DNA from: Candidatus Thorarchaeota archaeon
GTDB lineage: Archaea > Asgardarchaeota > Thorarchaeia > Thorarchaeales > Thorarchaeaceae
Direction: 5' to 3'
DNA: 64,000 bases
Assembly (NCBI GenBank): GCA_048882325.1
Contig: JBHLRS010000011.1
Location: forward strand, 38,521-102,520
Below, in pieces: positions 1 through 64,000 of this stretch (the stretch's first letter is position 1; every line of letters starts with the position of its first letter). The notes under the pieces were generated by a model that saw only the letters and a list, made by a program, of their open reading frames with translations, had not been told where the DNA came from and ran no database searches. The translations under genes were made by a program, and so were the position numbers.

Positions 1-2
1 CT

Positions 3-749
3 GGCATAACAAGTGTTGACGGTGATGGTCTCGGTAGGTCCGCGCCTGAAACACAGATGATAACATTCGTTGGATATGGTATAGAGCTCTGTCCAATGCC
101 TGTGGTTACTAAAAATGGAAGCATTGTAATTGTCGATAAGACAACCTCTCCAGCACTGGCTGACGAGATAGGTCGATTTGCAGTTGTCCAAGATGGTGGT
201 GCAGGAGCAAACAATCATTACTACCAATCAGGCGCTCAATTGAAGAAGGCTGTCATCCCCAATAGTATCTCAAAGTCCATCAAGCTGGGTGAGGCAGTTC
301 GTGATGCTAATGAGAACAAGAATGACCCAATTGATGCTTTTCTTGAAGTCGTGGGTGGACAAATGTTAATCCGAGGCAAAGTGGAGGAAGTCAAGGGTGA
401 GGATCGAGCTGGACATTGGCATGTCTTAGTAAGCATCAAACCAGATAATCTCAACGGTCGGTTCGAGGTTGTCGTGAAGAATGAGTATATGATGGCCATG
501 AGCGATGGTGTTCCTGTTGTCATGTTCCCTGATCTCATATGTATGCACAATCCCAACACCGGATATGGCATCATGAGTGCTGATCTTAAGGAAGGTCTAG
601 AGGTGGTTGTGACAGCCGTACCTGCGCATGAACGTCTGCGCTATGCGGGAAGTACTGAGATTGGGAAGAAAGCATTCTCCCCTGAGAGATATGGACATCC
701 TGAGTTAGAGTACAAGCCAATGGAAGAGATAATAGGGCGTCTACATTAA
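3..749 (+). CDS. DUF917 family protein (5'-truncated by window edge)
   Basis: The frame is open from position 3 and reads GITSVDGDGLGRSAPETQM, the DUF917 DxDGxGRAxPExQM motif. The C-terminus has VVKNEY and FPDLIC. It lies next to a hydantoin-racemase gene, a typical context. Confidence 0.8.
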   Translation, partial: GITSVDGDGLGRSAPETQMITFVGYGIELCPMPVVTKNGSIVIVDKTTSPALADEIGRFAVVQDGGAGANNHYYQSGAQLKKAVIPNSISKSIKLGEAVRDANENKNDPIDAFLEVVGGQMLIRGKVEEVKGEDRAGHWHVLVSIKPDNLNGRFEVVVKNEYMMAMSDGVPVVMFPDLICMHNPNTGYGIMSADLKEGLEVVVTAVPAHERLRYAGSTEIGKKAFSPERYGHPELEYKPMEEIIGRLH

Positions 750-796
750 TTCACAGAGTCAGCTATTCTATCATCTCATGGAGGAGTAGGTATCAT

Positions 797-1561
797 ATGA
801 CGAAATTAGCCCTCATTGGTGCAACAGGTATTGATTGGTGGACAGACCCAAACAAGAAAGCCTTTGTAGAGCAACACACTCCACCGGGATGTGAGATTGG
901 GAACTTCACACCCAGACATGGTACATATAGCGTCGAGTCACTCACTGACGAGGCTTACAATGCCCCTTTCATCCTTGAACAGATTGTACGAGCGAACAAA
1001 GAGGGCTTTGATGTGATTGTCATAGACTGTGCATGCGATCCTGTTCTTGAAGCTGCCCGGGAAGTTTCGAATATTCCAGTTGTTGGACCGCGAAACACGG
1101 CTCTGCATCTTGCTCTGACACTTGGTAGAAAGTTTGGAGTCGTGACTGTTCAGGGAGAATCTCTGAAGAAATGTCTTGAACATGGGATTAGAAAGGAAGG
1201 GCTGGAGTCTTTCTCAGCTGGAGTACGTTATCTCAAGTTACCGGTGTTGGACATTGCAAAGAAACCGGAGCAAGCCCAGAAAGCAATACTTCAAGAGAGC
1301 AGAGAACTTATTCAAGCAGGAGCTGATGTGATTGTTCTTGGTTGTACTGCTCTCTCACATGAGGTGGACCTCACGCCAATAATGGATGAACTCAAGGTTC
1401 CAATCATAGACCCGTGGGTTGTAGCTGTGAAGAGTGCATTCATGCTTGTCGAATCTGGTTTAACACATAGTAAAGTTGCATACCCTACTCCTCCAAAGAA
1501 GAAGATCAACGAATCTCCATCCTTAGAAGGCGCATTTGATCATGTCTTGAAGCAGGACTAA
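797..1561 (+). CDS. Asp/Glu/hydantoin (allantoin) racemase family protein
   Basis: Two catalytic Cys motifs, IDCACDP and VLGCT; also IPVVG and VPIIDP; GGAGGAG SD upstream. Confidence 0.88.
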   Translation: MTKLALIGATGIDWWTDPNKKAFVEQHTPPGCEIGNFTPRHGTYSVESLTDEAYNAPFILEQIVRANKEGFDVIVIDCACDPVLEAAREVSNIPVVGPRNTALHLALTLGRKFGVVTVQGESLKKCLEHGIRKEGLESFSAGVRYLKLPVLDIAKKPEQAQKAILQESRELIQAGADVIVLGCTALSHEVDLTPIMDELKVPIIDPWVVAVKSAFMLVESGLTHSKVAYPTPPKKKINESPSLEGAFDHVLKQD

Positions 1562-2799
1562 TCTTTTCTCAATAACAAAAGGATTAGAATGAGAACCACC
1601 AGTGCTAGTAACGCGTACATCATATAGGGGAGAGTCAATTCAATTCCCATCATCCAACCACCGACTATGGGTCCTAGGAACAAGCCTACTCCACCCATAC
1701 TTTCAACCAGACCAGCATGTGCTCCCTTCTCAATATCAGTCGCGGAGACTACTAGATAGAGGGCACCTAAGTAGTTTAAACCCACTGCAATTCCAGAAAG
1801 AATCATCGCGATAGCAAATATCCAAATATCAATTAAGATGAACAGCATGAAACCTGAGAGAGCTGATAAAATCGCACCCAAGACTATTGCCCTCTTCATA
1901 AAATCTCCAGATAGTTTCGCAAGGATGATAAAAGTCATAGTCCTAGCTAGGTTCCAAATGAGTAACAAATTTCCAAAGTCCTCGATGACGAAGGGATATC
2001 CATGATCTCCCAAAATTTCGATATAGGACGGAAACAAACCAAGAATGACTGTAGAAACAACACCCCAAAGCATGACCGAGAGATATGATGCGATAAACAA
2101 AGGTGAACTCTTACTTACCTTTTTGGCATCTGTGGTAATTGATGTGGATATTGTTCCAGCATTCGATGATGATGGGAGGGACTTTCGTTTATATCCTTGG
2201 AGAAATCCAGCAACGATCATCAGTGCAAGAATTTCAACTCCAAGAACCACAAAGATTCCTGACGTATCCCCATAGATGCCAGATAGATATGCTATCACCA
2301 TTGGTGGTAGAATCATAGACGCACTCCATGAGGTTGAGAAATTTCCCAGTGTTGCTACTTGCGACTCTGGTTCAAGCTCACTCACCATCCCCTCAATAGT
2401 GGGTGCAATAAATCCAAACGCAAATCCCTCTATCGCTCGTATTGCTACAAGTTGCCAAGGGCTTACAAATGGTAGGAGATAGAGGAGAATTACAACAATA
2501 TATCCTCCTGTGGAAAGAAGGAGTGTCCTCCTACGACCAATATTGTCGGATAGGCGACCACCAATCGCAGGAGAGAACATATAGACAAGTCCGAATATTC
2601 CAAATGCTAATCCAGATTCAAGCGGGGTGCCACCCATTCGCGTCGAATACCACGATGCAAAGATCTCAGTTGTACCAAGTGTGAAGACGGTGAAAAATGT
2701 AGTGATGTATCCAACCATTCTATTTCTTTTCTTGATGTCCCTTGTGAGGTCTGGTTCTCCAACTACATCTAGACAGAATGATTCTTCGGTTTCGTGCAT
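1558..2799 (-). CDS. MFS transporter
   Basis: About 12 TM helices; MFS motif A GRLSDNIGRR; RAIEG in TM4. Confidence 0.9.
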   Translation of the reverse strand: MHETEESFCLDVVGEPDLTRDIKKRNRMVGYITTFFTVFTLGTTEIFASWYSTRMGGTPLESGLAFGIFGLVYMFSPAIGGRLSDNIGRRRTLLLSTGGYIVVILLYLLPFVSPWQLVAIRAIEGFAFGFIAPTIEGMVSELEPESQVATLGNFSTSWSASMILPPMVIAYLSGIYGDTSGIFVVLGVEILALMIVAGFLQGYKRKSLPSSSNAGTISTSITTDAKKVSKSSPLFIASYLSVMLWGVVSTVILGLFPSYIEILGDHGYPFVIEDFGNLLLIWNLARTMTFIILAKLSGDFMKRAIVLGAILSALSGFMLFILIDIWIFAIAMILSGIAVGLNYLGALYLVVSATDIEKGAHAGLVESMGGVGLFLGPIVGGWMMGIELTLPYMMYALLALVVLILILLLLRKD

Positions 2800-3188
2800 C
2801 TACTCAAATCCTTTCACTAAAGTTGATTTGTTATTCTTGAATTCGACAATTTCGTCACTTACTTGCTCTGGTCCACAAACAGTAAATGCAATAGTGCTGT
2901 TGACACATGCATCAAACTGAAATGGAAACCGACTACAGACCCGGTACCACGTTTTCGCGCTAAAGTTCAACTGGCTTCAACTTCTTTGGTTAACCACCTG
3001 GAAAATGGCTCCTACTGAAATATGTTAGGATTACTCTGATTGTAAAAAAAGAAGTTAGTCAATACAATCATTATCAGACTTTATCCACATAATAAATTCA
3101 AGGCTATTACTAAATCCGCTCTTATCAAGACTATAGTTTCTTTTTTTTAACGCGAAGTTTTATTTGGTCTTCAAAGAACATCGAGTTC

Positions 3189-4508
3189 ATGAATAATAGC
3201 TCAGAGCATGAGGAGATTAAAAAGTTTGTAAATAGAATCCGAATCATAGACACTCATGAACATCTTCCTCAAGAGCTAGAAAGAATTCAACAGAGTGTCG
3301 ATGTGTTGGTTACTTTTTTCTCACATTACGCATCCTCTGATTTATGTTCAGCTGGAATGTCAGAGGAAGACCTTATAACAATCAGAAACCCGGACATCCC
3401 GCTGGATCATAGATGGGTGATTTTTGAATCTTGGTGGGAGAAGATTAGAAACACCGGATATGCGCGATGCTTGGAGATCGTAGCCCGAGATTTGTATGAT
3501 GTTGACGGAATCAACGCTGAAACATATCAAGAGCTATCAGAGAAAATTAAACGTAGAAACACGAAGGGATTATACAATTGGGTTCTCAAGAAATCCTCTG
3601 GAATTGATATATCAATAAACAACGCCCTCGATTACAGCGTTGACAACATGGACAGAGCATTTTTCAGACCAGTTAGACAATTTGGCGACTTTCTTTATGT
3701 AAGAGATAGGCATACGCTGGAACAGCTAGGAAAGCAGGTCGGAGGTTCAATTCATACTTTCGGTGAGTTAGTTTCAGCGTTGGAGTCAGAGTTCGACAGA
3801 CTTCAAGAAAAGATTGTTGGTGTGAAAATCAGTCTAGCTTATACACGTCCTATCTATTTCGAGAGAGTGTCCTTCGCGGAAGCTGATAACGCATTCAACG
3901 AGATATTCAAGAGAAATAAGTTCAGTGTTTTTGAAACCACTGAAATTCAAAAAGTAGTCCCCGAAGTTATTGATTCAAACTCGCATCAAATAATCCAAGA
4001 CTACTTGATACACAAAATCATTAGAGAAGCCATGAAGAGGAAGCTACCAATCCAGATTCACACAGGACTACAGGAGGGTAATGAGAACATTCTCTCCAAC
4101 TCCAACCCTGAATTGCTGACAAACCTATTCATGGAGTATAAGGAAGCTCGATTCGACATATTCCATGGCGCTTGGCCGTATAGTGATGAACTTGGAGCAA
4201 TAGCGAAAAACTTCCACAACGTATACATTGACATGTGCTGGATGCACATTATTTCACCAAACCGTTCTCAAACTGCGTTGGCACAGTGGCTAGATGAAGT
4301 ACCTGCAAATAAAATACTTGGATTCGGTGGGGACTATCTATTCGTTGAAGGGGTTTACGGTCATTCAGTTCTGGCTAGAAAGAACGTCGTTGACGTATTA
4401 ACCTTAAAAGTGAATGACAAAGTTTACTCGTTGGATCAAGCGAAGAGATACGCTCAGTGGCTTTTGAGAGAAAACGCTTTGCAACTTTACTTTCCTCAAG
4501 GTCTTTAG
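3189..4508 (+). CDS. Amidohydrolase superfamily protein (uronate isomerase-like / Amidohydro_2)
   Basis: Metal ligands IIDTHEH, QIHTG, FHG, DMCW and FGGD. Confidence 0.85.
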   Translation: MNNSSEHEEIKKFVNRIRIIDTHEHLPQELERIQQSVDVLVTFFSHYASSDLCSAGMSEEDLITIRNPDIPLDHRWVIFESWWEKIRNTGYARCLEIVARDLYDVDGINAETYQELSEKIKRRNTKGLYNWVLKKSSGIDISINNALDYSVDNMDRAFFRPVRQFGDFLYVRDRHTLEQLGKQVGGSIHTFGELVSALESEFDRLQEKIVGVKISLAYTRPIYFERVSFAEADNAFNEIFKRNKFSVFETTEIQKVVPEVIDSNSHQIIQDYLIHKIIREAMKRKLPIQIHTGLQEGNENILSNSNPELLTNLFMEYKEARFDIFHGAWPYSDELGAIAKNFHNVYIDMCWMHIISPNRSQTALAQWLDEVPANKILGFGGDYLFVEGVYGHSVLARKNVVDVLTLKVNDKVYSLDQAKRYAQWLLRENALQLYFPQGL

Positions 4509-4691
4509 GATAGGTCTGATCAATAGAGCAATGCATTTGTAAAATCGGATTCAAGAGAAGAATTGTAACCGAGTCTATACACTGATCAAGAATTAAGAAT
4601 CTATTTTAAGAAATTCATCCGAACTGAATTAGGGTTATTCAGTGAACATCCCAAAAAGCTAAAGGCAATAGATTTTAAGAGTCATGGACTG

Positions 4692-5270
4692 GTGAGTCAT
4701 TGTGTGATACCTGTGCGTAGTGATGAAGAATCCCCAAGATTTCCGGATGAGCTCCTGGTAGATCACATGGATGAATTCGATCGGTCCGGTGATTTCCGTG
4801 AGGGTGCCTATATACTTCTCTCTCATCACCCCCCTTCGATGTATGCTCATTGCCTTCGTGTATCCTTCAAAGGTCGTTCTCTTTATCTTTGTGGACGATG
4901 CAGTGGAATCTACAGTGGGCTTGGTGGAGGTCTACTTTTCCTCTTCATTTTTGGGATTCAACTCACACCTGAGTGGTTCTGGTTCTTTGTTGCAGTGGTT
5001 CTTGGCTTTACAACAGTTATTGATTGGATGAGCCAACGACTCACTCCTAGAAAGACTACTAACTTTGTGAGAGCGTCAACGGGATTCATGAGTGGGTTGG
5101 CACTTGCTATCATCTTCTACCTGGCAAATCTACTTTACATGTTGGTTGCTTTAGCTGTGATGAGTGCATCTATCGGGATTGTCGGTCTCATTGAAAACAG
5201 GCGTCGAACTGCTTACTATAAGACGATTCAGGTCGAAATGGACGCAACACCTGAAGCTACCACTCAGTAG
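4692..5270 (+). CDS. DUF2085-like membrane protein
   Basis: SHH...LCGRCSGIYSG motif, followed by TM helices with IDW..Q and R..TG; start codon uncertain. Confidence 0.75.
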   Translation: MSHCVIPVRSDEESPRFPDELLVDHMDEFDRSGDFREGAYILLSHHPPSMYAHCLRVSFKGRSLYLCGRCSGIYSGLGGGLLFLFIFGIQLTPEWFWFFVAVVLGFTTVIDWMSQRLTPRKTTNFVRASTGFMSGLALAIIFYLANLLYMLVALAVMSASIGIVGLIENRRRTAYYKTIQVEMDATPEATTQ

Positions 5271-5337
5271 CAGTACATTTGTAACACATGCCAAAGGGTT
5301 TTATTCCAACTAGAATTCCAGCCATATGTGAACTGGC

Positions 5338-6474
5338 ATGATCCCATTTGCGAAACCTGTAATTGGCGAAGAAGAAATCGAAGCAGTTAGACGAGTTCTT
5401 GAATCTGGGATGCTCGCTGAAGGCAAGGTTTCCCGCGAGCTTGAAAAACAATACGCAGAGTATACAGGGACCAAGTATGCCACTGTTACAAGTAATGGTA
5501 CAACTGCGTTAAGTACCGCTTTGGAAGCAATGGGTCTGGAACCGGGAGATGAAGTCATTACATCTCCTTTCACGTTCATTGCCTCTGCCAATTCGATTGC
5601 TATGGTGGGAGCAATACCAGTCTTTGTTGATGTCAAACCCGACACATACAACATCGATCCTGATCTGATAGAGGATGCAATAACGGACAAGGCACGAGCA
5701 ATCATGCCTGTCCATATCTTTGGAATGCCCGCTGATATGAAGCACATTTTGGACATTGCAGATTCCCATGACCTCCTGGTCATAGAGGATGCCTGTCAGG
5801 CTCATGGAGCTGAGGTCGATGGGAAAAGGGTTGGATCACTTGGTCATGTTGCCTGTTTCTCTTTTTATGCAACTAAGAATATGATGACCGGGGAGGGTGG
5901 AATGATTACCACCGATAATGAGGAACTCTATGATGAGATCCTAATGGTCAAGAATCATGGTCGTGGAAAACAGGGCGGATATAGTCACTTCAGAATTGGA
6001 TACAACAACCGAATGATGGACATTGTTTCTGCCCTAGGAATCGAGCAAATGAAGCGGCTTCCAGAAGCAGTACAACAGCGAAGAAAAAACGCTCATGAAC
6101 TGGATAACTTCTTTGCAGAATATGATTCAATCAACCCTCAGGTTGAAGAGGAGGGATTGAAGTCTTCTTACCATATCTATGCACCACTTCTATATTCTGA
6201 TAAAATGAATAGAGATGAGATTGTGACTGCTCTCCGTGATCAGGGTGTTGGGGCGAGAGCTGTATATGCCTTACCCTGTCACAAACAAGAAACATATCTC
6301 AACATCCAAGAATGGCGTTGGGCAAAATTCGTCGATTATCCAGACTACTCAGCTGTGACTCTCCCAGTGTCTGAAGAGATTGGTCTTAGACACTTCGATA
6401 TCCCTGTACATCCTAGTCTTACTAGTGGGGAGAAGGAACAAATCAAGAACGCGTTCACTAAGATTCTGAGCTAG
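5338..6474 (+). CDS. DegT/DnrJ/EryC1/StrS family PLP aminotransferase
   Basis: SNGTTAL, TFIASAN, EDACQAHG, FSFYATKNMMTGEGG (PLP Lys), GYNNRM. Confidence 0.95.
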   Translation: MIPFAKPVIGEEEIEAVRRVLESGMLAEGKVSRELEKQYAEYTGTKYATVTSNGTTALSTALEAMGLEPGDEVITSPFTFIASANSIAMVGAIPVFVDVKPDTYNIDPDLIEDAITDKARAIMPVHIFGMPADMKHILDIADSHDLLVIEDACQAHGAEVDGKRVGSLGHVACFSFYATKNMMTGEGGMITTDNEELYDEILMVKNHGRGKQGGYSHFRIGYNNRMMDIVSALGIEQMKRLPEAVQQRRKNAHELDNFFAEYDSINPQVEEEGLKSSYHIYAPLLYSDKMNRDEIVTALRDQGVGARAVYALPCHKQETYLNIQEWRWAKFVDYPDYSAVTLPVSEEIGLRHFDIPVHPSLTSGEKEQIKNAFTKILS

Positions 6475-7120
6475 GTCTCTCGAAATGCGGAAGAATCGAA
6501 CGAAGGTCTTTCGACTTGATGGTCACAGAAGCCACATCACTCACCTGTTCGTCCACAGGATTGAAAGCTATACTAAAAGCAGAAATCTTGAACAGATCGA
6601 TATCGTTAACTCCATTTCCAACACTTGCAATGGATTCAATAGGATGCCCCTTGATTTGAGCATACTGCCATATTGTGGTAACCTTCTCAGGAGCTCCCAT
6701 AATGAACTGTACGGTTCCATCATGGACCTCATTCTCAGATCCTAAAATATGAGAATATGCAAAATCCAACTGCAACCTTCTTGTCAATGGTTCCATGAAG
6801 AACTGGCTGACACCGCTTGAGATACAACCAACCTCATACCCCCATTCGCGAAGTGTGGCAACTGTTTCCTCTGCACCTTTCATCAATGGCAGACTCCTAA
6901 CAAGATAGTGATAGGCAGCATCGATGGGAACTCCTTTCCATATCTTGGCACCTTCAATGACTGATTTTCGAAGGTCCATGTTCTCTCGCTCAATTTTTTC
7001 AAGAAGTTGCAGATACTTCTCTTTCAAGCCTACCTGTTGACCTATTGCAAAGGATGCATTAGCCCCATCATAGAGAACCCCATCCAAATCCAGTGAGATT
7101 ACTCTGATATCTGAGGTCAT
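6458..7120 (-). CDS. HAD-superfamily phosphatase (SerB-like)
   Basis: DLDGVL motif I, ISSG motif II, K and GNGVND motif IV; likely start MTSDIRV at 7120. Confidence 0.85.
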   Translation of the reverse strand: MTSDIRVISLDLDGVLYDGANASFAIGQQVGLKEKYLQLLEKIERENMDLRKSVIEGAKIWKGVPIDAAYHYLVRSLPLMKGAEETVATLREWGYEVGCISSGVSQFFMEPLTRRLQLDFAYSHILGSENEVHDGTVQFIMGAPEKVTTIWQYAQIKGHPIESIASVGNGVNDIDLFKISAFSIAFNPVDEQVSDVASVTIKSKDLRSILPHFERPSSES

Positions 7121-7203
7121 CTGACGTTCCTTATCCTTCTCAATTTGGTGAGGATGCCACACCAGTAACAGTAATTATCACTTTTGCTGGTGTCCCTACT
7201 GCC

Positions 7204-8355
7204 ATGAACATCATTAGCAAGAGTGGGTTGGGAACAATCAACGAGATTAAGAAGCGGTTTCGTCGAAAAAGATCCGACGAAGAACTTACTTTTGATGTTG
7301 GTCGAATGAATCGAGACCTCCTCGAGCGTCTTCTAGTGGTTTGTGGGAGGGTGGGAAACGAAAATGCTCTCCAATATGAGAACAAGGCTAAAGAGTTGGA
7401 TTCCGACTTCATCTTGGAAAAAGGTAGGTCGTGGGTCCTGACACATAAAACAATTCGTGAGAACTATGATCCCACTTATCACAAAGGCATACTCCTGATT
7501 GGAACGAACAAGGAGTTGCCAGCGACGCAGATTTCATACGAGGGGACCTATGGTTTTACTGATTGGTTTATGTCTGATCTAGACCAAGATGGAATTCCCG
7601 ATTTCCCCTTGGGACGAATTTTTGGCCCCCCCGAAACAGTGCTCTATCATATGGATCCATCAATTATTGATAGCGATATAGCTATTGTCTTTGATAGTCA
7701 GCCTGGCAGATCTGACCGTCATGTCAAGGCGCTTGCTGAACTTGGATTTGATGTTGAGGTCTTACATAAGTATACTAAAGATGAGGCGAAGCTGCTTTCA
7801 GTTAGTGAGTTTATCCTTCAATTCTCCGATGGTGTGTTCACAGCACGGATTCATGGAACTCCTGATCGCTGGGCTACTCATAATTCAGTAATCTTGACGT
7901 ATGAACAGGCATCTGCAATTCAATTTCAAGGATATCCCGTAGTCTATTCAGAAGCTTGTAGTACTGCGCAAGAAGGGCCTCTCCTGAAGGCATTCCTTAA
8001 CTCAGGAGCTGCATATATTGGTGCAACACTTGACACGATGAACAATGTTGAACCCTTTGATGACTGGAAGCTATGTGCATACTGTGATGGATGGAAATTC
8101 GGATTTCTTGACTTGTTAGATTCTCATGAACTCATTGGTGAAGTAAAACTAGGAGTCGACAGAACACTAACCGAAAATCTAGATGCAAAGGTCTTTGCGG
8201 AGCTTGAAAGTGTACGGAATGGTGATACAACAACATTCACTAACGATATGGCGGTGTCAACGGCTGAATGGATTCTTTATGGAAATCCATTGAGACGCGC
8301 CCCAATTGGTCCGAATGCAGATTTCACACCTGGCCGGATTGTAGTCGATACGTAA
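7204..8355 (+). CDS. Putative clan CD cysteine peptidase (C25/gingipain-like)
   Basis: TDWFMSDLDQDGIPDFPLGRI, IHG...EACST (His/Cys dyad), GAAYIGAT and ILYGNP match the C25 motif order. Confidence 0.6.
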   Translation: MNIISKSGLGTINEIKKRFRRKRSDEELTFDVGRMNRDLLERLLVVCGRVGNENALQYENKAKELDSDFILEKGRSWVLTHKTIRENYDPTYHKGILLIGTNKELPATQISYEGTYGFTDWFMSDLDQDGIPDFPLGRIFGPPETVLYHMDPSIIDSDIAIVFDSQPGRSDRHVKALAELGFDVEVLHKYTKDEAKLLSVSEFILQFSDGVFTARIHGTPDRWATHNSVILTYEQASAIQFQGYPVVYSEACSTAQEGPLLKAFLNSGAAYIGATLDTMNNVEPFDDWKLCAYCDGWKFGFLDLLDSHELIGEVKLGVDRTLTENLDAKVFAELESVRNGDTTTFTNDMAVSTAEWILYGNPLRRAPIGPNADFTPGRIVVDT

Positions 8356-8356
8356 A

Positions 8357-8704
8357 CTATTTTCGAGCCTTGGTTGCGATTAGCGCTCCCATCAATCCGC
8401 CGACTGCACCAATTAAACCCATGATGAGAATCGCAATCATCACGGAAACAGGATCATTTACGAAACCTAACAACCACTCAGAGATAACGAAGACAATGCA
8501 ATAGCTCAGAAGAGACCCAATAAATGAGATTGCCAACGCATGTTTGTATTTAACGACCAAGAAACCTACGATCACTCCAGTAAATAACGGTGCTAAAAAA
8601 TTCAGAATGAAGAACAGCCCGAAATTGAATAGGATTGCTACTAATACCATCAACAATGACCTAACCAATTGATTATCTAACCACGAACTCGAAGTGCTCT
8701 CCAT
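8357..8704 (-). CDS. Small membrane protein (about 4 TM)
   Basis: Hydrophobic segments with Gly-rich C-terminal GLIGAVGGLMGA. Confidence 0.7.
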   Translation of the reverse strand: MESTSSSWLDNQLVRSLLMVLVAILFNFGLFFILNFLAPLFTGVIVGFLVVKYKHALAISFIGSLLSYCIVFVISEWLLGFVNDPVSVMIAILIMGLIGAVGGLMGALIATKARK

Positions 8705-8829
8705 AGTATCTCATCTTCTCATCCAGTGGTCATGTTATAACCGTGGCGTTGTGTAGCTGAAATATGATAGATTCAAAAAGCCTCACGTTTCAACAATCTA
8801 AGCCACATTGTGGTTGCGAGGAGAAACAA

Positions 8830-8943
8830 TTGAGTGTAGAAGATGAGTCAGCAGGTGACAAAGTAAAGGGCACCTTCAAGATCAAATTGCACGCTCCAAG
8901 AAATCCCTTCAAACGAAACCCTTTCAAAAAGGATAAGGAGTAG
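8830..8943 (+). CDS. Putative 37-aa small protein (not in ORF track)
   Basis: A TTG start 6 nt after GAGGAG gives MSVEDESAGDKVKGTFKIKLHAPRNPFKRNPFKKDKE*; it fills an intergenic gap. Confidence 0.45.
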   Translation: MSVEDESAGDKVKGTFKIKLHAPRNPFKRNPFKKDKE

Positions 8944-9005
8944 TTTCAGGCAGATACAATTGTGCAATATACACAAAAAACAAGCGTCTGCTTGAAATCA
9001 ATCTA

Positions 9006-9935
9006 GTGGACGCTTTTGTCTTTCTAAGAGTGATTCAATTGTCATTCCGCGTAAATGTTCCTCAAGGTTATGACTTACTTTCATCTGTCCATTCATGGAT
9101 ATATCCAGACATCCAACCGGTACCCGAGAAGACCGGAGAAGGATACTTTGGTCGAGTATACAACGTTGAAGGTCAACAGGTTGCCTTAATCTTCAGACAA
9201 AGGAGACCTGGTGGAAATCTGAGAATCACTTACTCAGACTATGACCACCCGAAACAGACTCTACGAAAGCTGGTTGAACGAACTTTGAATCTAAGATTCA
9301 AAATCGATGATGCACTGAAACAGATTCGAGCTGATGAAAAAATATCATTTATTGCTCCATTGGTTTCTGGCGTTAGACCTTACATGTCTCCAACTCCTTA
9401 CGAAGCGTTGATGAAGACCATTATACAGCAGCAAGTGTCTTACAAGGCTGCAAATGTCTTTACAAAGAGAATGGTACTCGGTCTTGCAAAGCCACTTTCG
9501 TTCGAGAATCAGGACTGGTACAGTTTTCCAGATGCTAGAAGAATCGCGATAACAGGTGTGGATGGCTTGAAGCAGTTTGGTTTTGGTTACAAGGCTGACT
9601 ATATTCAGCATTCTGCAACACTCATTGCTAACGGACATTTGGAACTAGATTCTCTCCTCGGGAAATCTTACGAGGAGGTAGTCAAACAACTAAAACCAAT
9701 CCGCGGTATAGGAGAATGGACAATACGAGTTCTGTCCTTGGCTGGATTGGGGAACTTCTCAGTCTTTGCCTATGATGATCTTGTGATACAGAAGATATTA
9801 GGAAACTTATACAACAAGGGTCAGAGAATGACCTCAAAACAGGTCCATCAGCATGCTGAGTCATGGGGTGCTTCCAGCACAATGGTGCTTTACCTTTTAA
9901 TGAGTGCTGAAGTACTCGGATATCTTAGTATCTGA
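9006..9935 (+). CDS. HhH-GPD DNA glycosylase (AlkA / 3-methyladenine glycosylase family)
   Basis: YEALMKTIIQQQVS, FPDA, GYKADYI, HhH IRGIGEWT and catalytic AYDD; the true start may be TTG near 9038. Confidence 0.88.
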   Translation: MDAFVFLRVIQLSFRVNVPQGYDLLSSVHSWIYPDIQPVPEKTGEGYFGRVYNVEGQQVALIFRQRRPGGNLRITYSDYDHPKQTLRKLVERTLNLRFKIDDALKQIRADEKISFIAPLVSGVRPYMSPTPYEALMKTIIQQQVSYKAANVFTKRMVLGLAKPLSFENQDWYSFPDARRIAITGVDGLKQFGFGYKADYIQHSATLIANGHLELDSLLGKSYEEVVKQLKPIRGIGEWTIRVLSLAGLGNFSVFAYDDLVIQKILGNLYNKGQRMTSKQVHQHAESWGASSTMVLYLLMSAEVLGYLSI

Positions 9936-10001
9936 AACCTGCAGAAAACCCATAAAAGGCCTCTAGCTGAAAAACCAGACTGACAAGTCAGGTGAATACC
10001 T

Positions 10002-11159
10002 TTGGCAAAGGTAGGAAAGAAGAAGAACACAAAGTTATGGCGCATTTGGTCTATGTTCCTAAAGGAACTTAAACTGGTTCAGAATGACAAGTTTGCGCTT
10101 CTCTTGGTCTTTATTCTTCCGACAATGATAATGGTGACAATGTTTGCAGCTACAAACCAGGAATCTATTGGTATTTCTCCAGAAACTGGTAAGAATGCAG
10201 ATGCAATCCGGATCGGTGTGGTTGACATCGATTCGACAGACACATTCCCCGGAGAAGATCTCTCAGTAAATTTCACTTGGTACCTTACAAACAGTCCTGA
10301 CTTCATAGTCCAAGTATTTGATACCGAAGCAGATGCGTTAGATGCTCTGTATTTCGATAGGGTCCAAGCCTATGCAGTGATTCCTTATGGATTCGAAGGA
10401 AACATCACTAATGATATTCCTGCCTTCGTGGACATTCACATTAGTAGTACTGACTTCGAGAGTCAGTCGTCGGTTTTCTCAATATTTTCTAGCGTAGTTC
10501 AAAATTTCCGGTACGATCACGGTTGGGTCAAGGGAGAGATAGCATCAGAAATGGTGGCTGAGTTTCAGCCTCCTGGTTCAGACGGCTTCGAGGCAACATT
10601 TGGAGTCTTCATGATTGTATTTGCAGTATTCATTGCTGTAGCCGCGACCGCGGCTCAAGCAATTGTTGGCGATGTACCTCTCAACAGGATGCTTCTAACA
10701 CCAGCAAGCAAGATGGAAGCAATTCTAGCTAAGGTCTGTGCGTACTTCATAGTTGGGATGGTTCAGGGTCAGTTTTTACTTATTCTCTGGCAATTACTCT
10801 TCAACATAAATGTCTGGAACCAGTATCTAACGATGAACATTGTCCTTGCGTTAATGTCGCTCTCTGGTTCATGTCTTGGTGTTCTAATATCAACAATTGT
10901 CACGACAAGATTACAGGCAAATCAATCGTTTCTATTTCTCATGTTTGGTAGCACTATTGTAGGAACTGGTTTCATGGATGTGGGCCCGGTAGATGATTAC
11001 TTTCCATTAAACTTGGGTAGAGTCATGATGTCAGACACTGCTTTCAAAGGAGTTGCGCTAACCGAGTTCATGGGAGATATCATTGTCATTTTGGAATTCT
11101 CATTGATTCTTCTACTTATAGCATGGGTAATTTTCGCTAGAAGAACAACTTTAGCATAG
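10002..11159 (+). CDS. ABC-2 type transporter permease
   Basis: KELK..ND N-terminus, IGVVDID extracellular loop, VIPYGF, RMLLTP..KMEAILAK, 6 TM. Confidence 0.88.
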   Translation: MAKVGKKKNTKLWRIWSMFLKELKLVQNDKFALLLVFILPTMIMVTMFAATNQESIGISPETGKNADAIRIGVVDIDSTDTFPGEDLSVNFTWYLTNSPDFIVQVFDTEADALDALYFDRVQAYAVIPYGFEGNITNDIPAFVDIHISSTDFESQSSVFSIFSSVVQNFRYDHGWVKGEIASEMVAEFQPPGSDGFEATFGVFMIVFAVFIAVAATAAQAIVGDVPLNRMLLTPASKMEAILAKVCAYFIVGMVQGQFLLILWQLLFNINVWNQYLTMNIVLALMSLSGSCLGVLISTIVTTRLQANQSFLFLMFGSTIVGTGFMDVGPVDDYFPLNLGRVMMSDTAFKGVALTEFMGDIIVILEFSLILLLIAWVIFARRTTLA

Positions 11160-11218
11160 TTGGTGACAAGACCCTTAAGGTTCAGGTCCTCATAAAATTC
11201 AGGGAGGTCTGATAATCT

Positions 11219-11422
11219 ATGAGTGTTGTCAAAGTAATAGAACTAATTGGAGAGTCACCAAAAAGCTGGGAAGACGCCTGCAAGAATGCACTTGAAGTTG
11301 CGGCGAAAACTCTCAGGGGTATTGTAGGGATCGATGTTGATCACTTCACTTGTAAGGTTGAAGATAACAAGATCGTAGCTTTCCGGGCTAACATAAAAGT
11401 GGCTTTCAAGTATCAAGATTGA
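11219..11422 (+). CDS. Dodecin family flavin-binding protein
   Basis: VVKVIELIGESPKSWEDA...AAKTLRGI...KVAF; GGAGGT SD. Confidence 0.93.
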   Translation: MSVVKVIELIGESPKSWEDACKNALEVAAKTLRGIVGIDVDHFTCKVEDNKIVAFRANIKVAFKYQD

Positions 11423-11496
11423 GCGTCGCCTATTCATTAGCTCAAACTATACGAGATGAATAGAGGGATCTGACTTTACAGATCCCTTACACTTTA

Positions 11497-12372
11497 TTAG
11501 AATAAACCGGGTAGCAGATTTGGCAAACTGATGAGAAAAACCACTATTCCATTGTTAATACCATGAGCAATGGATGGTCCAATGATATTGTAATTTCTTT
11601 GTTGAGCCAAAAAACCAAGAAATACACCAAGTACGAATCTTGTGGGGAGTCCAATAATGTCGAGATGTATTGCCGCAAAAATAAAACTGCTAATCACTAG
11701 TGCCACTATCTTGTAGTTCGTTGTCCCGCGAACACGAAAGTACATCTCCATGCGACGTTGCATAAATCCTCGAAATATCAGTTCTTCAGTGAATCCCACT
11801 AAGACAAACATTGCGAAAAACCATGCTGCCATCTCAGTCCAGTTTCTCGCCACTAATAGCTCTTCCGCACCTGGCGGAGTGGGTCCAGTTCCTATTGATA
11901 TGATCCATGAAATGAAGAAATTGGCTCCTAACAGTGCCGCGCCAAAAGCAACTCCAAGTCCAATATCGATTGAAGACAAGATGTTTTTGATTCCGATAGC
12001 AGATCTGGGGAGTCCATGTTTTCGGATATAGTACAGTGGCGGAACAGCAAATGAGAGTTCTGCAAATGTCAGAATCAACATAGCTAACGGATCTATTCGG
12101 ATAATGACTCCTGAATAGAAATCAATGATTATAAGATCTGATAACATCAATGGAATCATCATGACAATGGTTACGCCAACCATTAGAATCATTCCAAGAG
12201 CTGTGTAACCTAGAACTCCAAACATCTGATTCTTATTGACTTGGTCTTCTAGAAGCATCCCAGGTTCAAAGATTCCAATTCCCTCAGCTTCTTCAAGTTC
12301 AAATTTATCTGGGTCATCCATGACCAAAGGGTACAACCTCGAGTTCATTGAATTTGAAACTGAATTAAGCAT
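11497..12372 (-). CDS. CPBP (CAAX/Abi) family intramembrane metalloprotease
   Basis: EELIFRG, FAAIH and HGINN motifs within a multi-TM protein. Confidence 0.92.
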   Translation of the reverse strand: MLNSVSNSMNSRLYPLVMDDPDKFELEEAEGIGIFEPGMLLEDQVNKNQMFGVLGYTALGMILMVGVTIVMMIPLMLSDLIIIDFYSGVIIRIDPLAMLILTFAELSFAVPPLYYIRKHGLPRSAIGIKNILSSIDIGLGVAFGAALLGANFFISWIISIGTGPTPPGAEELLVARNWTEMAAWFFAMFVLVGFTEELIFRGFMQRRMEMYFRVRGTTNYKIVALVISSFIFAAIHLDIIGLPTRFVLGVFLGFLAQQRNYNIIGPSIAHGINNGIVVFLISLPNLLPGLF

Positions 12373-12478
12373 TTGGTTTGCAACATCATAAGGATTGCTT
12401 GTTCCGCACAGACTTTATGAGGAACTTCATAGGTGAAATCAGCTAAAATCAATGAGTTACTGACTCGGGAAGAAGTGA

Positions 12479-14488
12479 TTGAAAGTGGATGAGCACATTG
12501 AACCCAAACGCAGAAGGGGTAATGTTCTACTTCTATCCACAATAATCATTATTGCTAGCATTGTAGGACTATATGCAGCTCCCCCTACATTTTCTGAACC
12601 TGATCTAACAGTTAGAGTTGCAATCATTGACTCTGGAATCACGATTACACAAGAGCTGGAAACCCGAGTAGTAGCTGCCAAGAGTTTCGTAAACATCTCT
12701 TATGGATATCCAGATACAGATAATTCGACGGACGATAGTATCCCTGGTGGTGTAGTGCATGGATCATACATAGCCACTATCATAGCATCAGAGGCCCCTG
12801 ATGCTGCGCTTGTCAATGCAAAAGTCGTGTCTGAACATGACATCGCAACACCCACAGCAATAATCGCGGCTATAAGATGGGCGGTCCTCGAAGAGAATTG
12901 CAGTGTCATTAATCTGAGTCTTGGAATATCACCAATTCACAATGATTCCATAGGCGCAGCAGTTCAGTGGGCATTCAGACAAGGTGTGTCTATTGTCGCA
13001 GCAGCTGGAAACAATGGGCAGGGTGGCATCTCAGGTAGTTCAGTAGAATCACCTGCAATGTATCCTGAGGTCATTGCAGTAGCAGCAGTCGACGAAGACA
13101 GTGTTCCTTATTCATTCTCCGCTATCGGCCCACTTCGTGACAGAACAATGAAGCCTGATATTTCAGCAATTGGTTACTATCAGGTCAATGGTAAGAAGGT
13201 ACTTGGAACGAGTTTTGCAGCACCAATTGTAGCTGCTGGAGCTGCGAAGATAATCTCTCATTGCATCAATAATGGATGGACTTGGACTCCAGGGATGATA
13301 AAAGCTGCAATTATGCTCGGTGCATTTCATCTTCCATTTGAAGAGTGGGTGGTTGGAGCTGGTCTTCTTGATATTGTCACCTCTCTTCAGTATATCGATA
13401 TTTCGCAGAAACAGAACGGACTTCCGCTGCTAGCCATAGTTACTCCGGCAACAAGTCCCTTCTCTTTCGAGCGATATTTCGTTAATCACACATCACGAAT
13501 ACAAGTTTCCATCTTTTCATCTACAAATGATAGTTTTTCTTTAGCATACACAGGATTAGGTGCAAAGTGGCTGACTGGTCCCTCTTCTGTTTTTGTGAAT
13601 CAGACTGCATCATTCTTTCTTGAACTTCGAGTTGAATCATCGCAAGCAGAGGAAGATCAAGAAGCGTCAATCTCTGTGGCATCTCCAGGGTATTTTCATC
13701 TGAATCTGGAGTTTTCCTTTGACGCTATTGTCGCCTTGTATGAGGTGGCTTTTGACATAAGTCACACTCCTTGGGCAATAGATTCCATTTATGGACAGTT
13801 TAGAAGGCTCTATAGAACTCTGACCAAGGCAGGTATCGCCATAGATGAACTTAGGTTTCCAGAAAACCTCACATTAGATACCTTATCAAATTTTGATCTA
13901 GTCTTTGTACTTGACCCCTGTGCATGGGCATACTCAGTTGATGGATTCGTCTATGAGAAGGTCGACCTATTTTCATATACGCCTCAACAGTTAGCAGCAT
14001 ATGCCGCCTATTTTCAAAATGGAGGTAACCTTTTCCTGGTTGGACTAACGAATTCGAGTATTAATCAGGAATGCGCCAATGCTCTCTTCTCTAAATTCAA
14101 CATAACCCTAAATGATGATCATATCCCCGGCATCACAATCATTGTGAATGGAGTGTCTTCCACTGAGCTGATTAATGGAATGATTGAACATCAAATCACA
14201 GACCGTGTGGATGCTTTTGATTATAATGGCTGCTCACTCAATTTCACAGGTGATCCCTTTGAAATAGCATGGAAAGATGTCATTTGGCAGGATGAAAATG
14301 GGACATACCATTCTGAGAGGCGGTCGGTGTTAGTTGGTCTTGAATATGGTAACTCCAGTCGCTTGATTGCCACAGGTAGCAATTTCTTCCTTGATAACTG
14401 GGCCTTATCCAATTCATATCGGTCAGATCAAGATTTGCGATTTGTGCTACAGACAGTATATTGGTTACTTCACGCTCTTGAACATTAG
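12479..14488 (+). CDS. Membrane-anchored S8 subtilase with C-terminal GldG/DUF4350-like domain (Site-1-protease-like architecture)
   Basis: N-terminal TM; triad VAIIDSG / HGSYIA / GTSFAAP; oxyanion AAGN; KPDI; C-terminal FDISH...FRRLYRTL...GGNLFLVG...ANALF domain. Confidence 0.88.
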   Translation: MKVDEHIEPKRRRGNVLLLSTIIIIASIVGLYAAPPTFSEPDLTVRVAIIDSGITITQELETRVVAAKSFVNISYGYPDTDNSTDDSIPGGVVHGSYIATIIASEAPDAALVNAKVVSEHDIATPTAIIAAIRWAVLEENCSVINLSLGISPIHNDSIGAAVQWAFRQGVSIVAAAGNNGQGGISGSSVESPAMYPEVIAVAAVDEDSVPYSFSAIGPLRDRTMKPDISAIGYYQVNGKKVLGTSFAAPIVAAGAAKIISHCINNGWTWTPGMIKAAIMLGAFHLPFEEWVVGAGLLDIVTSLQYIDISQKQNGLPLLAIVTPATSPFSFERYFVNHTSRIQVSIFSSTNDSFSLAYTGLGAKWLTGPSSVFVNQTASFFLELRVESSQAEEDQEASISVASPGYFHLNLEFSFDAIVALYEVAFDISHTPWAIDSIYGQFRRLYRTLTKAGIAIDELRFPENLTLDTLSNFDLVFVLDPCAWAYSVDGFVYEKVDLFSYTPQQLAAYAAYFQNGGNLFLVGLTNSSINQECANALFSKFNITLNDDHIPGITIIVNGVSSTELINGMIEHQITDRVDAFDYNGCSLNFTGDPFEIAWKDVIWQDENGTYHSERRSVLVGLEYGNSSRLIATGSNFFLDNWALSNSYRSDQDLRFVLQTVYWLLHALEH

Positions 14489-14868
14489 AGCAGTGGGGCA
14501 ATCTTTTCTGCTGCGGTATTAGCTGCATAAACTAGGAGCCCGGTCTTCATTCCTTTGGCCGCTGCAAGGACGAGAATGGCTTTCTCACCTGCACTCTTCA
14601 TTATCATGAGTCCTTTTTCATTGGTCATCAGTATTTCTTCGAGGGTCCCTTGATCCATGCGTTCAGCAGCTAGGTCTGCTACACCTAAGATTGATGCTGC
14701 CATTGCTGCAATCTCTGCTTCCTCAAGACCTTGTGGAACTGCTGAAGAAATAGGGAGCCCTTCCTTAGATAGAAGCATCCATGCTCGTATACCAGCGGCA
14801 AGTGCAGTTGCTTCTTCCATTATCTGCCTTAGCTTCACCTGCAGCTCCTCAAAGCTCGGATCAAACAT
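14485..14868 (-). CDS. Roadblock/LAMTOR2 (MglB-like) domain protein
   Basis: LLSKEGLPISS, IAAMAASILG, GTLEEILM, ILVLAA, GLL; likely start MFDPS at 14868. Confidence 0.92.
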   Translation of the reverse strand: MFDPSFEELQVKLRQIMEEATALAAGIRAWMLLSKEGLPISSAVPQGLEEAEIAAMAASILGVADLAAERMDQGTLEEILMTNEKGLMIMKSAGEKAILVLAAAKGMKTGLLVYAANTAAEKIAPLL

Positions 14869-15011
14869 GGCTGCCACTCTTTTCTCTCTCACTAGTAGGA
14901 TAGTTGTCACTTGGAAATGCGCATTAATAAAGTTTGCATGACTAACGTATCCCAGACGTTCAGAATAATACTTCAGAGAGCGTACTCAAGGATGGTATGC
15001 CGCTATAATGG

Positions 15012-15647
15012 GTGTCTGAAATGAATTCAATGCATCGACTCGACGTAGCAAAACCAACCGATGCAACAATAGGTTGGAAAAAGGGGGTTCGTGTCCTAGG
15101 AGTGGCTGAGAGTTTCGAGAAGAGCGAATCTCGCAGCATACTTGCTGGAGTAGTTATGAGAGCGGATTTCAGGATTGATGGCTTTAGTGTCTGCACACCT
15201 ACGATTGGCGGAACTGATTCAACAACTGAATTGGTTACAATGTTTCATCGTCTCAATCGAAAAGACATTAGAGCTTGGCTGTTAGGTGGTTCGGTAATTT
15301 CGTGGTTCAATATAGTCGATATCTCGGTCCTCCATGAAGAAACCGACACACCTGTCATTTGTATCTCATACCATCCTTCAGAGGGAATCGAGAAGTATCT
15401 CGAGGAGTACTTCCCTGCTGATTGGAAGGAGCGAATAGAAATTCTTGATAGGGTTGGGGACCGAACATCAGTGCAATTGAGAACCGGGCATTCTGTGTTC
15501 CTCTCTGTTGCAGGTATTGGTACGACTCGTGCAAGAAATCTGTTGGACAAACTGACATTAGATGGTAGAATTCCGGAACCTGTAAGAGTGGCCAGAACGA
15601 TTGCCGCAGGGCTCCATCGTGATTTCATGAAAGTCATGCAAATCTAG
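15012..15647 (+). CDS. DUF99 (endonuclease V-like, RNase H fold) protein
   Basis: VRVLGVAESF, GVVMR, IDG, GGTDST, FNIVDI, IPEPVRVA. Confidence 0.88.
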   Translation: MSEMNSMHRLDVAKPTDATIGWKKGVRVLGVAESFEKSESRSILAGVVMRADFRIDGFSVCTPTIGGTDSTTELVTMFHRLNRKDIRAWLLGGSVISWFNIVDISVLHEETDTPVICISYHPSEGIEKYLEEYFPADWKERIEILDRVGDRTSVQLRTGHSVFLSVAGIGTTRARNLLDKLTLDGRIPEPVRVARTIAAGLHRDFMKVMQI

Positions 15648-15656
15648 ACAACATTG

Positions 15657-16295
15657 TTAGCGAGTGATGCGGTTTAACTCCAATCCTTGGTGTTGAGCAT
15701 TGGAAATGTGCTCCTCGTAAAGATCCCAGAACAATTCCTCCATGATTTCTAGATCTATGCCTTCGAGAATACTCCGACTATTAACAAAGAACTGATCCAA
15801 GATTTTTGGTGACACACCCGATGCTTCTAGGGAAAGCGCATGAACTATCATGTCGATTATGTCCGCTCCACGGACAATTCGTGACTCCATACTTTCCATT
15901 CGTAAACTTTCATTCCATAGGTCAATAAGCCACTTCCCAAAGTGTATACTCTTCTCGCTAATTTGCTGAATAGCCTTTTTCTCAGCTTCATCCTTCCCTT
16001 CTTGAAATCTCTCCGCTCCGAGCTCAATTGCAGTTCTAGGAATATCTGATAACCTTGACTCAACAAGATCATGAATTATCGCCATCATAGATACTTTCCC
16101 CAAATCAACATGAATTCCATTATCGATACATCTCTTGGCAATCAATGATGAAATTAACGCTGTGCCAAACGTATGTTCTCCAACGGATTCCGGCCTCACG
16201 CAATCAACTCCTGCAAGGGCCCAACCTGTTCGGGTTAATCTCTTCAGAGTTTCACCTTTTCTTGCTAAATCCACGATCTCTCTAGATGCGCTCAC
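15657..16295 (-). CDS. HD-domain 5'-deoxynucleotidase (YfbR/HDDC2-like)
   Basis: LKRLTRTGW, ESVGEHTF, IHDLVES..SDIP, ADIID; likely GTG start at 16295 after GAGGTG. Confidence 0.9.
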   Translation of the reverse strand: MSASREIVDLARKGETLKRLTRTGWALAGVDCVRPESVGEHTFGTALISSLIAKRCIDNGIHVDLGKVSMMAIIHDLVESRLSDIPRTAIELGAERFQEGKDEAEKKAIQQISEKSIHFGKWLIDLWNESLRMESMESRIVRGADIIDMIVHALSLEASGVSPKILDQFFVNSRSILEGIDLEIMEELFWDLYEEHISNAQHQGLELNRITR

Positions 16296-16371
16296 ATAGA
16301 CCACCTCATTCGCTGAACTGTGAAAAAGAGAAGTAGTGGGGGCACTTTGCCCCCAAGAAACGTCCATTGGC

Positions 16372-17487
16372 TTATGACAGTGTGATTGTACCATTTATGA
16401 TGGCCAAGCGGTAGTCAACTGTCATGTTTATCATTCTGTCCGTAACCCATTCATTATCTGATTGCTGGAATTCTTCCAAGTCAGCTAAACCGATACCATT
16501 GTTGTCAAGGTTGCCAATCCCATCAGCACTACCATAATTGAGGTTTCCTGTAAAATCACCCCAAAGAGTAGCATTGATAATGCGGTAAACCGATAGATCC
16601 GAACGAGGTACGATACTGGTCACCATCCATGATGGACCGGTTGCTATCTCGATGTTTGGATTGCCCAAAAACCTTTGATCGCCCTCTGCACCAATTACAA
16701 AAGGCTCATGGTTCACTGTTCCGTTGAACCAAGTCAGATTTGCGTAAACCATCGCTGCTCGAATTCCCATATAGCTAGCTCGAACTGGGGCAAAGATGAC
16801 AGAAGCATTTCCATTTTGTGGATCCCACATATTTGTTGCAAGATCCTCTGCAGTTTGTGTGTCATTATAAGAGCCGACGTATTCAACATCGAGGAGTGTG
16901 ACATTTCCAAGAGTTTGATTTGCATAATCAACACCTTGGAGGAAGCCATCTATCAAATCCGCAATCACTGGGTCAGTTTCTAGAGCTCCAATCACACCTA
17001 CTACTCCAGTTCTGTTCACGTTACCTACGGCTAGATAAGCTGCAAGTGTACCAGCAAGAAATGCAGCTTCGTCGTATGCAAATGTAGCAGATGCAACATT
17101 CTCCTGACTAACATACCCACCAATGTATCCGAATTTCTGATTGGGGTGAGCAGCTGCTACTGTGTCTAAAGCACCCGATATTCCAATCTCCGTTCCTATG
17201 ACTAATATTAGGTCATGGTTCCCTCGAGTAGCGAGTTCATCTATGAGTGTTTCCAGAGCTGAAACACTCTCTACCACTCTGAAATCATAACTGACAACTA
17301 CTTCCACCTCGAACAGTCCCTCATATGCTTGATCGGCCATACTCAAGTCCCCAAATCCAGGGTCGATAACTACGACTGCAACGTGTGATGGAACATACTG
17401 ATTTGTCAAAAATACGAAACCGCCAACTGCGGCGAATACAAGAATAACTATTACTGCGGATGAAATGACACCAGCCCTTGAGCTCAA
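16372..17487 (-). CDS. BMP family substrate-binding protein (membrane-anchored)
   Basis: GFGDLSM..AYEGL, EAAFLAGTLAA, GFLQGVDYAN, YVGSYND, IGAEGDQ; N-terminal TM; TTG start after GGAGG. Confidence 0.85.
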   Translation of the reverse strand: MSSRAGVISSAVIVILVFAAVGGFVFLTNQYVPSHVAVVVIDPGFGDLSMADQAYEGLFEVEVVVSYDFRVVESVSALETLIDELATRGNHDLILVIGTEIGISGALDTVAAAHPNQKFGYIGGYVSQENVASATFAYDEAAFLAGTLAAYLAVGNVNRTGVVGVIGALETDPVIADLIDGFLQGVDYANQTLGNVTLLDVEYVGSYNDTQTAEDLATNMWDPQNGNASVIFAPVRASYMGIRAAMVYANLTWFNGTVNHEPFVIGAEGDQRFLGNPNIEIATGPSWMVTSIVPRSDLSVYRIINATLWGDFTGNLNYGSADGIGNLDNNGIGLADLEEFQQSDNEWVTDRMINMTVDYRLAIINGTITLS

Positions 17488-17599
17488 GGTTATGCCTCCA
17501 TGGTCGTTAGCCTCGATGCTTTGGACCATCGATTTAAACTTGTTGCTCTGAGACGCATTGCACTTCTAATGCCCTTTCTGTGAAGAGTATCAGTTATAA

Positions 17600-18364
17600 A
17601 TGCGGAATCCTGACAGAACTCCTAAGAACATCGTGCTGGTTAATGCTATGGCGGAAGAAACTCTTGGAGAAGTGGCGACTCTTCTCGAGGAAACACTGAA
17701 GGTCCACCGCTCTGTAAAGAACGCAGTTCTCTGCACAAAAGAGGGTGTGGTGGTAGCCGCAGTGGCCCGAGGAGGAGAAACAGATCCTAGAGTGATTGCT
17801 ACTGTTTCATCTGCTTTGGTATGGGGTGGAACTTCTGCCCTTCATCATCTGAAGAGTTCGGGACCGATACACCTCGTTCATACAACCAGCATCGAGCGGA
17901 TTGTTACGATTGTCCAACCTCATTATCATCTTATTGTTATTATTTCCCGAGCTGATGATGCAGGATTGAATCTCGAACCGATGATACCGACTTTCCAGTC
18001 TCTAGCCACTCGAATGGAGTTGGTGATGGGTTCAACTAGTGCATTTGGCAAGCAAACCATTCTCGGGACAATTGTTGAAGAAATTCCTGAGGTTACACAA
18101 GGCGTCTTGCTTACAATCGAAGGACTTCCACTTGGGTCAGTTGGGTTCAAAGATGAGGTTGAAGTGGCAGCAATGATGGGATCCCTCTTTGCCAATGGAA
18201 TGACCTATTCTGAAGTCACTGACACAATCACCCTGGACACCGCTAAACTCCGTCTCTTGATTACAAGGGTTGATGCGACAAGACTCCTAGCAGTAGTCTG
18301 TCCGGGTCCTAATCAAGAAGAAGTTGCTCAAAAAATACGTCTGATTTTAGATGGTGCTACCTAG
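17600..18364 (+). CDS. Tandem (double) roadblock/LAMTOR2 domain protein
   Basis: Two modules: AVLCTKEGVVVAA...IATVSSAL and GVLLTIEGLPLGS...VAAMMGSL. Confidence 0.8.
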   Translation: MRNPDRTPKNIVLVNAMAEETLGEVATLLEETLKVHRSVKNAVLCTKEGVVVAAVARGGETDPRVIATVSSALVWGGTSALHHLKSSGPIHLVHTTSIERIVTIVQPHYHLIVIISRADDAGLNLEPMIPTFQSLATRMELVMGSTSAFGKQTILGTIVEEIPEVTQGVLLTIEGLPLGSVGFKDEVEVAAMMGSLFANGMTYSEVTDTITLDTAKLRLLITRVDATRLLAVVCPGPNQEEVAQKIRLILDGAT

Positions 18365-19098
18365 CTCCCACCAGCTTCTGCTCTTTCTTGATCAATAAGA
18401 GTTTCCGACCCGTCCTCATCAATGAACTGAAACTCCCAGTCTGTCAGATTGATGGTGATAAAACAGTCCTTCCCACGTTCCGGACAATCGATACGGATGG
18501 TTACGTGATCAGGAGTTGACTCGCGAATTTCTGGGTTGAGACAACCGTCTTCGAGCTTTTCCATGAGAAATATCACATATGCTTCAGTAATCGTATTCAG
18601 GCTCCCTCGCATAAGCAGATTTCCAAGCTCGTCTAGATAATGTCTTTTCTTTCTACCTTCTCGAACTACCTTGATGAGACCTACCTCTTCCATTCGTGAA
18701 ATGTGCCAGCGCACTGTGTCATGATGGACTCCTAGAGATTCAGCCATTTGTTCCTGATAGCATCCTGCATTGTTAACGACAAAGGCGAAAATCTTCTGTG
18801 CTGTGTCGCTTCGCATCGTCAAGTACGCCATCTCAGCTTCCTGAGATCTCAGCATTCTTGGATAGTACAATCGTTTTCCTGCAAATTTGATGGACTTAAC
18901 AAGACCTTCGCGCTCAAGGATTCGAAGATGCCAAGTCAGGGTGCCAAGAGGGGAAGAGAGAATATCTACTAACTCAAGGAGGTAAGTTCCAGGGTTCTCA
19001 CACAGAACCTGATAGAGCTCTCTCCGGAACGGATGCAAAAGCAAAGCCATTCGTTTCTGACGACCCATAGCGTCTCCTCTCTTCTCTCTCTCCATCAT
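18361..19098 (-). CDS. Double winged-helix transcriptional regulator (COG3398-like)
   Basis: Two ArsR/MarR-like wHTH units: RRELYQVLCENPG...TLTWHLRILEREGLV and TVRWHISRMEEVGLI..REGRK. Confidence 0.85.
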   Translation of the reverse strand: MMEREKRGDAMGRQKRMALLLHPFRRELYQVLCENPGTYLLELVDILSSPLGTLTWHLRILEREGLVKSIKFAGKRLYYPRMLRSQEAEMAYLTMRSDTAQKIFAFVVNNAGCYQEQMAESLGVHHDTVRWHISRMEEVGLIKVVREGRKKRHYLDELGNLLMRGSLNTITEAYVIFLMEKLEDGCLNPEIRESTPDHVTIRIDCPERGKDCFITINLTDWEFQFIDEDGSETLIDQERAEAGGS

Positions 19099-19206
19099 TT
19101 GTAATCGGTGATATAATTGCTTCGCCTCTCACCATATGAGGCGAATATTCGTGCAGTTCTTTGTCGTACGTAACTCTTAATTACACGACTATGACGTCCA
19201 ACCTCG

Positions 19207-21039
19207 ATGTGCGGTATCACTGGGATAGTAACAGAGGATTGTGACAACATAGGCGAGCTTTTAGTGAGATGTAGTAGCAAGTTGACATATCGGGGTTATG
19301 ATAGTGTTGGTGTGGCTGCAGTTCGCAATGGTGTTGTCGATCTCAGAAAAGAAGTTGGTACAATTGAGGAGGTAAATGAACTTCTTGGACTCTCCAAGAT
19401 GAAGGGTGATCGTGGTATTGCACAGTTAAGATGGGCTACCTATGGTGCTCCTACAAAGGCGAATGCACAACCTCATTTTGGCTGCGAGAAAGTTTTCTAT
19501 GGTGCACACAATGGCAATCTCCACAATTATGTGGAGTACAAGAAAGAGCTAATTGAAGCAGGTCATATTGTAAGGTCAGAGAATGATGGGGAACTCTGTG
19601 TTCATGCTGTGGATAAATATTTCAAAGAAACAGGAGATATGTTTGAGGCAGTGCGTCTTTCTGTCCAAGATCTCAAGGGTGCTTATGCGTATGCCGTAGG
19701 TCGTTCAGATGAACAAGAAATCTATGCTGTAAAGATGGGATCTTCACTGGTCGCAGGTATAGCTGGAGATGCTACTATTGTTTCAAGTGACCTACCTTCA
19801 GTCCTTCCTCTCACAAACAATGTCATTTATCTTGCAGATGGTGAAATGCTAGTCCTAACCCCTGACGATGTTAAGGTTTATCGAATTCGAGATGGAAAGC
19901 AGCTTGAGAGAAACCCTCAGATTTCAAATGTAGATGCACACGCAGCAGAGAAGGGCGGTTATCCTCACTTTATGCTCAAAGAAATCAATGAACAACCGAA
20001 AGTAGCTCTGGATGTCATTGGTCTTCTTGAGGGACATCGTAGTGAAGAGTGGCTGAAACTTGTTGAGAATGCGTCAAAGCATTATCTAGTTGCATGTGGT
20101 TCTTCCTATAACGCCAGCATCGTTGGTACATACTACCTGAATCGACTTGCAGGTATACCGACGATTCATGCAATTGGTGGACAGTTTAAACCCATGTATG
20201 GAAACACGATGGATGAGGATAGCCTCAGCATCCTCGTTTCGCAGAGTGGTGAAACTAAGGACATCCTTAATGTCTTGAATATGATTAAAACGAACAAGTG
20301 TGGCAAAACGCTTGGGATACTCAATGTAATTGGGAGCACTTTGATGTTTGAAGCAGACTCTTACATCCCAATGGCTTGTGGATATGAGGTTTCAGTTCCT
20401 GCAACTAAGACTTACTATTCTCAAACCGTAATTTTCGCGTATTTAGCTGCGAAACTTGGGGAAAGAAATGGGCATATCGATTCTTCGGAAGCAAAATCAT
20501 TCATTAGTCAGCTCCGAAATGATCTGCCTTCCTTAACACAGGCAACAATTGATAGAACTGGTATTCTCGCGAATAGCTTAGCTCGCACAATGATGGATGT
20601 CAAGGATCTCTATTGCCTTGGGTATGGGTTCACAGATGGTGTTGCGAGAGAAGGGGCCCTCAAAATCAAAGAAATCTCGTACCACCATTGTGAAGGTATG
20701 TATTCATCCGAGTTCAAGCACGGTCCGCTAAGCATTGTGACTAAGAACTATCCGGTCATTTTTGTTACAACGACTGAAGACAGCTGGATGGTCATCAATC
20801 ATATTAACGAAGTTAAGGCACGACATGGGAGAACGATTGTGGTTGGAGAGTTCGAAGAGTCACTCATTCCATATGTTGCCAAAAATCACGATTATTTAAT
20901 CGTACCCAAATCCAATGTGCTGATTAATCCCATACTCGACGTCATACCACTTCAGCTGTTGAGCTATTATCTCTCCATTGATCTTGGTATAAATCCTGAT
21001 TTACCTAGGAATCTGTCAAAAACACTCACAGTTGACTAA
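19207..21039 (+). CDS. glmS: Glutamine--fructose-6-phosphate transaminase (isomerizing)
   Basis: MCGI N-terminus, YRGYDS, RWAT, HFMLKEI, SQSGET, EGALKIKEISY, EFKHGP, PRNLSKTLTVD. Confidence 0.96.
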   Translation: MCGITGIVTEDCDNIGELLVRCSSKLTYRGYDSVGVAAVRNGVVDLRKEVGTIEEVNELLGLSKMKGDRGIAQLRWATYGAPTKANAQPHFGCEKVFYGAHNGNLHNYVEYKKELIEAGHIVRSENDGELCVHAVDKYFKETGDMFEAVRLSVQDLKGAYAYAVGRSDEQEIYAVKMGSSLVAGIAGDATIVSSDLPSVLPLTNNVIYLADGEMLVLTPDDVKVYRIRDGKQLERNPQISNVDAHAAEKGGYPHFMLKEINEQPKVALDVIGLLEGHRSEEWLKLVENASKHYLVACGSSYNASIVGTYYLNRLAGIPTIHAIGGQFKPMYGNTMDEDSLSILVSQSGETKDILNVLNMIKTNKCGKTLGILNVIGSTLMFEADSYIPMACGYEVSVPATKTYYSQTVIFAYLAAKLGERNGHIDSSEAKSFISQLRNDLPSLTQATIDRTGILANSLARTMMDVKDLYCLGYGFTDGVAREGALKIKEISYHHCEGMYSSEFKHGPLSIVTKNYPVIFVTTTEDSWMVINHINEVKARHGRTIVVGEFEESLIPYVAKNHDYLIVPKSNVLINPILDVIPLQLLSYYLSIDLGINPDLPRNLSKTLTVD

Positions 21040-21045
21040 ATGAAA

Positions 21046-21435
21046 CTACTCCTTATCTCCACCAGATTCTCCAATTCTGTATGCTCTCATTGCAGAAGAA
21101 GTGACTGTTCCTGCATCGAACCCATCTCGGATGTTTCCGACTTCATCCTCATCGAGTTCCATGACATTGAGGAGTTCCTGTTTCTCATCAAGCGCCCACT
21201 GTCCGAAAACCAACAGTCCATTCTCCGTTTCACACTCCAAGAGCCCAATCCTTCCTGCGCCTGACCACCAACTTAGACATTTTACTTGATGGCCCAACGC
21301 CTCAAGCATCTCTGTCCAGAGCTTCTTGAGCAGAGTAGGTCCATGTCTGTTACGAAAAGCGACAAGGAAATATCCACTCTTTCCCAGAAGTTTGTTATTT
21401 ATGACTTCAAGCTCTTCATCGGAGAATAATTTCAT
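21046..21435 (-). CDS. Hypothetical protein
   Basis: Globular-looking ORF filling the gap between glmS and the ATP-grasp gene; likely start MKLFSDEEL. Confidence 0.55.
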   Translation of the reverse strand: MKLFSDEELEVINNKLLGKSGYFLVAFRNRHGPTLLKKLWTEMLEALGHQVKCLSWWSGAGRIGLLECETENGLLVFGQWALDEKQELLNVMELDEDEVGNIRDGFDAGTVTSSAMRAYRIGESGGDKE

Positions 21436-21515
21436 AGAACTCATCGAAATGGTCGAAATTGAGAGAACATAAAAGCTACTCGTTATGGGTATAGAATAGC
21501 AGGTTTTCAGATGGA

Positions 21516-22424
21516 GTGACCGCATTGAGCCCGAATTATGTATCCAAAGTTGGACTCTTCTCATCAGATCCATGGTCTCGACGCGCGCAGAGTTTAGAAG
21601 AGTCTCTGCTTAAGTTGGGTGTTGATGCTAAGCAGGTCATCCCATGGAAAGTAGCCAGAACTGGATCAACCACCAAGCACGAAATCAGTATGAATGGCGA
21701 AGACCTGTCTGAACTCGAGCTGCTTATTGTACTCGACCTAGGAGCAAATGACATTGGGACATTCTTCAATCGAGTCGGTTTGTTGTCTGCTTTGACAGAG
21801 ATGGGTGTTCGAGTTGTCAATTCTGTTTCGTCCATCCTTCTCATGAGGAACAAAGCCGAAACAATGCGTCGATTGATTTCTGCAGGTCTTCCAGTCCCAA
21901 GGACACTCATCACAGAATCTATTGATGATGCTGCATCATTCGTCAAGGAGCATTTTCCCTGTGTTCTCAAACCCATTACTGGGTTTGGAGGTCTGGGTGT
22001 ACAGCTGATAGAGCGAGAGTTTGACCTAGATAACATATACGACTATCTCAAATTCCACAGTCAGATGTTCGGTAAGGGTGCATACCTACTCCAAGATTAT
22101 GTGGAGAGTCCAGGGTTTGACATTCGAGCACTAGTTCTTGATAATGAGGTCATAGCTACCATGCAACGTGTTGGTGGTGAAGGAATTACGACAAACATTC
22201 ACACAGGTGGTGTCCCACGTGAGAATTCACTAGATGTCACGGACATCGCTCTTAAGGCGGCCAGATCAGTTCGGGGAAGGATTGTTGGAGTAGATATCAT
22301 TCCCGACAGGGAGGGAAATCTCTGGGTTCTTGAGGCCAATGCTACGCCTGGTTGGACAGGTCTCCAACAAGTTACTGATTTTGACATCTCTGAAAGGATT
22401 GCCCACTGTTTGGCCAGAGTTTAA
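21516..22424 (+). CDS. RimK/LysX family ATP-grasp ligase
   Basis: NKAET, GLPVPRT, VLKPITGFGGLGV, QDYV, DIRA, TNIHTGG, GVDI, LEANATPG. Confidence 0.92.
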   Translation: MTALSPNYVSKVGLFSSDPWSRRAQSLEESLLKLGVDAKQVIPWKVARTGSTTKHEISMNGEDLSELELLIVLDLGANDIGTFFNRVGLLSALTEMGVRVVNSVSSILLMRNKAETMRRLISAGLPVPRTLITESIDDAASFVKEHFPCVLKPITGFGGLGVQLIEREFDLDNIYDYLKFHSQMFGKGAYLLQDYVESPGFDIRALVLDNEVIATMQRVGGEGITTNIHTGGVPRENSLDVTDIALKAARSVRGRIVGVDIIPDREGNLWVLEANATPGWTGLQQVTDFDISERIAHCLARV

Positions 22425-22545
22425 TTGTTCCATGCGAAACCTTTTAAGAAGGCTTCGAGCGAAAGACGCCTATCGAAGCACCCAAAGGGTGAACGAAATC
22501 CGTCTTGCTGAAGCAGGACTCGCAAAACGAAATTCTAAGGACAGA

Positions 22546-23670
22546 ATGCCTTTGACTGAAGCTGCAGAAGCCAAACCTGAAGATGTTGAGTTCTTACGAG
22601 CAAAGCTCAGAGAACTCAAAATGCAAGCTCGGGACGAACTTGAGGTTCTCAGACGTGACCGAGATCAAATGAGGGAATACAAGAATATTCGCGATGAACA
22701 CAACAAGGAAGTTCGTGGTCTTATCGAATCCGTTAAAGCTGAACGTGAAGAACGTGATAGGATTAACAAGGAAATCTCAGAGGCCAAAGATCGGAGGACT
22801 GCAATCCATGCTCAATTGAAGAGTGTGTATGATGAAATCCGAGAGCTACGTAGCAACCTTGTAGGAAGTCCTTCAACAGACCAACGTAGAATGATGCGTC
22901 GTGTTGAAGAGCTTGAGTGGCGGCAACAGACAGACCAGCTAACGAGAGACGAGGAGATGTCTATTGTCGAAGAAATCGCAAAGATTGAAGCCAAGCTCGT
23001 TAAGATAGGTCAGGAGAAAGAGAAGCAGGATCGTATCAGTGAGCTTCGAAGATTGGCACGAAAACTGAAGGAAGAGGCATCAGAGGCGCATGAGAAAGTG
23101 ATTGAGCTCTCCGAGCAGTCCCAGATACACCACCAAGAAGTCGTTCGCATTCGCCCTCAACTTGAGGAATACAAAAAGTCCGCAGACACAGCACACAAAA
23201 ATTTCGTTGAATGGTTGAAGAAAGTCAAGGACGGGGAAGCTAAGCTCAAAGAATTCCGTATGCAGATTGAAGAGATACAAGGTAAGCTCAGGAAGTTCAC
23301 TGTAGAGAAAAGAGATGTTGAACGTCAAGAGATGCGCGACCAACAGAGAGCCCAGGAACGAGAGAGGACTGATGCTGCAGTTGAGAAACTCCAATCAGGT
23401 AAACGACTCACTTTTGACGAGTTCATCCTTGCCCAGCGTCAAGTGACTGATGACAAAAAGAAGTCACAGAAGTCCAGGAAGAGGTCAAAGAAGACTGATG
23501 AAGATGAGTCTCATGTGGTTCCTGAGGTTGATGAAGAACCAGAGGTCAAAGTTGAACAAGAGCCAGAACCTGAGCCTGATGCTGTTGAAGAAGTAGAACA
23601 ATCTACGACTGAGATTGAAGAACGAGATGTGGGCTCAGAAGAACCCGTGGAAGATGTTACCGAGGAGTAG
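22546..23670 (+). CDS. Archaeal coiled-coil protein (COG1340-like) with acidic tail
   Basis: Heptad-rich; RDEHN, ELEWRQQT, EEMSIVEEI, AHKNFVE, EKLQSGKRLTFDE; likely start MPLTE at 22546. Confidence 0.8.
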   Translation: MPLTEAAEAKPEDVEFLRAKLRELKMQARDELEVLRRDRDQMREYKNIRDEHNKEVRGLIESVKAEREERDRINKEISEAKDRRTAIHAQLKSVYDEIRELRSNLVGSPSTDQRRMMRRVEELEWRQQTDQLTRDEEMSIVEEIAKIEAKLVKIGQEKEKQDRISELRRLARKLKEEASEAHEKVIELSEQSQIHHQEVVRIRPQLEEYKKSADTAHKNFVEWLKKVKDGEAKLKEFRMQIEEIQGKLRKFTVEKRDVERQEMRDQQRAQERERTDAAVEKLQSGKRLTFDEFILAQRQVTDDKKKSQKSRKRSKKTDEDESHVVPEVDEEPEVKVEQEPEPEPDAVEEVEQSTTEIEERDVGSEEPVEDVTEE

Positions 23671-23727
23671 GACTCCAGATAGCATAGACCATCGCAGAGT
23701 AAAGGATAGCATAAGGGGAGAGTATGA

Positions 23728-24987
23728 TTGAGCAGTCGAAGCCAGAGACCTGTAAGTCATCGGTCTGCAAATACTGTCTTCTATTCCTTGGCATTAGGCT
23801 CAGGTGTTATGCGTACTCTTTCTGTTGTTTTTGATGTAGTAGCACTCAATACCGTGAGCATTGTACCACTTGCCTATGGATTCCTTGCGCAGTGGACGAG
23901 TTTTGTCGTCACCTTCCTTGTGGTTATGATACTAAGCTTAAGGCGAACGAGGAATGGAACAAGACGCTCTTTGGGATACAGTCTTGATCCTGATTTTGAC
24001 AGACTTCGGATACTGCCCAAGACTCCAATGATCTATCTCACGCTAGCTGGAGTGTTTGCAGGTATTTCTACACTGTTCTATTACATCTTGGCTGGTTCGA
24101 CGGATGTCACGACCGTCTTGCCTTATGGTCAACTTGTGATTATCTATCTCCTGATAGGTGATCTCTTAGCTGAGAAAGACACACCCACAATAATTGAGGT
24201 GCAGTGCATCATCTCTATCCTCTTTGGTGTGCTCCTGGTTGGGGCGACTCCTGGCGGATTTGATGTATTAACACTTCTAGTTGTCTTAGGGCCACTGAAT
24301 GTCTCATCAGCACTCGTTACATACTACCAGCGAAAGACAAAGCGATATGAGCTAAGACCTGGACTCCGAGTGGATTCCCTGAACATGAGACTATGGAGTT
24401 TGCTTGTTCTGAATCTTGTCATGAGTGTCATGGCACTACCATTCCTTGGTCCAAGTGATTGGCAATCATTAGTTGTCAGTTTTGCGCCGATACTTGGGCT
24501 AATGATTGGAACATCACTTGCCACATTCCTGGCCATCGTGATGTACATTCGAGCACTTGGTCGGGGATCTATGGCTGTAGTGAACTCATTATCCTCAATC
24601 TCAGTTGTTCTAGGCATCCCTGTGACATTAATTGGAAACATCCTGATTCCAGGCGCTTTTGGTACGCTTGATGCTAACTCGTTCATGTGGTCTCTGAAGT
24701 TCTTTGGAGTCATTCTAGTAATGATTGGTGTCATTGCACTACAAGCGTCGGATGTTCGTTCCATTGTGATGATTAAGGTGAAACCCATGACTGGGGATCT
24801 ATTGCCCCAGCTCTTCAACATTAAGGGTGTCGAGAAAGCCGCAGCCATTGCAGGGTTTCACGACTACATTCTCAGTATTAAGAGCAGAAATCTAGCAAAG
24901 ACGCGCTCCCTAATCCTGAAACAGATTCAGAAGATAGAGGGTATTGATGATGTGGAAACCCTCGTGGTTATCAAAGATTACAGATAA
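23728..24987 (+). CDS. DMT/EamA-like transporter fused to C-terminal Lrp/AsnC (RAM) domain
   Basis: About 10 TM with EamA-like repeats; C-terminus IVMIKVKP...IKGVEKAAAIAGFHDYILSI...IQKIEGIDDVETLVV. Confidence 0.78.
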   Translation: MSSRSQRPVSHRSANTVFYSLALGSGVMRTLSVVFDVVALNTVSIVPLAYGFLAQWTSFVVTFLVVMILSLRRTRNGTRRSLGYSLDPDFDRLRILPKTPMIYLTLAGVFAGISTLFYYILAGSTDVTTVLPYGQLVIIYLLIGDLLAEKDTPTIIEVQCIISILFGVLLVGATPGGFDVLTLLVVLGPLNVSSALVTYYQRKTKRYELRPGLRVDSLNMRLWSLLVLNLVMSVMALPFLGPSDWQSLVVSFAPILGLMIGTSLATFLAIVMYIRALGRGSMAVVNSLSSISVVLGIPVTLIGNILIPGAFGTLDANSFMWSLKFFGVILVMIGVIALQASDVRSIVMIKVKPMTGDLLPQLFNIKGVEKAAAIAGFHDYILSIKSRNLAKTRSLILKQIQKIEGIDDVETLVVIKDYR

Positions 24988-25006
24988 TGAAAAGGAGTTG
25001 AAAGAC

Positions 25007-25258
25007 ATGACTGACAAAGTGCTAGCATATATCCTAATGGAAGTGGAGATTGGGAAGACAGACGATGTTGTTACTGAGCTTCGTAAGATTGTTGAAGCCA
25101 CAGCTATTGCAGTTACCACTGGCAGCTACGACATTGTTGTTCTCCTTGAAGCCAAGAACCTAGAGGATCTCTATGAGATCACAGTTCGAGGTATTCACAA
25201 AATACCAGGCATCAAAGAAACTCAAACCGCTGTTGTCGAGAAGATGATGACAGTCTAA
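25007..25258 (+). CDS. Stand-alone Lrp/AsnC ligand-binding domain protein
   Basis: AYILMEVEIG...VTTGSYDIVV...IHKIPGIKETQT; no HTH; SD AGGAG. Confidence 0.9.
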   Translation: MTDKVLAYILMEVEIGKTDDVVTELRKIVEATAIAVTTGSYDIVVLLEAKNLEDLYEITVRGIHKIPGIKETQTAVVEKMMTV

Positions 25259-25325
25259 CCTCTTAGAATCCTCTATTTAGGTAATCACGTTTTTATCCCG
25301 GGATGACATAGAACACTTTGGGAAA

Positions 25326-26279
25326 GTGGTTCAATTGGATGAAGTAAAAATCACTGGACTTACGAAGAACTTTGGAGACTTGGTCGCTGTTGATCATATG
25401 GAACTAAACATCCCTGCTGGTACCATCTTTGGACTATTGGGGCCAAACGGCGCTGGAAAGTCAACGACAACCAGACTGCTGAGTACATTATTACGTCCAA
25501 CTGATGGTACTGCAGAGGTGGGTGGTTTCGACATAATTGGGGATCCAGTTCGTGTTCGCGAAATTACTGGGGTTCTCCCTGAGGAAGGTAATCATACACT
25601 CTATCCTGCTCTCTCAGCCTATCAGAATCTTGAGTATTTCGCTAGACTCTATGATGTACCTGAGGATGAGATATCAGAACGAATAGAAGAATTACTTACT
25701 TTCATGGATTTATGGGATCGACGAGATGACAAGGCAGGGGAATTGTCGACTGGCAATCGCCAGCGAGTAGCCCTGTGTAGGGCACTACTTCATAGACCTA
25801 AGGTCTTGCTTCTGGACGAACCAACGTCTGCATTAGATCCTATCGCAGCGAAACGTGTACGAGAGCTCATTTTGGGTCTTGCAGAGCGATACAATCAGAC
25901 ATTTTTCCTGAACAGCCATAACTTGCCTGAAGTACAGCGAGTGTGCGATCGGATTGCCATAATTGATGAGGGTGAGATTCTACTTTACGGAAAGACTCAG
26001 GAGCTTCGCTCTAAACTTCTAGCAAAACAAGAGTTCAGAGTTCGTCTTGTTGGAGATGTCATAAAAGCAGAATCCATAGCTAAATCTATGAACTTCGTAG
26101 AAAATGTTAGACATGAGGTGGACTCGATTATTATGACAATTGAAGATCCTACTGAGAACAACTCTAAACTTATGCAAGCGCTTCTGTCAGATGGCATTAA
26201 GATTGTTGAGTTCTCAGAGGACGAAGCCTCACTAGAAGACCTGTATCTAGAGGTTGTGAAAGGAGGTGCCAAGGAATGA
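25326..26279 (+). CDS. ABC transporter ATP-binding protein
   Basis: GPNGAGKST, LSTGNRQR, LLLDEPT, SHN, SLEDLYL. Confidence 0.95.
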   Translation: MVQLDEVKITGLTKNFGDLVAVDHMELNIPAGTIFGLLGPNGAGKSTTTRLLSTLLRPTDGTAEVGGFDIIGDPVRVREITGVLPEEGNHTLYPALSAYQNLEYFARLYDVPEDEISERIEELLTFMDLWDRRDDKAGELSTGNRQRVALCRALLHRPKVLLLDEPTSALDPIAAKRVRELILGLAERYNQTFFLNSHNLPEVQRVCDRIAIIDEGEILLYGKTQELRSKLLAKQEFRVRLVGDVIKAESIAKSMNFVENVRHEVDSIIMTIEDPTENNSKLMQALLSDGIKIVEFSEDEASLEDLYLEVVKGGAKE

Positions 26280-27025
26280 GCAGATGGATGGTTGTCGCAA
26301 AGACTGACTTCAAGAATGCCATGGATCTGAAGTTTGTGAAATACGGGCTGATTCTATCCGCCGCATTTGCACCAATCCTCATCATCCTACTGGTTGGAGG
26401 CCTACTTGTGACAGTTCCTGCTGCTGAGTTGTCCATAGTCATACTACTCTTTACACCAATGGTGCCTGCCTTCCTTGGTATTTTCTCCATCATTCCGACC
26501 ACAATGATCTCAGCCAATGCACTAGTCGGGGAGAGAGAAATGAACACCCTTGAGCCGCTCCTGTGCACACCTCTCACTGATAGAGAGTTGCTGTGGGGGA
26601 AGACAATGGCTGGTGCAATACCTAGTCTGATAATTCTAGTAAGTAGTACAGTCGCTTCTGTAACAGGAATTGCATTATTATCTATAGCCGTAGGCATGCC
26701 AGTTGTCATTATTTTGGACCTTCCAGGACTCTTCCTTCTGGTAACTGCAGTTCCATTAATGATCTTCGCAGTTGTTGCTGTGATGATTATCATAAGTGGC
26801 CGTGTCACAAGAGTGTACGAAGCTTACCAAGTTACAACTGGGGTCATAATGGTATTCATTATACCGATGCTTCTACCGATGTTCGGGCTAGAATCAGGAG
26901 GTGTAAGTGATCTAGTGTGGTTCTCTAACATCCTCACACTGATACTTGCAACGTTCTTATTTGTAGTTGGGTGGGCGATTGCTCTACGACTGTTCAATAG
27001 AGATAGGTTAGTATCGATGGTCTAG
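26276..27025 (+). CDS. ABC-2 type permease
   Basis: VGEREMNTLEPLLCTPLTDRELLWGK; 6 TM; overlaps the ATPase stop. Confidence 0.92.
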   Translation: MSRWMVVAKTDFKNAMDLKFVKYGLILSAAFAPILIILLVGGLLVTVPAAELSIVILLFTPMVPAFLGIFSIIPTTMISANALVGEREMNTLEPLLCTPLTDRELLWGKTMAGAIPSLIILVSSTVASVTGIALLSIAVGMPVVIILDLPGLFLLVTAVPLMIFAVVAVMIIISGRVTRVYEAYQVTTGVIMVFIIPMLLPMFGLESGGVSDLVWFSNILTLILATFLFVVGWAIALRLFNRDRLVSMV

Positions 27026-27053
27026 TTTTGAGAGGGGCACACAACCCTTCTCT

Positions 27054-27578
27054 TTACTCTATTTTCTTCAGGCCCTTTGGATAACGACCAGCGAGGTCTT
27101 TGTAAATCCCTTTGAACCGGATCAGCTCTTCCTTGTGATGGTCTTGGACATCTCCGATCACTTTAGCTGGTACACCAACTACTATTTTTCCATCTGGCAC
27201 CTCGAATCTTGCCCTTACCACGGCTCCTTCTCCAACTATGACCCACTCTCCAACAGTGGCATAGTCTGATACAATCGCACCCATCCCGATCACTGCTTCA
27301 TCTTTCACTGTGGCATTATGAATGATGCAACCATGACCTAGTGTGACATTGCTTCCAATCACTGTCAACTCTCCAGGTCTGGCATGAACAATCACGTTGT
27401 CTTGTATGCTCGTGCCACTCCCCACACGGATTTCGCCATAGTCTCCTTTCACCACCGCTCCCGGAGCTATGTAGCACTCTTCTCCAATCGTCACTTTTCC
27501 AATCACGGAAGCTGAGTGACTCACGTATGATGTAGCACCAATAACTGGAACTCTTCCTTCGAACTCATAAACTGCCAT
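27054..27578 (-). CDS. Gamma carbonic anhydrase family protein
   Basis: Hexapeptide repeats; IQDNVIVH, GHGCIIH, IGMGAIV, GVPAK; likely start MAVYEF. Confidence 0.92.
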   Translation of the reverse strand: MAVYEFEGRVPVIGATSYVSHSASVIGKVTIGEECYIAPGAVVKGDYGEIRVGSGTSIQDNVIVHARPGELTVIGSNVTLGHGCIIHNATVKDEAVIGMGAIVSDYATVGEWVIVGEGAVVRARFEVPDGKIVVGVPAKVIGDVQDHHKEELIRFKGIYKDLAGRYPKGLKKIE

Positions 27579-27720
27579 AGAAGCACCAATGCAACCAAGA
27601 TGGGCATCTGTTATTAGGATGAAGGTAGGTGAAATCTTAACCAACCACTGTCCGAAACGTTAAAGTTTCAGCTTTTCAACAATTTCTTGGTAGTCCTAGT
27701 TTGAATGAGTGTGTTGAACA

Positions 27721-28107
27721 GTGAACAAAGACAAAGATACACCAGTCTTTCCTATTCTGCGTGGTGAATCTGTCAGTGAGGCAGGTGAATTTTCTGGAAA
27801 GGTCGCTATTATTTGTGAACCTAAAGATCTTGAAAGAGACTGGGCAAGTGACACCATCCCTGTTCTGCACAGAGACTTGGAGGATTTCTTGGCTGAAAAT
27901 ACAGCTGCAATGGACCGCTTGTTTACAGGAGTATCAGCTATCATAGCAGAATTTGGGGAGTCGATCAGTCAGTTTGCAGCGCATGCCACACAACATGGTA
28001 TCATTGCGGTTGTCAAAGTGGCTGACGCGACATACGTACTTGAAGATAACATGCACATCCGTATCAAGGCTGTTGAGAACCAAGGAGATGTGTTCTTCAT
28101 CGACTAG
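27721..28107 (+). CDS. Stand-alone PEP-utilising mobile (swivelling) domain protein lacking the phospho-His
   Basis: LRGESVS..GKVAII...AIIAEFGESISQFAA..HGIIAVV..AT.VL follows the PEP-utiliser mobile domain pattern. Confidence 0.65.
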   Translation: MNKDKDTPVFPILRGESVSEAGEFSGKVAIICEPKDLERDWASDTIPVLHRDLEDFLAENTAAMDRLFTGVSAIIAEFGESISQFAAHATQHGIIAVVKVADATYVLEDNMHIRIKAVENQGDVFFID

Positions 28108-28193
28108 ATTTGATCTTAGCCATCCAAAAACCGCTTTAAACATCAAGGCTTTAAACCAGCTCTGCATGAGGAGGATTCGGAGCAGGAGAGAAG

Positions 28194-29213
28194 ATGAGTA
28201 AACTGGAGGAGGTTTCCTCAAAGCGTCTAATACTAGTTGACAGCTTCGATGCTCAGAAGAACCATCTCATTATGCTTGCTTTTAGTCTCCTGATTGGTGT
28301 TGTCTATAGTTTCTTTCTATGGTTTGTATGCTCAACAATACCTGGAGTAATGTCTGGACTTCTGCTGTTTGGCTCTCAGATTGCTATGGGATTTCCCGCC
28401 ACAAGAGCGTACTATGATCTTGGTAAGTCTAACCGAGAGAATCTCCATTTCATTGATTCTGCGAAATTCAACAACGGGATTGGTGCACACCATAAGGTGG
28501 ATATCAACCTTGGTGAAATTCCTCATATCTTCGAAAAAATGGACCTCCAAATTCAGAAATTTGACAAAGGTAGTCTAGATGACTTGAGTGACCTCGCTTG
28601 GTTTGGAATCTTTGTATGGGCCGCCTACTCCTCAACATCGTTCTTCCTAGGACTAGCAGGATACCCTCTATGCCTTTTTGGAACTGTAGTTTTTCTTCTA
28701 GCATCCTTCATGAGCTATGTCAGTGGTTACAGAACAAGACGTGACGTTGGTTTTGGGGAAGATCTCAGCCATCTCCAGTACTTTGTAGAAAAAAGATTGA
28801 AGGATATCGACTCTAGTATCAAAGTTAACGGGACAACTTTCTATGTTCATGTATTAGAGTGGTTTCGCTCGATTGTACTGGTGGATTTCAGCGCCGAGGT
28901 TAAGATTAGGAACGATACAATCATGCAATACCACATGGGACTCCCATCCGATAAGAGAGAACGAATCGTGCTGCTATCGGACTCTGAAACAATCCCACGC
29001 ATTTCTTCTAGTTTAGCAGATTCTCCCAACCAAACAACTTGGCATATAACGAGTGTCGATTCTCCAAAAGGTCTCACTCTAGAAATTCAAAATGAATCAT
29101 CAGACTTTTCAGTTGACCAGCGAGCATCTTTTGTAAAAAGTCCGTCACATATCGATAAAGCCTCAAAGGAAACTGCTGATATAATCATTAAGGTACTGTC
29201 TCTGATTTCGTAG
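28194..29213 (+). CDS. Hypothetical membrane protein (2+2 TM)
   Basis: Two hydrophobic hairpins and a soluble C-terminus; AGGAG SD. Confidence 0.7.
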   Translation: MSKLEEVSSKRLILVDSFDAQKNHLIMLAFSLLIGVVYSFFLWFVCSTIPGVMSGLLLFGSQIAMGFPATRAYYDLGKSNRENLHFIDSAKFNNGIGAHHKVDINLGEIPHIFEKMDLQIQKFDKGSLDDLSDLAWFGIFVWAAYSSTSFFLGLAGYPLCLFGTVVFLLASFMSYVSGYRTRRDVGFGEDLSHLQYFVEKRLKDIDSSIKVNGTTFYVHVLEWFRSIVLVDFSAEVKIRNDTIMQYHMGLPSDKRERIVLLSDSETIPRISSSLADSPNQTTWHITSVDSPKGLTLEIQNESSDFSVDQRASFVKSPSHIDKASKETADIIIKVLSLIS

Positions 29214-29311
29214 GGTTACTTATCTTGGAATGATGCGATATCCATAAGTGGCCCCACAACACATCGATTCTTGAACAGTGTTAAGCAAAGAATGCAGAGA
29301 GGACTTCTTAG

Positions 29312-38755: not shown

Positions 38756-41700
38756 TCAATCACTCCATTCACTGGGTAGCGATCCAACCACACCACGAAT
38801 CTTCCTTCGAAGAACAACACCTATTGCTGCCAAGACACCAAATCCACCTAGTAGCGGCGTAGTAGCAGCATCTAGCTGAAGTTGCATGGTTTCATTCACA
38901 ATTGTCACAACCATTGGATACTCCTGATTATTGATGATTGGCAAACCGCTGATTGTGGTGTTGAGATTGTACGTACCTACCTCTCGTGCGTCGAAATCAA
39001 TTGATACAATGGCATGGACACCCACTTCGAATGTCCAATGTCCCACCTCGTTTCCATCTGGATAATAAAGCCAAGCATCAAGAAAGCCGTTCCAGTCTGG
39101 ATGAGTTCCCAAGATTGTAACTGACACATTGATGGTGCAATGTTTTCCGACGTATAGATTTGAGGTTGGGTTAATATCTAACAGCACCACTGGTGTTACA
39201 AGAAGGCTGACCTCTACTGAAACTTGATTTTGTGTTGCTGAACCTGCAAAATACACCTTTACAATATGAGTCCCTGAGAGAAGTCCCAAGAGATTGATTG
39301 ATGCTACTCCTTGTGAGTTAGTAATCAAGGTTTCTTGAAGTTCAATGACCCCTTCTTGAGTCACAGTGATAATGATTGAGGCTCCTGAGATTCTTCCAAG
39401 TACTCCACTCAAGGTCGTTGAAACCGGGACAAGTTCCCCAAAGGTCATGAGGTCTGGCATATCTACAGTCAAGGAACTTGGATAGCGAATCACAATGAGC
39501 ATCTCAAGAGATGTTGAATTGAGAAATGCATCTCCTTCAAACAACAGAAATATTCTGTATTCTCCAGTAAAGATTGGATTCCAAGATACCTCACTCCCCT
39601 CTAGGGTGGAGGTGACTGCTGTCCGATCAGTCAGAGCACTTCCGTAAATCTCTCTACCTGCTGGATTGTATATACTCACCCACACAGTTGCATCCAACAC
39701 AGTATCGTTGAGAGAGTCCTTCAGGATGAATGACAGGGAATGCTGTTCAGAGATGAATCCAGTGAGATTCTCATCAACAATTTCGATGTGAGTCAAGCTC
39801 ACAACTGAGAACATCAACATTGAAGCACACCCGATGCGAGTTTCTGATTCCATGACAGTGACGCTCAATGTATAGTTACCAACTGGGAGTCCCTGAGTTA
39901 CGAAAGACAGGGACATCTCGTTCCATGTTAGATACTCAGTTAGATTCACAAGACCCTGAGGTCCAGCAAGCTCCACAGTAACACCAAGCTCAGTAAGGGT
40001 GATTGTTGAGAATTGCTCGTCTATAATGGTGATAGAGATAGGCAACCAAATAGACCTGTCAATCTCAGATGGCATGTCTGTGGATACTGTTGTTGTCCCA
40101 AGCACCCACACCTGGAGGGCTGCATTGGATGGGTGATAATGAGTGGTCCCTGCGAATGATACTATGATTGTGTAGTTTCCCATCATGTCTAGAGTTATGT
40201 TCAAGACCATTGGATCAGTTCCAGACTGTATAAGGTTCCCATTAATGATCAGGCCGAGAGTCTGATGATGCGCTTCATAGTGAACGGTGAAGCCCTCGAG
40301 CGGAGTTCCACCTGAATCGCGAAGGAGGATAGAAAGTGATGCAGGAGTAGTTCCCGCTATGATGTTCCCCGTATCAATGAGTGAAAAAACAATTGCAGTT
40401 GCGTATCGTACATTGATGTCATCAGACGTGGCAATAGGAAGATAAACTCCAAGACCGCTGAATGAGACATCTAGGACCCAAAGGCCCTCATCATTCAGTG
40501 TTGAACCCCAATGGATATGACCTGTTGCGTTGGTGACCAGATAAACGGGTCCAATAATGTTGGCACCAGGACCGTCAACAGTTAGAGTCAGATTTCTTCC
40601 CACTAGAGGATTTCCCCTATGATCGGTCAGCAGAGCTTCCACGACAATTTCCTCTCCGACCTCAAGGTCATGGGCGGAGAGCATCGTTGTCAATTGAGTG
40701 CCTGAGTACACTGTGTGGTATGTTGTGTCAGAGAAACTATGAACTGATGATGCTCCTGAAGAAGATACAACGAGGGTGTAGAGCCCAACCATGTTTGGAG
40801 TAAACTCAATTACAGCTGCACCTTGAGTAACGCTTACAGATATTGACATGGTGAAGTACCCAAGCTGTACTTGGTCCCCGTATGGGTCAAATAGCGATAC
40901 AATCAATGTGAGACCGTCGATTGGTGCGCCAAGTTCGTCTTCTATCCAGATAGTGATGTTGGTCATGGAGTTTGCGGTAGGTGGATTCGGTTCAAGGCTG
41001 GTCTCGACGACACAGTCAGTCATGACCACCAAGAGTTCCTGTATCTCGCCTCCGATAAGGAATTGATCCGGAGTTGGACCTGCATTGACTCTCAGGATAC
41101 CATGACTCTCAACCGCGGTATAGGATACAAATGCCATCCCGGAGGAGTTCGTAGTAATATCTGCATTCCAGACTGGAACAAGGTCCATTCCTAGAACCTC
41201 AAAATGTATGGTTATACCCCCCCTCAAACCACTTGTTAAGTTGTAGACAAGGATGGTTGAGTCAAACAGATCAATCTCTGAAGGTGTGAGCCAAAGTTGA
41301 CCTGTGACATATTCGAGAATTGAGATAGTTGTTGAGGTTGAGTTTGATAGAACATACAAATCTCCAGTATGCAGAACTGATATTGTCGCAAGACCGCCCT
41401 CGGATGGATCCCAGTAGATGCTAAGTAGACCTGGTACAGATGTGGCTGTGGTTTCAAAGACTATGACACTGCTTTGTTCAATGGTGAGTGTAATCGGTCT
41501 TCCAGAGATGTAATTACCAAGTGCATCCACATACCCAATTTGAATCTCTAGAGAATCTCCAACAAGTGAACTAGGATCATGCATTATCTCGATGATTGGA
41601 GTCACATACACTCTCTGAGGTACTGCATCGGTGGCACTCACGTTCAGTCCATAACCTGCGTAGGTCGCGGTTATAATGAAATCTCCAACCTCAAGAAACT

Positions 41701-44700
41701 GCTGGGCCAATGTGTGCTTTCCATACTCGTCTGTCAATTCAGACATTGATGTGAGGATGGTGCCATTACTCCATGTTATGGTGACCTCGATTTGTGAACC
41801 AACCATAGGTGTTCCACTCCAATCGCGGAGAGTAATGACAATACCAATGGTGGCTCCCTGTTCAATGGGCAGTCCTGGTGTGGTTATTGTCAAAGTTGTA
41901 GCAGCATAGACGGTTGTGCTCTCTATAGCTGAGGTTTCGAGTAACCAACCCTGAGTAATTAGCTGTGCATAGAACTGGAGGATGCCCGGTGTGTCAAGAA
42001 TCAGATTGATGACCACAGTTCCGTCAACTCCTGTTGCATGATATGCATCATGTATAATGGTGCCGTTTAAGGTGATGAAACAATAAACACTTGCTCCTTG
42101 AATGGGAGATGAATTGGAGTCTATCACATTTACCACAAGGGGTCGTGATGTTGGTGCGACTGCGTCAGCAGGTAAAGTGATAGTCATTATCGGAGTTTCA
42201 AAGACCTCATCTGGTACCAGATCCGTAGCACTCTGATACCACAGCTGTTCTGCAGATGTAACTATGATAGTGTTACTACCTCTCATACTAGGAGTCCATG
42301 ATATTGATAGTGCCCCTCCTGTTGTGACTCCCGAGTCAGTGAAGAGAAGCTCATCTCCAGGACCTCGAACCTCAACTGTAACTGCCAGTCCAGATATCGG
42401 TGCCATCAAGTGGTCAACTGCACTCACATTAATCCAGTTACTGACCCCGACTTCCGAGCTTGAAATAACTGTTACAGTAAGTGAGACCGGTATCAACACA
42501 TCAAAGTCAATCTGACCTGTTGCTACCTCCCGAGAGAGGGAACCAGCATATATGGCCTCGTATCTATATGTCCCAGCAGAGTTTGCGACCCACACGAGGG
42601 AGACCTCACCAGTTGAGTTTGTAGAAAGAGTTTGATCAAGTATTGTGGTTGATGGTAGAAGGACTATCCTCAGAGTGATTGATTGCCCCATAATTGGATT
42701 CGACAGAGAGTCACTAAGATGGGCCCACAACGAACAAGTGTCACCAATCTCAACCTCAGCACCAACACTGCCTATCTGAAGATTACTGGATGACCATGAT
42801 ATCAATGACTCCGTGTCGGTTGTTCCAAGAAGTAGAATTCCACCAGTATAATCCGCTTGAAGCAAATACACTCCATTCTCTGACAGTGTTATAGTGAATG
42901 TCACGTATCCCGTCGAATTGGTAACAAGGTCCGAATCTAACACCACACTTGACGAAGGTGCGGTTATAGTCACATGCATTATCTGTCCTGTTAGTGGTTC
43001 TCCTCCTGTGGTTTCAAGCAGTATATCGAGTGAAACCTCTGTGTATTGAAATTCAGTACCAATTCCACTCCAGGTTATTGCCGTGTGTTCAGAAACTGTT
43101 ATGACCCCTGAGACCTGATTTCCCTCTAGCGACTGGTTTCCTGGAAAGATCAGTGTGAATGTGTGTACATCTCGACCTGATGGGATCCAAGTAAATGAGC
43201 TTCCTCCAATCCTAGAGATGTCCAGGTCAGTGTAGACTGTTGCATCCAGCGAGTTCTTGATTGTCAGAATGACTTCTTGACCTGAGATCTGGCTAGAGTT
43301 GGCGGCATGGTGAAGTGACCAATCTATCAAAATTGATTCTCCAACTGCACCAGTAAGACTAGACGATGCGGAGATGTATGTCGGATTGGGCTGTGCAATC
43401 ACAACCTCATCAATTAAGACTAATTGTGTACAGTAAGGTTTCTCAATTGTGATTGTAAGTGTATATGTACCTGCATCAAGACCTGAGGTTGGTACTGAGA
43501 ACCAGAAAAGTGAGCTCTTATCATAGTACCACTCTAAACCCCCAAGATTGATGGTTACTTGTGACTCCCCTGTGTCAACGTTTCCGACAAGAGACCATGA
43601 AATCGTACCATTGACACCCTCACCCATCTTCACAGTTGGTGTTTCAAGATCGAGAAATCCCACAATTGTCCCTTGAACTGAAACACTTAGTAAGTCATAT
43701 GCTTTTGATGCACCCCAATCTATCACTCTGATCGCAACGTCTGCAGAGCCCAATACATCCACACTTGCTGGGACTGGAACCATCAGTGTATCAACGTTGG
43801 CTACATTTGTATAGAGGTGCCACTGTCCAAAAGAGTGGACCAAGACAGAGTGACTTGCTGACACAGCGGTAATCGTCACAGAGACTGGCAAATCTGCACC
43901 TGGTACAGTGGTTGCACCAGCAGACGCAATGATTATTGTTGAGGGTACATCAATATACTTACACCTGAGTCCTAGAATGGAAACCATCCTGAACACTGAT
44001 TCAGTGATGACAGGTTGTCGCAAACTTGTTGAGTTGTACCATCCGGTTTCAAAATGTGACCTCAAGGCGCTATCGACCTGCAATCGGTCTATCGACTCTA
44101 AATCCGTGGAGAACGCAGAGGAGTTCAAGAGAGAAAGGGTTGCCACATCATATGACAGCGCCAAGAGGTCTGTGTATTGCAAACGAGTTTCTATAGCTGC
44201 AGTGATTTCGGAAGCCATACTCGCTGTGAGAATGCCAAGTCGTAATGCAGCTCTTGTTGAGAGAAAATCAATTGCTTCCTGATTTCCAGCATAGGGCTCA
44301 AGCGACCATCCAGATGGGTCCCAAGAACCCGATGTATACTCAGATAAAACAGCTGACTCAAGTATTGACCTATACGGAATTGTATCTAGTTCATCAAGAA
44401 GATATAAGGTTTCAATTGCTGCGACGGAGTATTGCATATGTGCAGTCCCACTCATGTAAATGGGTCTGTAGTGTCCTGTCACCCACTGTGCCTGCGAGAG
44501 GAACAGGACCACCTCTGAGATGACTCCAGGAGAGAGACTGACACCAAGGGACTCTGCCATGGAGGTTCCAAAGTACTGAGTCCAAACACTCATAGTCCTG
44601 TATTGGTTAAGCCCATAGTCAGGCGGACTCACAGCAGTGATATTTTCCCAAAGAGGGTACATGTTCAGTTTGTCAAAATATGAAAGATACTCTGCTGCAA

Positions 44701-46549
44701 GATTCAAATCGATTGAATTCGATGAATGTGACAGTCTGCTTGCGCTGAGAATCCAACTACTCCACATGAGCGATGGGAATACTTCCATTGTTTCATAACC
44801 AATGTCTGTGGATATTGAAGCGACATAAGCTATGATCCCACTAGCTAGACTCCCTCCTGTTTCACTCAATTCCTCAAGACAGGCAGCTACGCGACTGGTT
44901 TCCCGAGTCTTGGCGACGAGATCTGATGCTTTGGATTTGATTCCAAAACCGCCTGAGCTGAGTTGATTGTTGGAGAACCATGTGAGCCCTGTGGTCCTAT
45001 TACTAACACTAAGGGTTCCAAGAATCTGCATAGTTGCGAGAGCTGATGCTGTTCCAGTGACAAGTTCCTCATCGGGATTGTGAGAGTTTCTGTATGAGCC
45101 ATCGCCATTTGCTGTACGAGTGACTATCCAACTGGTGAGTTTAGCAGGATCAGGATGCGCCTTCCCTATGTATTGCAGAGACCTGAGATATTTGAGCGCG
45201 TAGTCGTTTGTCGCTGATAGACTGGTTGGATTCGAGCCAATTGCTCCCCACAGGTCTGGGTCCGATGTTTTACCCCCATCAATCACAAGCGATCTCAACC
45301 AACTCTCAAGATTAGCACTGTTTATGGAACCAAGTTGACCCGCCTGGTATAGCGCTTCAGTCACGTGGTATGTTGATGTTATGCTATTTTCGAATCCTCC
45401 GTCAACATCCTGACGTGAGCTCAGGTAGGTAACTATCTCCGCAACATTGAACGACCCAGTCAAGCCCATTGTATCAATGAGCCACAGTCCCTGGGCAGTG
45501 CTCCGGCAGTTGACGACTCCGTCACTAGTCGATGTCATGTACCCCGTTTCTGAACCATAATCAACCTCCAAAGTTTCTAGCAGGCTTTGAACCAGCGCGC
45601 TGTTCTGGGAAATCCATGTGGTCCATGCTGCACCTGAGAGAAGGGAATATGACGAATAAGCTGCATAGTATGCTTCCGCGATGGTGGGCTCATGCATATA
45701 TGTGAAACCACCTGCTAGGAGCGACCCTGCAGGGTCCTGACGGTCAGCTAGTGCGGTAGCTGTTGACGTTTCTCGCAAGGCTGATGAGAATGCAATTGTG
45801 TTCTGCAATAAGCCACGGCCTGTGCCAGTCAACAATGCTGGGTCCTCGCAGGAAAGGAGGAACACATCAAGGGGATACGAGTCATAACGCAAAGATGCAA
45901 GATTCCCTGAGGAGGCATCAGTCAAATCGACCAGTCTGGACATTTCGGTCTGAGTCTGGTCTACAGGAAGACTGAGACCGGATTCAGTGGTCAGGGATGT
46001 GCCCACCGAAAGTGGAACTGGGGATGTAATGAAGACCGCTCCTGCATACTCTGCAGATTCTTGTAAGACCACTGTAGCAGGAGCGGTTAGAGAGGGTGGA
46101 CTGGCTCCTCTCAGTCTGTGAAGTATCCATGCTGAGCGCCCGGTGAGAATCAGGGTGATGTCCTTCTGAATGAGTAGATCAATCAACGTCTGAGAAACCG
46201 CTGCCCCATCACCTGAACCGACACTAGCATCAACGAGTATAACCGAAACCCTAGTCAGCAGGTCTGAGTCTGCGATGACATCAGCGACATCTATAACTCG
46301 GGAGACCATGCCTGATGAGTTAAGAATCTGAGACCAAATAGTACCCCGATTCGAGATGTCACCCCCTGAAAATTCCAAGACAAGATATGGCTCTGTATCG
46401 ACCATGAGTGGTGGATCTGCGGAAACTGCGAATTCCTCCATTGGTCTTGCATCTCTTTGGTTTACAGGAGTAAATCCTTGTGAAGTTGTATCAATCGGGA
46501 TGACTAAAAGCATGAATGATATGATGAGTATTAGTAGAGCGCGCTTCAT
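38756..46549 (-). CDS. Giant cell-surface protein: prenyltransferase/squalene-cyclase-like alpha-alpha repeats + Ig-like repeats + C-terminal TM
   Basis: Signal peptide MKRALLILIISFMLLVIP after GGAGG; QxxxGGF repeats (RQDVDGGF, TANGDGSY, NQLSSGGF); many TNxxG / YxG Ig-like repeats; TM followed by RRK. Confidence 0.85.
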   Translation of the reverse strand: MKRALLILIISFMLLVIPIDTTSQGFTPVNQRDARPMEEFAVSADPPLMVDTEPYLVLEFSGGDISNRGTIWSQILNSSGMVSRVIDVADVIADSDLLTRVSVILVDASVGSGDGAAVSQTLIDLLIQKDITLILTGRSAWILHRLRGASPPSLTAPATVVLQESAEYAGAVFITSPVPLSVGTSLTTESGLSLPVDQTQTEMSRLVDLTDASSGNLASLRYDSYPLDVFLLSCEDPALLTGTGRGLLQNTIAFSSALRETSTATALADRQDPAGSLLAGGFTYMHEPTIAEAYYAAYSSYSLLSGAAWTTWISQNSALVQSLLETLEVDYGSETGYMTSTSDGVVNCRSTAQGLWLIDTMGLTGSFNVAEIVTYLSSRQDVDGGFENSITSTYHVTEALYQAGQLGSINSANLESWLRSLVIDGGKTSDPDLWGAIGSNPTSLSATNDYALKYLRSLQYIGKAHPDPAKLTSWIVTRTANGDGSYRNSHNPDEELVTGTASALATMQILGTLSVSNRTTGLTWFSNNQLSSGGFGIKSKASDLVAKTRETSRVAACLEELSETGGSLASGIIAYVASISTDIGYETMEVFPSLMWSSWILSASRLSHSSNSIDLNLAAEYLSYFDKLNMYPLWENITAVSPPDYGLNQYRTMSVWTQYFGTSMAESLGVSLSPGVISEVVLFLSQAQWVTGHYRPIYMSGTAHMQYSVAAIETLYLLDELDTIPYRSILESAVLSEYTSGSWDPSGWSLEPYAGNQEAIDFLSTRAALRLGILTASMASEITAAIETRLQYTDLLALSYDVATLSLLNSSAFSTDLESIDRLQVDSALRSHFETGWYNSTSLRQPVITESVFRMVSILGLRCKYIDVPSTIIIASAGATTVPGADLPVSVTITAVSASHSVLVHSFGQWHLYTNVANVDTLMVPVPASVDVLGSADVAIRVIDWGASKAYDLLSVSVQGTIVGFLDLETPTVKMGEGVNGTISWSLVGNVDTGESQVTINLGGLEWYYDKSSLFWFSVPTSGLDAGTYTLTITIEKPYCTQLVLIDEVVIAQPNPTYISASSSLTGAVGESILIDWSLHHAANSSQISGQEVILTIKNSLDATVYTDLDISRIGGSSFTWIPSGRDVHTFTLIFPGNQSLEGNQVSGVITVSEHTAITWSGIGTEFQYTEVSLDILLETTGGEPLTGQIMHVTITAPSSSVVLDSDLVTNSTGYVTFTITLSENGVYLLQADYTGGILLLGTTDTESLISWSSSNLQIGSVGAEVEIGDTCSLWAHLSDSLSNPIMGQSITLRIVLLPSTTILDQTLSTNSTGEVSLVWVANSAGTYRYEAIYAGSLSREVATGQIDFDVLIPVSLTVTVISSSEVGVSNWINVSAVDHLMAPISGLAVTVEVRGPGDELLFTDSGVTTGGALSISWTPSMRGSNTIIVTSAEQLWYQSATDLVPDEVFETPIMTITLPADAVAPTSRPLVVNVIDSNSSPIQGASVYCFITLNGTIIHDAYHATGVDGTVVINLILDTPGILQFYAQLITQGWLLETSAIESTTVYAATTLTITTPGLPIEQGATIGIVITLRDWSGTPMVGSQIEVTITWSNGTILTSMSELTDEYGKHTLAQQFLEVGDFIITATYAGYGLNVSATDAVPQRVYVTPIIEIMHDPSSLVGDSLEIQIGYVDALGNYISGRPITLTIEQSSVIVFETTATSVPGLLSIYWDPSEGGLATISVLHTGDLYVLSNSTSTTISILEYVTGQLWLTPSEIDLFDSTILVYNLTSGLRGGITIHFEVLGMDLVPVWNADITTNSSGMAFVSYTAVESHGILRVNAGPTPDQFLIGGEIQELLVVMTDCVVETSLEPNPPTANSMTNITIWIEDELGAPIDGLTLIVSLFDPYGDQVQLGYFTMSISVSVTQGAAVIEFTPNMVGLYTLVVSSSGASSVHSFSDTTYHTVYSGTQLTTMLSAHDLEVGEEIVVEALLTDHRGNPLVGRNLTLTVDGPGANIIGPVYLVTNATGHIHWGSTLNDEGLWVLDVSFSGLGVYLPIATSDDINVRYATAIVFSLIDTGNIIAGTTPASLSILLRDSGGTPLEGFTVHYEAHHQTLGLIINGNLIQSGTDPMVLNITLDMMGNYTIIVSFAGTTHYHPSNAALQVWVLGTTTVSTDMPSEIDRSIWLPISITIIDEQFSTITLTELGVTVELAGPQGLVNLTEYLTWNEMSLSFVTQGLPVGNYTLSVTVMESETRIGCASMLMFSVVSLTHIEIVDENLTGFISEQHSLSFILKDSLNDTVLDATVWVSIYNPAGREIYGSALTDRTAVTSTLEGSEVSWNPIFTGEYRIFLLFEGDAFLNSTSLEMLIVIRYPSSLTVDMPDLMTFGELVPVSTTLSGVLGRISGASIIITVTQEGVIELQETLITNSQGVASINLLGLLSGTHIVKVYFAGSATQNQVSVEVSLLVTPVVLLDINPTSNLYVGKHCTINVSVTILGTHPDWNGFLDAWLYYPDGNEVGHWTFEVGVHAIVSIDFDAREVGTYNLNTTISGLPIINNQEYPMVVTIVNETMQLQLDAATTPLLGGFGVLAAIGVVLRRKIRGVVGSLPSEWSD

Positions 46550-46579
46550 TATGGCTGGTCCTCCCATAAGTCTGAAGGG

Positions 46580-46694
46580 TGTCCTACGGGTCGGATCTCT
46601 ACTGCGGAAAACAGGTCGAAGGGGGATCGGCAAGAGAATAGACCTGAAAGACTTGTAGAACAAGGGTGTGGGTAATTCGATCCGACCCGGGACA
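46580..46694. other. Nested inverted repeat / putative structured RNA leader
   Basis: CGGGTCGGATC (46587-46597) is the exact reverse complement of GATCCGACCCG (46679-46689), extended by TGTCC/GGACA across a 2-nt bulge. Inner pairs: TCTAC/GTAGA and CAGGTC/GACCTG. Confidence 0.6.
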
Positions 46695-46718
46695 TTGCTG
46701 TTTGCATGATCGTTCTAT

Positions 46719-47318
46719 TCATATTCCCACCCCGACATACGCATAGAACACTATGAGGACTGCAAGTGCGAGAAAAAGTTCTGCAACTCCCCTTCCGGGG
46801 TGCTTCTGCAGTGCCGCTCCCAAGAGGTGGAAATCTCCCCCTCGCAGCGAACTGTTGAAGAGCACGCACAAAGCCAAGTACCAGCAGAGCAGTATAACAG
46901 GAGCTCTGAGCAGGAGCACCACTGGAAGAAAGAGAAGTGTGAAACCAATGTACAGCGATGCCACTGTGCTCACATAGAGGGCGGTAACAAGCACTGCAAC
47001 CTTTGGCGGACGGTCAACCTTCAGGAACAAGTTCAGCTCGGCGTACGTGCTGCCTCCTCCAATCCCTTCTAGATCTATTCCGAGGAGCGAACACACACCA
47101 TATCTAACTGCAGTGTTGATGAGCATCCCTGGTAGGAAGACGAATGTCGCGATTGACAGAACCGTGTTTCTCGTCCATGAAACGAGTGCGCGTCTATTTC
47201 CTGTCAATAAGAGTGCAGAGCGAACAATTGTTGCTACTACCACAACGAGTGGAGCTATTTTTACCGAGAAGATTAGGTTCGTCGCTAGCAATGCTAGCAC
47301 ATCTGCCTCGGTCTGCAT
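46719..47318 (-). CDS. Membrane protein, degenerate M50/zincin-like metalloprotease fold
   Basis: About 5 TM; FLPGMLINTAVRYGVCSLLG aligns with PGxxxHExxHxxxCxxxG but lacks HExxH; AGGAGGT SD. Confidence 0.65.
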   Translation of the reverse strand: MQTEADVLALLATNLIFSVKIAPLVVVVATIVRSALLLTGNRRALVSWTRNTVLSIATFVFLPGMLINTAVRYGVCSLLGIDLEGIGGGSTYAELNLFLKVDRPPKVAVLVTALYVSTVASLYIGFTLLFLPVVLLLRAPVILLCWYLALCVLFNSSLRGGDFHLLGAALQKHPGRGVAELFLALAVLIVFYAYVGVGI

Positions 47319-47584
47319 CAGCAGACCTCCTTTGGTTGTCTTTCCGCTTCCATTTTACAGTCCTGTGCAAGAGAACGCAACAAATGTTCAAAGCACTTTT
47401 CAACTCTCATGATATGGCATAATAGTAAATTAGAAGGAATTTAAAGGACAAATAGGCTTAGCGTATGGAAATAATAGTTAAGAATCAATTTTATGATGAA
47501 AAGGAGAACTATGAGGACTTATTTTATCAACTCATTGGTCAAAAGTGCAAAAATCGGATGTTCGCAGCTTTCAAAAATCATGGA

Positions 47585-48175
47585 TTATTTCTTTGGTTTT
47601 TCCCTTTGCTCAGCGTTGAGTGTTGTTATACCTGATGAATCAGTGTCCATTCTTCTGAATGATCGGGCAAGTGAGTGAATTGAGGTCTCCACTTCTATGC
47701 CCTGTTCGAGGCAGACTGACTTGAGAACAGTGAGAGCTGTCGGTGACCATCCAGCAACATCGAGTACACCTGGTGTGATCATTGAACGAAGAATCCTTCT
47801 GAATCCCTCGCGATGAGCTGGAGTCAGCACTCGTGCGAGGACATGCATGACGACTTTTCTATCTCCTGTCCCAGAATAACCACAAACAACAAGCAATCTC
47901 TGTACAGCATCATAGGTGTTCAGAATTTCTAAGATTTTCAATGCTGAAAACCAACGCTCCTGATCATCAGAAAGCAACAGCCGATCACAGAAGGCGAGGA
48001 CTCCAGGGTCTCGACGTCTGGCAAGTTCGAGGAGTACTGGTTCACGAAGAATGATGTGTAGAGACTCATCTTTTGCAGTATCCCATAGACTCTCTGTCAG
48101 GGTTTCTTGAAGAGATGGAGCAGAATAATCAGGGAGCGAAGACGAGAACTCCAAGATTAACTGATTTTGCCTCAT
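47585..48175 (-). CDS. Hypothetical helical (HEAT-like) protein
   Basis: LREPVLLELARRRDP..LLLSDDQERWFSALKIL pattern. Confidence 0.6.
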   Translation of the reverse strand: MRQNQLILEFSSSLPDYSAPSLQETLTESLWDTAKDESLHIILREPVLLELARRRDPGVLAFCDRLLLSDDQERWFSALKILEILNTYDAVQRLLVVCGYSGTGDRKVVMHVLARVLTPAHREGFRRILRSMITPGVLDVAGWSPTALTVLKSVCLEQGIEVETSIHSLARSFRRMDTDSSGITTLNAEQREKPKK

Positions 48176-48261
48176 GTAATACTGTCTTGCTCTATGCTAA
48201 TAAGCTCCTAAGGTGTGTATCCTATAGTAATAAGTGGAGTCAACTCCATCAAGTGGTTACG

Positions 48262-50154
48262 ATGGAAAAGAGAGCGGTTGTTACAATTGACTGGTTACGG
48301 AAGGGACGCATGGTTGAAGATCTCACCATCCTTCGAAACCTCATCTCTGACTCTTCAGCATGGAAGGTAAACACAAAGAGGGATACTAAGGAATTCGAGT
48401 CCACTTTCGGTCTGCAACCCATTCCGAAAAAGGCTAGTACCGAGTCTGTTCTCAGGAGAACACTAGGTTACGACCACGTTCCAGAAGTTCGAGTTCCGTT
48501 GATGCCAGTTGGTAAGACCACTCGCTCGCAGGTTTCATCACTCTTGCCCAGAAATCTGACGAAGGATGAAATCTCCGCTTTATCCTATGTTTTTTCTAGA
48601 TTTGTTCTTGAAGACCTCCCTAAAGATATTGAGTGGCCACTGGTGCCTCAAGGTCTTGATCCACTATCTGCCGCCCTCTTCACTATCAATTATGTATCTC
48701 GATTAACCGGAGAAGAAACACGATGGCTTGTGTCATTGTGGAGATCCAACATTGTAGAACATCAGATTAAGAACCTCAACAAGATTCACGAACTGCTTCT
48801 AACCATTGATGACGTTGAGGATGTTATAGAGGAAATTCGTGGAATACAAAGTGCCACGAAAAAGCTACTCGTGCCAGACACGTCAATTGACATGAGAAAT
48901 GTTCAGGATAGCCTTTCTGAAACAATGGGAGAATGGGTGAAGACTCTCGATGAAAAGAAGAGTTCGCCAAAATCAGAGGTTGTTGATATACGACAGCAGC
49001 TTGCATCAAAGGTTGCGAAAGAGATTGCAGATAGAAGAAAAACTGATCTGGATCCGGTTTCCCTTACAACTTGGAACATTCATGCACTACGACCAGACGG
49101 TCCAATGGCGGCTGAACATGAGCATATGTTGAAGATGTTTCGTAGTGATTTGAACATCTTGAGATATGATGTTATAGTTAGAATGTGTGAATATCTTGCA
49201 GCTACTGAACAACCTGGTCGACCAACAGCGGCTGAAGTTGAGAAAGTCATTGGAACCAAAAGACGCATGTCTCACTATACCCTCCAGAAACTCGGGATGG
49301 TGCTTTCAGAGCGGTACATCCCGTCAATAGGTACAATGGGTCTCAATTACCGTTTCATCTTCACTCAGAAGCAAAAGGAAGGTGTTCTTAGTGATGGTCT
49401 CTTGGAACGGATGGTCCTCTCTGAATCTGAATTTGAGGGATGCACAATTCACCTTGAACCTAGAGGAAGCTCCGTTGCTCAAAAACGTCTACCCTCTGAA
49501 GCATATCAGATGACAGCTAATTCTGAGATCATTTCGCTGAGATTGGACCTCTTCAATAGAGACTCGAAGTCATGGCTTCATGGACCATGGGATAAAGACC
49601 TCAAAGTTAAGCAACGAACCAGAGGATGGCTGAAGCGCGAAGTCCACCCTAGAAAAAGAGTAAGTCATCCAACAATTAGAGAGCTAGATCTCTTTGGTCC
49701 TTTGATGTCATTTCGTGGTCTACGAGGGTCTCGGATGTGGTTCTTACGTGAGATGGGATATCCTGAGAGAACTGCACGACGATATCTTCATCGGATGTTA
49801 GATAACAAAATACTCCGGTTACTCTACACCCCCACTCTGGAATTCTGTGGTCTACCTGAAGGTATGATTGTAGGTGGAAAATTCAAAGATAGTCAAACAC
49901 GACAGTCATTCATCGAGTGGATGACTGCTAGACTTCCTTTTGTTCATGTATATACTGACGATTCCAAACACTTGGTTGCCCGCATTCGACTTCCTCTATT
50001 CTCTACGGATATTGTTGGAGGGAGGATTTTGGAAGAGAATAGTCTGGCAAAACAGCTGTTTACAGCACGGTTAAGGTCGTACAAGACTTACCAGATGACT
50101 GTCTTTCATCGAATCTATAACAAGAACGAATTCGTAAATCCCTGGCAACGTTAG
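48262..50154 (+). CDS. Large protein with tandem wHTH + AsnC-like modules (putative regulator)
   Basis: PTAAEVEKVIGTKRRMSHYTLQKL..P...MGL and REMGYPERTARRYLHRMLDNKIL..P..CGL; likely start MEKRAVV. Confidence 0.7.
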   Translation: MEKRAVVTIDWLRKGRMVEDLTILRNLISDSSAWKVNTKRDTKEFESTFGLQPIPKKASTESVLRRTLGYDHVPEVRVPLMPVGKTTRSQVSSLLPRNLTKDEISALSYVFSRFVLEDLPKDIEWPLVPQGLDPLSAALFTINYVSRLTGEETRWLVSLWRSNIVEHQIKNLNKIHELLLTIDDVEDVIEEIRGIQSATKKLLVPDTSIDMRNVQDSLSETMGEWVKTLDEKKSSPKSEVVDIRQQLASKVAKEIADRRKTDLDPVSLTTWNIHALRPDGPMAAEHEHMLKMFRSDLNILRYDVIVRMCEYLAATEQPGRPTAAEVEKVIGTKRRMSHYTLQKLGMVLSERYIPSIGTMGLNYRFIFTQKQKEGVLSDGLLERMVLSESEFEGCTIHLEPRGSSVAQKRLPSEAYQMTANSEIISLRLDLFNRDSKSWLHGPWDKDLKVKQRTRGWLKREVHPRKRVSHPTIRELDLFGPLMSFRGLRGSRMWFLREMGYPERTARRYLHRMLDNKILRLLYTPTLEFCGLPEGMIVGGKFKDSQTRQSFIEWMTARLPFVHVYTDDSKHLVARIRLPLFSTDIVGGRILEENSLAKQLFTARLRSYKTYQMTVFHRIYNKNEFVNPWQR

Positions 50155-50159
50155 TCCTA

Positions 50160-51152
50160 TCATAGCCATTGCTCGAGTGATGACTGACGTGTGCCAAATC
50201 CCTTCCACAGTTTGAGGACTTTTTCTGTCGTGACTTCAACTGTTGGTTCTGGCATTACCATTCTGAGCGAACGTGTAAGTGATGGCACTATTGGTGGATT
50301 CAACTTCAATTGGATGTTCTGTGTGGTGATGTATGACGCTTCATCGAAAATTTCACGAGCAAGAGAGAATTCCTCTCGTTGAGTATGTGGAACTCCTCTG
50401 GCTTTTAATACCTCGATGAGACTCCCATGTCGCTGTAGAAGAATCGATCCCTTGCGAGGTCCAATTCCTTTTACTCCTTCATGAAAATCGCAACCACTTA
50501 GGACAGCAAGGTCTCTTAATCGCTCTAGATCTAGATCCATCTTAGTTTCAAGCTCTGAAAGCTTACTTCTTAGAATCCGTTCATTTGATACCTGGAGTTG
50601 CTTCGTGACATGCAGAGCTCCGAAAAGAAGTGCATCTACGTCATTCGAAACCACTGTGTCAACTAGACCGTCCCTACACATAGCTGCTGCCATCATCTCT
50701 GCCTCTGATGGGGCAGTGATTGCAGGAACGCCTATGACTCTGGCAAGGTCTTTGATATGGTGCCCTGCAAAGTACATCCTCACAGCTCGGCTGTTCCATA
50801 GTGCCTCAGCAATCTCTTCGTTGAAGGGGTCACCTTCGTCAACAAATTGCTGATAGAGAGATTGAGCTTTTTGTATCAGTTCAGGATTCGGATCCCGTTT
50901 TCGTGACTCCGGAGGTCCATCAAACACCAGGACAGGAAGGATATGAATACTGAGAGTAGACCCGACCAAGCTTAGCAAGGTTCTAACATGTGCTAATGGT
51001 AACCTCCCGTCAGGAGATTTCGTTGTTTTAATTGCAGTGAGTCGTCTGGTCAAATAGTTTGGTACATCAATCGCAATTGCTCCCGGACTGATTTCCTCGA
51101 TTCCTACCCAGCGCCAAGGAACAATGCTATCATTCCAATGTTTCACACCCAT
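50160..51152 (-). CDS. fen: FEN1/XPG family structure-specific nuclease with PIP box
   Basis: MGVK, IDVPNYL, PVLVFDG, APSEAE, SNDVDALLFG, GCDFHEGVKGIGPRKG, C-terminal QSSLEQWL. Confidence 0.9.
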   Translation of the reverse strand: MGVKHWNDSIVPWRWVGIEEISPGAIAIDVPNYLTRRLTAIKTTKSPDGRLPLAHVRTLLSLVGSTLSIHILPVLVFDGPPESRKRDPNPELIQKAQSLYQQFVDEGDPFNEEIAEALWNSRAVRMYFAGHHIKDLARVIGVPAITAPSEAEMMAAAMCRDGLVDTVVSNDVDALLFGALHVTKQLQVSNERILRSKLSELETKMDLDLERLRDLAVLSGCDFHEGVKGIGPRKGSILLQRHGSLIEVLKARGVPHTQREEFSLAREIFDEASYITTQNIQLKLNPPIVPSLTRSLRMVMPEPTVEVTTEKVLKLWKGFGTRQSSLEQWL

Positions 51153-51164
51153 AGCCGCCGCCTC

Positions 51165-51884
51165 TCATTTCATACTTCTGATTCCTTTTGAGTCCGCTCT
51201 GACAATTATGCTTGGAGGATTCTTCGACGCTGTGCATCTTTCTACGAGAATCCGAATTAGACTCTCGTTTGTTTTTAGCCTGTCAATCCGTACAACACTA
51301 TCAACCGCATGAGACAATACATTTCCACCAATCGGTGTTGTTGCTCCGGAAACCCAGTTTCTCGAGGATTGATCGGTTATGAGTGCGTGAGTATTTGTTT
51401 CATTTACAACACTCCTGATGACTTCAAAGGTATGAAATAGTTCTCGCTGACGACCTTTTGTTCCTGGAGCACCAGAGAGATTCAGAGCACCTGTGAGACT
51501 GTCTAGAACAATCACAGAAACACTACCTAGATTGTCAAGCGACCCCATCATCTGCTCAGCATCAGCCAGACTCATAATCTGTCCCACAACGATCCTACTC
51601 AAGACCTCTGATGCATTGTCCGCTGACGCACAAAGAGATCTTGCTAATGCAGGGCTGTAGTTAGTTCCTGAGTCTAGGAAGACGCACTTTGCGTTTGGTA
51701 GAGACTTGGCGGCTGACACTGCAATCCCATGTGCCATAATACTCAATGGTGCACGTTCTGAGCTGTGTAATAGGCTGATTTGACGTGGAAGCACAATGTT
51801 CTCAAAAGATTGTTCAAGAACTCTTGGAGTAAGTCTAATCTTTGATTCTGTAGGAATCTCAAGTTCTTCAAGCGGCACTCTCAA
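51165..51884 (-). CDS. RadB/Rad51-paralogue-like protein, degenerate Walker A
   Basis: RecA fold: VFLDSG, VIVLDSL, LITDQ, PIGGNVLSHAVD; the P-loop is replaced by HSSERAPLS. Confidence 0.8.
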   Translation of the reverse strand: MRVPLEELEIPTESKIRLTPRVLEQSFENIVLPRQISLLHSSERAPLSIMAHGIAVSAAKSLPNAKCVFLDSGTNYSPALARSLCASADNASEVLSRIVVGQIMSLADAEQMMGSLDNLGSVSVIVLDSLTGALNLSGAPGTKGRQRELFHTFEVIRSVVNETNTHALITDQSSRNWVSGATTPIGGNVLSHAVDSVVRIDRLKTNESLIRILVERCTASKNPPSIIVRADSKGIRSMK

Positions 51885-52833
51885 CGGAATCTATGACCTC
51901 CCGGATTGCTGTAAAGTTTCGATTTAGAAGCAGCTCTGACTCATGACCCTGTTTTAGTGTTTCAACATTGAGACCTGTTACTTCCATATCTGGCACGAGC
52001 ACCATCAATCCCCACTCCGATGGGAACACGGTCATGCGTATTGGCCACATTGACAACAGATCATTTACTGTCTTCTCATCCTTTGCAAGTCTGTATTCTT
52101 TCATCATCAGTCCATTCTTCTCATCAATTATTGGAATCATCTGAACTGCCTCAGCAAGAAGAGTAGGAGCTTGACCTTTACTCTCGATGCCATATGATTT
52201 CAGAAGTGCTAAGACTCTATCTAACATCGAAAGGTTTCTTCCAGTAGAAACAAAGAGAACATCAATCTCTTCGAAATGAGTCAAGGAGATGGGTAATAAT
52301 AAACGATCACGCATCAATTCGGCAACTTTGTTGCGATGTTCCGGGTTAATTACTAGAACTGAGTTTGTCGAATTCAAGGTGAGGGATGATCCATCTCCGG
52401 TTTGTATCACACGTTTTGAAAGACCACTTAGTGAACCACTGACCCCAGATGGAATATACTCCTGAATCTCATTTAGTATTGCTGAGGGATCTCCAATGAA
52501 TGAGATGAGAATTGATGTAGCGACCGCTGTGACAATCGATACGACAAGACCAAATGGCAGAGCAATGACAAAACCTACCACAATCATGTAACCCGAAGCA
52601 GCATAACTTACAACGTTGAGGACCATCTTGACAGGAGTATCTTCTTTCTGCTTTTTCATGAGCCTAAGGAGAACTACTGTGATAGCTCCTGCAATTATAA
52701 GTGGAAATGGATTTCCTGTCCTGAAAGCGAGTACAACTCCGACAACTGATGATAATAGCTCCGCACCTCCTGCAAGAGCAATAGCTCCTGCAAACACTAA
52801 GCCAACCAGTTTGAGGATGCTTTTTCCAAACAT
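51868..52833 (-). CDS. Membrane protein (4 N-terminal TM + soluble domain)
   Basis: Hydrophobic N-terminal third; coupled to both neighbours. Confidence 0.75.
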   Translation of the reverse strand: MFGKSILKLVGLVFAGAIALAGGAELLSSVVGVVLAFRTGNPFPLIIAGAITVVLLRLMKKQKEDTPVKMVLNVVSYAASGYMIVVGFVIALPFGLVVSIVTAVATSILISFIGDPSAILNEIQEYIPSGVSGSLSGLSKRVIQTGDGSSLTLNSTNSVLVINPEHRNKVAELMRDRLLLPISLTHFEEIDVLFVSTGRNLSMLDRVLALLKSYGIESKGQAPTLLAEAVQMIPIIDEKNGLMMKEYRLAKDEKTVNDLLSMWPIRMTVFPSEWGLMVLVPDMEVTGLNVETLKQGHESELLLNRNFTAIREVIDSVESAA

Positions 52834-53516
52834 TAACTGTTACCTCCGACCAGCTCTGAAACTCTGGACAGGTAAGGTTGGACTGTGGGACTCCCGTCCT
52901 CCTGCAACCTTAACACCCCAAGCTGCTCCCTGTTTTCTAGAGTGTCAATCACTCTTAGAATTCGCGTGGAATCTTCCAAAGGCTGACGAACTAGAACAAG
53001 ATCGTGGTCAACCCATTTCTTGATATTACGATAATGAACTGCAAGATTTCCGGACTCGGTCAACTCACGGCTCTCACTGGTGATTATGATTGTAAGTCCT
53101 CTCTCCTGCACGAGACCAGCTAATGTGGGTAGGACCTCCTCAACGAGTTCTCTACCCCATAGGATGGGGTTCTTCCTCGCCATGTCAAGCAATCGCGTAA
53201 TTGGATCAATCACGACGAGTGAAACTCCCTTCTGAAGTGATTGCGGGAGTCCAAGAATGTGATCAAGAGCTTCATTTCTGTCACCCATCATACTTACGCA
53301 TACGTTCTGAATCACTCCTCCCACCGAATCTATGGTTCGTTTTAGAAATGGGATGAAACTATGCTTTGAGTCAGTGTTGATCCACTCCACCTTTGAATAG
53401 CTGGATATTTCTGCCGCGATTGAGCATGCAAAAAGAGTCTTTCCAGAGCCTGCAGCTCCCCAAAGATGAATCAATCCATCCAGTGTAAGAGTGTCAGTTA
53501 GAGTTGCTTTAGACAC
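52833..53516 (-). CDS. RadB/Rad51-paralogue-like ATPase
   Basis: Walker A GAAGSGKT, WINTD, Walker B LVVIDPI, IIITSE; no N-terminal HhH; GTG start after AGGAG overlapping the upstream stop. Confidence 0.82.
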   Translation of the reverse strand: MSKATLTDTLTLDGLIHLWGAAGSGKTLFACSIAAEISSYSKVEWINTDSKHSFIPFLKRTIDSVGGVIQNVCVSMMGDRNEALDHILGLPQSLQKGVSLVVIDPITRLLDMARKNPILWGRELVEEVLPTLAGLVQERGLTIIITSESRELTESGNLAVHYRNIKKWVDHDLVLVRQPLEDSTRILRVIDTLENREQLGVLRLQEDGSPTVQPYLSRVSELVGGNS

Positions 53517-55149
53517 TTGCTGAACCACTCTCCTCCTTAGAACCTGAGGCAGAATCGGCGATGTCAACCTCCTCTAGAAGAGAGAGCTGATGCGTTTCTT
53601 TGATATTCCTCCTCTTTTTCTTTGATCTAGCAGTGACAACATCTGCTCCTGTTATGTTCATCTCAGGTTCTTCAGGCTCTTCAGAGATTTCATTCGCTGT
53701 TGCATCGACTGATGCATGCAACATCATATCCAGTAATTCATCGTCCTCCTCAGTTCCCTTGCTTGGTGCTGAATCAGTATCTTCAGGATTTGATTCCTGC
53801 ACTTGTTTTGGAATTATGACCTCTTCTGATGCGAGCTCTTTATCCATCTCCTCGACTGCTTCTTTCATGGCACGTTGGTTGAGATGGTCATCAATTGAAT
53901 CCTTGATGTCTGGACGTAGAGCACCGATATGATAGAGTGCATTGTTGAGCTGCGTTAGATGTTCTACTGCCTCAGTGAAGGTGATAGCTTTCGTAACATG
54001 CCCAGTGAGACCGACATATGCGAGTGCCAGGGATTCCTCTTGCTCTACACCTCCAAGATCCTGGAAGAGACCTAGAAACTTCCTCAAACCGACATCCGCC
54101 TCTTTCATTGATACTGAGCTCGAATCACTTTGAAGGGGAGCAAGCCGTACGCACTCGTCAAGAACTGAGCACGCCGCGCCAACCGCCGTATCAACATCCC
54201 CCTCCTCAAGAGCCCGACCTGCTGCGGCTATCAATGGTGAAACGACGAAGTTCAAATCTCCGATGAGCACTAACTTATCCTCATTCTCCAAAATTGATTT
54301 TGAGATTCTATCCGCATCCCCTAGTCTATCCAACACACTCTGTTCATCACTGAGGGTTGTGACGAATCCACTGATTGAGGACCTTGAGGATTGTAACAAC
54401 CAACCGCCCACAATTCCTGACAAAGCGCTTGCTAGTAGTGGTAATATCAATGATCCTGTACCAACTGTAAGAACTGAGAGAGTGGTCGCGACTCCAATGA
54501 TGAGCCCTACCATTGCTAGAATTCCAAACCAACCCCTTGTCAGACCACTCTCTAGCAATGCCCACTTATTTCCAATGATGCTCTTCTTCAAATCAGGAAG
54601 TCGAGAACGGGCATCACTCCTACGGACAAGTACAAATTCCTCTGGTGTAACCACTCTTCCGGTGTCTGTTAGCCAAGTCAAATCCATCGTTGGTTTTGTT
54701 CCTTTTGTAATAACATAGACCGTTCGTGTTTCATGGATGAGTGACTCCTTCTTTCCAGTCGCCCCTCTGAGCAAAGGCAACCGAATCTTGCCCCAGGGCG
54801 TCACCAAAGTCTGTTCATTCATGAACTCCTCGAGTCCGACATCTCCCAAGACTCGTGGGAGTGTCCTGTTGATGCTCTCAAGAACAGCGGCTCTCATAGC
54901 CAAACCACTCTTACCAAAAGCGGCTTCACGCAAGTCAAGAACATAGACAATGTCCACATGGACTCCACGAGTTCCTGGAATTGCTTCTAATCTTACTCCT
55001 AGTGTCAAGCCATTGGGATACCTTATTGTAAAGTGTCCTGTCACCTCTAAGGCCGCAGTTATGTCATGTTCCTTCTTCGTAGTAGTCGATGATTCTTGCT
55101 CAAGCTCTTCGCCTTCAGTAACCTTGTCCTCTTCTTTTGTTAAGCTCAT
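53509..55149 (-). CDS. Membrane protein (central 2-TM hairpin, helical domain, acidic tail)
   Basis: TMs WFGILAMVGLIIGVA and LILPLLASALSGIVGGW; GGAG SD. Confidence 0.75.
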   Translation of the reverse strand: MSLTKEEDKVTEGEELEQESSTTTKKEHDITAALEVTGHFTIRYPNGLTLGVRLEAIPGTRGVHVDIVYVLDLREAAFGKSGLAMRAAVLESINRTLPRVLGDVGLEEFMNEQTLVTPWGKIRLPLLRGATGKKESLIHETRTVYVITKGTKPTMDLTWLTDTGRVVTPEEFVLVRRSDARSRLPDLKKSIIGNKWALLESGLTRGWFGILAMVGLIIGVATTLSVLTVGTGSLILPLLASALSGIVGGWLLQSSRSSISGFVTTLSDEQSVLDRLGDADRISKSILENEDKLVLIGDLNFVVSPLIAAAGRALEEGDVDTAVGAACSVLDECVRLAPLQSDSSSVSMKEADVGLRKFLGLFQDLGGVEQEESLALAYVGLTGHVTKAITFTEAVEHLTQLNNALYHIGALRPDIKDSIDDHLNQRAMKEAVEEMDKELASEEVIIPKQVQESNPEDTDSAPSKGTEEDDELLDMMLHASVDATANEISEEPEEPEMNITGADVVTARSKKKRRNIKETHQLSLLEEVDIADSASGSKEESGSASV

Positions 55150-55168
55150 TTTTTCTGCTCCTCCATTG

Positions 55169-57367
55169 TCATTCGTCTTCTCCCCCGCTTTCGCTAAATC
55201 TACTCTCCAAGGCTTCTAAGAGACCTCGGGATATTCCGAGTACTTTTGAAAGACCTCCAAGTTCAGCAATGATTGCTATCGAGTGTAACAGCCATCTTGA
55301 AGATTCGAGTAAACCAAACATATCTCCCATGCTGATACCTAACTTGATAGCAAGCTGTCTTACCGAAATCTCAGTTGAAGCCAATGCAGCCATCATATGA
55401 TCAAATGAATCATCCAAGTTACTTCCGCTCTCAATTGATACTAAGTGACGAAGCAGCCACAGAAGCTGTGTGTTGTCTTCTATTGTTGGAAGTAATGCTA
55501 GTAATTCCCTTGCTGTTGGGATGCTCAAATAGAGTCTATTCACAGTCCGGCCAAGTTTAGTCGGTTTGAGTTTTCCATTGACCTCCCCCTCAACAAGACC
55601 CAACCGAATCAATAGAGCAAGAGGTGAGGTTTCTGACAATGCAAGTGGAATCACATAATCTGCAAGAGTACCTAGCTCGCGTGAGGAGGTCATGCCTAGT
55701 GTCACCAAGTGATGACAAAGAATTCCATCTTCACTAATTGGGCGACCACAAGAGCACATCGGACCCTCGACTATTCCTGATGGGGAAAGTCTCGCAGAGA
55801 ACCTACATGTATACTGTCCTCCTCCATAGCCTGTGATCAATCCCCCAATCACGGTTTCATGTTGCTCCCGGACCTTTGTAGCTCCGAGTACCCCTTTCCG
55901 TGCTGAGTGAATTGTATCTGTGAGTGCATGCCGCTCAATTGCAGCTTCAGCAGTAATTTCTCCAAGCTGTAGGACTCTCATTGGTGCCTTGGAATCCCTA
56001 ATGGCACAATGGACTAGAAAGGCCTCACCTAATATCCCATTCTCAATTTCTTCAAGAGTTGCTGAAGACAACATATCCAGAATGACGAGAAGCTGCTCTG
56101 ATAGTGAACTTGCCTCACCCAAAACACTGGGAATCGAGTCATGCTTTGGTGTGAGTATTTCTTTTCCTGATTCTGGATCTACGAGTAAATCGAAGTATCG
56201 GTCCTTTATCTTGTCAGCTTCACCAGTACTCCCAGCAAGAAGAATGCCAAACCCGACCTTATCCTTTCCTGGTCTCCCTGCTCGACCAAGCATCTGATGG
56301 ACACTGTTGGCTGAAAGGAACGTTCGATAATCCTGAGGTGACTTAGTACTCGATAGAACTACAGTCCTGGCAGGTAGATCCATTCCTGCAGCCAGCGTGG
56401 ATGTGGCTGAGATGACTCTGATGAGTCCTTGATTGAAAAGTCGTTCAACAAGCCTGCGCGTCTGGTAATCAAGACCTGCATGGTGATATGCAGTACCGTC
56501 ATGAAGCAACCCTCTCATATCAGAGGGTAATGTCACATTGACATTCTCCAATGACTTAAGCTCGATGTCCAACTTGTCCTTCTCACCTGAGGTGAACTGT
56601 CTCCCAACATCCTCAGCAAGTCGGAGAGCTTGCGCCTCTGCTTCTCGTCTAGTTCGATTGAAGACAATAGCTTGACCATCACCTTGAACCGTTGTCATCA
56701 CCAGTGTCTTGAGACTATGATTCTTGTTACCTGTAATCATCACTTTGCAAACTAGAGGAACAGGGCGTTCATCTGACTCGACCAATTCACAGTCCATCCA
56801 TTCTGCAAGCTCTTCTGGTGACCCAACTGTAGCTGAGAGCGCGATTATCTGTAAATCCTGTAACTGTCTTCTCATTCTCACAATGAGGCTCTCAAGTCTA
56901 GCACCTCTCCCAGGATCTGCAAGAGTCTGTATCTCATCAATCACAACAGTGCCTATTTCAGAAATCCAGCTCACGTTTCGACGGAGCAGAGAGTCTGCAC
57001 GTTCATAGGTCGTAACAATGACATCATACTCTGCAAGATCTTCTCCAGAATTCTGGAAATCGCCTGTGGAAATCCCTACTGCTACTCCAAACACCTCATA
57101 CCGGTCTCGAAGAATCTGACTCACCTGTACGGCAAGAGCTCGCAGTGGGACTAGAAATAGTCCCTTTTTTCCTGTGGTGACTGCTCGTAATATTCCTAAC
57201 TCGCCAACAAGGGTTTTCCCTGATCCTGTTGGACTTGCAACCATGATATTCTTTCCATCAAGGAGGCCCTTGTCTAGTGCAAGATTCTGAATACCTCGAG
57301 GTTTGATGCCAGCTTTACCTATGATTTCCTCCACCTTTGAGGATACATCAGCCACAGCCATCATCAA
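55169..57367 (-). CDS. Ski2/Hel308-like SF2 helicase with inserted SWIM Zn finger
   Basis: SPTGSGKT, PLRALA, DEIQ, SAT, HHAGL, TSTLAAGMDLPA, QMLGRAGRPG; SWIM-type CSC-x10-CHH. Confidence 0.9.
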   Translation of the reverse strand: MMMAVADVSSKVEEIIGKAGIKPRGIQNLALDKGLLDGKNIMVASPTGSGKTLVGELGILRAVTTGKKGLFLVPLRALAVQVSQILRDRYEVFGVAVGISTGDFQNSGEDLAEYDVIVTTYERADSLLRRNVSWISEIGTVVIDEIQTLADPGRGARLESLIVRMRRQLQDLQIIALSATVGSPEELAEWMDCELVESDERPVPLVCKVMITGNKNHSLKTLVMTTVQGDGQAIVFNRTRREAEAQALRLAEDVGRQFTSGEKDKLDIELKSLENVNVTLPSDMRGLLHDGTAYHHAGLDYQTRRLVERLFNQGLIRVISATSTLAAGMDLPARTVVLSSTKSPQDYRTFLSANSVHQMLGRAGRPGKDKVGFGILLAGSTGEADKIKDRYFDLLVDPESGKEILTPKHDSIPSVLGEASSLSEQLLVILDMLSSATLEEIENGILGEAFLVHCAIRDSKAPMRVLQLGEITAEAAIERHALTDTIHSARKGVLGATKVREQHETVIGGLITGYGGGQYTCRFSARLSPSGIVEGPMCSCGRPISEDGILCHHLVTLGMTSSRELGTLADYVIPLALSETSPLALLIRLGLVEGEVNGKLKPTKLGRTVNRLYLSIPTARELLALLPTIEDNTQLLWLLRHLVSIESGSNLDDSFDHMMAALASTEISVRQLAIKLGISMGDMFGLLESSRWLLHSIAIIAELGGLSKVLGISRGLLEALESRFSESGGEDE

Positions 57368-59709
57368 CTAGCACCTGCCACTTCCTGAGCCTGTCGTAAG
57401 GCCATGCTCCCTTTCATTGTGATTCTGAAGTTTGAATAAGCTACACCACTGTGGCTCTCATGTCCGCGCAGAATCATGCTTGCATGTTCAAGTCTTGCGA
57501 GAATACCCTCTATGTCTGGGTCTTTCTCAGTGTCATTGGCAATTATGAATCTCCGGACTGCTTCCTCAGTAAGGGGTTCATATCGCTCTAGGAGTTTGAG
57601 CACCTGAATGGCGAGGTATGTGTTCCCTGCAGCGACCATCTCCAGCAATGTTCGATTATGCATTGGTCGTTCTAGCTCGCTTGGGGGCGTGAGTTGGTCG
57701 ATACGTTGTGACATCTCTTGAAATGAATCTCGTGAATCAAGATCTGGCTGCTCATCCAATCGAATTGGTTGACATGTTTCAGTACCATCATGAACCAGAA
57801 GGGCTGTTTGGTCATCCATTATCCGTAAGTATGAAGACTCTCTTGGTGATATGCGCGCTTTGGTGTGCATTGATGTCATTGCATTGAGACCCAGTAAGTC
57901 TGCAACGATTTTGACATCAACAGACTCTCGAATTCTTAGTGAAACACATGACGCAAGAACACCTATCGATCCTGGAGCCATGTCTGCTGGATGTTCAAGA
58001 GCTAGCACCAGAGGACCTCTTTTCTTTAGATTCTTCAACAAACGTTCTGAGAAGGAATCATGTTTCATGAATCGCCGGTTCCTAATCCGCATATTCTCTG
58101 CACCATCTAAGATAACTATCAAATTAGGATCTGGTTGTAATCCTGCCAGTTTAATGCAAATCAGATTCCATGCAAAGCTGTCTAGACCCGTCGATCCAAG
58201 TGATATTTTTATGATTGACAGTGAGGGATCTGCAAGACGTCTTGTTGGGACAGTCTGAGTTCCGTAAAATGCTCTGGCCGCAGTACCCATGTGCAAGGAT
58301 CTGATTGCTTCCATTCCAATTAGCGACTTCTTTGAAGGCCTATGGTCTTGGACCATCTGGCCATCTGGCGATAATGATTGGGGCTCTTCAAATTCTGGAT
58401 TAAAACGGACATCAGCAAGTGTTGCATTACCTAGAGAAACTGCTCGTGAAATGGCAATTTCTAGCTCAGCTGCTCCACGCAGGTCTTGAGCTGCAACAAC
58501 CTGTAACGCAGAGATGAAAAGTGGAACATATTCACTTCGAGGATTTCCTTCTGAATCGATTGGATTCAAGACAAGGTCTTTTCCTAGCTCCATGTATACA
58601 GAAGAATCTGTTAGTGCAGTTAGTTTTGCTAGAGACGATGAACCTGTCACCAATATTACTCTCTTTCCAGCTCTAAGAAGCTCAGAGGTCAGAAGAGTTA
58701 GTATGTTATGGCGTAATGCTTCAGTCCCCCCACAGACAAGTGTTCCAGTCTCCAGATCCTGTGGTGACAAGCCAGCTGGCGGACCAGTCTGCAATGTATC
58801 AGGATTTAGTGTGGCTCCTAACCGATAATCATCCGGACGACCACGTATTGGAGCGATGAATTGACCCGGAACATTAGTGCCAACCTCTGCTGCTAGCTCA
58901 CTTCGTAACTGAACAAGCCACTCAGCTAATTCGGATCCAGCTGCATAGAACCAGCCACTCTGTCTATCTATTTGATGAAGCCTCATTCTTGAAGACAGGT
59001 GTCGCGGGTTTACTCGCTCCCACTCCTTCTCTGGCACCGCTGCCTTCACCGCAGAATCAAACGCACTGGTCTGTGAAGCGCTCTGCATGTGACCCACAAT
59101 AGTGGTATGTGAGATCCAAATGCCGCTTCGTTTTCGAACATAAGCGTCTTGATCTCCTTTTGATAATGCATTCAGATAGCCCTCAAGCATGTTTGAGATC
59201 TTTTCCTCATTCATTGCTCTAGTGAGTTTCTCAGGTCTCATTGTCACTGTCAGACAAAATCCATTGGAGGTGTCCAGAGCTCTAACAAGTGAACCAACAT
59301 TACCCAGAAGGTTCGGACTTGCCCTCCAGAGGTCTAGTCCAATAGAGTACCGAGTACCACCCGTACCTCTCAATTCGAGATGCTCATCATTTTCTATACA
59401 GGTTACATCTCCTTCCGGAACCTCAGTCCAAACTTGAAGCAGATTGTTTAACCACTGAGAACCTCTGAGCTTAGGAGAAAATAGCTGAACCAAAAGAAGG
59501 ACCACAGCTGTAATCGTGGCGGCTATTGGAATACAGAGACCAATGACGACAGCTACCAATGAAACAAAGAGCAATCTCCCTAAAGGGAGTCCAAGACTTC
59601 TCTCCTCCCATCTAATCTCAGTACCTGTGGTTATACTACCTTTTGGCTCGGATAGCTCCTGCAGAGGATCAACCTCCGGTTTCGTACCCAAGATCAAGCG
59701 TTTGCCCAT
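57364..59709 (-). CDS. Membrane-anchored HerA/VirB4-fold protein with degenerate ATPase motifs and C-terminal wHTH
   Basis: N-terminal TM pair; VLNPI, ATLADV, LIVILDGAEN, LVLALEHPADM, LRIRESVDVKIVADLLGL; the Walker A position reads VCGGTEALRH. Confidence 0.7.
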   Translation of the reverse strand: MGKRLILGTKPEVDPLQELSEPKGSITTGTEIRWEERSLGLPLGRLLFVSLVAVVIGLCIPIAATITAVVLLLVQLFSPKLRGSQWLNNLLQVWTEVPEGDVTCIENDEHLELRGTGGTRYSIGLDLWRASPNLLGNVGSLVRALDTSNGFCLTVTMRPEKLTRAMNEEKISNMLEGYLNALSKGDQDAYVRKRSGIWISHTTIVGHMQSASQTSAFDSAVKAAVPEKEWERVNPRHLSSRMRLHQIDRQSGWFYAAGSELAEWLVQLRSELAAEVGTNVPGQFIAPIRGRPDDYRLGATLNPDTLQTGPPAGLSPQDLETGTLVCGGTEALRHNILTLLTSELLRAGKRVILVTGSSSLAKLTALTDSSVYMELGKDLVLNPIDSEGNPRSEYVPLFISALQVVAAQDLRGAAELEIAISRAVSLGNATLADVRFNPEFEEPQSLSPDGQMVQDHRPSKKSLIGMEAIRSLHMGTAARAFYGTQTVPTRRLADPSLSIIKISLGSTGLDSFAWNLICIKLAGLQPDPNLIVILDGAENMRIRNRRFMKHDSFSERLLKNLKKRGPLVLALEHPADMAPGSIGVLASCVSLRIRESVDVKIVADLLGLNAMTSMHTKARISPRESSYLRIMDDQTALLVHDGTETCQPIRLDEQPDLDSRDSFQEMSQRIDQLTPPSELERPMHNRTLLEMVAAGNTYLAIQVLKLLERYEPLTEEAVRRFIIANDTEKDPDIEGILARLEHASMILRGHESHSGVAYSNFRITMKGSMALRQAQEVAGAS

Positions 59710-59710
59710 G

Positions 59711-60007
59711 CTAGATCTTCCCCCTCCTAGTTACAGTACTTTCAGATTGTCTCTGCAGCATATCCAATGCTTGTTTTATGCGACCAACATAAGCAGGGTC
59801 TCCACCAGCAATGACAATTGATCGTTTCCCTGTCATTAGGAGTTCAGGCATATTTCCGAGAGTTGGATTGCCATGTGCGATGAGTAAAGGTTGTTTTGTG
59901 AGGACAGTCCATCGGTACCCATGTCCGAGCTCTAGGAATCTCATGATGTCCTCAGGTTTGACACCCAAAGGTATCTCAAGCCCTACTCGTTCTTCTTCAG
60001 GATACAC
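59711..60007 (-). CDS. Small hypothetical protein
   Basis: 98 aa; AGGAGG SD; coupled within the operon. Confidence 0.7.
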   Translation of the reverse strand: MYPEEERVGLEIPLGVKPEDIMRFLELGHGYRWTVLTKQPLLIAHGNPTLGNMPELLMTGKRSIVIAGGDPAYVGRIKQALDMLQRQSESTVTRRGKI

Positions 60008-60596
60008 TGGTTTCCATTCCTCCTGTGTTTACCATCAGTATATCCTGTTTCTCAGCCCGTTCCACAGGTAGATGTGGATATGCTGCTCTCATGGAGCTTT
60101 CAAGGATCATAATGTCTGCGAGCATGAGCATTGAAAGTTTCTCAACCTTCGAACGTGTATATGGCAACCGCAGTACCCTTCTTCGGATCAGCATTCCAAC
60201 CTTTGTTGATTCATTACCAACTGGTCGATTGATAAAGAAAACAAGGGTACCACCCGCTTCATTCTCAAATCGTATGTGCATTGCTTGGAGTACTTTCCTC
60301 GCAGAATGACTCAAGTCGATACCTAGGGGTACACTACCAAGCAATCTTGCGGCACATATCTCCAGATGCCACGGTCTGATGATAGCCACGAATCCTCGTT
60401 GCTCATCCCAAAGAACTTTCGGAACATAGCTTGACTTGTATTCAACCCCCAGAACGATGATGTAGATTCCAAGTCCTGCGGCTATCATCAGGATGCCGCT
60501 GAGGTCATTCGGGGACAACCATAGTTTGAGTAGTAACGTCGTGGTAAAAAGGGACAGTATCAACCATCTTATCGGAATGTCGAAAAACCTCGTCAC
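59997..60596 (-). CDS. Membrane protein (2 TM + soluble domain)
   Basis: Two N-terminal TMs; ESSMRAAYPHLPVER resembles DSAVKAAVPEKEWER in the HerA/VirB4-like N-domain. Confidence 0.72.
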   Translation of the reverse strand: MTRFFDIPIRWLILSLFTTTLLLKLWLSPNDLSGILMIAAGLGIYIIVLGVEYKSSYVPKVLWDEQRGFVAIIRPWHLEICAARLLGSVPLGIDLSHSARKVLQAMHIRFENEAGGTLVFFINRPVGNESTKVGMLIRRRVLRLPYTRSKVEKLSMLMLADIMILESSMRAAYPHLPVERAEKQDILMVNTGGMETSVS

Positions 60597-62551
60597 AGGA
60601 ACCCCTCCTGCATATTCACGAATTGACCAATAGCCAGCTCAAGTTCCTCTACATCTCTATATGGCCAGACATCTGAAACAATGTCATCACCAAAAATCCT
60701 CAGATGCTTAAGGAAGCGATTGTCAAGAAGTACCACGACACCTGTGTCAGTCGGAGACCTTCGTAGTCGACCAACGAGTTGTGCAACTTGTCTGATTGAC
60801 GGCACAACTGCGGCATAAAAATATCCAGAACCATTTCCAAACCGTGAGTCGTACCATCGTTGCAATGCGATTTGGTAACTCGTGGGTGGACTGAAGGGTA
60901 TACCAATTCCAATGATAATATCAATCATACTAGAGCCATTATCCACTAAATCAATGCCTTCAGAGAACTTTCCACCGTACACGCAAAAGACAGCCTGAGG
61001 TCTGTCAGAGATCGCTTCGATCAGGGTTTCTATACGTTCTGTTCTTGTTTCCACAAGGTTCTCGCGATATCCAGTATCTATGGAGTAGCTCATGACCTCG
61101 TGAAGCATCTTGTAGCTTGGAAATGCAATCAAGGCACTTTTGTTAGCTGGCATTGTTGTCAGTGCGGTTGTAATCCTCTGAGCAAGATCACGCCAGAGGT
61201 CCGGACCCCGAAGCTGATACTTCGTGTTCAGTACTTTGTCCACTAGTACAAGCCTAGTCCCCTTGGGATATGGACTTACTAGGTCCTCAGCAAGAGCCCC
61301 AGACACACCAAGTAGTCGTGAATAGTAGTCCAGTGGTCTCAGAGTTCCTGACATCAAAACTGCTGATCTTGCTGTCCTGAGAATTGGTGCTGTGAGTCCC
61401 GAGGAGTTGAGTGGTTGTATCATGAGCACTGACCTAGAAGTCGGACCATCCTCTTTCCAGGATTTCTTGGTCTGAAGTGTGACATGCCAACCCTCACTCT
61501 TTGACGCCCTCTGAGCTGTGAAGAGGAACTCAATGAGTCTGTCAAGAGGGGTCTCAATCAACCCAGCATTCTCCGGGTCTCTAAGACTCGGTCTTCCAGC
61601 AGAGTGTAAGACTTCAAGGTCATCCTCCTTCACAAATCGTGGTGAAACATCCCACTTATCCAACACTCTCTCTGACCGATTATACATCTTGTCTAAATTG
61701 ACCATCATTGTCTCCCAAAGAAAGTCGATCACCTCTCGGATCCACTTGAGACTGGTCTCACGGGTGACCAACTGATGATTCTCCTTGAGCCAACGCAGGT
61801 CTTCATTGCTTAGCTGCGAAGTCTCTGCATCTAATACATGACTTGGTAGGTTGTGTGCCTCATCAATAAGTAGGTCCACTTCTGCTAGGGGGAGTCCCAA
61901 CGATGCCAGTAGCGCATCACGCACCCTAGATCTGAAGATGTAGCTGTAGGGTCCAATGATCACTCGACTACTTCGAGCGCACCATCGCATCAATTCATAT
62001 GGACAGACACCTTCATCTTCAGCCCTCTCCTCGACCCTATCTCTTGTAACAACACCCGTCTCTAGCAGGTCTTGAACTACCTCGCGAAGGACATCTCGAA
62101 TGATTATTCTTCCATCTGTCTTGTTCTTCTGATAGAAGTTCCAGTAATGGTGACACGAGCCTGTCTTGATCATCTGAGCGCAGGCTCGCATGAATCCCGT
62201 TGAGCTCAACGAATCCATAGTGTGGCGAATAGGACAGACATGAACTCGTGAAACCATGGTTGTTGCTGTGAGATCTGGCTTAACTGACCGGAGCACTTCC
62301 AATTCGCTCTCGAAGACCTTCGACTGTGAATGAGTTCTGGTCAGTGCGAAGAGTCTTGCTGTGTTATCTTGACCTCTTGCTGCCAGATAACCGGAGAGGA
62401 CGGCTATTGTCTTCCCCACACCGCAGTCTGCTGAGAGTAGCCCCACTGTCTTGGTAGAGAAGGATTCTACTGCGAGACCGACTGCCTTCTCCTGAGAAGG
62501 TCTAGGTGAGTATGGAAAGAACTCCATCCTGTCAGTCGTCACAGCGTTCAA
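60593..62551 (-). CDS. xpd: XPD/Rad3/DinG family Fe-S helicase
   Basis: Q motif PRPSQ, SADCGVGKT, four Fe-S Cys (VCPI, RACA, GSCH, VCPY), DEAHNL, MSGTL, FPSY, SEGIDL, QLVGRLRR. Confidence 0.92.
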   Translation of the reverse strand: MNAVTTDRMEFFPYSPRPSQEKAVGLAVESFSTKTVGLLSADCGVGKTIAVLSGYLAARGQDNTARLFALTRTHSQSKVFESELEVLRSVKPDLTATTMVSRVHVCPIRHTMDSLSSTGFMRACAQMIKTGSCHHYWNFYQKNKTDGRIIIRDVLREVVQDLLETGVVTRDRVEERAEDEGVCPYELMRWCARSSRVIIGPYSYIFRSRVRDALLASLGLPLAEVDLLIDEAHNLPSHVLDAETSQLSNEDLRWLKENHQLVTRETSLKWIREVIDFLWETMMVNLDKMYNRSERVLDKWDVSPRFVKEDDLEVLHSAGRPSLRDPENAGLIETPLDRLIEFLFTAQRASKSEGWHVTLQTKKSWKEDGPTSRSVLMIQPLNSSGLTAPILRTARSAVLMSGTLRPLDYYSRLLGVSGALAEDLVSPYPKGTRLVLVDKVLNTKYQLRGPDLWRDLAQRITTALTTMPANKSALIAFPSYKMLHEVMSYSIDTGYRENLVETRTERIETLIEAISDRPQAVFCVYGGKFSEGIDLVDNGSSMIDIIIGIGIPFSPPTSYQIALQRWYDSRFGNGSGYFYAAVVPSIRQVAQLVGRLRRSPTDTGVVVLLDNRFLKHLRIFGDDIVSDVWPYRDVEELELAIGQFVNMQEGFL

Positions 62552-62554
62552 TCT

Positions 62555-63175
62555 TCAGTCCTCCAGTCTCAGACATGCTTCTGCGCTGTAAATTCTGAAT
62601 TTGAGGGAGAAGTACTTGTGCAGCAGTCTCTGGAATCTCATCATCAACTCACGAGAGCTAAAGCCTGGCTCTTTCAATGCCATCCGTTCAACAATGGAAG
62701 GACTGAATCCCGCTTTCCTTGCAGCTTTCCAGAACCACTTCTCAACCTCCCTCATGGTGGAGAGAAGATGTGATAGTGAGTCTTCAATGATGGACATCAA
62801 CCCTTGTACAGACTCCTTCGGGTCTTTCGGAAGTTGAGAGACCCTGATGCCAGTTGGTAGATAGACTGCCACTCCCTCTGCGCTGTCAAGCTTGACCTCT
62901 ATTGGCACTCCCCTATTCCCTCTCAGGGTCTCTAGAAGAGATAGTAGCTTAGGCAGCTGTGGGAGCATGGGTTTCTCTAAATTTTGGTTTCTCCAGTCTA
63001 CCCTTGTCACAACGTAAAGTTCTGGATCTGGGCCTTTAGCTCTCTCTAGCACTGTTATTCTGTGTGCAGACTCTCGAAGCAGGAGGTTCACCAGATTGAT
63101 CATAGAGCTTCGAGGGACATTAGGCGGTGTCGTCGTCACCCAGGTTGACTGGTCCGGGTTGTTGGCGCTAGACAT
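62555..63175 (-). CDS. Hypothetical protein
   Basis: Likely start MSSANNP overlapping the upstream stop; coupled within the operon. Confidence 0.7.
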   Translation of the reverse strand: MSSANNPDQSTWVTTTPPNVPRSSMINLVNLLLRESAHRITVLERAKGPDPELYVVTRVDWRNQNLEKPMLPQLPKLLSLLETLRGNRGVPIEVKLDSAEGVAVYLPTGIRVSQLPKDPKESVQGLMSIIEDSLSHLLSTMREVEKWFWKAARKAGFSPSIVERMALKEPGFSSRELMMRFQRLLHKYFSLKFRIYSAEACLRLED

Positions 63176-63623
63176 CTCCCCAGACCTCCCCTGTGAGTGA
63201 CACGGCAACACCATCGTTCCGGATAGCTCCCTCGGACTCGAGTGTGTCCATGAACTTCATTGCCCGGCCCAGATCTATACCAGCTTCGCTGCACTCCCGC
63301 ATCACATCCTCGATGGTTACCGCACGTCCCCGGTTCATCTCAATCAGTGACTCTATGATGTTGAACACTCTACGCTTGACTCCGAAACCCCGCCCGTTGC
63401 CACCCTGTCGTATCTTCGCAACCTGCGACTCGATGACAAGCTCACGGACGCTGGACTGAGCCTCTTGGACGGTCACAGCATAGACGGTCCCTGGTTCGTC
63501 CAAGATGATACCCTGGCAAAGACTGCACCGCGATGCCTCATCTTCAGACTCTACATGTACGTAACCTATGTTGTTACATGAGCCACATCGGTAGATTCTG
63601 AACATGCCTCGCACACGGTTCAC
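63168..63623 (-). CDS. Zn-ribbon + winged-helix protein (DUF5817-like)
   Basis: CGSC...CSLC ribbon; C-terminal wHTH VTIEDVMRECSEAGIDLGRAMKFMDTLESEG. Confidence 0.75.
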   Translation of the reverse strand: MNRVRGMFRIYRCGSCNNIGYVHVESEDEASRCSLCQGIILDEPGTVYAVTVQEAQSSVRELVIESQVAKIRQGGNGRGFGVKRRVFNIIESLIEMNRGRAVTIEDVMRECSEAGIDLGRAMKFMDTLESEGAIRNDGVAVSLTGEVWGDV

Positions 63624-64000
63624 TAACTCTCACCTGCCACTGTTTCCGCCTCGACGACGATGTCTTCCTCTGCCTCTGATGCATCCTTATCCATGTCGAG
63701 GCCCTCTCCGATTTTTCCCAAATACTCCTTGATGTCCGGCTCTGTGTCCTTCTTCGTCTTTGAGTCCGGATACATTCCTCCATAGCCTACAACAAGTTCC
63801 GCGTCGAACTCTGGGAGTCCTGCATTGTCCTGTAGCTCTATCTTTCGCACATCAGCTTTTGTCCTTCGCGTATAGAACCTGTAGTCACTGGCATGCGCCA
63901 CTATATGCCCGCCTACAGGAGAATTCGGGTTGCCGCCATACGTGCTTATCTTACTCATCACCTGATTCGTGTAGGCGAAGATACATTCGGTAGCAGTGGC
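63623..64000 (-). CDS. radA: RadA/Rad51-family recombinase, C-terminal part (truncated by window edge)
   Basis: The frame is open to 64000: TNQVMSKISTYGGNPNSPVGGHIVAHASD..R..R.IELQDNAGLPE, plus an acidic C-terminal extension. Confidence 0.82.
   Translation of the reverse strand, partial: ATATECIFAYTNQVMSKISTYGGNPNSPVGGHIVAHASDYRFYTRRTKADVRKIELQDNAGLPEFDAELVVGYGGMYPDSKTKKDTEPDIKEYLGKIGEGLDMDKDASEAEEDIVVEAETVAGES

Follow-up and report, generated by a model that had tools for sequence, protein, structure and literature searches.

We describe a 781-amino-acid protein of a Candidatus Thorarchaeota archaeon that has the fold of VirB4 and HerA ATPases, has lost their catalytic motifs, and belongs to an Asgard family whose conservation and gene linkage we document here. 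The reading that accounts best for these observations, and that we consider reasonably likely, is that the protein is a VirB4-derived pseudo-ATPase acting as a membrane-anchored adaptor, which docks a Hel308-like helicase and so brings a spare set of recombination enzymes to the membrane. Under this proposal the two-domain VirB4 body would be retained, with an N-terminal helical hairpin in the membrane and canonical ATP hydrolysis lost. A C-terminal winged helix, together with a helical insertion of the ATPase-like domain, would form the site at which the Hel308-like helicase encoded directly downstream docks by its C-terminal, SWIM-bearing half. The helicase, with its motor motifs intact, would supply the energy, and through the complex RadA/RadB-like, XPD-like and FEN1-like enzymes would come to process DNA at the membrane. 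We infer this biological role, for which DNA import, repair at the membrane and defence come into question, as we do the oligomeric state and DNA substrate of the protein.

Domain architecture and fold

The window, which is the whole 64,000-nucleotide stretch of DNA that was analysed, contains the gene as an uninterrupted reading frame at 57364-59709 (minus strand; all features below lie on this strand and are given in window coordinates). The protein starts with a conserved tail; a transmembrane hairpin comes next, followed by an N-domain of the VirB4 type, a RecA-like domain of the VirB4/HerA type and, at the C-terminus, a winged helix. It has no Pfam or NCBIfam match (E ≤ 0.01), none of 21 relatives matches the CagE_TrbE_VirB, AAA_10 or DUF87 models at E ≤ 0.05, and no published description of the family came to light. 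The N-terminal cytosolic tail (residues 1-42, 59584..59709) contains six positions that are invariant in an alignment of 21 Thorarchaeota orthologues (G8, P11, D14, P15, W34 and R37), and because it is modelled with low pLDDT, it is probably a flexible docking peptide. The transmembrane helical hairpin that follows (residues 43-90, 59440..59583) is indicated by a hydrophobic stretch of 46 residues (37-82) and by two helices in the AF2 model (43-59 and 61-90). A hydrophobic stretch is found at the same alignment columns in 21 of 21 orthologues, and the membrane anchor proposed in the original prediction is thus borne out. The hairpin recalls VirB3-VirB4 fusions.

The nearest structural relatives are the VirB4/TrwK proteins (4ag5, 7o42, 8rtd), with which the protein shares membrane attachment and a two-domain body. 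The N-terminal domain (residues 93-265, 58915..59433) reached a pLDDT of 82 when folded alone, and its best 14 Foldseek matches were all to TrwK/VirB4 (E 4e-4 to 2e-2, TMq 0.41-0.56). TrwK, the only relative that this domain finds, also ranked first in an exhaustive VIA search (Z 8.4, rmsd 4.7, 168 aa), a match of moderate strength, and the remaining VIA matches span just ~90 aa. The catalytically eroded RecA-like domain (residues 285-660, 57730..58857) gave a VIA score of Z 28.6 against VirB4 (4ag5_A; rmsd 2.8 Å over 327 aa, model residues 285-658). Lower scores were obtained against the C-terminal domain of DndH (7es4, Z 25.1 over 318 aa), HerA (Z 24.3 for 4d2i, Z 20-24 overall, Z 20-22.6 for defence HerA proteins), TrwB (Z 21) and FtsK (Z 16). 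Among Foldseek matches, TrwK/VirB4 chains make up 11 of the 13 best, aligned over ~600-760 columns. Assignment to the FtsK-HerA/VirB4 class, which had been made from motifs and for which structure prediction and Foldseek were proposed as a check, therefore stands, and no other fold emerged.

The only significant sequence-profile link of the family is to a solved HerA (8xau, E 4.5e-7), spanning Walker B to the hRhxxxD motif, and the same family profile matches both DUF87 proteins of the genome (E 5e-11 and 4.5e-10). HerA proteins (DUF87/HerA_C, including Sir2-HerA and DUF4297-HerA) are similar to the protein in this link, in fold, and as platforms for nucleic-acid enzymes. Unlike them, it lacks the catalytic motifs, and neither a NurA-like domain nor an adjacent NurA or effector gene was found among the surrounding genes. 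Alignment with HerA starts near residue 266, and the preceding domain matches that of TrwK; because the N-terminus has no HAS barrel, the models place the protein closer to VirB4, in both its N- and C-domains, than to HerA. It differs from VirB4/TrwK in lacking a GK[S/T] P-loop, a catalytic Glu and a Pfam VirB4/AAA_10 match, in carrying an extra winged helix, and in being encoded with paralogues of recombination enzymes and without recognisable VirB2/B6/B8-type genes.

The winged helix (residues 695-781, 57367..57627) had been proposed from the motif VLKLLERYEPLTEEAV...ILARLEHASMI...FRITMKG, which is present. The block is modelled as three helices, two strands forming a beta-hairpin wing, and a final helix, with pLDDT of 65-87; DSSP places helices at 697-710, 715-724 and 733-742 and strands at 746-753 and 756-763. 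The family profile matches MarR/PadR structures weakly (E 4e-4 to 1e-2), among them MarR 4xrf (E 4.4e-4) and the PadR-like 3l7w (E 1.1e-3), and matches to HTH_34 and to PadR were each obtained in 5 of 21 relatives. These results uphold the proposed C-terminal winged helix-turn-helix. Residues L704, L706, L707, R709, Y710, E711, P712, T714 and F721 are invariant in the 21 Thorarchaeota orthologues.

Linkage to a Hel308-like helicase

The stop codon of the gene overlaps the start codon of the next (TGATG), which encodes a translationally coupled partner (55169..57367), a Hel308-like helicase paralogue that carries an inserted CxC...CxH (SWIM-like) segment. Its motor domains match Hel308, and the whole protein falls far below the cut-off. 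A canonical Hel308 is encoded elsewhere in the genome and aligns with the partner over the motor half only. The paralogue is orthologous along its full length across Asgard classes, including at a Baldrarchaeia locus. Within the same family, both genes are present in 31 genomes and neither in 6, the two discordant cases being fragmentary assemblies, and in at least 25 genomes the pair lies side by side. The spacing is not uniform: three small genes lie between the two in the Baldrarchaeia locus, the helicase is several kb from the gene in two Loki-type loci, and in a long subfamily (~1230-1330 aa) it is absent from the one neighbourhood inspected.

A contact between the two proteins is predicted by modelling. 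The complex prediction scored 0.61 against 0.00 for the best of three controls, and so reached a mark that 58 of 80 solved complexes attain, as against 2 of 110 mismatched pairs, counts that are rough here, where our own alignments were used. At least 57% of contacts agree between runs and the partner has a pLDDT of 72 or more; among the three runs, one gave only 0.18 and did not find the contact. No comparable complex is known to have been solved, so the prediction is unlikely to have passed by reproducing a known structure. On the target, the predicted interface comprises residues 422-438 and 473-484 of a helical insertion (residues 391-492, 58234..58539; invariant patches GNATLADV and AARAFYGTQ) and residues 706-766 of the winged helix, which makes the main contact. 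It covers helices 1 and 2 and the wing, and helix 3 (733-742) is outside the contact list. Because this surface is built from the winged helix and the insertion and is rich in invariant residues, the winged helix may serve to dock the helicase, either in place of DNA binding or in addition to it. Invariant residues make up 45% of the target interface versus 9% of the rest (permutation p < 1e-4), and enrichment on the helicase side is weak (27% versus 14%, p about 0.09). Since the interface prediction leans on conserved surfaces, the enrichment is not independent proof.

The original prediction offered two possibilities, power from the adjacent helicases or pairing with an active ATPase encoded outside the window. 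The helicase as a working partner gains support from the adjacency, the co-occurrence and the complex prediction. Pairing with an active HerA-type ATPase was observed at a single locus, that of a distant relative, and the two HerA-like genes elsewhere in the genome sit in unrelated contexts.

The surrounding cassette

Both genes belong to a cassette (50160..64000) in which at least 13 genes share one orientation and are tightly packed, as defined by the list of reading frames, domains and synteny. It encodes RadA-like and XPD-like proteins, small and transmembrane proteins, the target, the helicase, a transmembrane protein, two RadB-like proteins, a 4-TM protein and a FEN1-like protein.

This content would also suit a larger apparatus for DNA import or exchange, comparable to Ced and Ted, with the target as its hub. 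The VirB4-derived protein would sit at a channel formed by cassette membrane proteins, SF2 helicases would pull DNA in, and the RadA/RadB/FEN1 paralogues would recombine it. We hold this only tentatively, and it extends the adaptor explanation rather than excluding it. The VirB4-type N- and C-domains with their membrane hairpin are consistent with import, as are the three further membrane proteins of the cassette. Ced and Ted are domesticated type IV secretion systems built around a VirB4 homologue, and Ted loci also contain HerA-like and Rad50 genes (PMC9905601). CedB and CedD are paralogous VirB4-like components (PMC11868833), and CedB/CedD and TedB resemble the target as archaeal membrane-associated VirB4 derivatives tied to recombinational repair (PMC9905601, PMC11868833). 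However, neither a VirB6-like protein (5-7 TM) nor a VirB2-like pilin was identified in the cassette, and Atlas look-ups for two of its membrane proteins gave no usable result. The sole type IV secretion component present is catalytically dead, whereas CedB and TedB are thought to be active motors that power transport. These proteins are found in Sulfolobales and Thermoproteales, and family searches revealed no sequence relation between them and the target family.

An anti-virus or anti-plasmid defence scaffold, in which a HerA- or DndH-like platform would organise a helicase together with a nuclease on the pattern of Sir2-HerA, DUF4297-HerA or DndFGH, is in our view unlikely. DndH, a bacterial defence protein whose NTPase is intact, is part of a multi-protein DNA-directed system. 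The case for defence comes from the strong fold matches to its C-terminal domain and to defence HerA proteins, one of which, 8xau, is also the best sequence-profile match, and from a few genomes, fairly complete ones, in which the cassette was not found. A contig break accounts for one apparent absence, however, and gene order and flanking synteny are preserved in a relative whose target protein is 40% identical. The family is spread over several Asgard lineages, typically with one copy per genome. PADLOC gave no match for the target and none for the unknown cassette genes, and its helicase and DinG matches score higher for the housekeeping Hel308 and XPD of the genome.

Erosion of the ATPase motifs

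All motifs quoted in the original prediction were recovered in the order given: CGGTEALRH (326-334), VLNPID (380-385), ATLADV (428-433), LIVILDGAEN (530-539), LKKRG (561-565), EHP (572-574) and LRIRESVD...ADLLGL (591-607). In the profile alignment to HerA 8xau, ILDGAEN falls on EEAH, EHP on QRP and LRIRESVD on MRLTNPDD. The degenerate Walker A, GTLVCGGTEALRH (residues 322-334, 58708..58746), aligns with GSTGSGKS such that R333 sits exactly at the position of the P-loop lysine. We compared 130 family members, drawn from Thor-, Loki-, Hel- and Baldr-archaeal sources. Of these, 127 have R at position 333, two have K and one has A; only four have G at position 332, and GK[S/T] occurs in none. In the degenerate Walker B (LIVILDGAEN, 58093..58122), D535 is kept (D in 112, E in 14), and the catalytic-Glu position, 536, varies (G 54, E 24, D 24, N 9). 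The Arg-finger/sensor region, LLKNLKKRGPLVLALEHPA (residues 557-575, 57985..58041), aligns with EGRKYG...ASQRPS of HerA and has no invariant Arg across the family, and this includes LKKRG, the arginine finger region of the original prediction; where the sensor Gln would stand, 88 of 130 members have H. A conserved basic loop, TSMHTKARISPRESSYLR (residues 612-629, 57823..57876), is an insertion relative to HerA with low pLDDT, and its R619 is R in all 128 members having a residue there.

Because R stands at the Lys position in nearly all members and the catalytic Glu, sensor Gln and Arg finger are not conserved, the alignment indicates that the motifs were lost long ago and that their loss is fixed in several Asgard lineages. 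The eroded Walker motifs proposed for this one sequence thus extend to 130 of 130 relatives examined, and no orthologue with intact motifs was found among them. In keeping with selection for the protein, the relatives' reading frames are intact at identities from 79% down to ~17%, and of 43 genomes sampled from the family 36 have a match, as a rule in one copy.

A reading that we consider very unlikely would have the protein be an active NTPase or nucleotide sensor whose P-loop, GG[T/S]xxxR, is non-canonical, serving as its own motor or switch and binding DNA through its winged helix in the manner of FtsK gamma. The near-invariance of R333, the conservation of G327 and G328 and the retention of D or E at 535 in 126 of 130 members are compatible with it, and the order of membrane segment, motor and winged helix mirrors FtsK and TraB, which have a C-terminal winged helix. 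However, the basic residue has no Gly before it and no Ser/Thr after it, the following helix begins three residues early in the model, shortening the loop, and the other catalytic positions vary as noted. The invariant residues of the winged helix, moreover, fall within the predicted protein interface: an FtsK/TraB-type winged helix reads DNA, whereas that of the target is predicted to hold the helicase. TrwB/VirD4 and FtsK/TraB share with the target a membrane anchor followed by an FtsK-HerA-class domain, but they are active translocases and weaker fold matches than VirB4, and the target has lost its motor motifs. In TrwB an all-alpha insertion recruits DNA-processing proteins.

As a caveat to the dead-ATPase reading, the P-loop Arg and the retained Walker B Asp could mean that a phosphate ligand is bound.

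Decay in this genome only, for which nothing speaks beyond the motif loss itself, is refuted by the intact 781-codon frame, the same motif states in 130 relatives and the many invariant residues.

Implications

What is new is a cassette-specific Hel308-like helicase with a SWIM-like finger that lies adjacent to, and co-occurs with, a VirB4-related protein with which it is predicted to make contact. We suggest, with considerable reserve, that in Asgard archaea a domesticated and motor-less descendant of VirB4, the conjugation ATPase, may serve as the membrane tether of a dedicated Hel308-type helicase and of a private enzyme set comprising Rad51/RadA paralogues, an XPD-like helicase and a FEN1-like nuclease.

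Results

The target gene and its fold

The open reading frame at 57364-59709 (-), here called the target, is unbroken and encodes 781 aa. The window is the final 64 kb of a 102.5-kb contig from a 3.6-Mb genome (G000) that is 93% complete, and the target is gene 7 within a run of at least 13 close-packed, co-oriented genes (50160-64000), the "cassette", which extends past the contig end. The target starts one base past the stop of an upstream 98-aa gene, and its stop codon shares bases with the start codon of the following gene, a Hel308-like helicase (TGATG). The original prediction was that the target is a membrane-anchored, HerA/VirB4-like protein with eroded Walker motifs, and all of the motifs quoted in its support were confirmed in the protein sequence. 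Pfam and NCBIfam searches with the target returned no match. The AF2 model, made with an input alignment of 21 orthologues, has a mean pLDDT of 73.6, with blocks near 90 across most of the 300-600 core. In this model the N-terminal hydrophobic stretch forms a helical hairpin and the C-terminus has winged-helix topology, for which MarR, PadR and HTH_34 signals are weak.

A Foldseek search of the PDB with the target model gave 129 matches at E ≤ 0.001, with TrwK/VirB4 chains on top, followed by HerA, DndH-C, TdpA and TrwB. Re-alignment to VirB4 (4ag5) yielded a Z score of 28.6 and an rmsd of 2.8 Å over 327 aa (model residues 285-658), compared with Z scores of 25.1 for DndH-C, 24.3 for HerA (4d2i), 21 for TrwB and 16 for FtsK. 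Because the full-length TrwK alignment covers target residues 93 to 669, residues 92-275 were modelled as an isolated domain, which folded with a pLDDT of 82. Its best 14 Foldseek matches were all to TrwK, and an exhaustive comparison with 48,161 chains placed TrwK first (Z 8.4, 168 aa, model residues 2-184); non-TrwK matches in that search span only about half of the domain. Since both N- and C-domain folds match TrwK/VirB4, the models assign the target to the VirB4 body plan and not to the HAS-barrel-bearing HerA plan. A fold outside the FtsK-HerA group, which would have spoken against the original prediction, was looked for, and a VirB4/HerA-type fold was found instead. The target family profile also matches HerA 8xau (E 4.5e-7); the match begins at Walker B, crosses the sensor and ends at the hRhxxxD motif, and in the profile alignment R333 of the target falls on the Walker A lysine.

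Loss of ATPase motifs across the family

A word-index search recovered 103 relatives at 35-100% identity. All those with a lineage label belong to Asgard groups (Thor-, Prometh-, Odin- or Loki-archaeota), and the label on public orthologues of the target is Thorarchaeota. Searching 1.84 billion cluster representatives exhaustively with phmmer gave 61 matches, including 770-850-aa forms at 17-26% identity, with named relatives in Lokiarchaeota, Helarchaeales and Baldrarchaeia.

Motifs were counted in an alignment of 130 family members, each of at least 480 aa. The P-loop lysine position (333) is R in 127, K in 2 and A in 1; the preceding glycine (332) is G in 4, and the following Ser/Thr (334) is T in 14. 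The two K-bearing members have a loop two residues shorter (CGEGDK). Intact orthologues would have pointed to decay in this genome only, and none of the 130 has a GK[S/T] P-loop. The Walker B aspartate (535) is D in 112 members and E in 14, the catalytic glutamate (536) is G in 54, E in 24 and D in 24, and the sensor glutamine (573) is H in 88. Invariant elsewhere are the NPxD motif, R592, D598, R619 (in the basic loop HxKxRxSxRE) and a large part of the winged helix. The same motifs are lost in members from several Asgard lineages; judged from these alignments, the loss of the P-loop motif is therefore older than the split of those lineages. That the Arg-bearing loop keeps some residual nucleotide sensing is an unlikely alternative.

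Distribution and co-occurrence with the helicase

We surveyed 200 further Asgard genomes with profiles. In the window's own family the target has a match in 36 of 43 genomes, nearly all at E < 1e-100. A dozen other families also have strong matches, among them split forms (family f19, 6 of 6) and a 1230-1330-aa subfamily (family f9); matches at E 1e-11 to 1e-15, which probably represent ordinary HerA-like proteins, are best left out of the count. In split forms (loci L007/L008, L029 and survey matches, from Baldrarchaeia and other Asgard families) an N-domain of about 220-300 aa and a winged-helix-bearing C-domain of about 520-535 aa are encoded by separate, overlapping genes. The long subfamily, present in about 30 genomes, shows no winged helix match. 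The one member of it that was read (L028:5201-8905 (+)) again has a GTxxxR P-loop; in this one neighbourhood it follows a DUF2207_C membrane protein and an HhH protein, with no helicase nearby.

Within the window's family, the target and the C-terminal half of the helicase are both present in 31 genomes and neither is present in 6; the helicase alone occurs in 2 fragmentary assemblies. They are direct neighbours in 25 genomes or more. One genome that seemed to lack both (G116, 93% complete) was rejected as an example, because the distal five genes of its cassette run into a contig end and the absence is thus an assembly break. Searches for three cassette genes found none of them in G063, G134, G182, G124 and G173. 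The not-found rate, about 14%, is close to that expected from completeness of about 90%, so the cassette was not called optional.

Cassette paralogues and gene order

Sequence scores indicate that the cassette enzymes are paralogues and not the housekeeping copies, because canonical copies elsewhere in the genome reach or approach NCBIfam cut-offs and the cassette versions fall far below them. The canonical and cassette scores are 834 and 369 bits for Hel308 (canonical copy on contig C9), 310 and 171 bits for XPD (C25), and 418 and 118 bits for FEN1 (C50); canonical RadA (C14) scores 480 bits, and the sole RadA-like copy in the window is truncated by the contig end and has no score. The FEN1/XPG-like paralogue (50160-51152 (-)), at 118 bits against a cut-off of 352, appears from its sequence to have kept the acidic active-site residues, and a Loki-type locus encodes a protein more closely related to it than the FEN1 of this genome is.

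The helicase (55169-57367 (-)) has intact motifs I and II (GSGKT, DEIQ) and has kept its motor motifs. Its C-terminal half is paralogue-specific and carries a CSC...CHH finger (SWIM-like CxCxnCxH) at about residues 538-553. In eukaryotes, Rad51 paralogues have SWIM proteins as partners; two RadB-like genes are found downstream of the SWIM-bearing helicase. These short RadB/KaiC-like proteins (51165-51884 (-) and 52833-53567 (-)) have an intact P-loop in one (GAAGSGKT) and none in the other (HSSERAPLS), a second active/inactive pairing within the cassette.

Cassette gene order is the same in a Thorarchaeota relative with a 40% identical target protein, and flanking genes there are matched as well (pairs of 693 and 558 aa and of 199 and 199 aa). 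Each locus is also flanked by a giant surface protein, of 2635 aa in the window and 2575 aa in the relative, presumed counterparts by size and position. The 2635-aa ORF (38756-46663 (-)) is two genes past the cassette, and in two relatives, L002 and G116, a counterpart (2575 and 2625 aa, respectively) adjoins the cassette; that in L002 matches prenyltransferase-like and Ig-like domains. In Baldrarchaeia the target is split, with an N-domain of about 220-250 aa separate from a C-domain of 533 aa that includes the winged helix, and its neighbours are a KaiC/RadB-like gene, a 291-aa gene and a helicase. The Baldrarchaeia helicase aligns with the cassette helicase across all 732 residues, whereas the genome's own canonical Hel308 aligns over the first 405 only. 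Loki-type loci have the helicase and a FEN1-like paralogue within 10 kb. The cassette also encodes three TM proteins (59997-60596, 53509-55149 and 51868-52833). ESM Atlas look-ups for the 321-aa and 546-aa cassette membrane proteins gave no usable match, and the sole model was poor. Public sequencing runs listed as containing this stretch are all of sediment or other metagenome DNA, from two studies, with no RNA run.

Predicted docking of the helicase

The linkage of target and helicase goes well beyond adjacency, and the pair was therefore chosen for complex prediction, with target residues 100-781 and helicase residues 420-732 as inputs. The complex scored 0.61, and the best of three controls 0.00; 58 of 80 solved complexes attain this mark, as do 2 of 110 mismatched pairs, counts that are rough because custom alignments were used. 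At least 57% of contacts were common to the runs and partner pLDDT was at least 72, though one run scored only 0.18. No comparable solved complex is known to us, which makes it improbable that the score merely reproduces a known structure.

The model predicts that the target docks the helicase through its winged helix (706-766, helices 1-2 and wing) and a helical insertion (422-438 and 473-484), whose patches are the invariant GNATLADV and AARAFYGTQ. On the helicase the predicted interface comprises 500-539, which runs into the CxC...CxH finger, 567-589 and 617-650. Of the predicted interface residues of the target, 45% are invariant, compared with 9% of its other residues (p < 1e-4); for the helicase the values are 27% and 14% (p about 0.09). 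Helix 3 of the winged helix is left free. If the model is right, protein docking accounts better than DNA reading for the extreme degree to which the winged helix is conserved, and one point of the original prediction is thereby revised. Such docking, as predicted, is new in this analysis. Coupling proteins recruit DNA-processing enzymes via an all-alpha domain, and by analogy the helical insertion may be used in the same way.

Discussion

The best-supported picture is that the target would be a VirB4-derived pseudo-ATPase, anchored in the membrane, to which the Hel308-like helicase is coupled as to an adaptor; the helicase, having kept its motor motifs, would supply the mechanical work. A role in DNA import is attractive, given that the archaeal Ced and Ted systems are domesticated T4SS with VirB4 homologues at their centre and that Ted loci contain HerA-like and Rad50 genes (PMC9905601; PMC11868833), but no channel or pilin was identified in the cassette.

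The original prediction also raised pairing with an active ATPase encoded outside the window. For the two DUF87/HerA-like genes of the genome (C10:26767-28743, 659 aa; C9:47676-51473, 1266 aa) no link to the target was seen, and they were rejected as partners: their neighbours are unrelated (MFS transporter, HAD hydrolase, histone deacetylase), and no NurA gene lies beside either. At one distant locus a target relative is followed by a 794-aa HerA/TraG-like ATPase (L003:12547-14931 (+)) whose Walker A (GIPKTGKS) and Walker B (ILEEAH) are intact. The two resemble an active/inactive ATPase pair that is absent from the Thorarchaeota cassette, and the arrangement is not general.

A defence role has no specific support: PADLOC returned nothing for the target or the unassigned cassette genes, the stable locus fits such a role poorly, and the matches of the cassette helicases to the HamB and type IV DinG models were set aside as generic because both models give higher scores to housekeeping Hel308 and XPD (type IV DinG, 268 bits for the XPD-like paralogue at 60593-62551 (-), 331 for housekeeping XPD).

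Full-text searches of the published literature found no description of the target family or the cassette and no catalytically dead VirB4; to our knowledge none has been known. Pseudo-enzymes derived from ring translocases are rare. This one is conserved in several Asgard lineages. It is linked to second, cassette-specific copies of the core recombination enzymes, one of each; these include a Hel308 paralogue bearing a SWIM-like finger and two Rad51-type ATPases, one intact and one degenerate. Should the predicted docking hold, it would show the VirB4 body reused in a passive, adaptor role, and membrane-coupled DNA processing in Asgard archaea would be directly testable with a few soluble proteins, with a bearing on how DNA exchange and recombination were organised in the lineage ancestral to eukaryotes.

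Follow-up and report, generated by a model that had tools for sequence, protein, structure and literature searches.

A Hel308-family helicase in a conserved gene cluster

The window, by which we mean the whole stretch of 64,000 nucleotides analysed here, carries a conserved same-strand cluster in which a Hel308-like helicase and two small RecA-fold paralogues lie between XPD and FEN1. The cluster and the genes most relevant to the helicase are as follows.

50160..62551 (-): conserved cluster comprising XPD, a 199-aa gene, a 781-aa gene, the helicase, a 546-aa gene, RadP1, a 321-aa membrane protein, RadP2 and FEN1 (Pfam; synteny)
57364..59709 (-): 781-aa upstream gene, its stop overlapping the helicase start; its place is conserved in the Thor family, and in other families it is found close to SWIM-helicases
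55169..57367 (-): whole open reading frame of the SWIM-bearing Hel308-like helicase; 732 aa from TTG, or 731 aa from a probable ATG at 57364
52833..53567 (-): RadP1, a small RecA-fold paralogue with an intact P-loop (PF13481, 2e-7; TIGR02237 RadB, 7e-6)
51165..51884 (-): RadP2, a small RadA/RadB-like paralogue (PF08423, 1.4e-5; TIGR02237, 9.5e-14; PDB RadB 2cvf, E = 1e-3)

One gene separates the helicase from the first paralogue in the window, and two separate it from the second. A further RadA-like gene of the operon lies at the edge of the window. Reading the RadP2 sequence did not reveal a GxxGxGK[ST] Walker A motif. The 781-, 546-, 321- and 199-aa neighbors returned no match in Pfam, NCBIfam, PADLOC, or the PDB. 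A reading of the neighbors as a defense system was rejected, as none of these four resources gave a specific match. Four of the operon genes encode proteins with hydrophobic, membrane-type segments; this many membrane proteins fit poorly with a simple soluble repair complex.

The open reading frame at 55169-57367 (-) encodes a Hel308-family (Ski2-like SF2) helicase. The probable ATG at 57364 is overlapped by the stop of the upstream gene (TGATG), and homologues in the databases are likewise 731 aa long. Hel308 proteins were the top PDB sequence matches (E = 3e-73). Foldseek searches with the full model retrieved Hjm/Hel308 (E = 1e-31) followed by the helicase domain of POLQ; the full-length model itself has a pTM of 0.38 and low inter-domain confidence. 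Public records label these proteins only as "DEAD/DEAH box helicase." The NCBIfam Hel308 models cover the protein only over about residues 7-443, and its scores fall far below their equivalog cut-offs (NF040935, 289 bits vs 1200; NF002654, 369 bits vs 887).

Domain architecture of the helicase

The domains of the helicase, in order from the N-terminus, are listed below.

56819..57292 (-): RecA1 domain, residues 26-183, with GSGKT, DEIQ and SAT (PF00270, E = 7e-30)
56198..56755 (-): RecA2 domain, residues ~205-390, with motif VI QMLGRAGRPG (PF00271, E = 3e-10; 2p6r alignment up to residue 388)
56003..56113 (-): first half of the winged helix, helices 421-433 and 438-453 (from the full model's secondary structure and from alignment to the genome's canonical Hel308)
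55616..55978 (-): inserted SWIM module, residues 464-584, predicted to form two short helices, a four-stranded antiparallel sheet, a zinc knuckle and two helices
55709..55756 (-): putative zinc ligands C538, C540, C551 and H553 (CxCx10CxH) within the module; CSCGRPISEDGILCHH, confirmed by translation
55532..55615 (-): second half of the winged helix, recognition helix 582-588 and wing hairpin 592-602 ("PTKLG") (full model; alignment with the canonical Hel308; residues 599-616 align with 473-490 of 2p6r)
55202..55531 (-): helical ratchet domain 4 (PF21280, E = 2.4e-4; residues 671-718 align with 578-625 of 2p6r)

Motifs I, II, III, and VI are intact, with Walker A GSGKT at residues 48-52, DEIQ as motif II at residues 144-147 (56927-56938, minus strand), SAT at 178-180, and QMLGRAGRPG at 358-367. 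These motif residues are invariant across 20 family members. Alignment with Archaeoglobus fulgidus Hel308 (2p6r) pairs residues 28-388 with 31-395 and continues through the two later segments given in the list, leaving ~130 extra residues in the winged-helix region of the window helicase and domain 5 of 2p6r without a counterpart. The winged-helix domain 3, interrupted by the insert, is followed by the helical ratchet domain 4. The PF21280 score of the window copy (21.4 bits) lies below the cut-off of 27, while homologue L051 exceeds it with 32.4 bits.

Aligned with the canonical Hel308 of its own genome, the helicase carries an insert of ~120 aa between helix 2 of the winged helix and the recognition helix. 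Its C-terminus lies ~10 residues past domain 4, and no HHH Pfam model matches it, whereas the canonical paralogue has HHH_5/HHH_2. An earlier note on this DNA had described complete SF2 motifs with DEIQ, a winged helix split by an insertion of roughly 100 or more residues, and an apparently absent C-terminal HhH domain 5; all three descriptions agree with the alignments and domain searches reported here.

A predicted SWIM-type module within the winged helix

Having located the insert, we examined its sequence and predicted fold. In an alignment of 27 inserts sharing 17-88% identity, no column is invariant apart from the four putative ligands, C538, C540, C551, and H553, which are also invariant across 20 full-length homologues. 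The Pfam SWIM model (PF04434) gave no match, even at E = 10, to either the whole window protein or its insert, and a genome-wide search with it likewise missed the window copy. The same model matched 11 of the 27 homologous inserts at E ≤ 1 (best E = 1.6e-7), and the full-length homologue L057 passed it with 27.7 bits against a cut-off of 19.6. Since the window copy misses the Pfam model, its SWIM assignment rests on the homologues, the invariant ligands, and the fold model. A profile of the insert searched against PDB sequences gave a chance match only.

The AlphaFold 2 model of the insert is of high confidence (pLDDT 91.5, pTM 0.85) and places strands at 33-39, 43-49, 55-64, and 70-75 and a helix at 89-102 (insert numbering). 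Compared with 48,161 PDB chains, the model had a sole outlier match, ZSWIM8 residues 81-281 (rmsd 3.8 over 97 aa), with a Z score of 6.5 that is middling by the calibration of the tool and a next-best match at 3.8. Foldseek returned nothing at E ≤ 0.001 for the insert, with ZSWIM8 the only match above a probability of 0.5, and the ESM Atlas gave no usable match.

Taken as a whole, the sequence and model evidence supports the insert as a SWIM-type module with a predicted zinc knuckle. The SWIM finger proposed in the earlier note is thus upheld by the invariant signature, the Pfam matches of homologues, and the fold likeness to ZSWIM8. Its suggested check by HMM search came out negative for the window's own insert and positive for the homologues. 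The cysteine of "YTCRF," a string that it had cited from the insertion, proved to be unconserved (Ser in several members), the conserved ligands being the four named above.

An Asgard-wide paralogue group

The window helicase belongs to an Asgard-wide paralogue group distinct from canonical Hel308. A canonical, SWIM-less Hel308 is also encoded in its own genome and in five other Asgard genomes (6 of 6 checked). In a tree computed without the insert columns and restricted to Asgard sequences, the canonical copies form one clade (100/99) and the SWIM forms fall on the other side (75/87). Most insert-bearing members are without domain 5, and in some (L057, L058, and L064/L073) the SWIM module and the HhH domain occur together.

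A profile search detected the module in 83 of the 85 genomes of the Thor family. Searching 1.84 billion representatives with the single insert sequence yielded eight clusters, one of them spurious (repeat protein P0126); as the profile search showed, so few clusters mean that a single-sequence search understates the spread. A word-indexed profile search for longer proteins returned almost only Thorarchaeota. In the literature as far as it could be searched, no relevant paper mentions Hel308 together with SWIM, and the insert goes unmentioned in a 2024 survey of archaeal Ski2-like helicases with 27 Thorarchaeota genomes in its sample.

Gene order links the helicase to RadA-family paralogues

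The cluster order is identical in 9 of 11 Thor-family loci checked. These nine span eight genera and share the same flanks; the remaining two (L046 and L062) contain only part of the cluster. RadP1 is syntenic across the Thor family, and its relatives adjoin SWIM-helicases in other Asgard lineages. In Frey-, Hel-, Baldr-, and Loki-type genomes, and in those of types f14, f3, and f4, the distance between the SWIM helicase and RadA-family genes is 0-7 kb. Among the neighboring RadA-family proteins scanned, 6 of 10 exceeded the PF08423 cut-off. In Lokiarchaeia-type genomes, the SWIM helicase adjoins RadA itself; in L074 and L075, RadA, a small paralogue, and the helicase make up a trio.

The canonical paralogue served as an internal comparison. 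In the six genomes checked, a RadA-family gene lies 0-7 kb from the SWIM-type helicase (in one genome, only from a tail-less copy), and in the same six none was found within about 9 kb of canonical Hel308. The surrounding DNA examined for L057 and L058, where SWIM occurs with an HhH tail, gave no RadA-paralogue match, so paralogue neighbors do not accompany the finger in every case. At the level of gene order, the link between the SWIM helicase and RadA-family paralogues is real in Thor-, Frey-, Hel-, Baldr-, and Loki-type Asgard archaea. The genes at 52833-53567 and 51165-51884 encode divergent RadA/RadB-like proteins, in keeping with the initial description of a helicase encoded beside Rad51 paralogues.

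Proposed function and alternative explanations

The control of recombination centers on Hel308/HELQ helicases and Rad51 paralogues, yet their roles in it are poorly understood, and how the two communicate is an open question even in human cells. We assign a probability of roughly 60% to the reading that the window gene encodes an ATP-driven second helicase of the Hel308 family, whose SWIM module is a docking surface for a protein partner that couples the motor to a recombinase-mediator complex. Like Hel308, the enzyme would translocate 3'-5' on single-stranded DNA and would act in recombination or fork repair. By analogy with the arch insertion of Mtr4/Ski2, the module may project from the winged helix as a docking surface. 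It most probably holds a protein partner, for which the neighboring RecA-fold paralogues are the best candidates, and docking of a paralogue would couple the helicase motor to the mediator complex. A review assigns an annealing function to domain 5 of canonical Hel308 (PMC13623763), a function that loss of this domain would remove.

We infer docking of a protein from three observations. First, the module is acidic to neutral with few basic columns: the net charge of the helicase inserts ranges from -7 to +3 (window copy, -2; the degenerate paralogue C62, +6), their pI from 4.7 to 8.7 (window copy, 6.2), and at only three columns (R490, R500, and R526) do 70% or more of the members have a basic residue. 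Second, the SWIM domain of yeast Shu2 contacts the Rad51 paralogue Shu1 through a solved interface (PMC5727457). Third, HELQ binds BCDX2 (PMC13623763). If the finger docks a RecA-fold partner, the system would offer a compact, expressible model of helicase-mediator coupling.

The first alternative, unlikely but deserving serious consideration, is that the module binds nucleic acid, engaging duplex or branched DNA at forks or D-loops and replacing the contacts of domain 5 with no protein partner. SWIM fingers have been predicted to bind DNA as well as proteins (cited in PMC5727457), the module is located in the winged helix, to which a review attributes substrate recognition in Hel308 (PMC13623763), and domain 5 is lost in most insert-bearing members. 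The three mostly basic columns would also suit DNA binding, but with few exceptions the module of the helicase members is acidic or neutral overall, and no conserved basic patch was found on the alignment of helicase inserts. Moreover, the members that retain both SWIM and HhH argue that the finger is not a simple substitute for domain 5. Were it to bind DNA, it would represent a new way to retarget a Hel308 motor.

Less probable is a role outside housekeeping recombination, with the helicase as the motor of a membrane-associated DNA-handling machine (exchange or uptake, defense, or a mobile element) that includes the 781-aa and membrane proteins. The four operon proteins with membrane-type segments fit such a machine, as do the overlap of the 781-aa gene with the helicase start, the occurrence of its relatives near SWIM helicases in other Asgard families, and the resemblance of the helicase core to Hachiman HamB helicases. 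However, the HamB matches are confined to the generic Ski2-like core, and PADLOC defense models match no neighbor. The cluster also contains housekeeping-type XPD and FEN1, the module occurs in nearly every Thor-family genome, and the constant order and flanks of the nine loci are unlike those of a mobile island.

Two more specific readings concern the eukaryotic mediators. That the SWIM module directly clamps a neighboring RecA-fold paralogue, the unit being a prokaryotic forerunner or deep functional equivalent of SWS1-SWSAP1 (Shu) and HELQ-BCDX2, we regard as quite doubtful; if true, it would open a testable route to the origin of eukaryotic recombination mediators. Slightly more doubtful again is the strong form, in which the protein joins a HELQ ancestor to an archaeal homologue of SWS1/Shu2 and this module is the source of the Shu and HELQ-BCDX2 partnerships of eukaryotes. 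In its favor, gene order keeps a SWIM finger, a Hel308/HELQ-type motor, and RadA paralogues together across Asgard archaea, and a published tree groups eukaryotic HELQ/POLQ with Asgard Hel308 (PMC10946056). The extended motif of the SWS1 family, CxC...CxHxxA, includes a conserved alanine (PMC6316741), and most Thorarchaeota members have this SWS1-like CxHxxA. The alanine position is Thr in the window helicase, however, and Lys, Arg, or Thr in other lineages, and neither the PDB-profile matches nor the fold matches listed for the insert include Shu2/SWS1. SWIM fingers are also widespread and often recruited independently, which counts against descent.

An RNA helicase of the Ski2-like family acting in RNA surveillance, its gene order coincidental, is highly improbable: Ski2-like RNA enzymes (Brr2, Mtr4, and ASH-Ski2) are among the PDB matches and the module's top fold match, ZSWIM8, is part of an RNA-protein complex, but the best sequence and fold matches of the helicase are DNA helicases (Hel308/Hjm, then POLQ) and its conserved neighbors are DNA-repair genes.

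Comparison with known systems

The predicted module resembles the SWIM zinc finger (PF04434; ZSWIM8, PDB 9rwz) in its CxCxnCxH signature, with n = 10 in the helicase insert, and in the modeled placement of strands before the CxC knuckle and of CxH at the start of a helix. It differs in sitting inside a helicase domain rather than being terminal or stand-alone, and the window copy has diverged too far for the Pfam model to score it. An accessory module inserted in the winged helix has a parallel in the arch/KOW of Mtr4/Ski2, on another Ski2-like branch (PMC10946056); there, an arch fold is found in RNA helicases, whereas the Asgard helicase would carry a sheet and SWIM finger.

With Shu2/SWS1 (the yeast Shu complex; human SWS1-SWSAP1), the shared feature is a SWIM finger associated with RecA-fold paralogues, an association that on the Asgard side is one of conserved gene order. 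Shu2 and SWS1 are small stand-alone proteins, whereas the Asgard finger lies inside a helicase. The earlier note had proposed a fusion counterpart combining the HELQ-BCDX2 and Shu links. Its gene-order connection to RadA paralogues stood. SWS1 homology found no support, with no sequence or fold likeness among the matches listed and the alanine unconserved; the "fusion counterpart" remains an analogy rather than a demonstrated homology.

The closest comparison is with archaeal Hel308/Hjm (2p6r, 2va8, and 2zj2/2zj8) and the helicase domains of eukaryotic HELQ/POLQ, with which the window protein shares motor, winged helix, and ratchet in the same order. Unlike Hel308/Hjm, it has a ~120-aa predicted SWIM module in the winged helix, DEIQ instead of DExH, and no domain 5. 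Asgard archaea, the closest known relatives of the eukaryotic host lineage, retain a dedicated Hel308 paralogue that, with its built-in predicted SWIM finger, is encoded beside small RadA paralogues.

A Hel308-type motor with a split winged helix

The helicase lies on the following open reading frame, in an assembly of 3.6 Mb that is 93% complete:

55169-57367, minus strand, SWIM-bearing Hel308-like helicase, 732 aa counted from TTG

The closest database proteins bear the name Candidatus Thorarchaeota. Database homologues are 731 aa long and the TGA of the upstream gene, which encodes a 781-aa protein, overlaps an ATG at 57364 (TGATG), which makes this ATG the probable start. On the other side, the neighboring gene, preceded by GGAGG, begins 19 nt past the helicase stop. 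An earlier note had described a Hel308-like helicase with DEIQ at motif II. Motif II does read DEIQ, and the helicase identity was borne out by Pfam (DEAD, 7e-30; Helicase_C, 3e-10; archaeal helicase domain 4, weak), by PDB sequence searches led by Hel308/Hjm (2p6r, E 3e-73; 2zj2; 2va8) and then ASCC3, Brr2, and the POLQ helicase domain, and by Foldseek with the full-length AlphaFold model, which returned the same ranking (Hjm/Hel308, 1e-31 to 1e-28, with POLQ after). Global TM scores for this model (mean pLDDT 78.6, pTM 0.38) are low, an effect of its poorly predicted inter-domain arrangement. Matches to the NCBIfam Hel308 equivalog models were confined to residues 7 to ~400 and fell far under the cut-offs. 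Across 20 aligned family members that are 51-86% identical, GSGKT, DE-Q, SAT, and the arginines of motif VI never vary, and the motor therefore looks active; most of the more distant relatives carry DEIH at motif II.

Residues 28-388, 599-616, and 671-718 align with 31-395, 473-490, and 578-625 of 2p6r, respectively, and alignment with the canonical Hel308 of the same genome places an extra segment at ~464-584. This insert separates the second winged-helix helix (438-453) from the recognition helix plus wing (582-602), upholding the proposal that the winged helix is split. The absence of HhH domain 5 was likewise confirmed, as the C-terminus lies ~10 residues beyond domain 4 and a Pfam search of the protein for an HHH domain found none. 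The canonical paralogue, on another contig (L008, G000:C9:66792-70997), has a full domain 4 and HHH_5/HHH_2 and lacks SWIM. Its gene is directly downstream of an MCM-like gene.

The insert is a divergent SWIM module

We conclude that the insert is a divergent SWIM module from its invariant ligands, the Pfam matches of its homologues, and its fold likeness to ZSWIM8 taken together. Aligning the window's copy with homologous segments from 26 other genes (17-88% identity to the window's copy) left C538, C540, C551, and H553 (CxCx10CxH) as the sole invariant columns. PF04434 matched 11 of these 27 segments at E<=1 (best, 1.6e-7), and one full-length relative, from a Baldrarchaeia-named cluster, scored above the curated cut-off (27.7 versus 19.6 bits). 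With the 27-segment alignment as input, AlphaFold predicted a fold (pLDDT 91.5, pTM 0.85) of two short helices, four antiparallel strands, and further helices, in which CxC closes the last strand and CxH opens a helix, with one more helix after it. Among 48,161 PDB representatives, the lone outlier was ZSWIM8 residues 81-281 (rmsd 3.8 over 97 residues, 18% identity), with a Z of 6.5, middling by the search tool's own calibration, against 3.8 for the runner-up; Foldseek and a second structural alignment repeated the likeness. Residues 81-281 of ZSWIM8 include its annotated SWIM finger. The SWIM assignment first made by eye thus stands, although PF04434 gave no score to the window's copy in the insert alone, the whole protein, or a six-frame genome scan. 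The cysteine of "YTCRF" originally picked out is not conserved in a 20-member alignment.

Distribution of the module

The same module occurs in other proteins:

L011:1450-3669 (G000:C62:9121-11340), third Hel308-like protein of the same genome, 739 aa, 23% identical over the core
L068:1465-2142, L069:1468-2142, and L071:1432-2115, stand-alone proteins of ~225 aa in Lokiarchaeia-type genomes
L070:1429-2640 (G002), DUF72 protein (PF01904, 4.8e-62) with the module at its C-terminus (HDC...CKH)

The third Hel308-like protein shares the sheet-plus-SWIM insert (Pfam SWIM, 16.6-20.9 bits) and looks like an inactive helicase, since YDYNEA stands in place of Walker A and IDRLD in place of motif II. It is flanked by metabolic and RNA-modification genes rather than by repair genes, and a second insert match of this kind is present in most genomes of the target's own family (the Thor family). 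The stand-alone proteins join a DUF2240-like N-terminus to a C-terminal module with His as first ligand (HxC...CxH) and could be free SWIM proteins, SWS1-like in size.

Searching the entire representative library with the single insert sequence retrieved only eight clusters, which understates the family. Among 400 Asgard genomes, a query made of the C-terminal half found matches in 74, including 57 of the 85 Thor-family genomes, and an insert profile found matches in 243, including 83 of those 85 and 118 of 135 from the biggest other family. Database proteins identical to family members carry names that include Freyarchaeum deiterrae, Helarchaeota, Baldrarchaeia, and Odinarchaeota/Asgardarchaeia. 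CxC...CxH occupies the same position in all distant helicases examined, and some SWIM-bearing relatives retain the HhH tail (L057, L058, L064/L073). At one locus (L045, G334), the helicase match begins at residue 246 of a 480-aa frame, pointing to a frameshift or split gene. All six genomes examined (the target's own and five others) also encode a canonical, SWIM-less Hel308. In a maximum-likelihood tree with the insert columns left out, an uncertain root, and no non-Asgard or eukaryotic sequences, canonical copies formed a clade (support 100/99), and every SWIM-bearing copy lay beyond a branch (75/87) together with one Loki paralogue that did not fit the motif pattern. This topology is consistent with, but no proof of, a single origin of the SWIM-bearing copies. 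The searchable literature contained no relevant paper on Hel308 together with SWIM, only one unrelated paper in which both words occur, and SWIM goes unmentioned in a 2024 survey of archaeal Ski2-like helicases that covered 27 Thorarchaeota genomes.

Gene neighborhood

The helicase belongs to a same-strand run of overlapping or nearly abutting genes, in the order two small proteins, XPD, 199-aa, 781-aa, helicase, 546-aa, RadP1, 321-aa, RadP2, and FEN1:

XPD, same-strand run, PF06733/PF13307
57364-59709, 781-aa protein, hydrophobic segment at the N-terminus, stop overlapping the helicase start
52833-53567, minus strand, RadP1, small RecA-fold paralogue, P-loop intact (AAA_25; RadB, 7e-6)
51165-51884, minus strand, RadP2, small RadA/RadB-like paralogue (Rad51, 1.4e-5; RadB, 9.5e-14), no Walker A motif seen on reading the sequence

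Nine Thor-family loci, spread over eight other genera and with helicases 49-64% identical to the target, keep this order; two further loci of the family (L046 and L062) preserve only part of it. At L046 (G368), the helicase frame is 975-985 aa and the upstream XPD and 781-aa genes are missing. Profiles built from the Thor-family neighbor orthologues located a small RadA-family gene near the SWIM helicase, 0-7 kb away, in Frey-, Hel-, and Baldr- genomes (in the last, beside the tail-less copy) and in three further Asgard families (f14, f3, f4); 6 of 10 neighbor proteins scanned passed the PF08423 cut-off. In two closed Lokiarchaeia-type genomes, RadA (Rad51 ~250 bits, N-terminal HhH) comes first, next a small P-loop paralogue and then, immediately downstream, the SWIM helicase, all in one unbroken run on a single strand (L074:11675-14938; L075:11834-14216). 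FEN1 also recurs near the SWIM helicases of other lineages, as do relatives of the 781-aa protein in several Asgard families (L053, L055, L056, L072). A paired control covering ~9 kb to either side of canonical Hel308 in the six genomes examined above found zero neighbor-profile matches; these genomes are related, which keeps the comparison from counting as a statistical test. What it shows is that the linkage goes with the SWIM paralogue specifically and persists over deep divergence. Two HhH-bearing SWIM forms are exceptions, with no RadA-family neighbor in the available DNA around them (L057; L058, on a contig of only 5.9 kb).

The 199-, 781-, 546-, and 321-aa proteins show hydrophobic segments of membrane type, and the 781-aa protein had no match in Pfam, NCBIfam, PADLOC, or the PDB. 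Because a repair role leaves these several membrane proteins without explanation, we retain as an unlikely alternative that the helicase is part of a membrane-associated DNA-handling machine. A defense system was rejected as the context, as the target's PADLOC matches (HamB, BrxH) span the generic core only, and its neighbors matched no PADLOC defense model.

A candidate docking arm

With helicase and SWIM identity and gene linkage established, the best reading, by analogy, is a Hel308-type motor whose SWIM module may serve as a docking arm. Nearly all modules are acidic to neutral (net charge -7 to +3 among helicase inserts, -2 for the window's copy, +6 in the degenerate C62 paralogue), and only three alignment columns are mostly basic; these features lean, weakly, toward protein docking rather than a dedicated DNA-binding surface. 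The arm would most probably hold the neighboring RecA-fold paralogues, and the enzyme, lacking the annealing domain 5, would take part in recombination or in the repair of forks.

The earlier suggestion of a Shu- and HELQ-type fusion fares unevenly: gene order ties the helicase to RadA paralogues, but the insert profile found no Shu2/SWS1 match among PDB sequences, Shu2/SWS1 was absent from the fold matches listed, and the alanine of the SWS1-family motif CxHxxA (PMC6316741) is Thr in the target and variable across lineages. The docking analogy itself draws on three systems. Yeast Shu2 touches the Rad51 paralogue Shu1 through its SWIM domain (PMC5727457). HELQ binds BCDX2 (PMC13623763). Mtr4 and Ski2 likewise carry an accessory module within the winged-helix domain, theirs being an arch (PMC10946056) and the target's a SWIM module.
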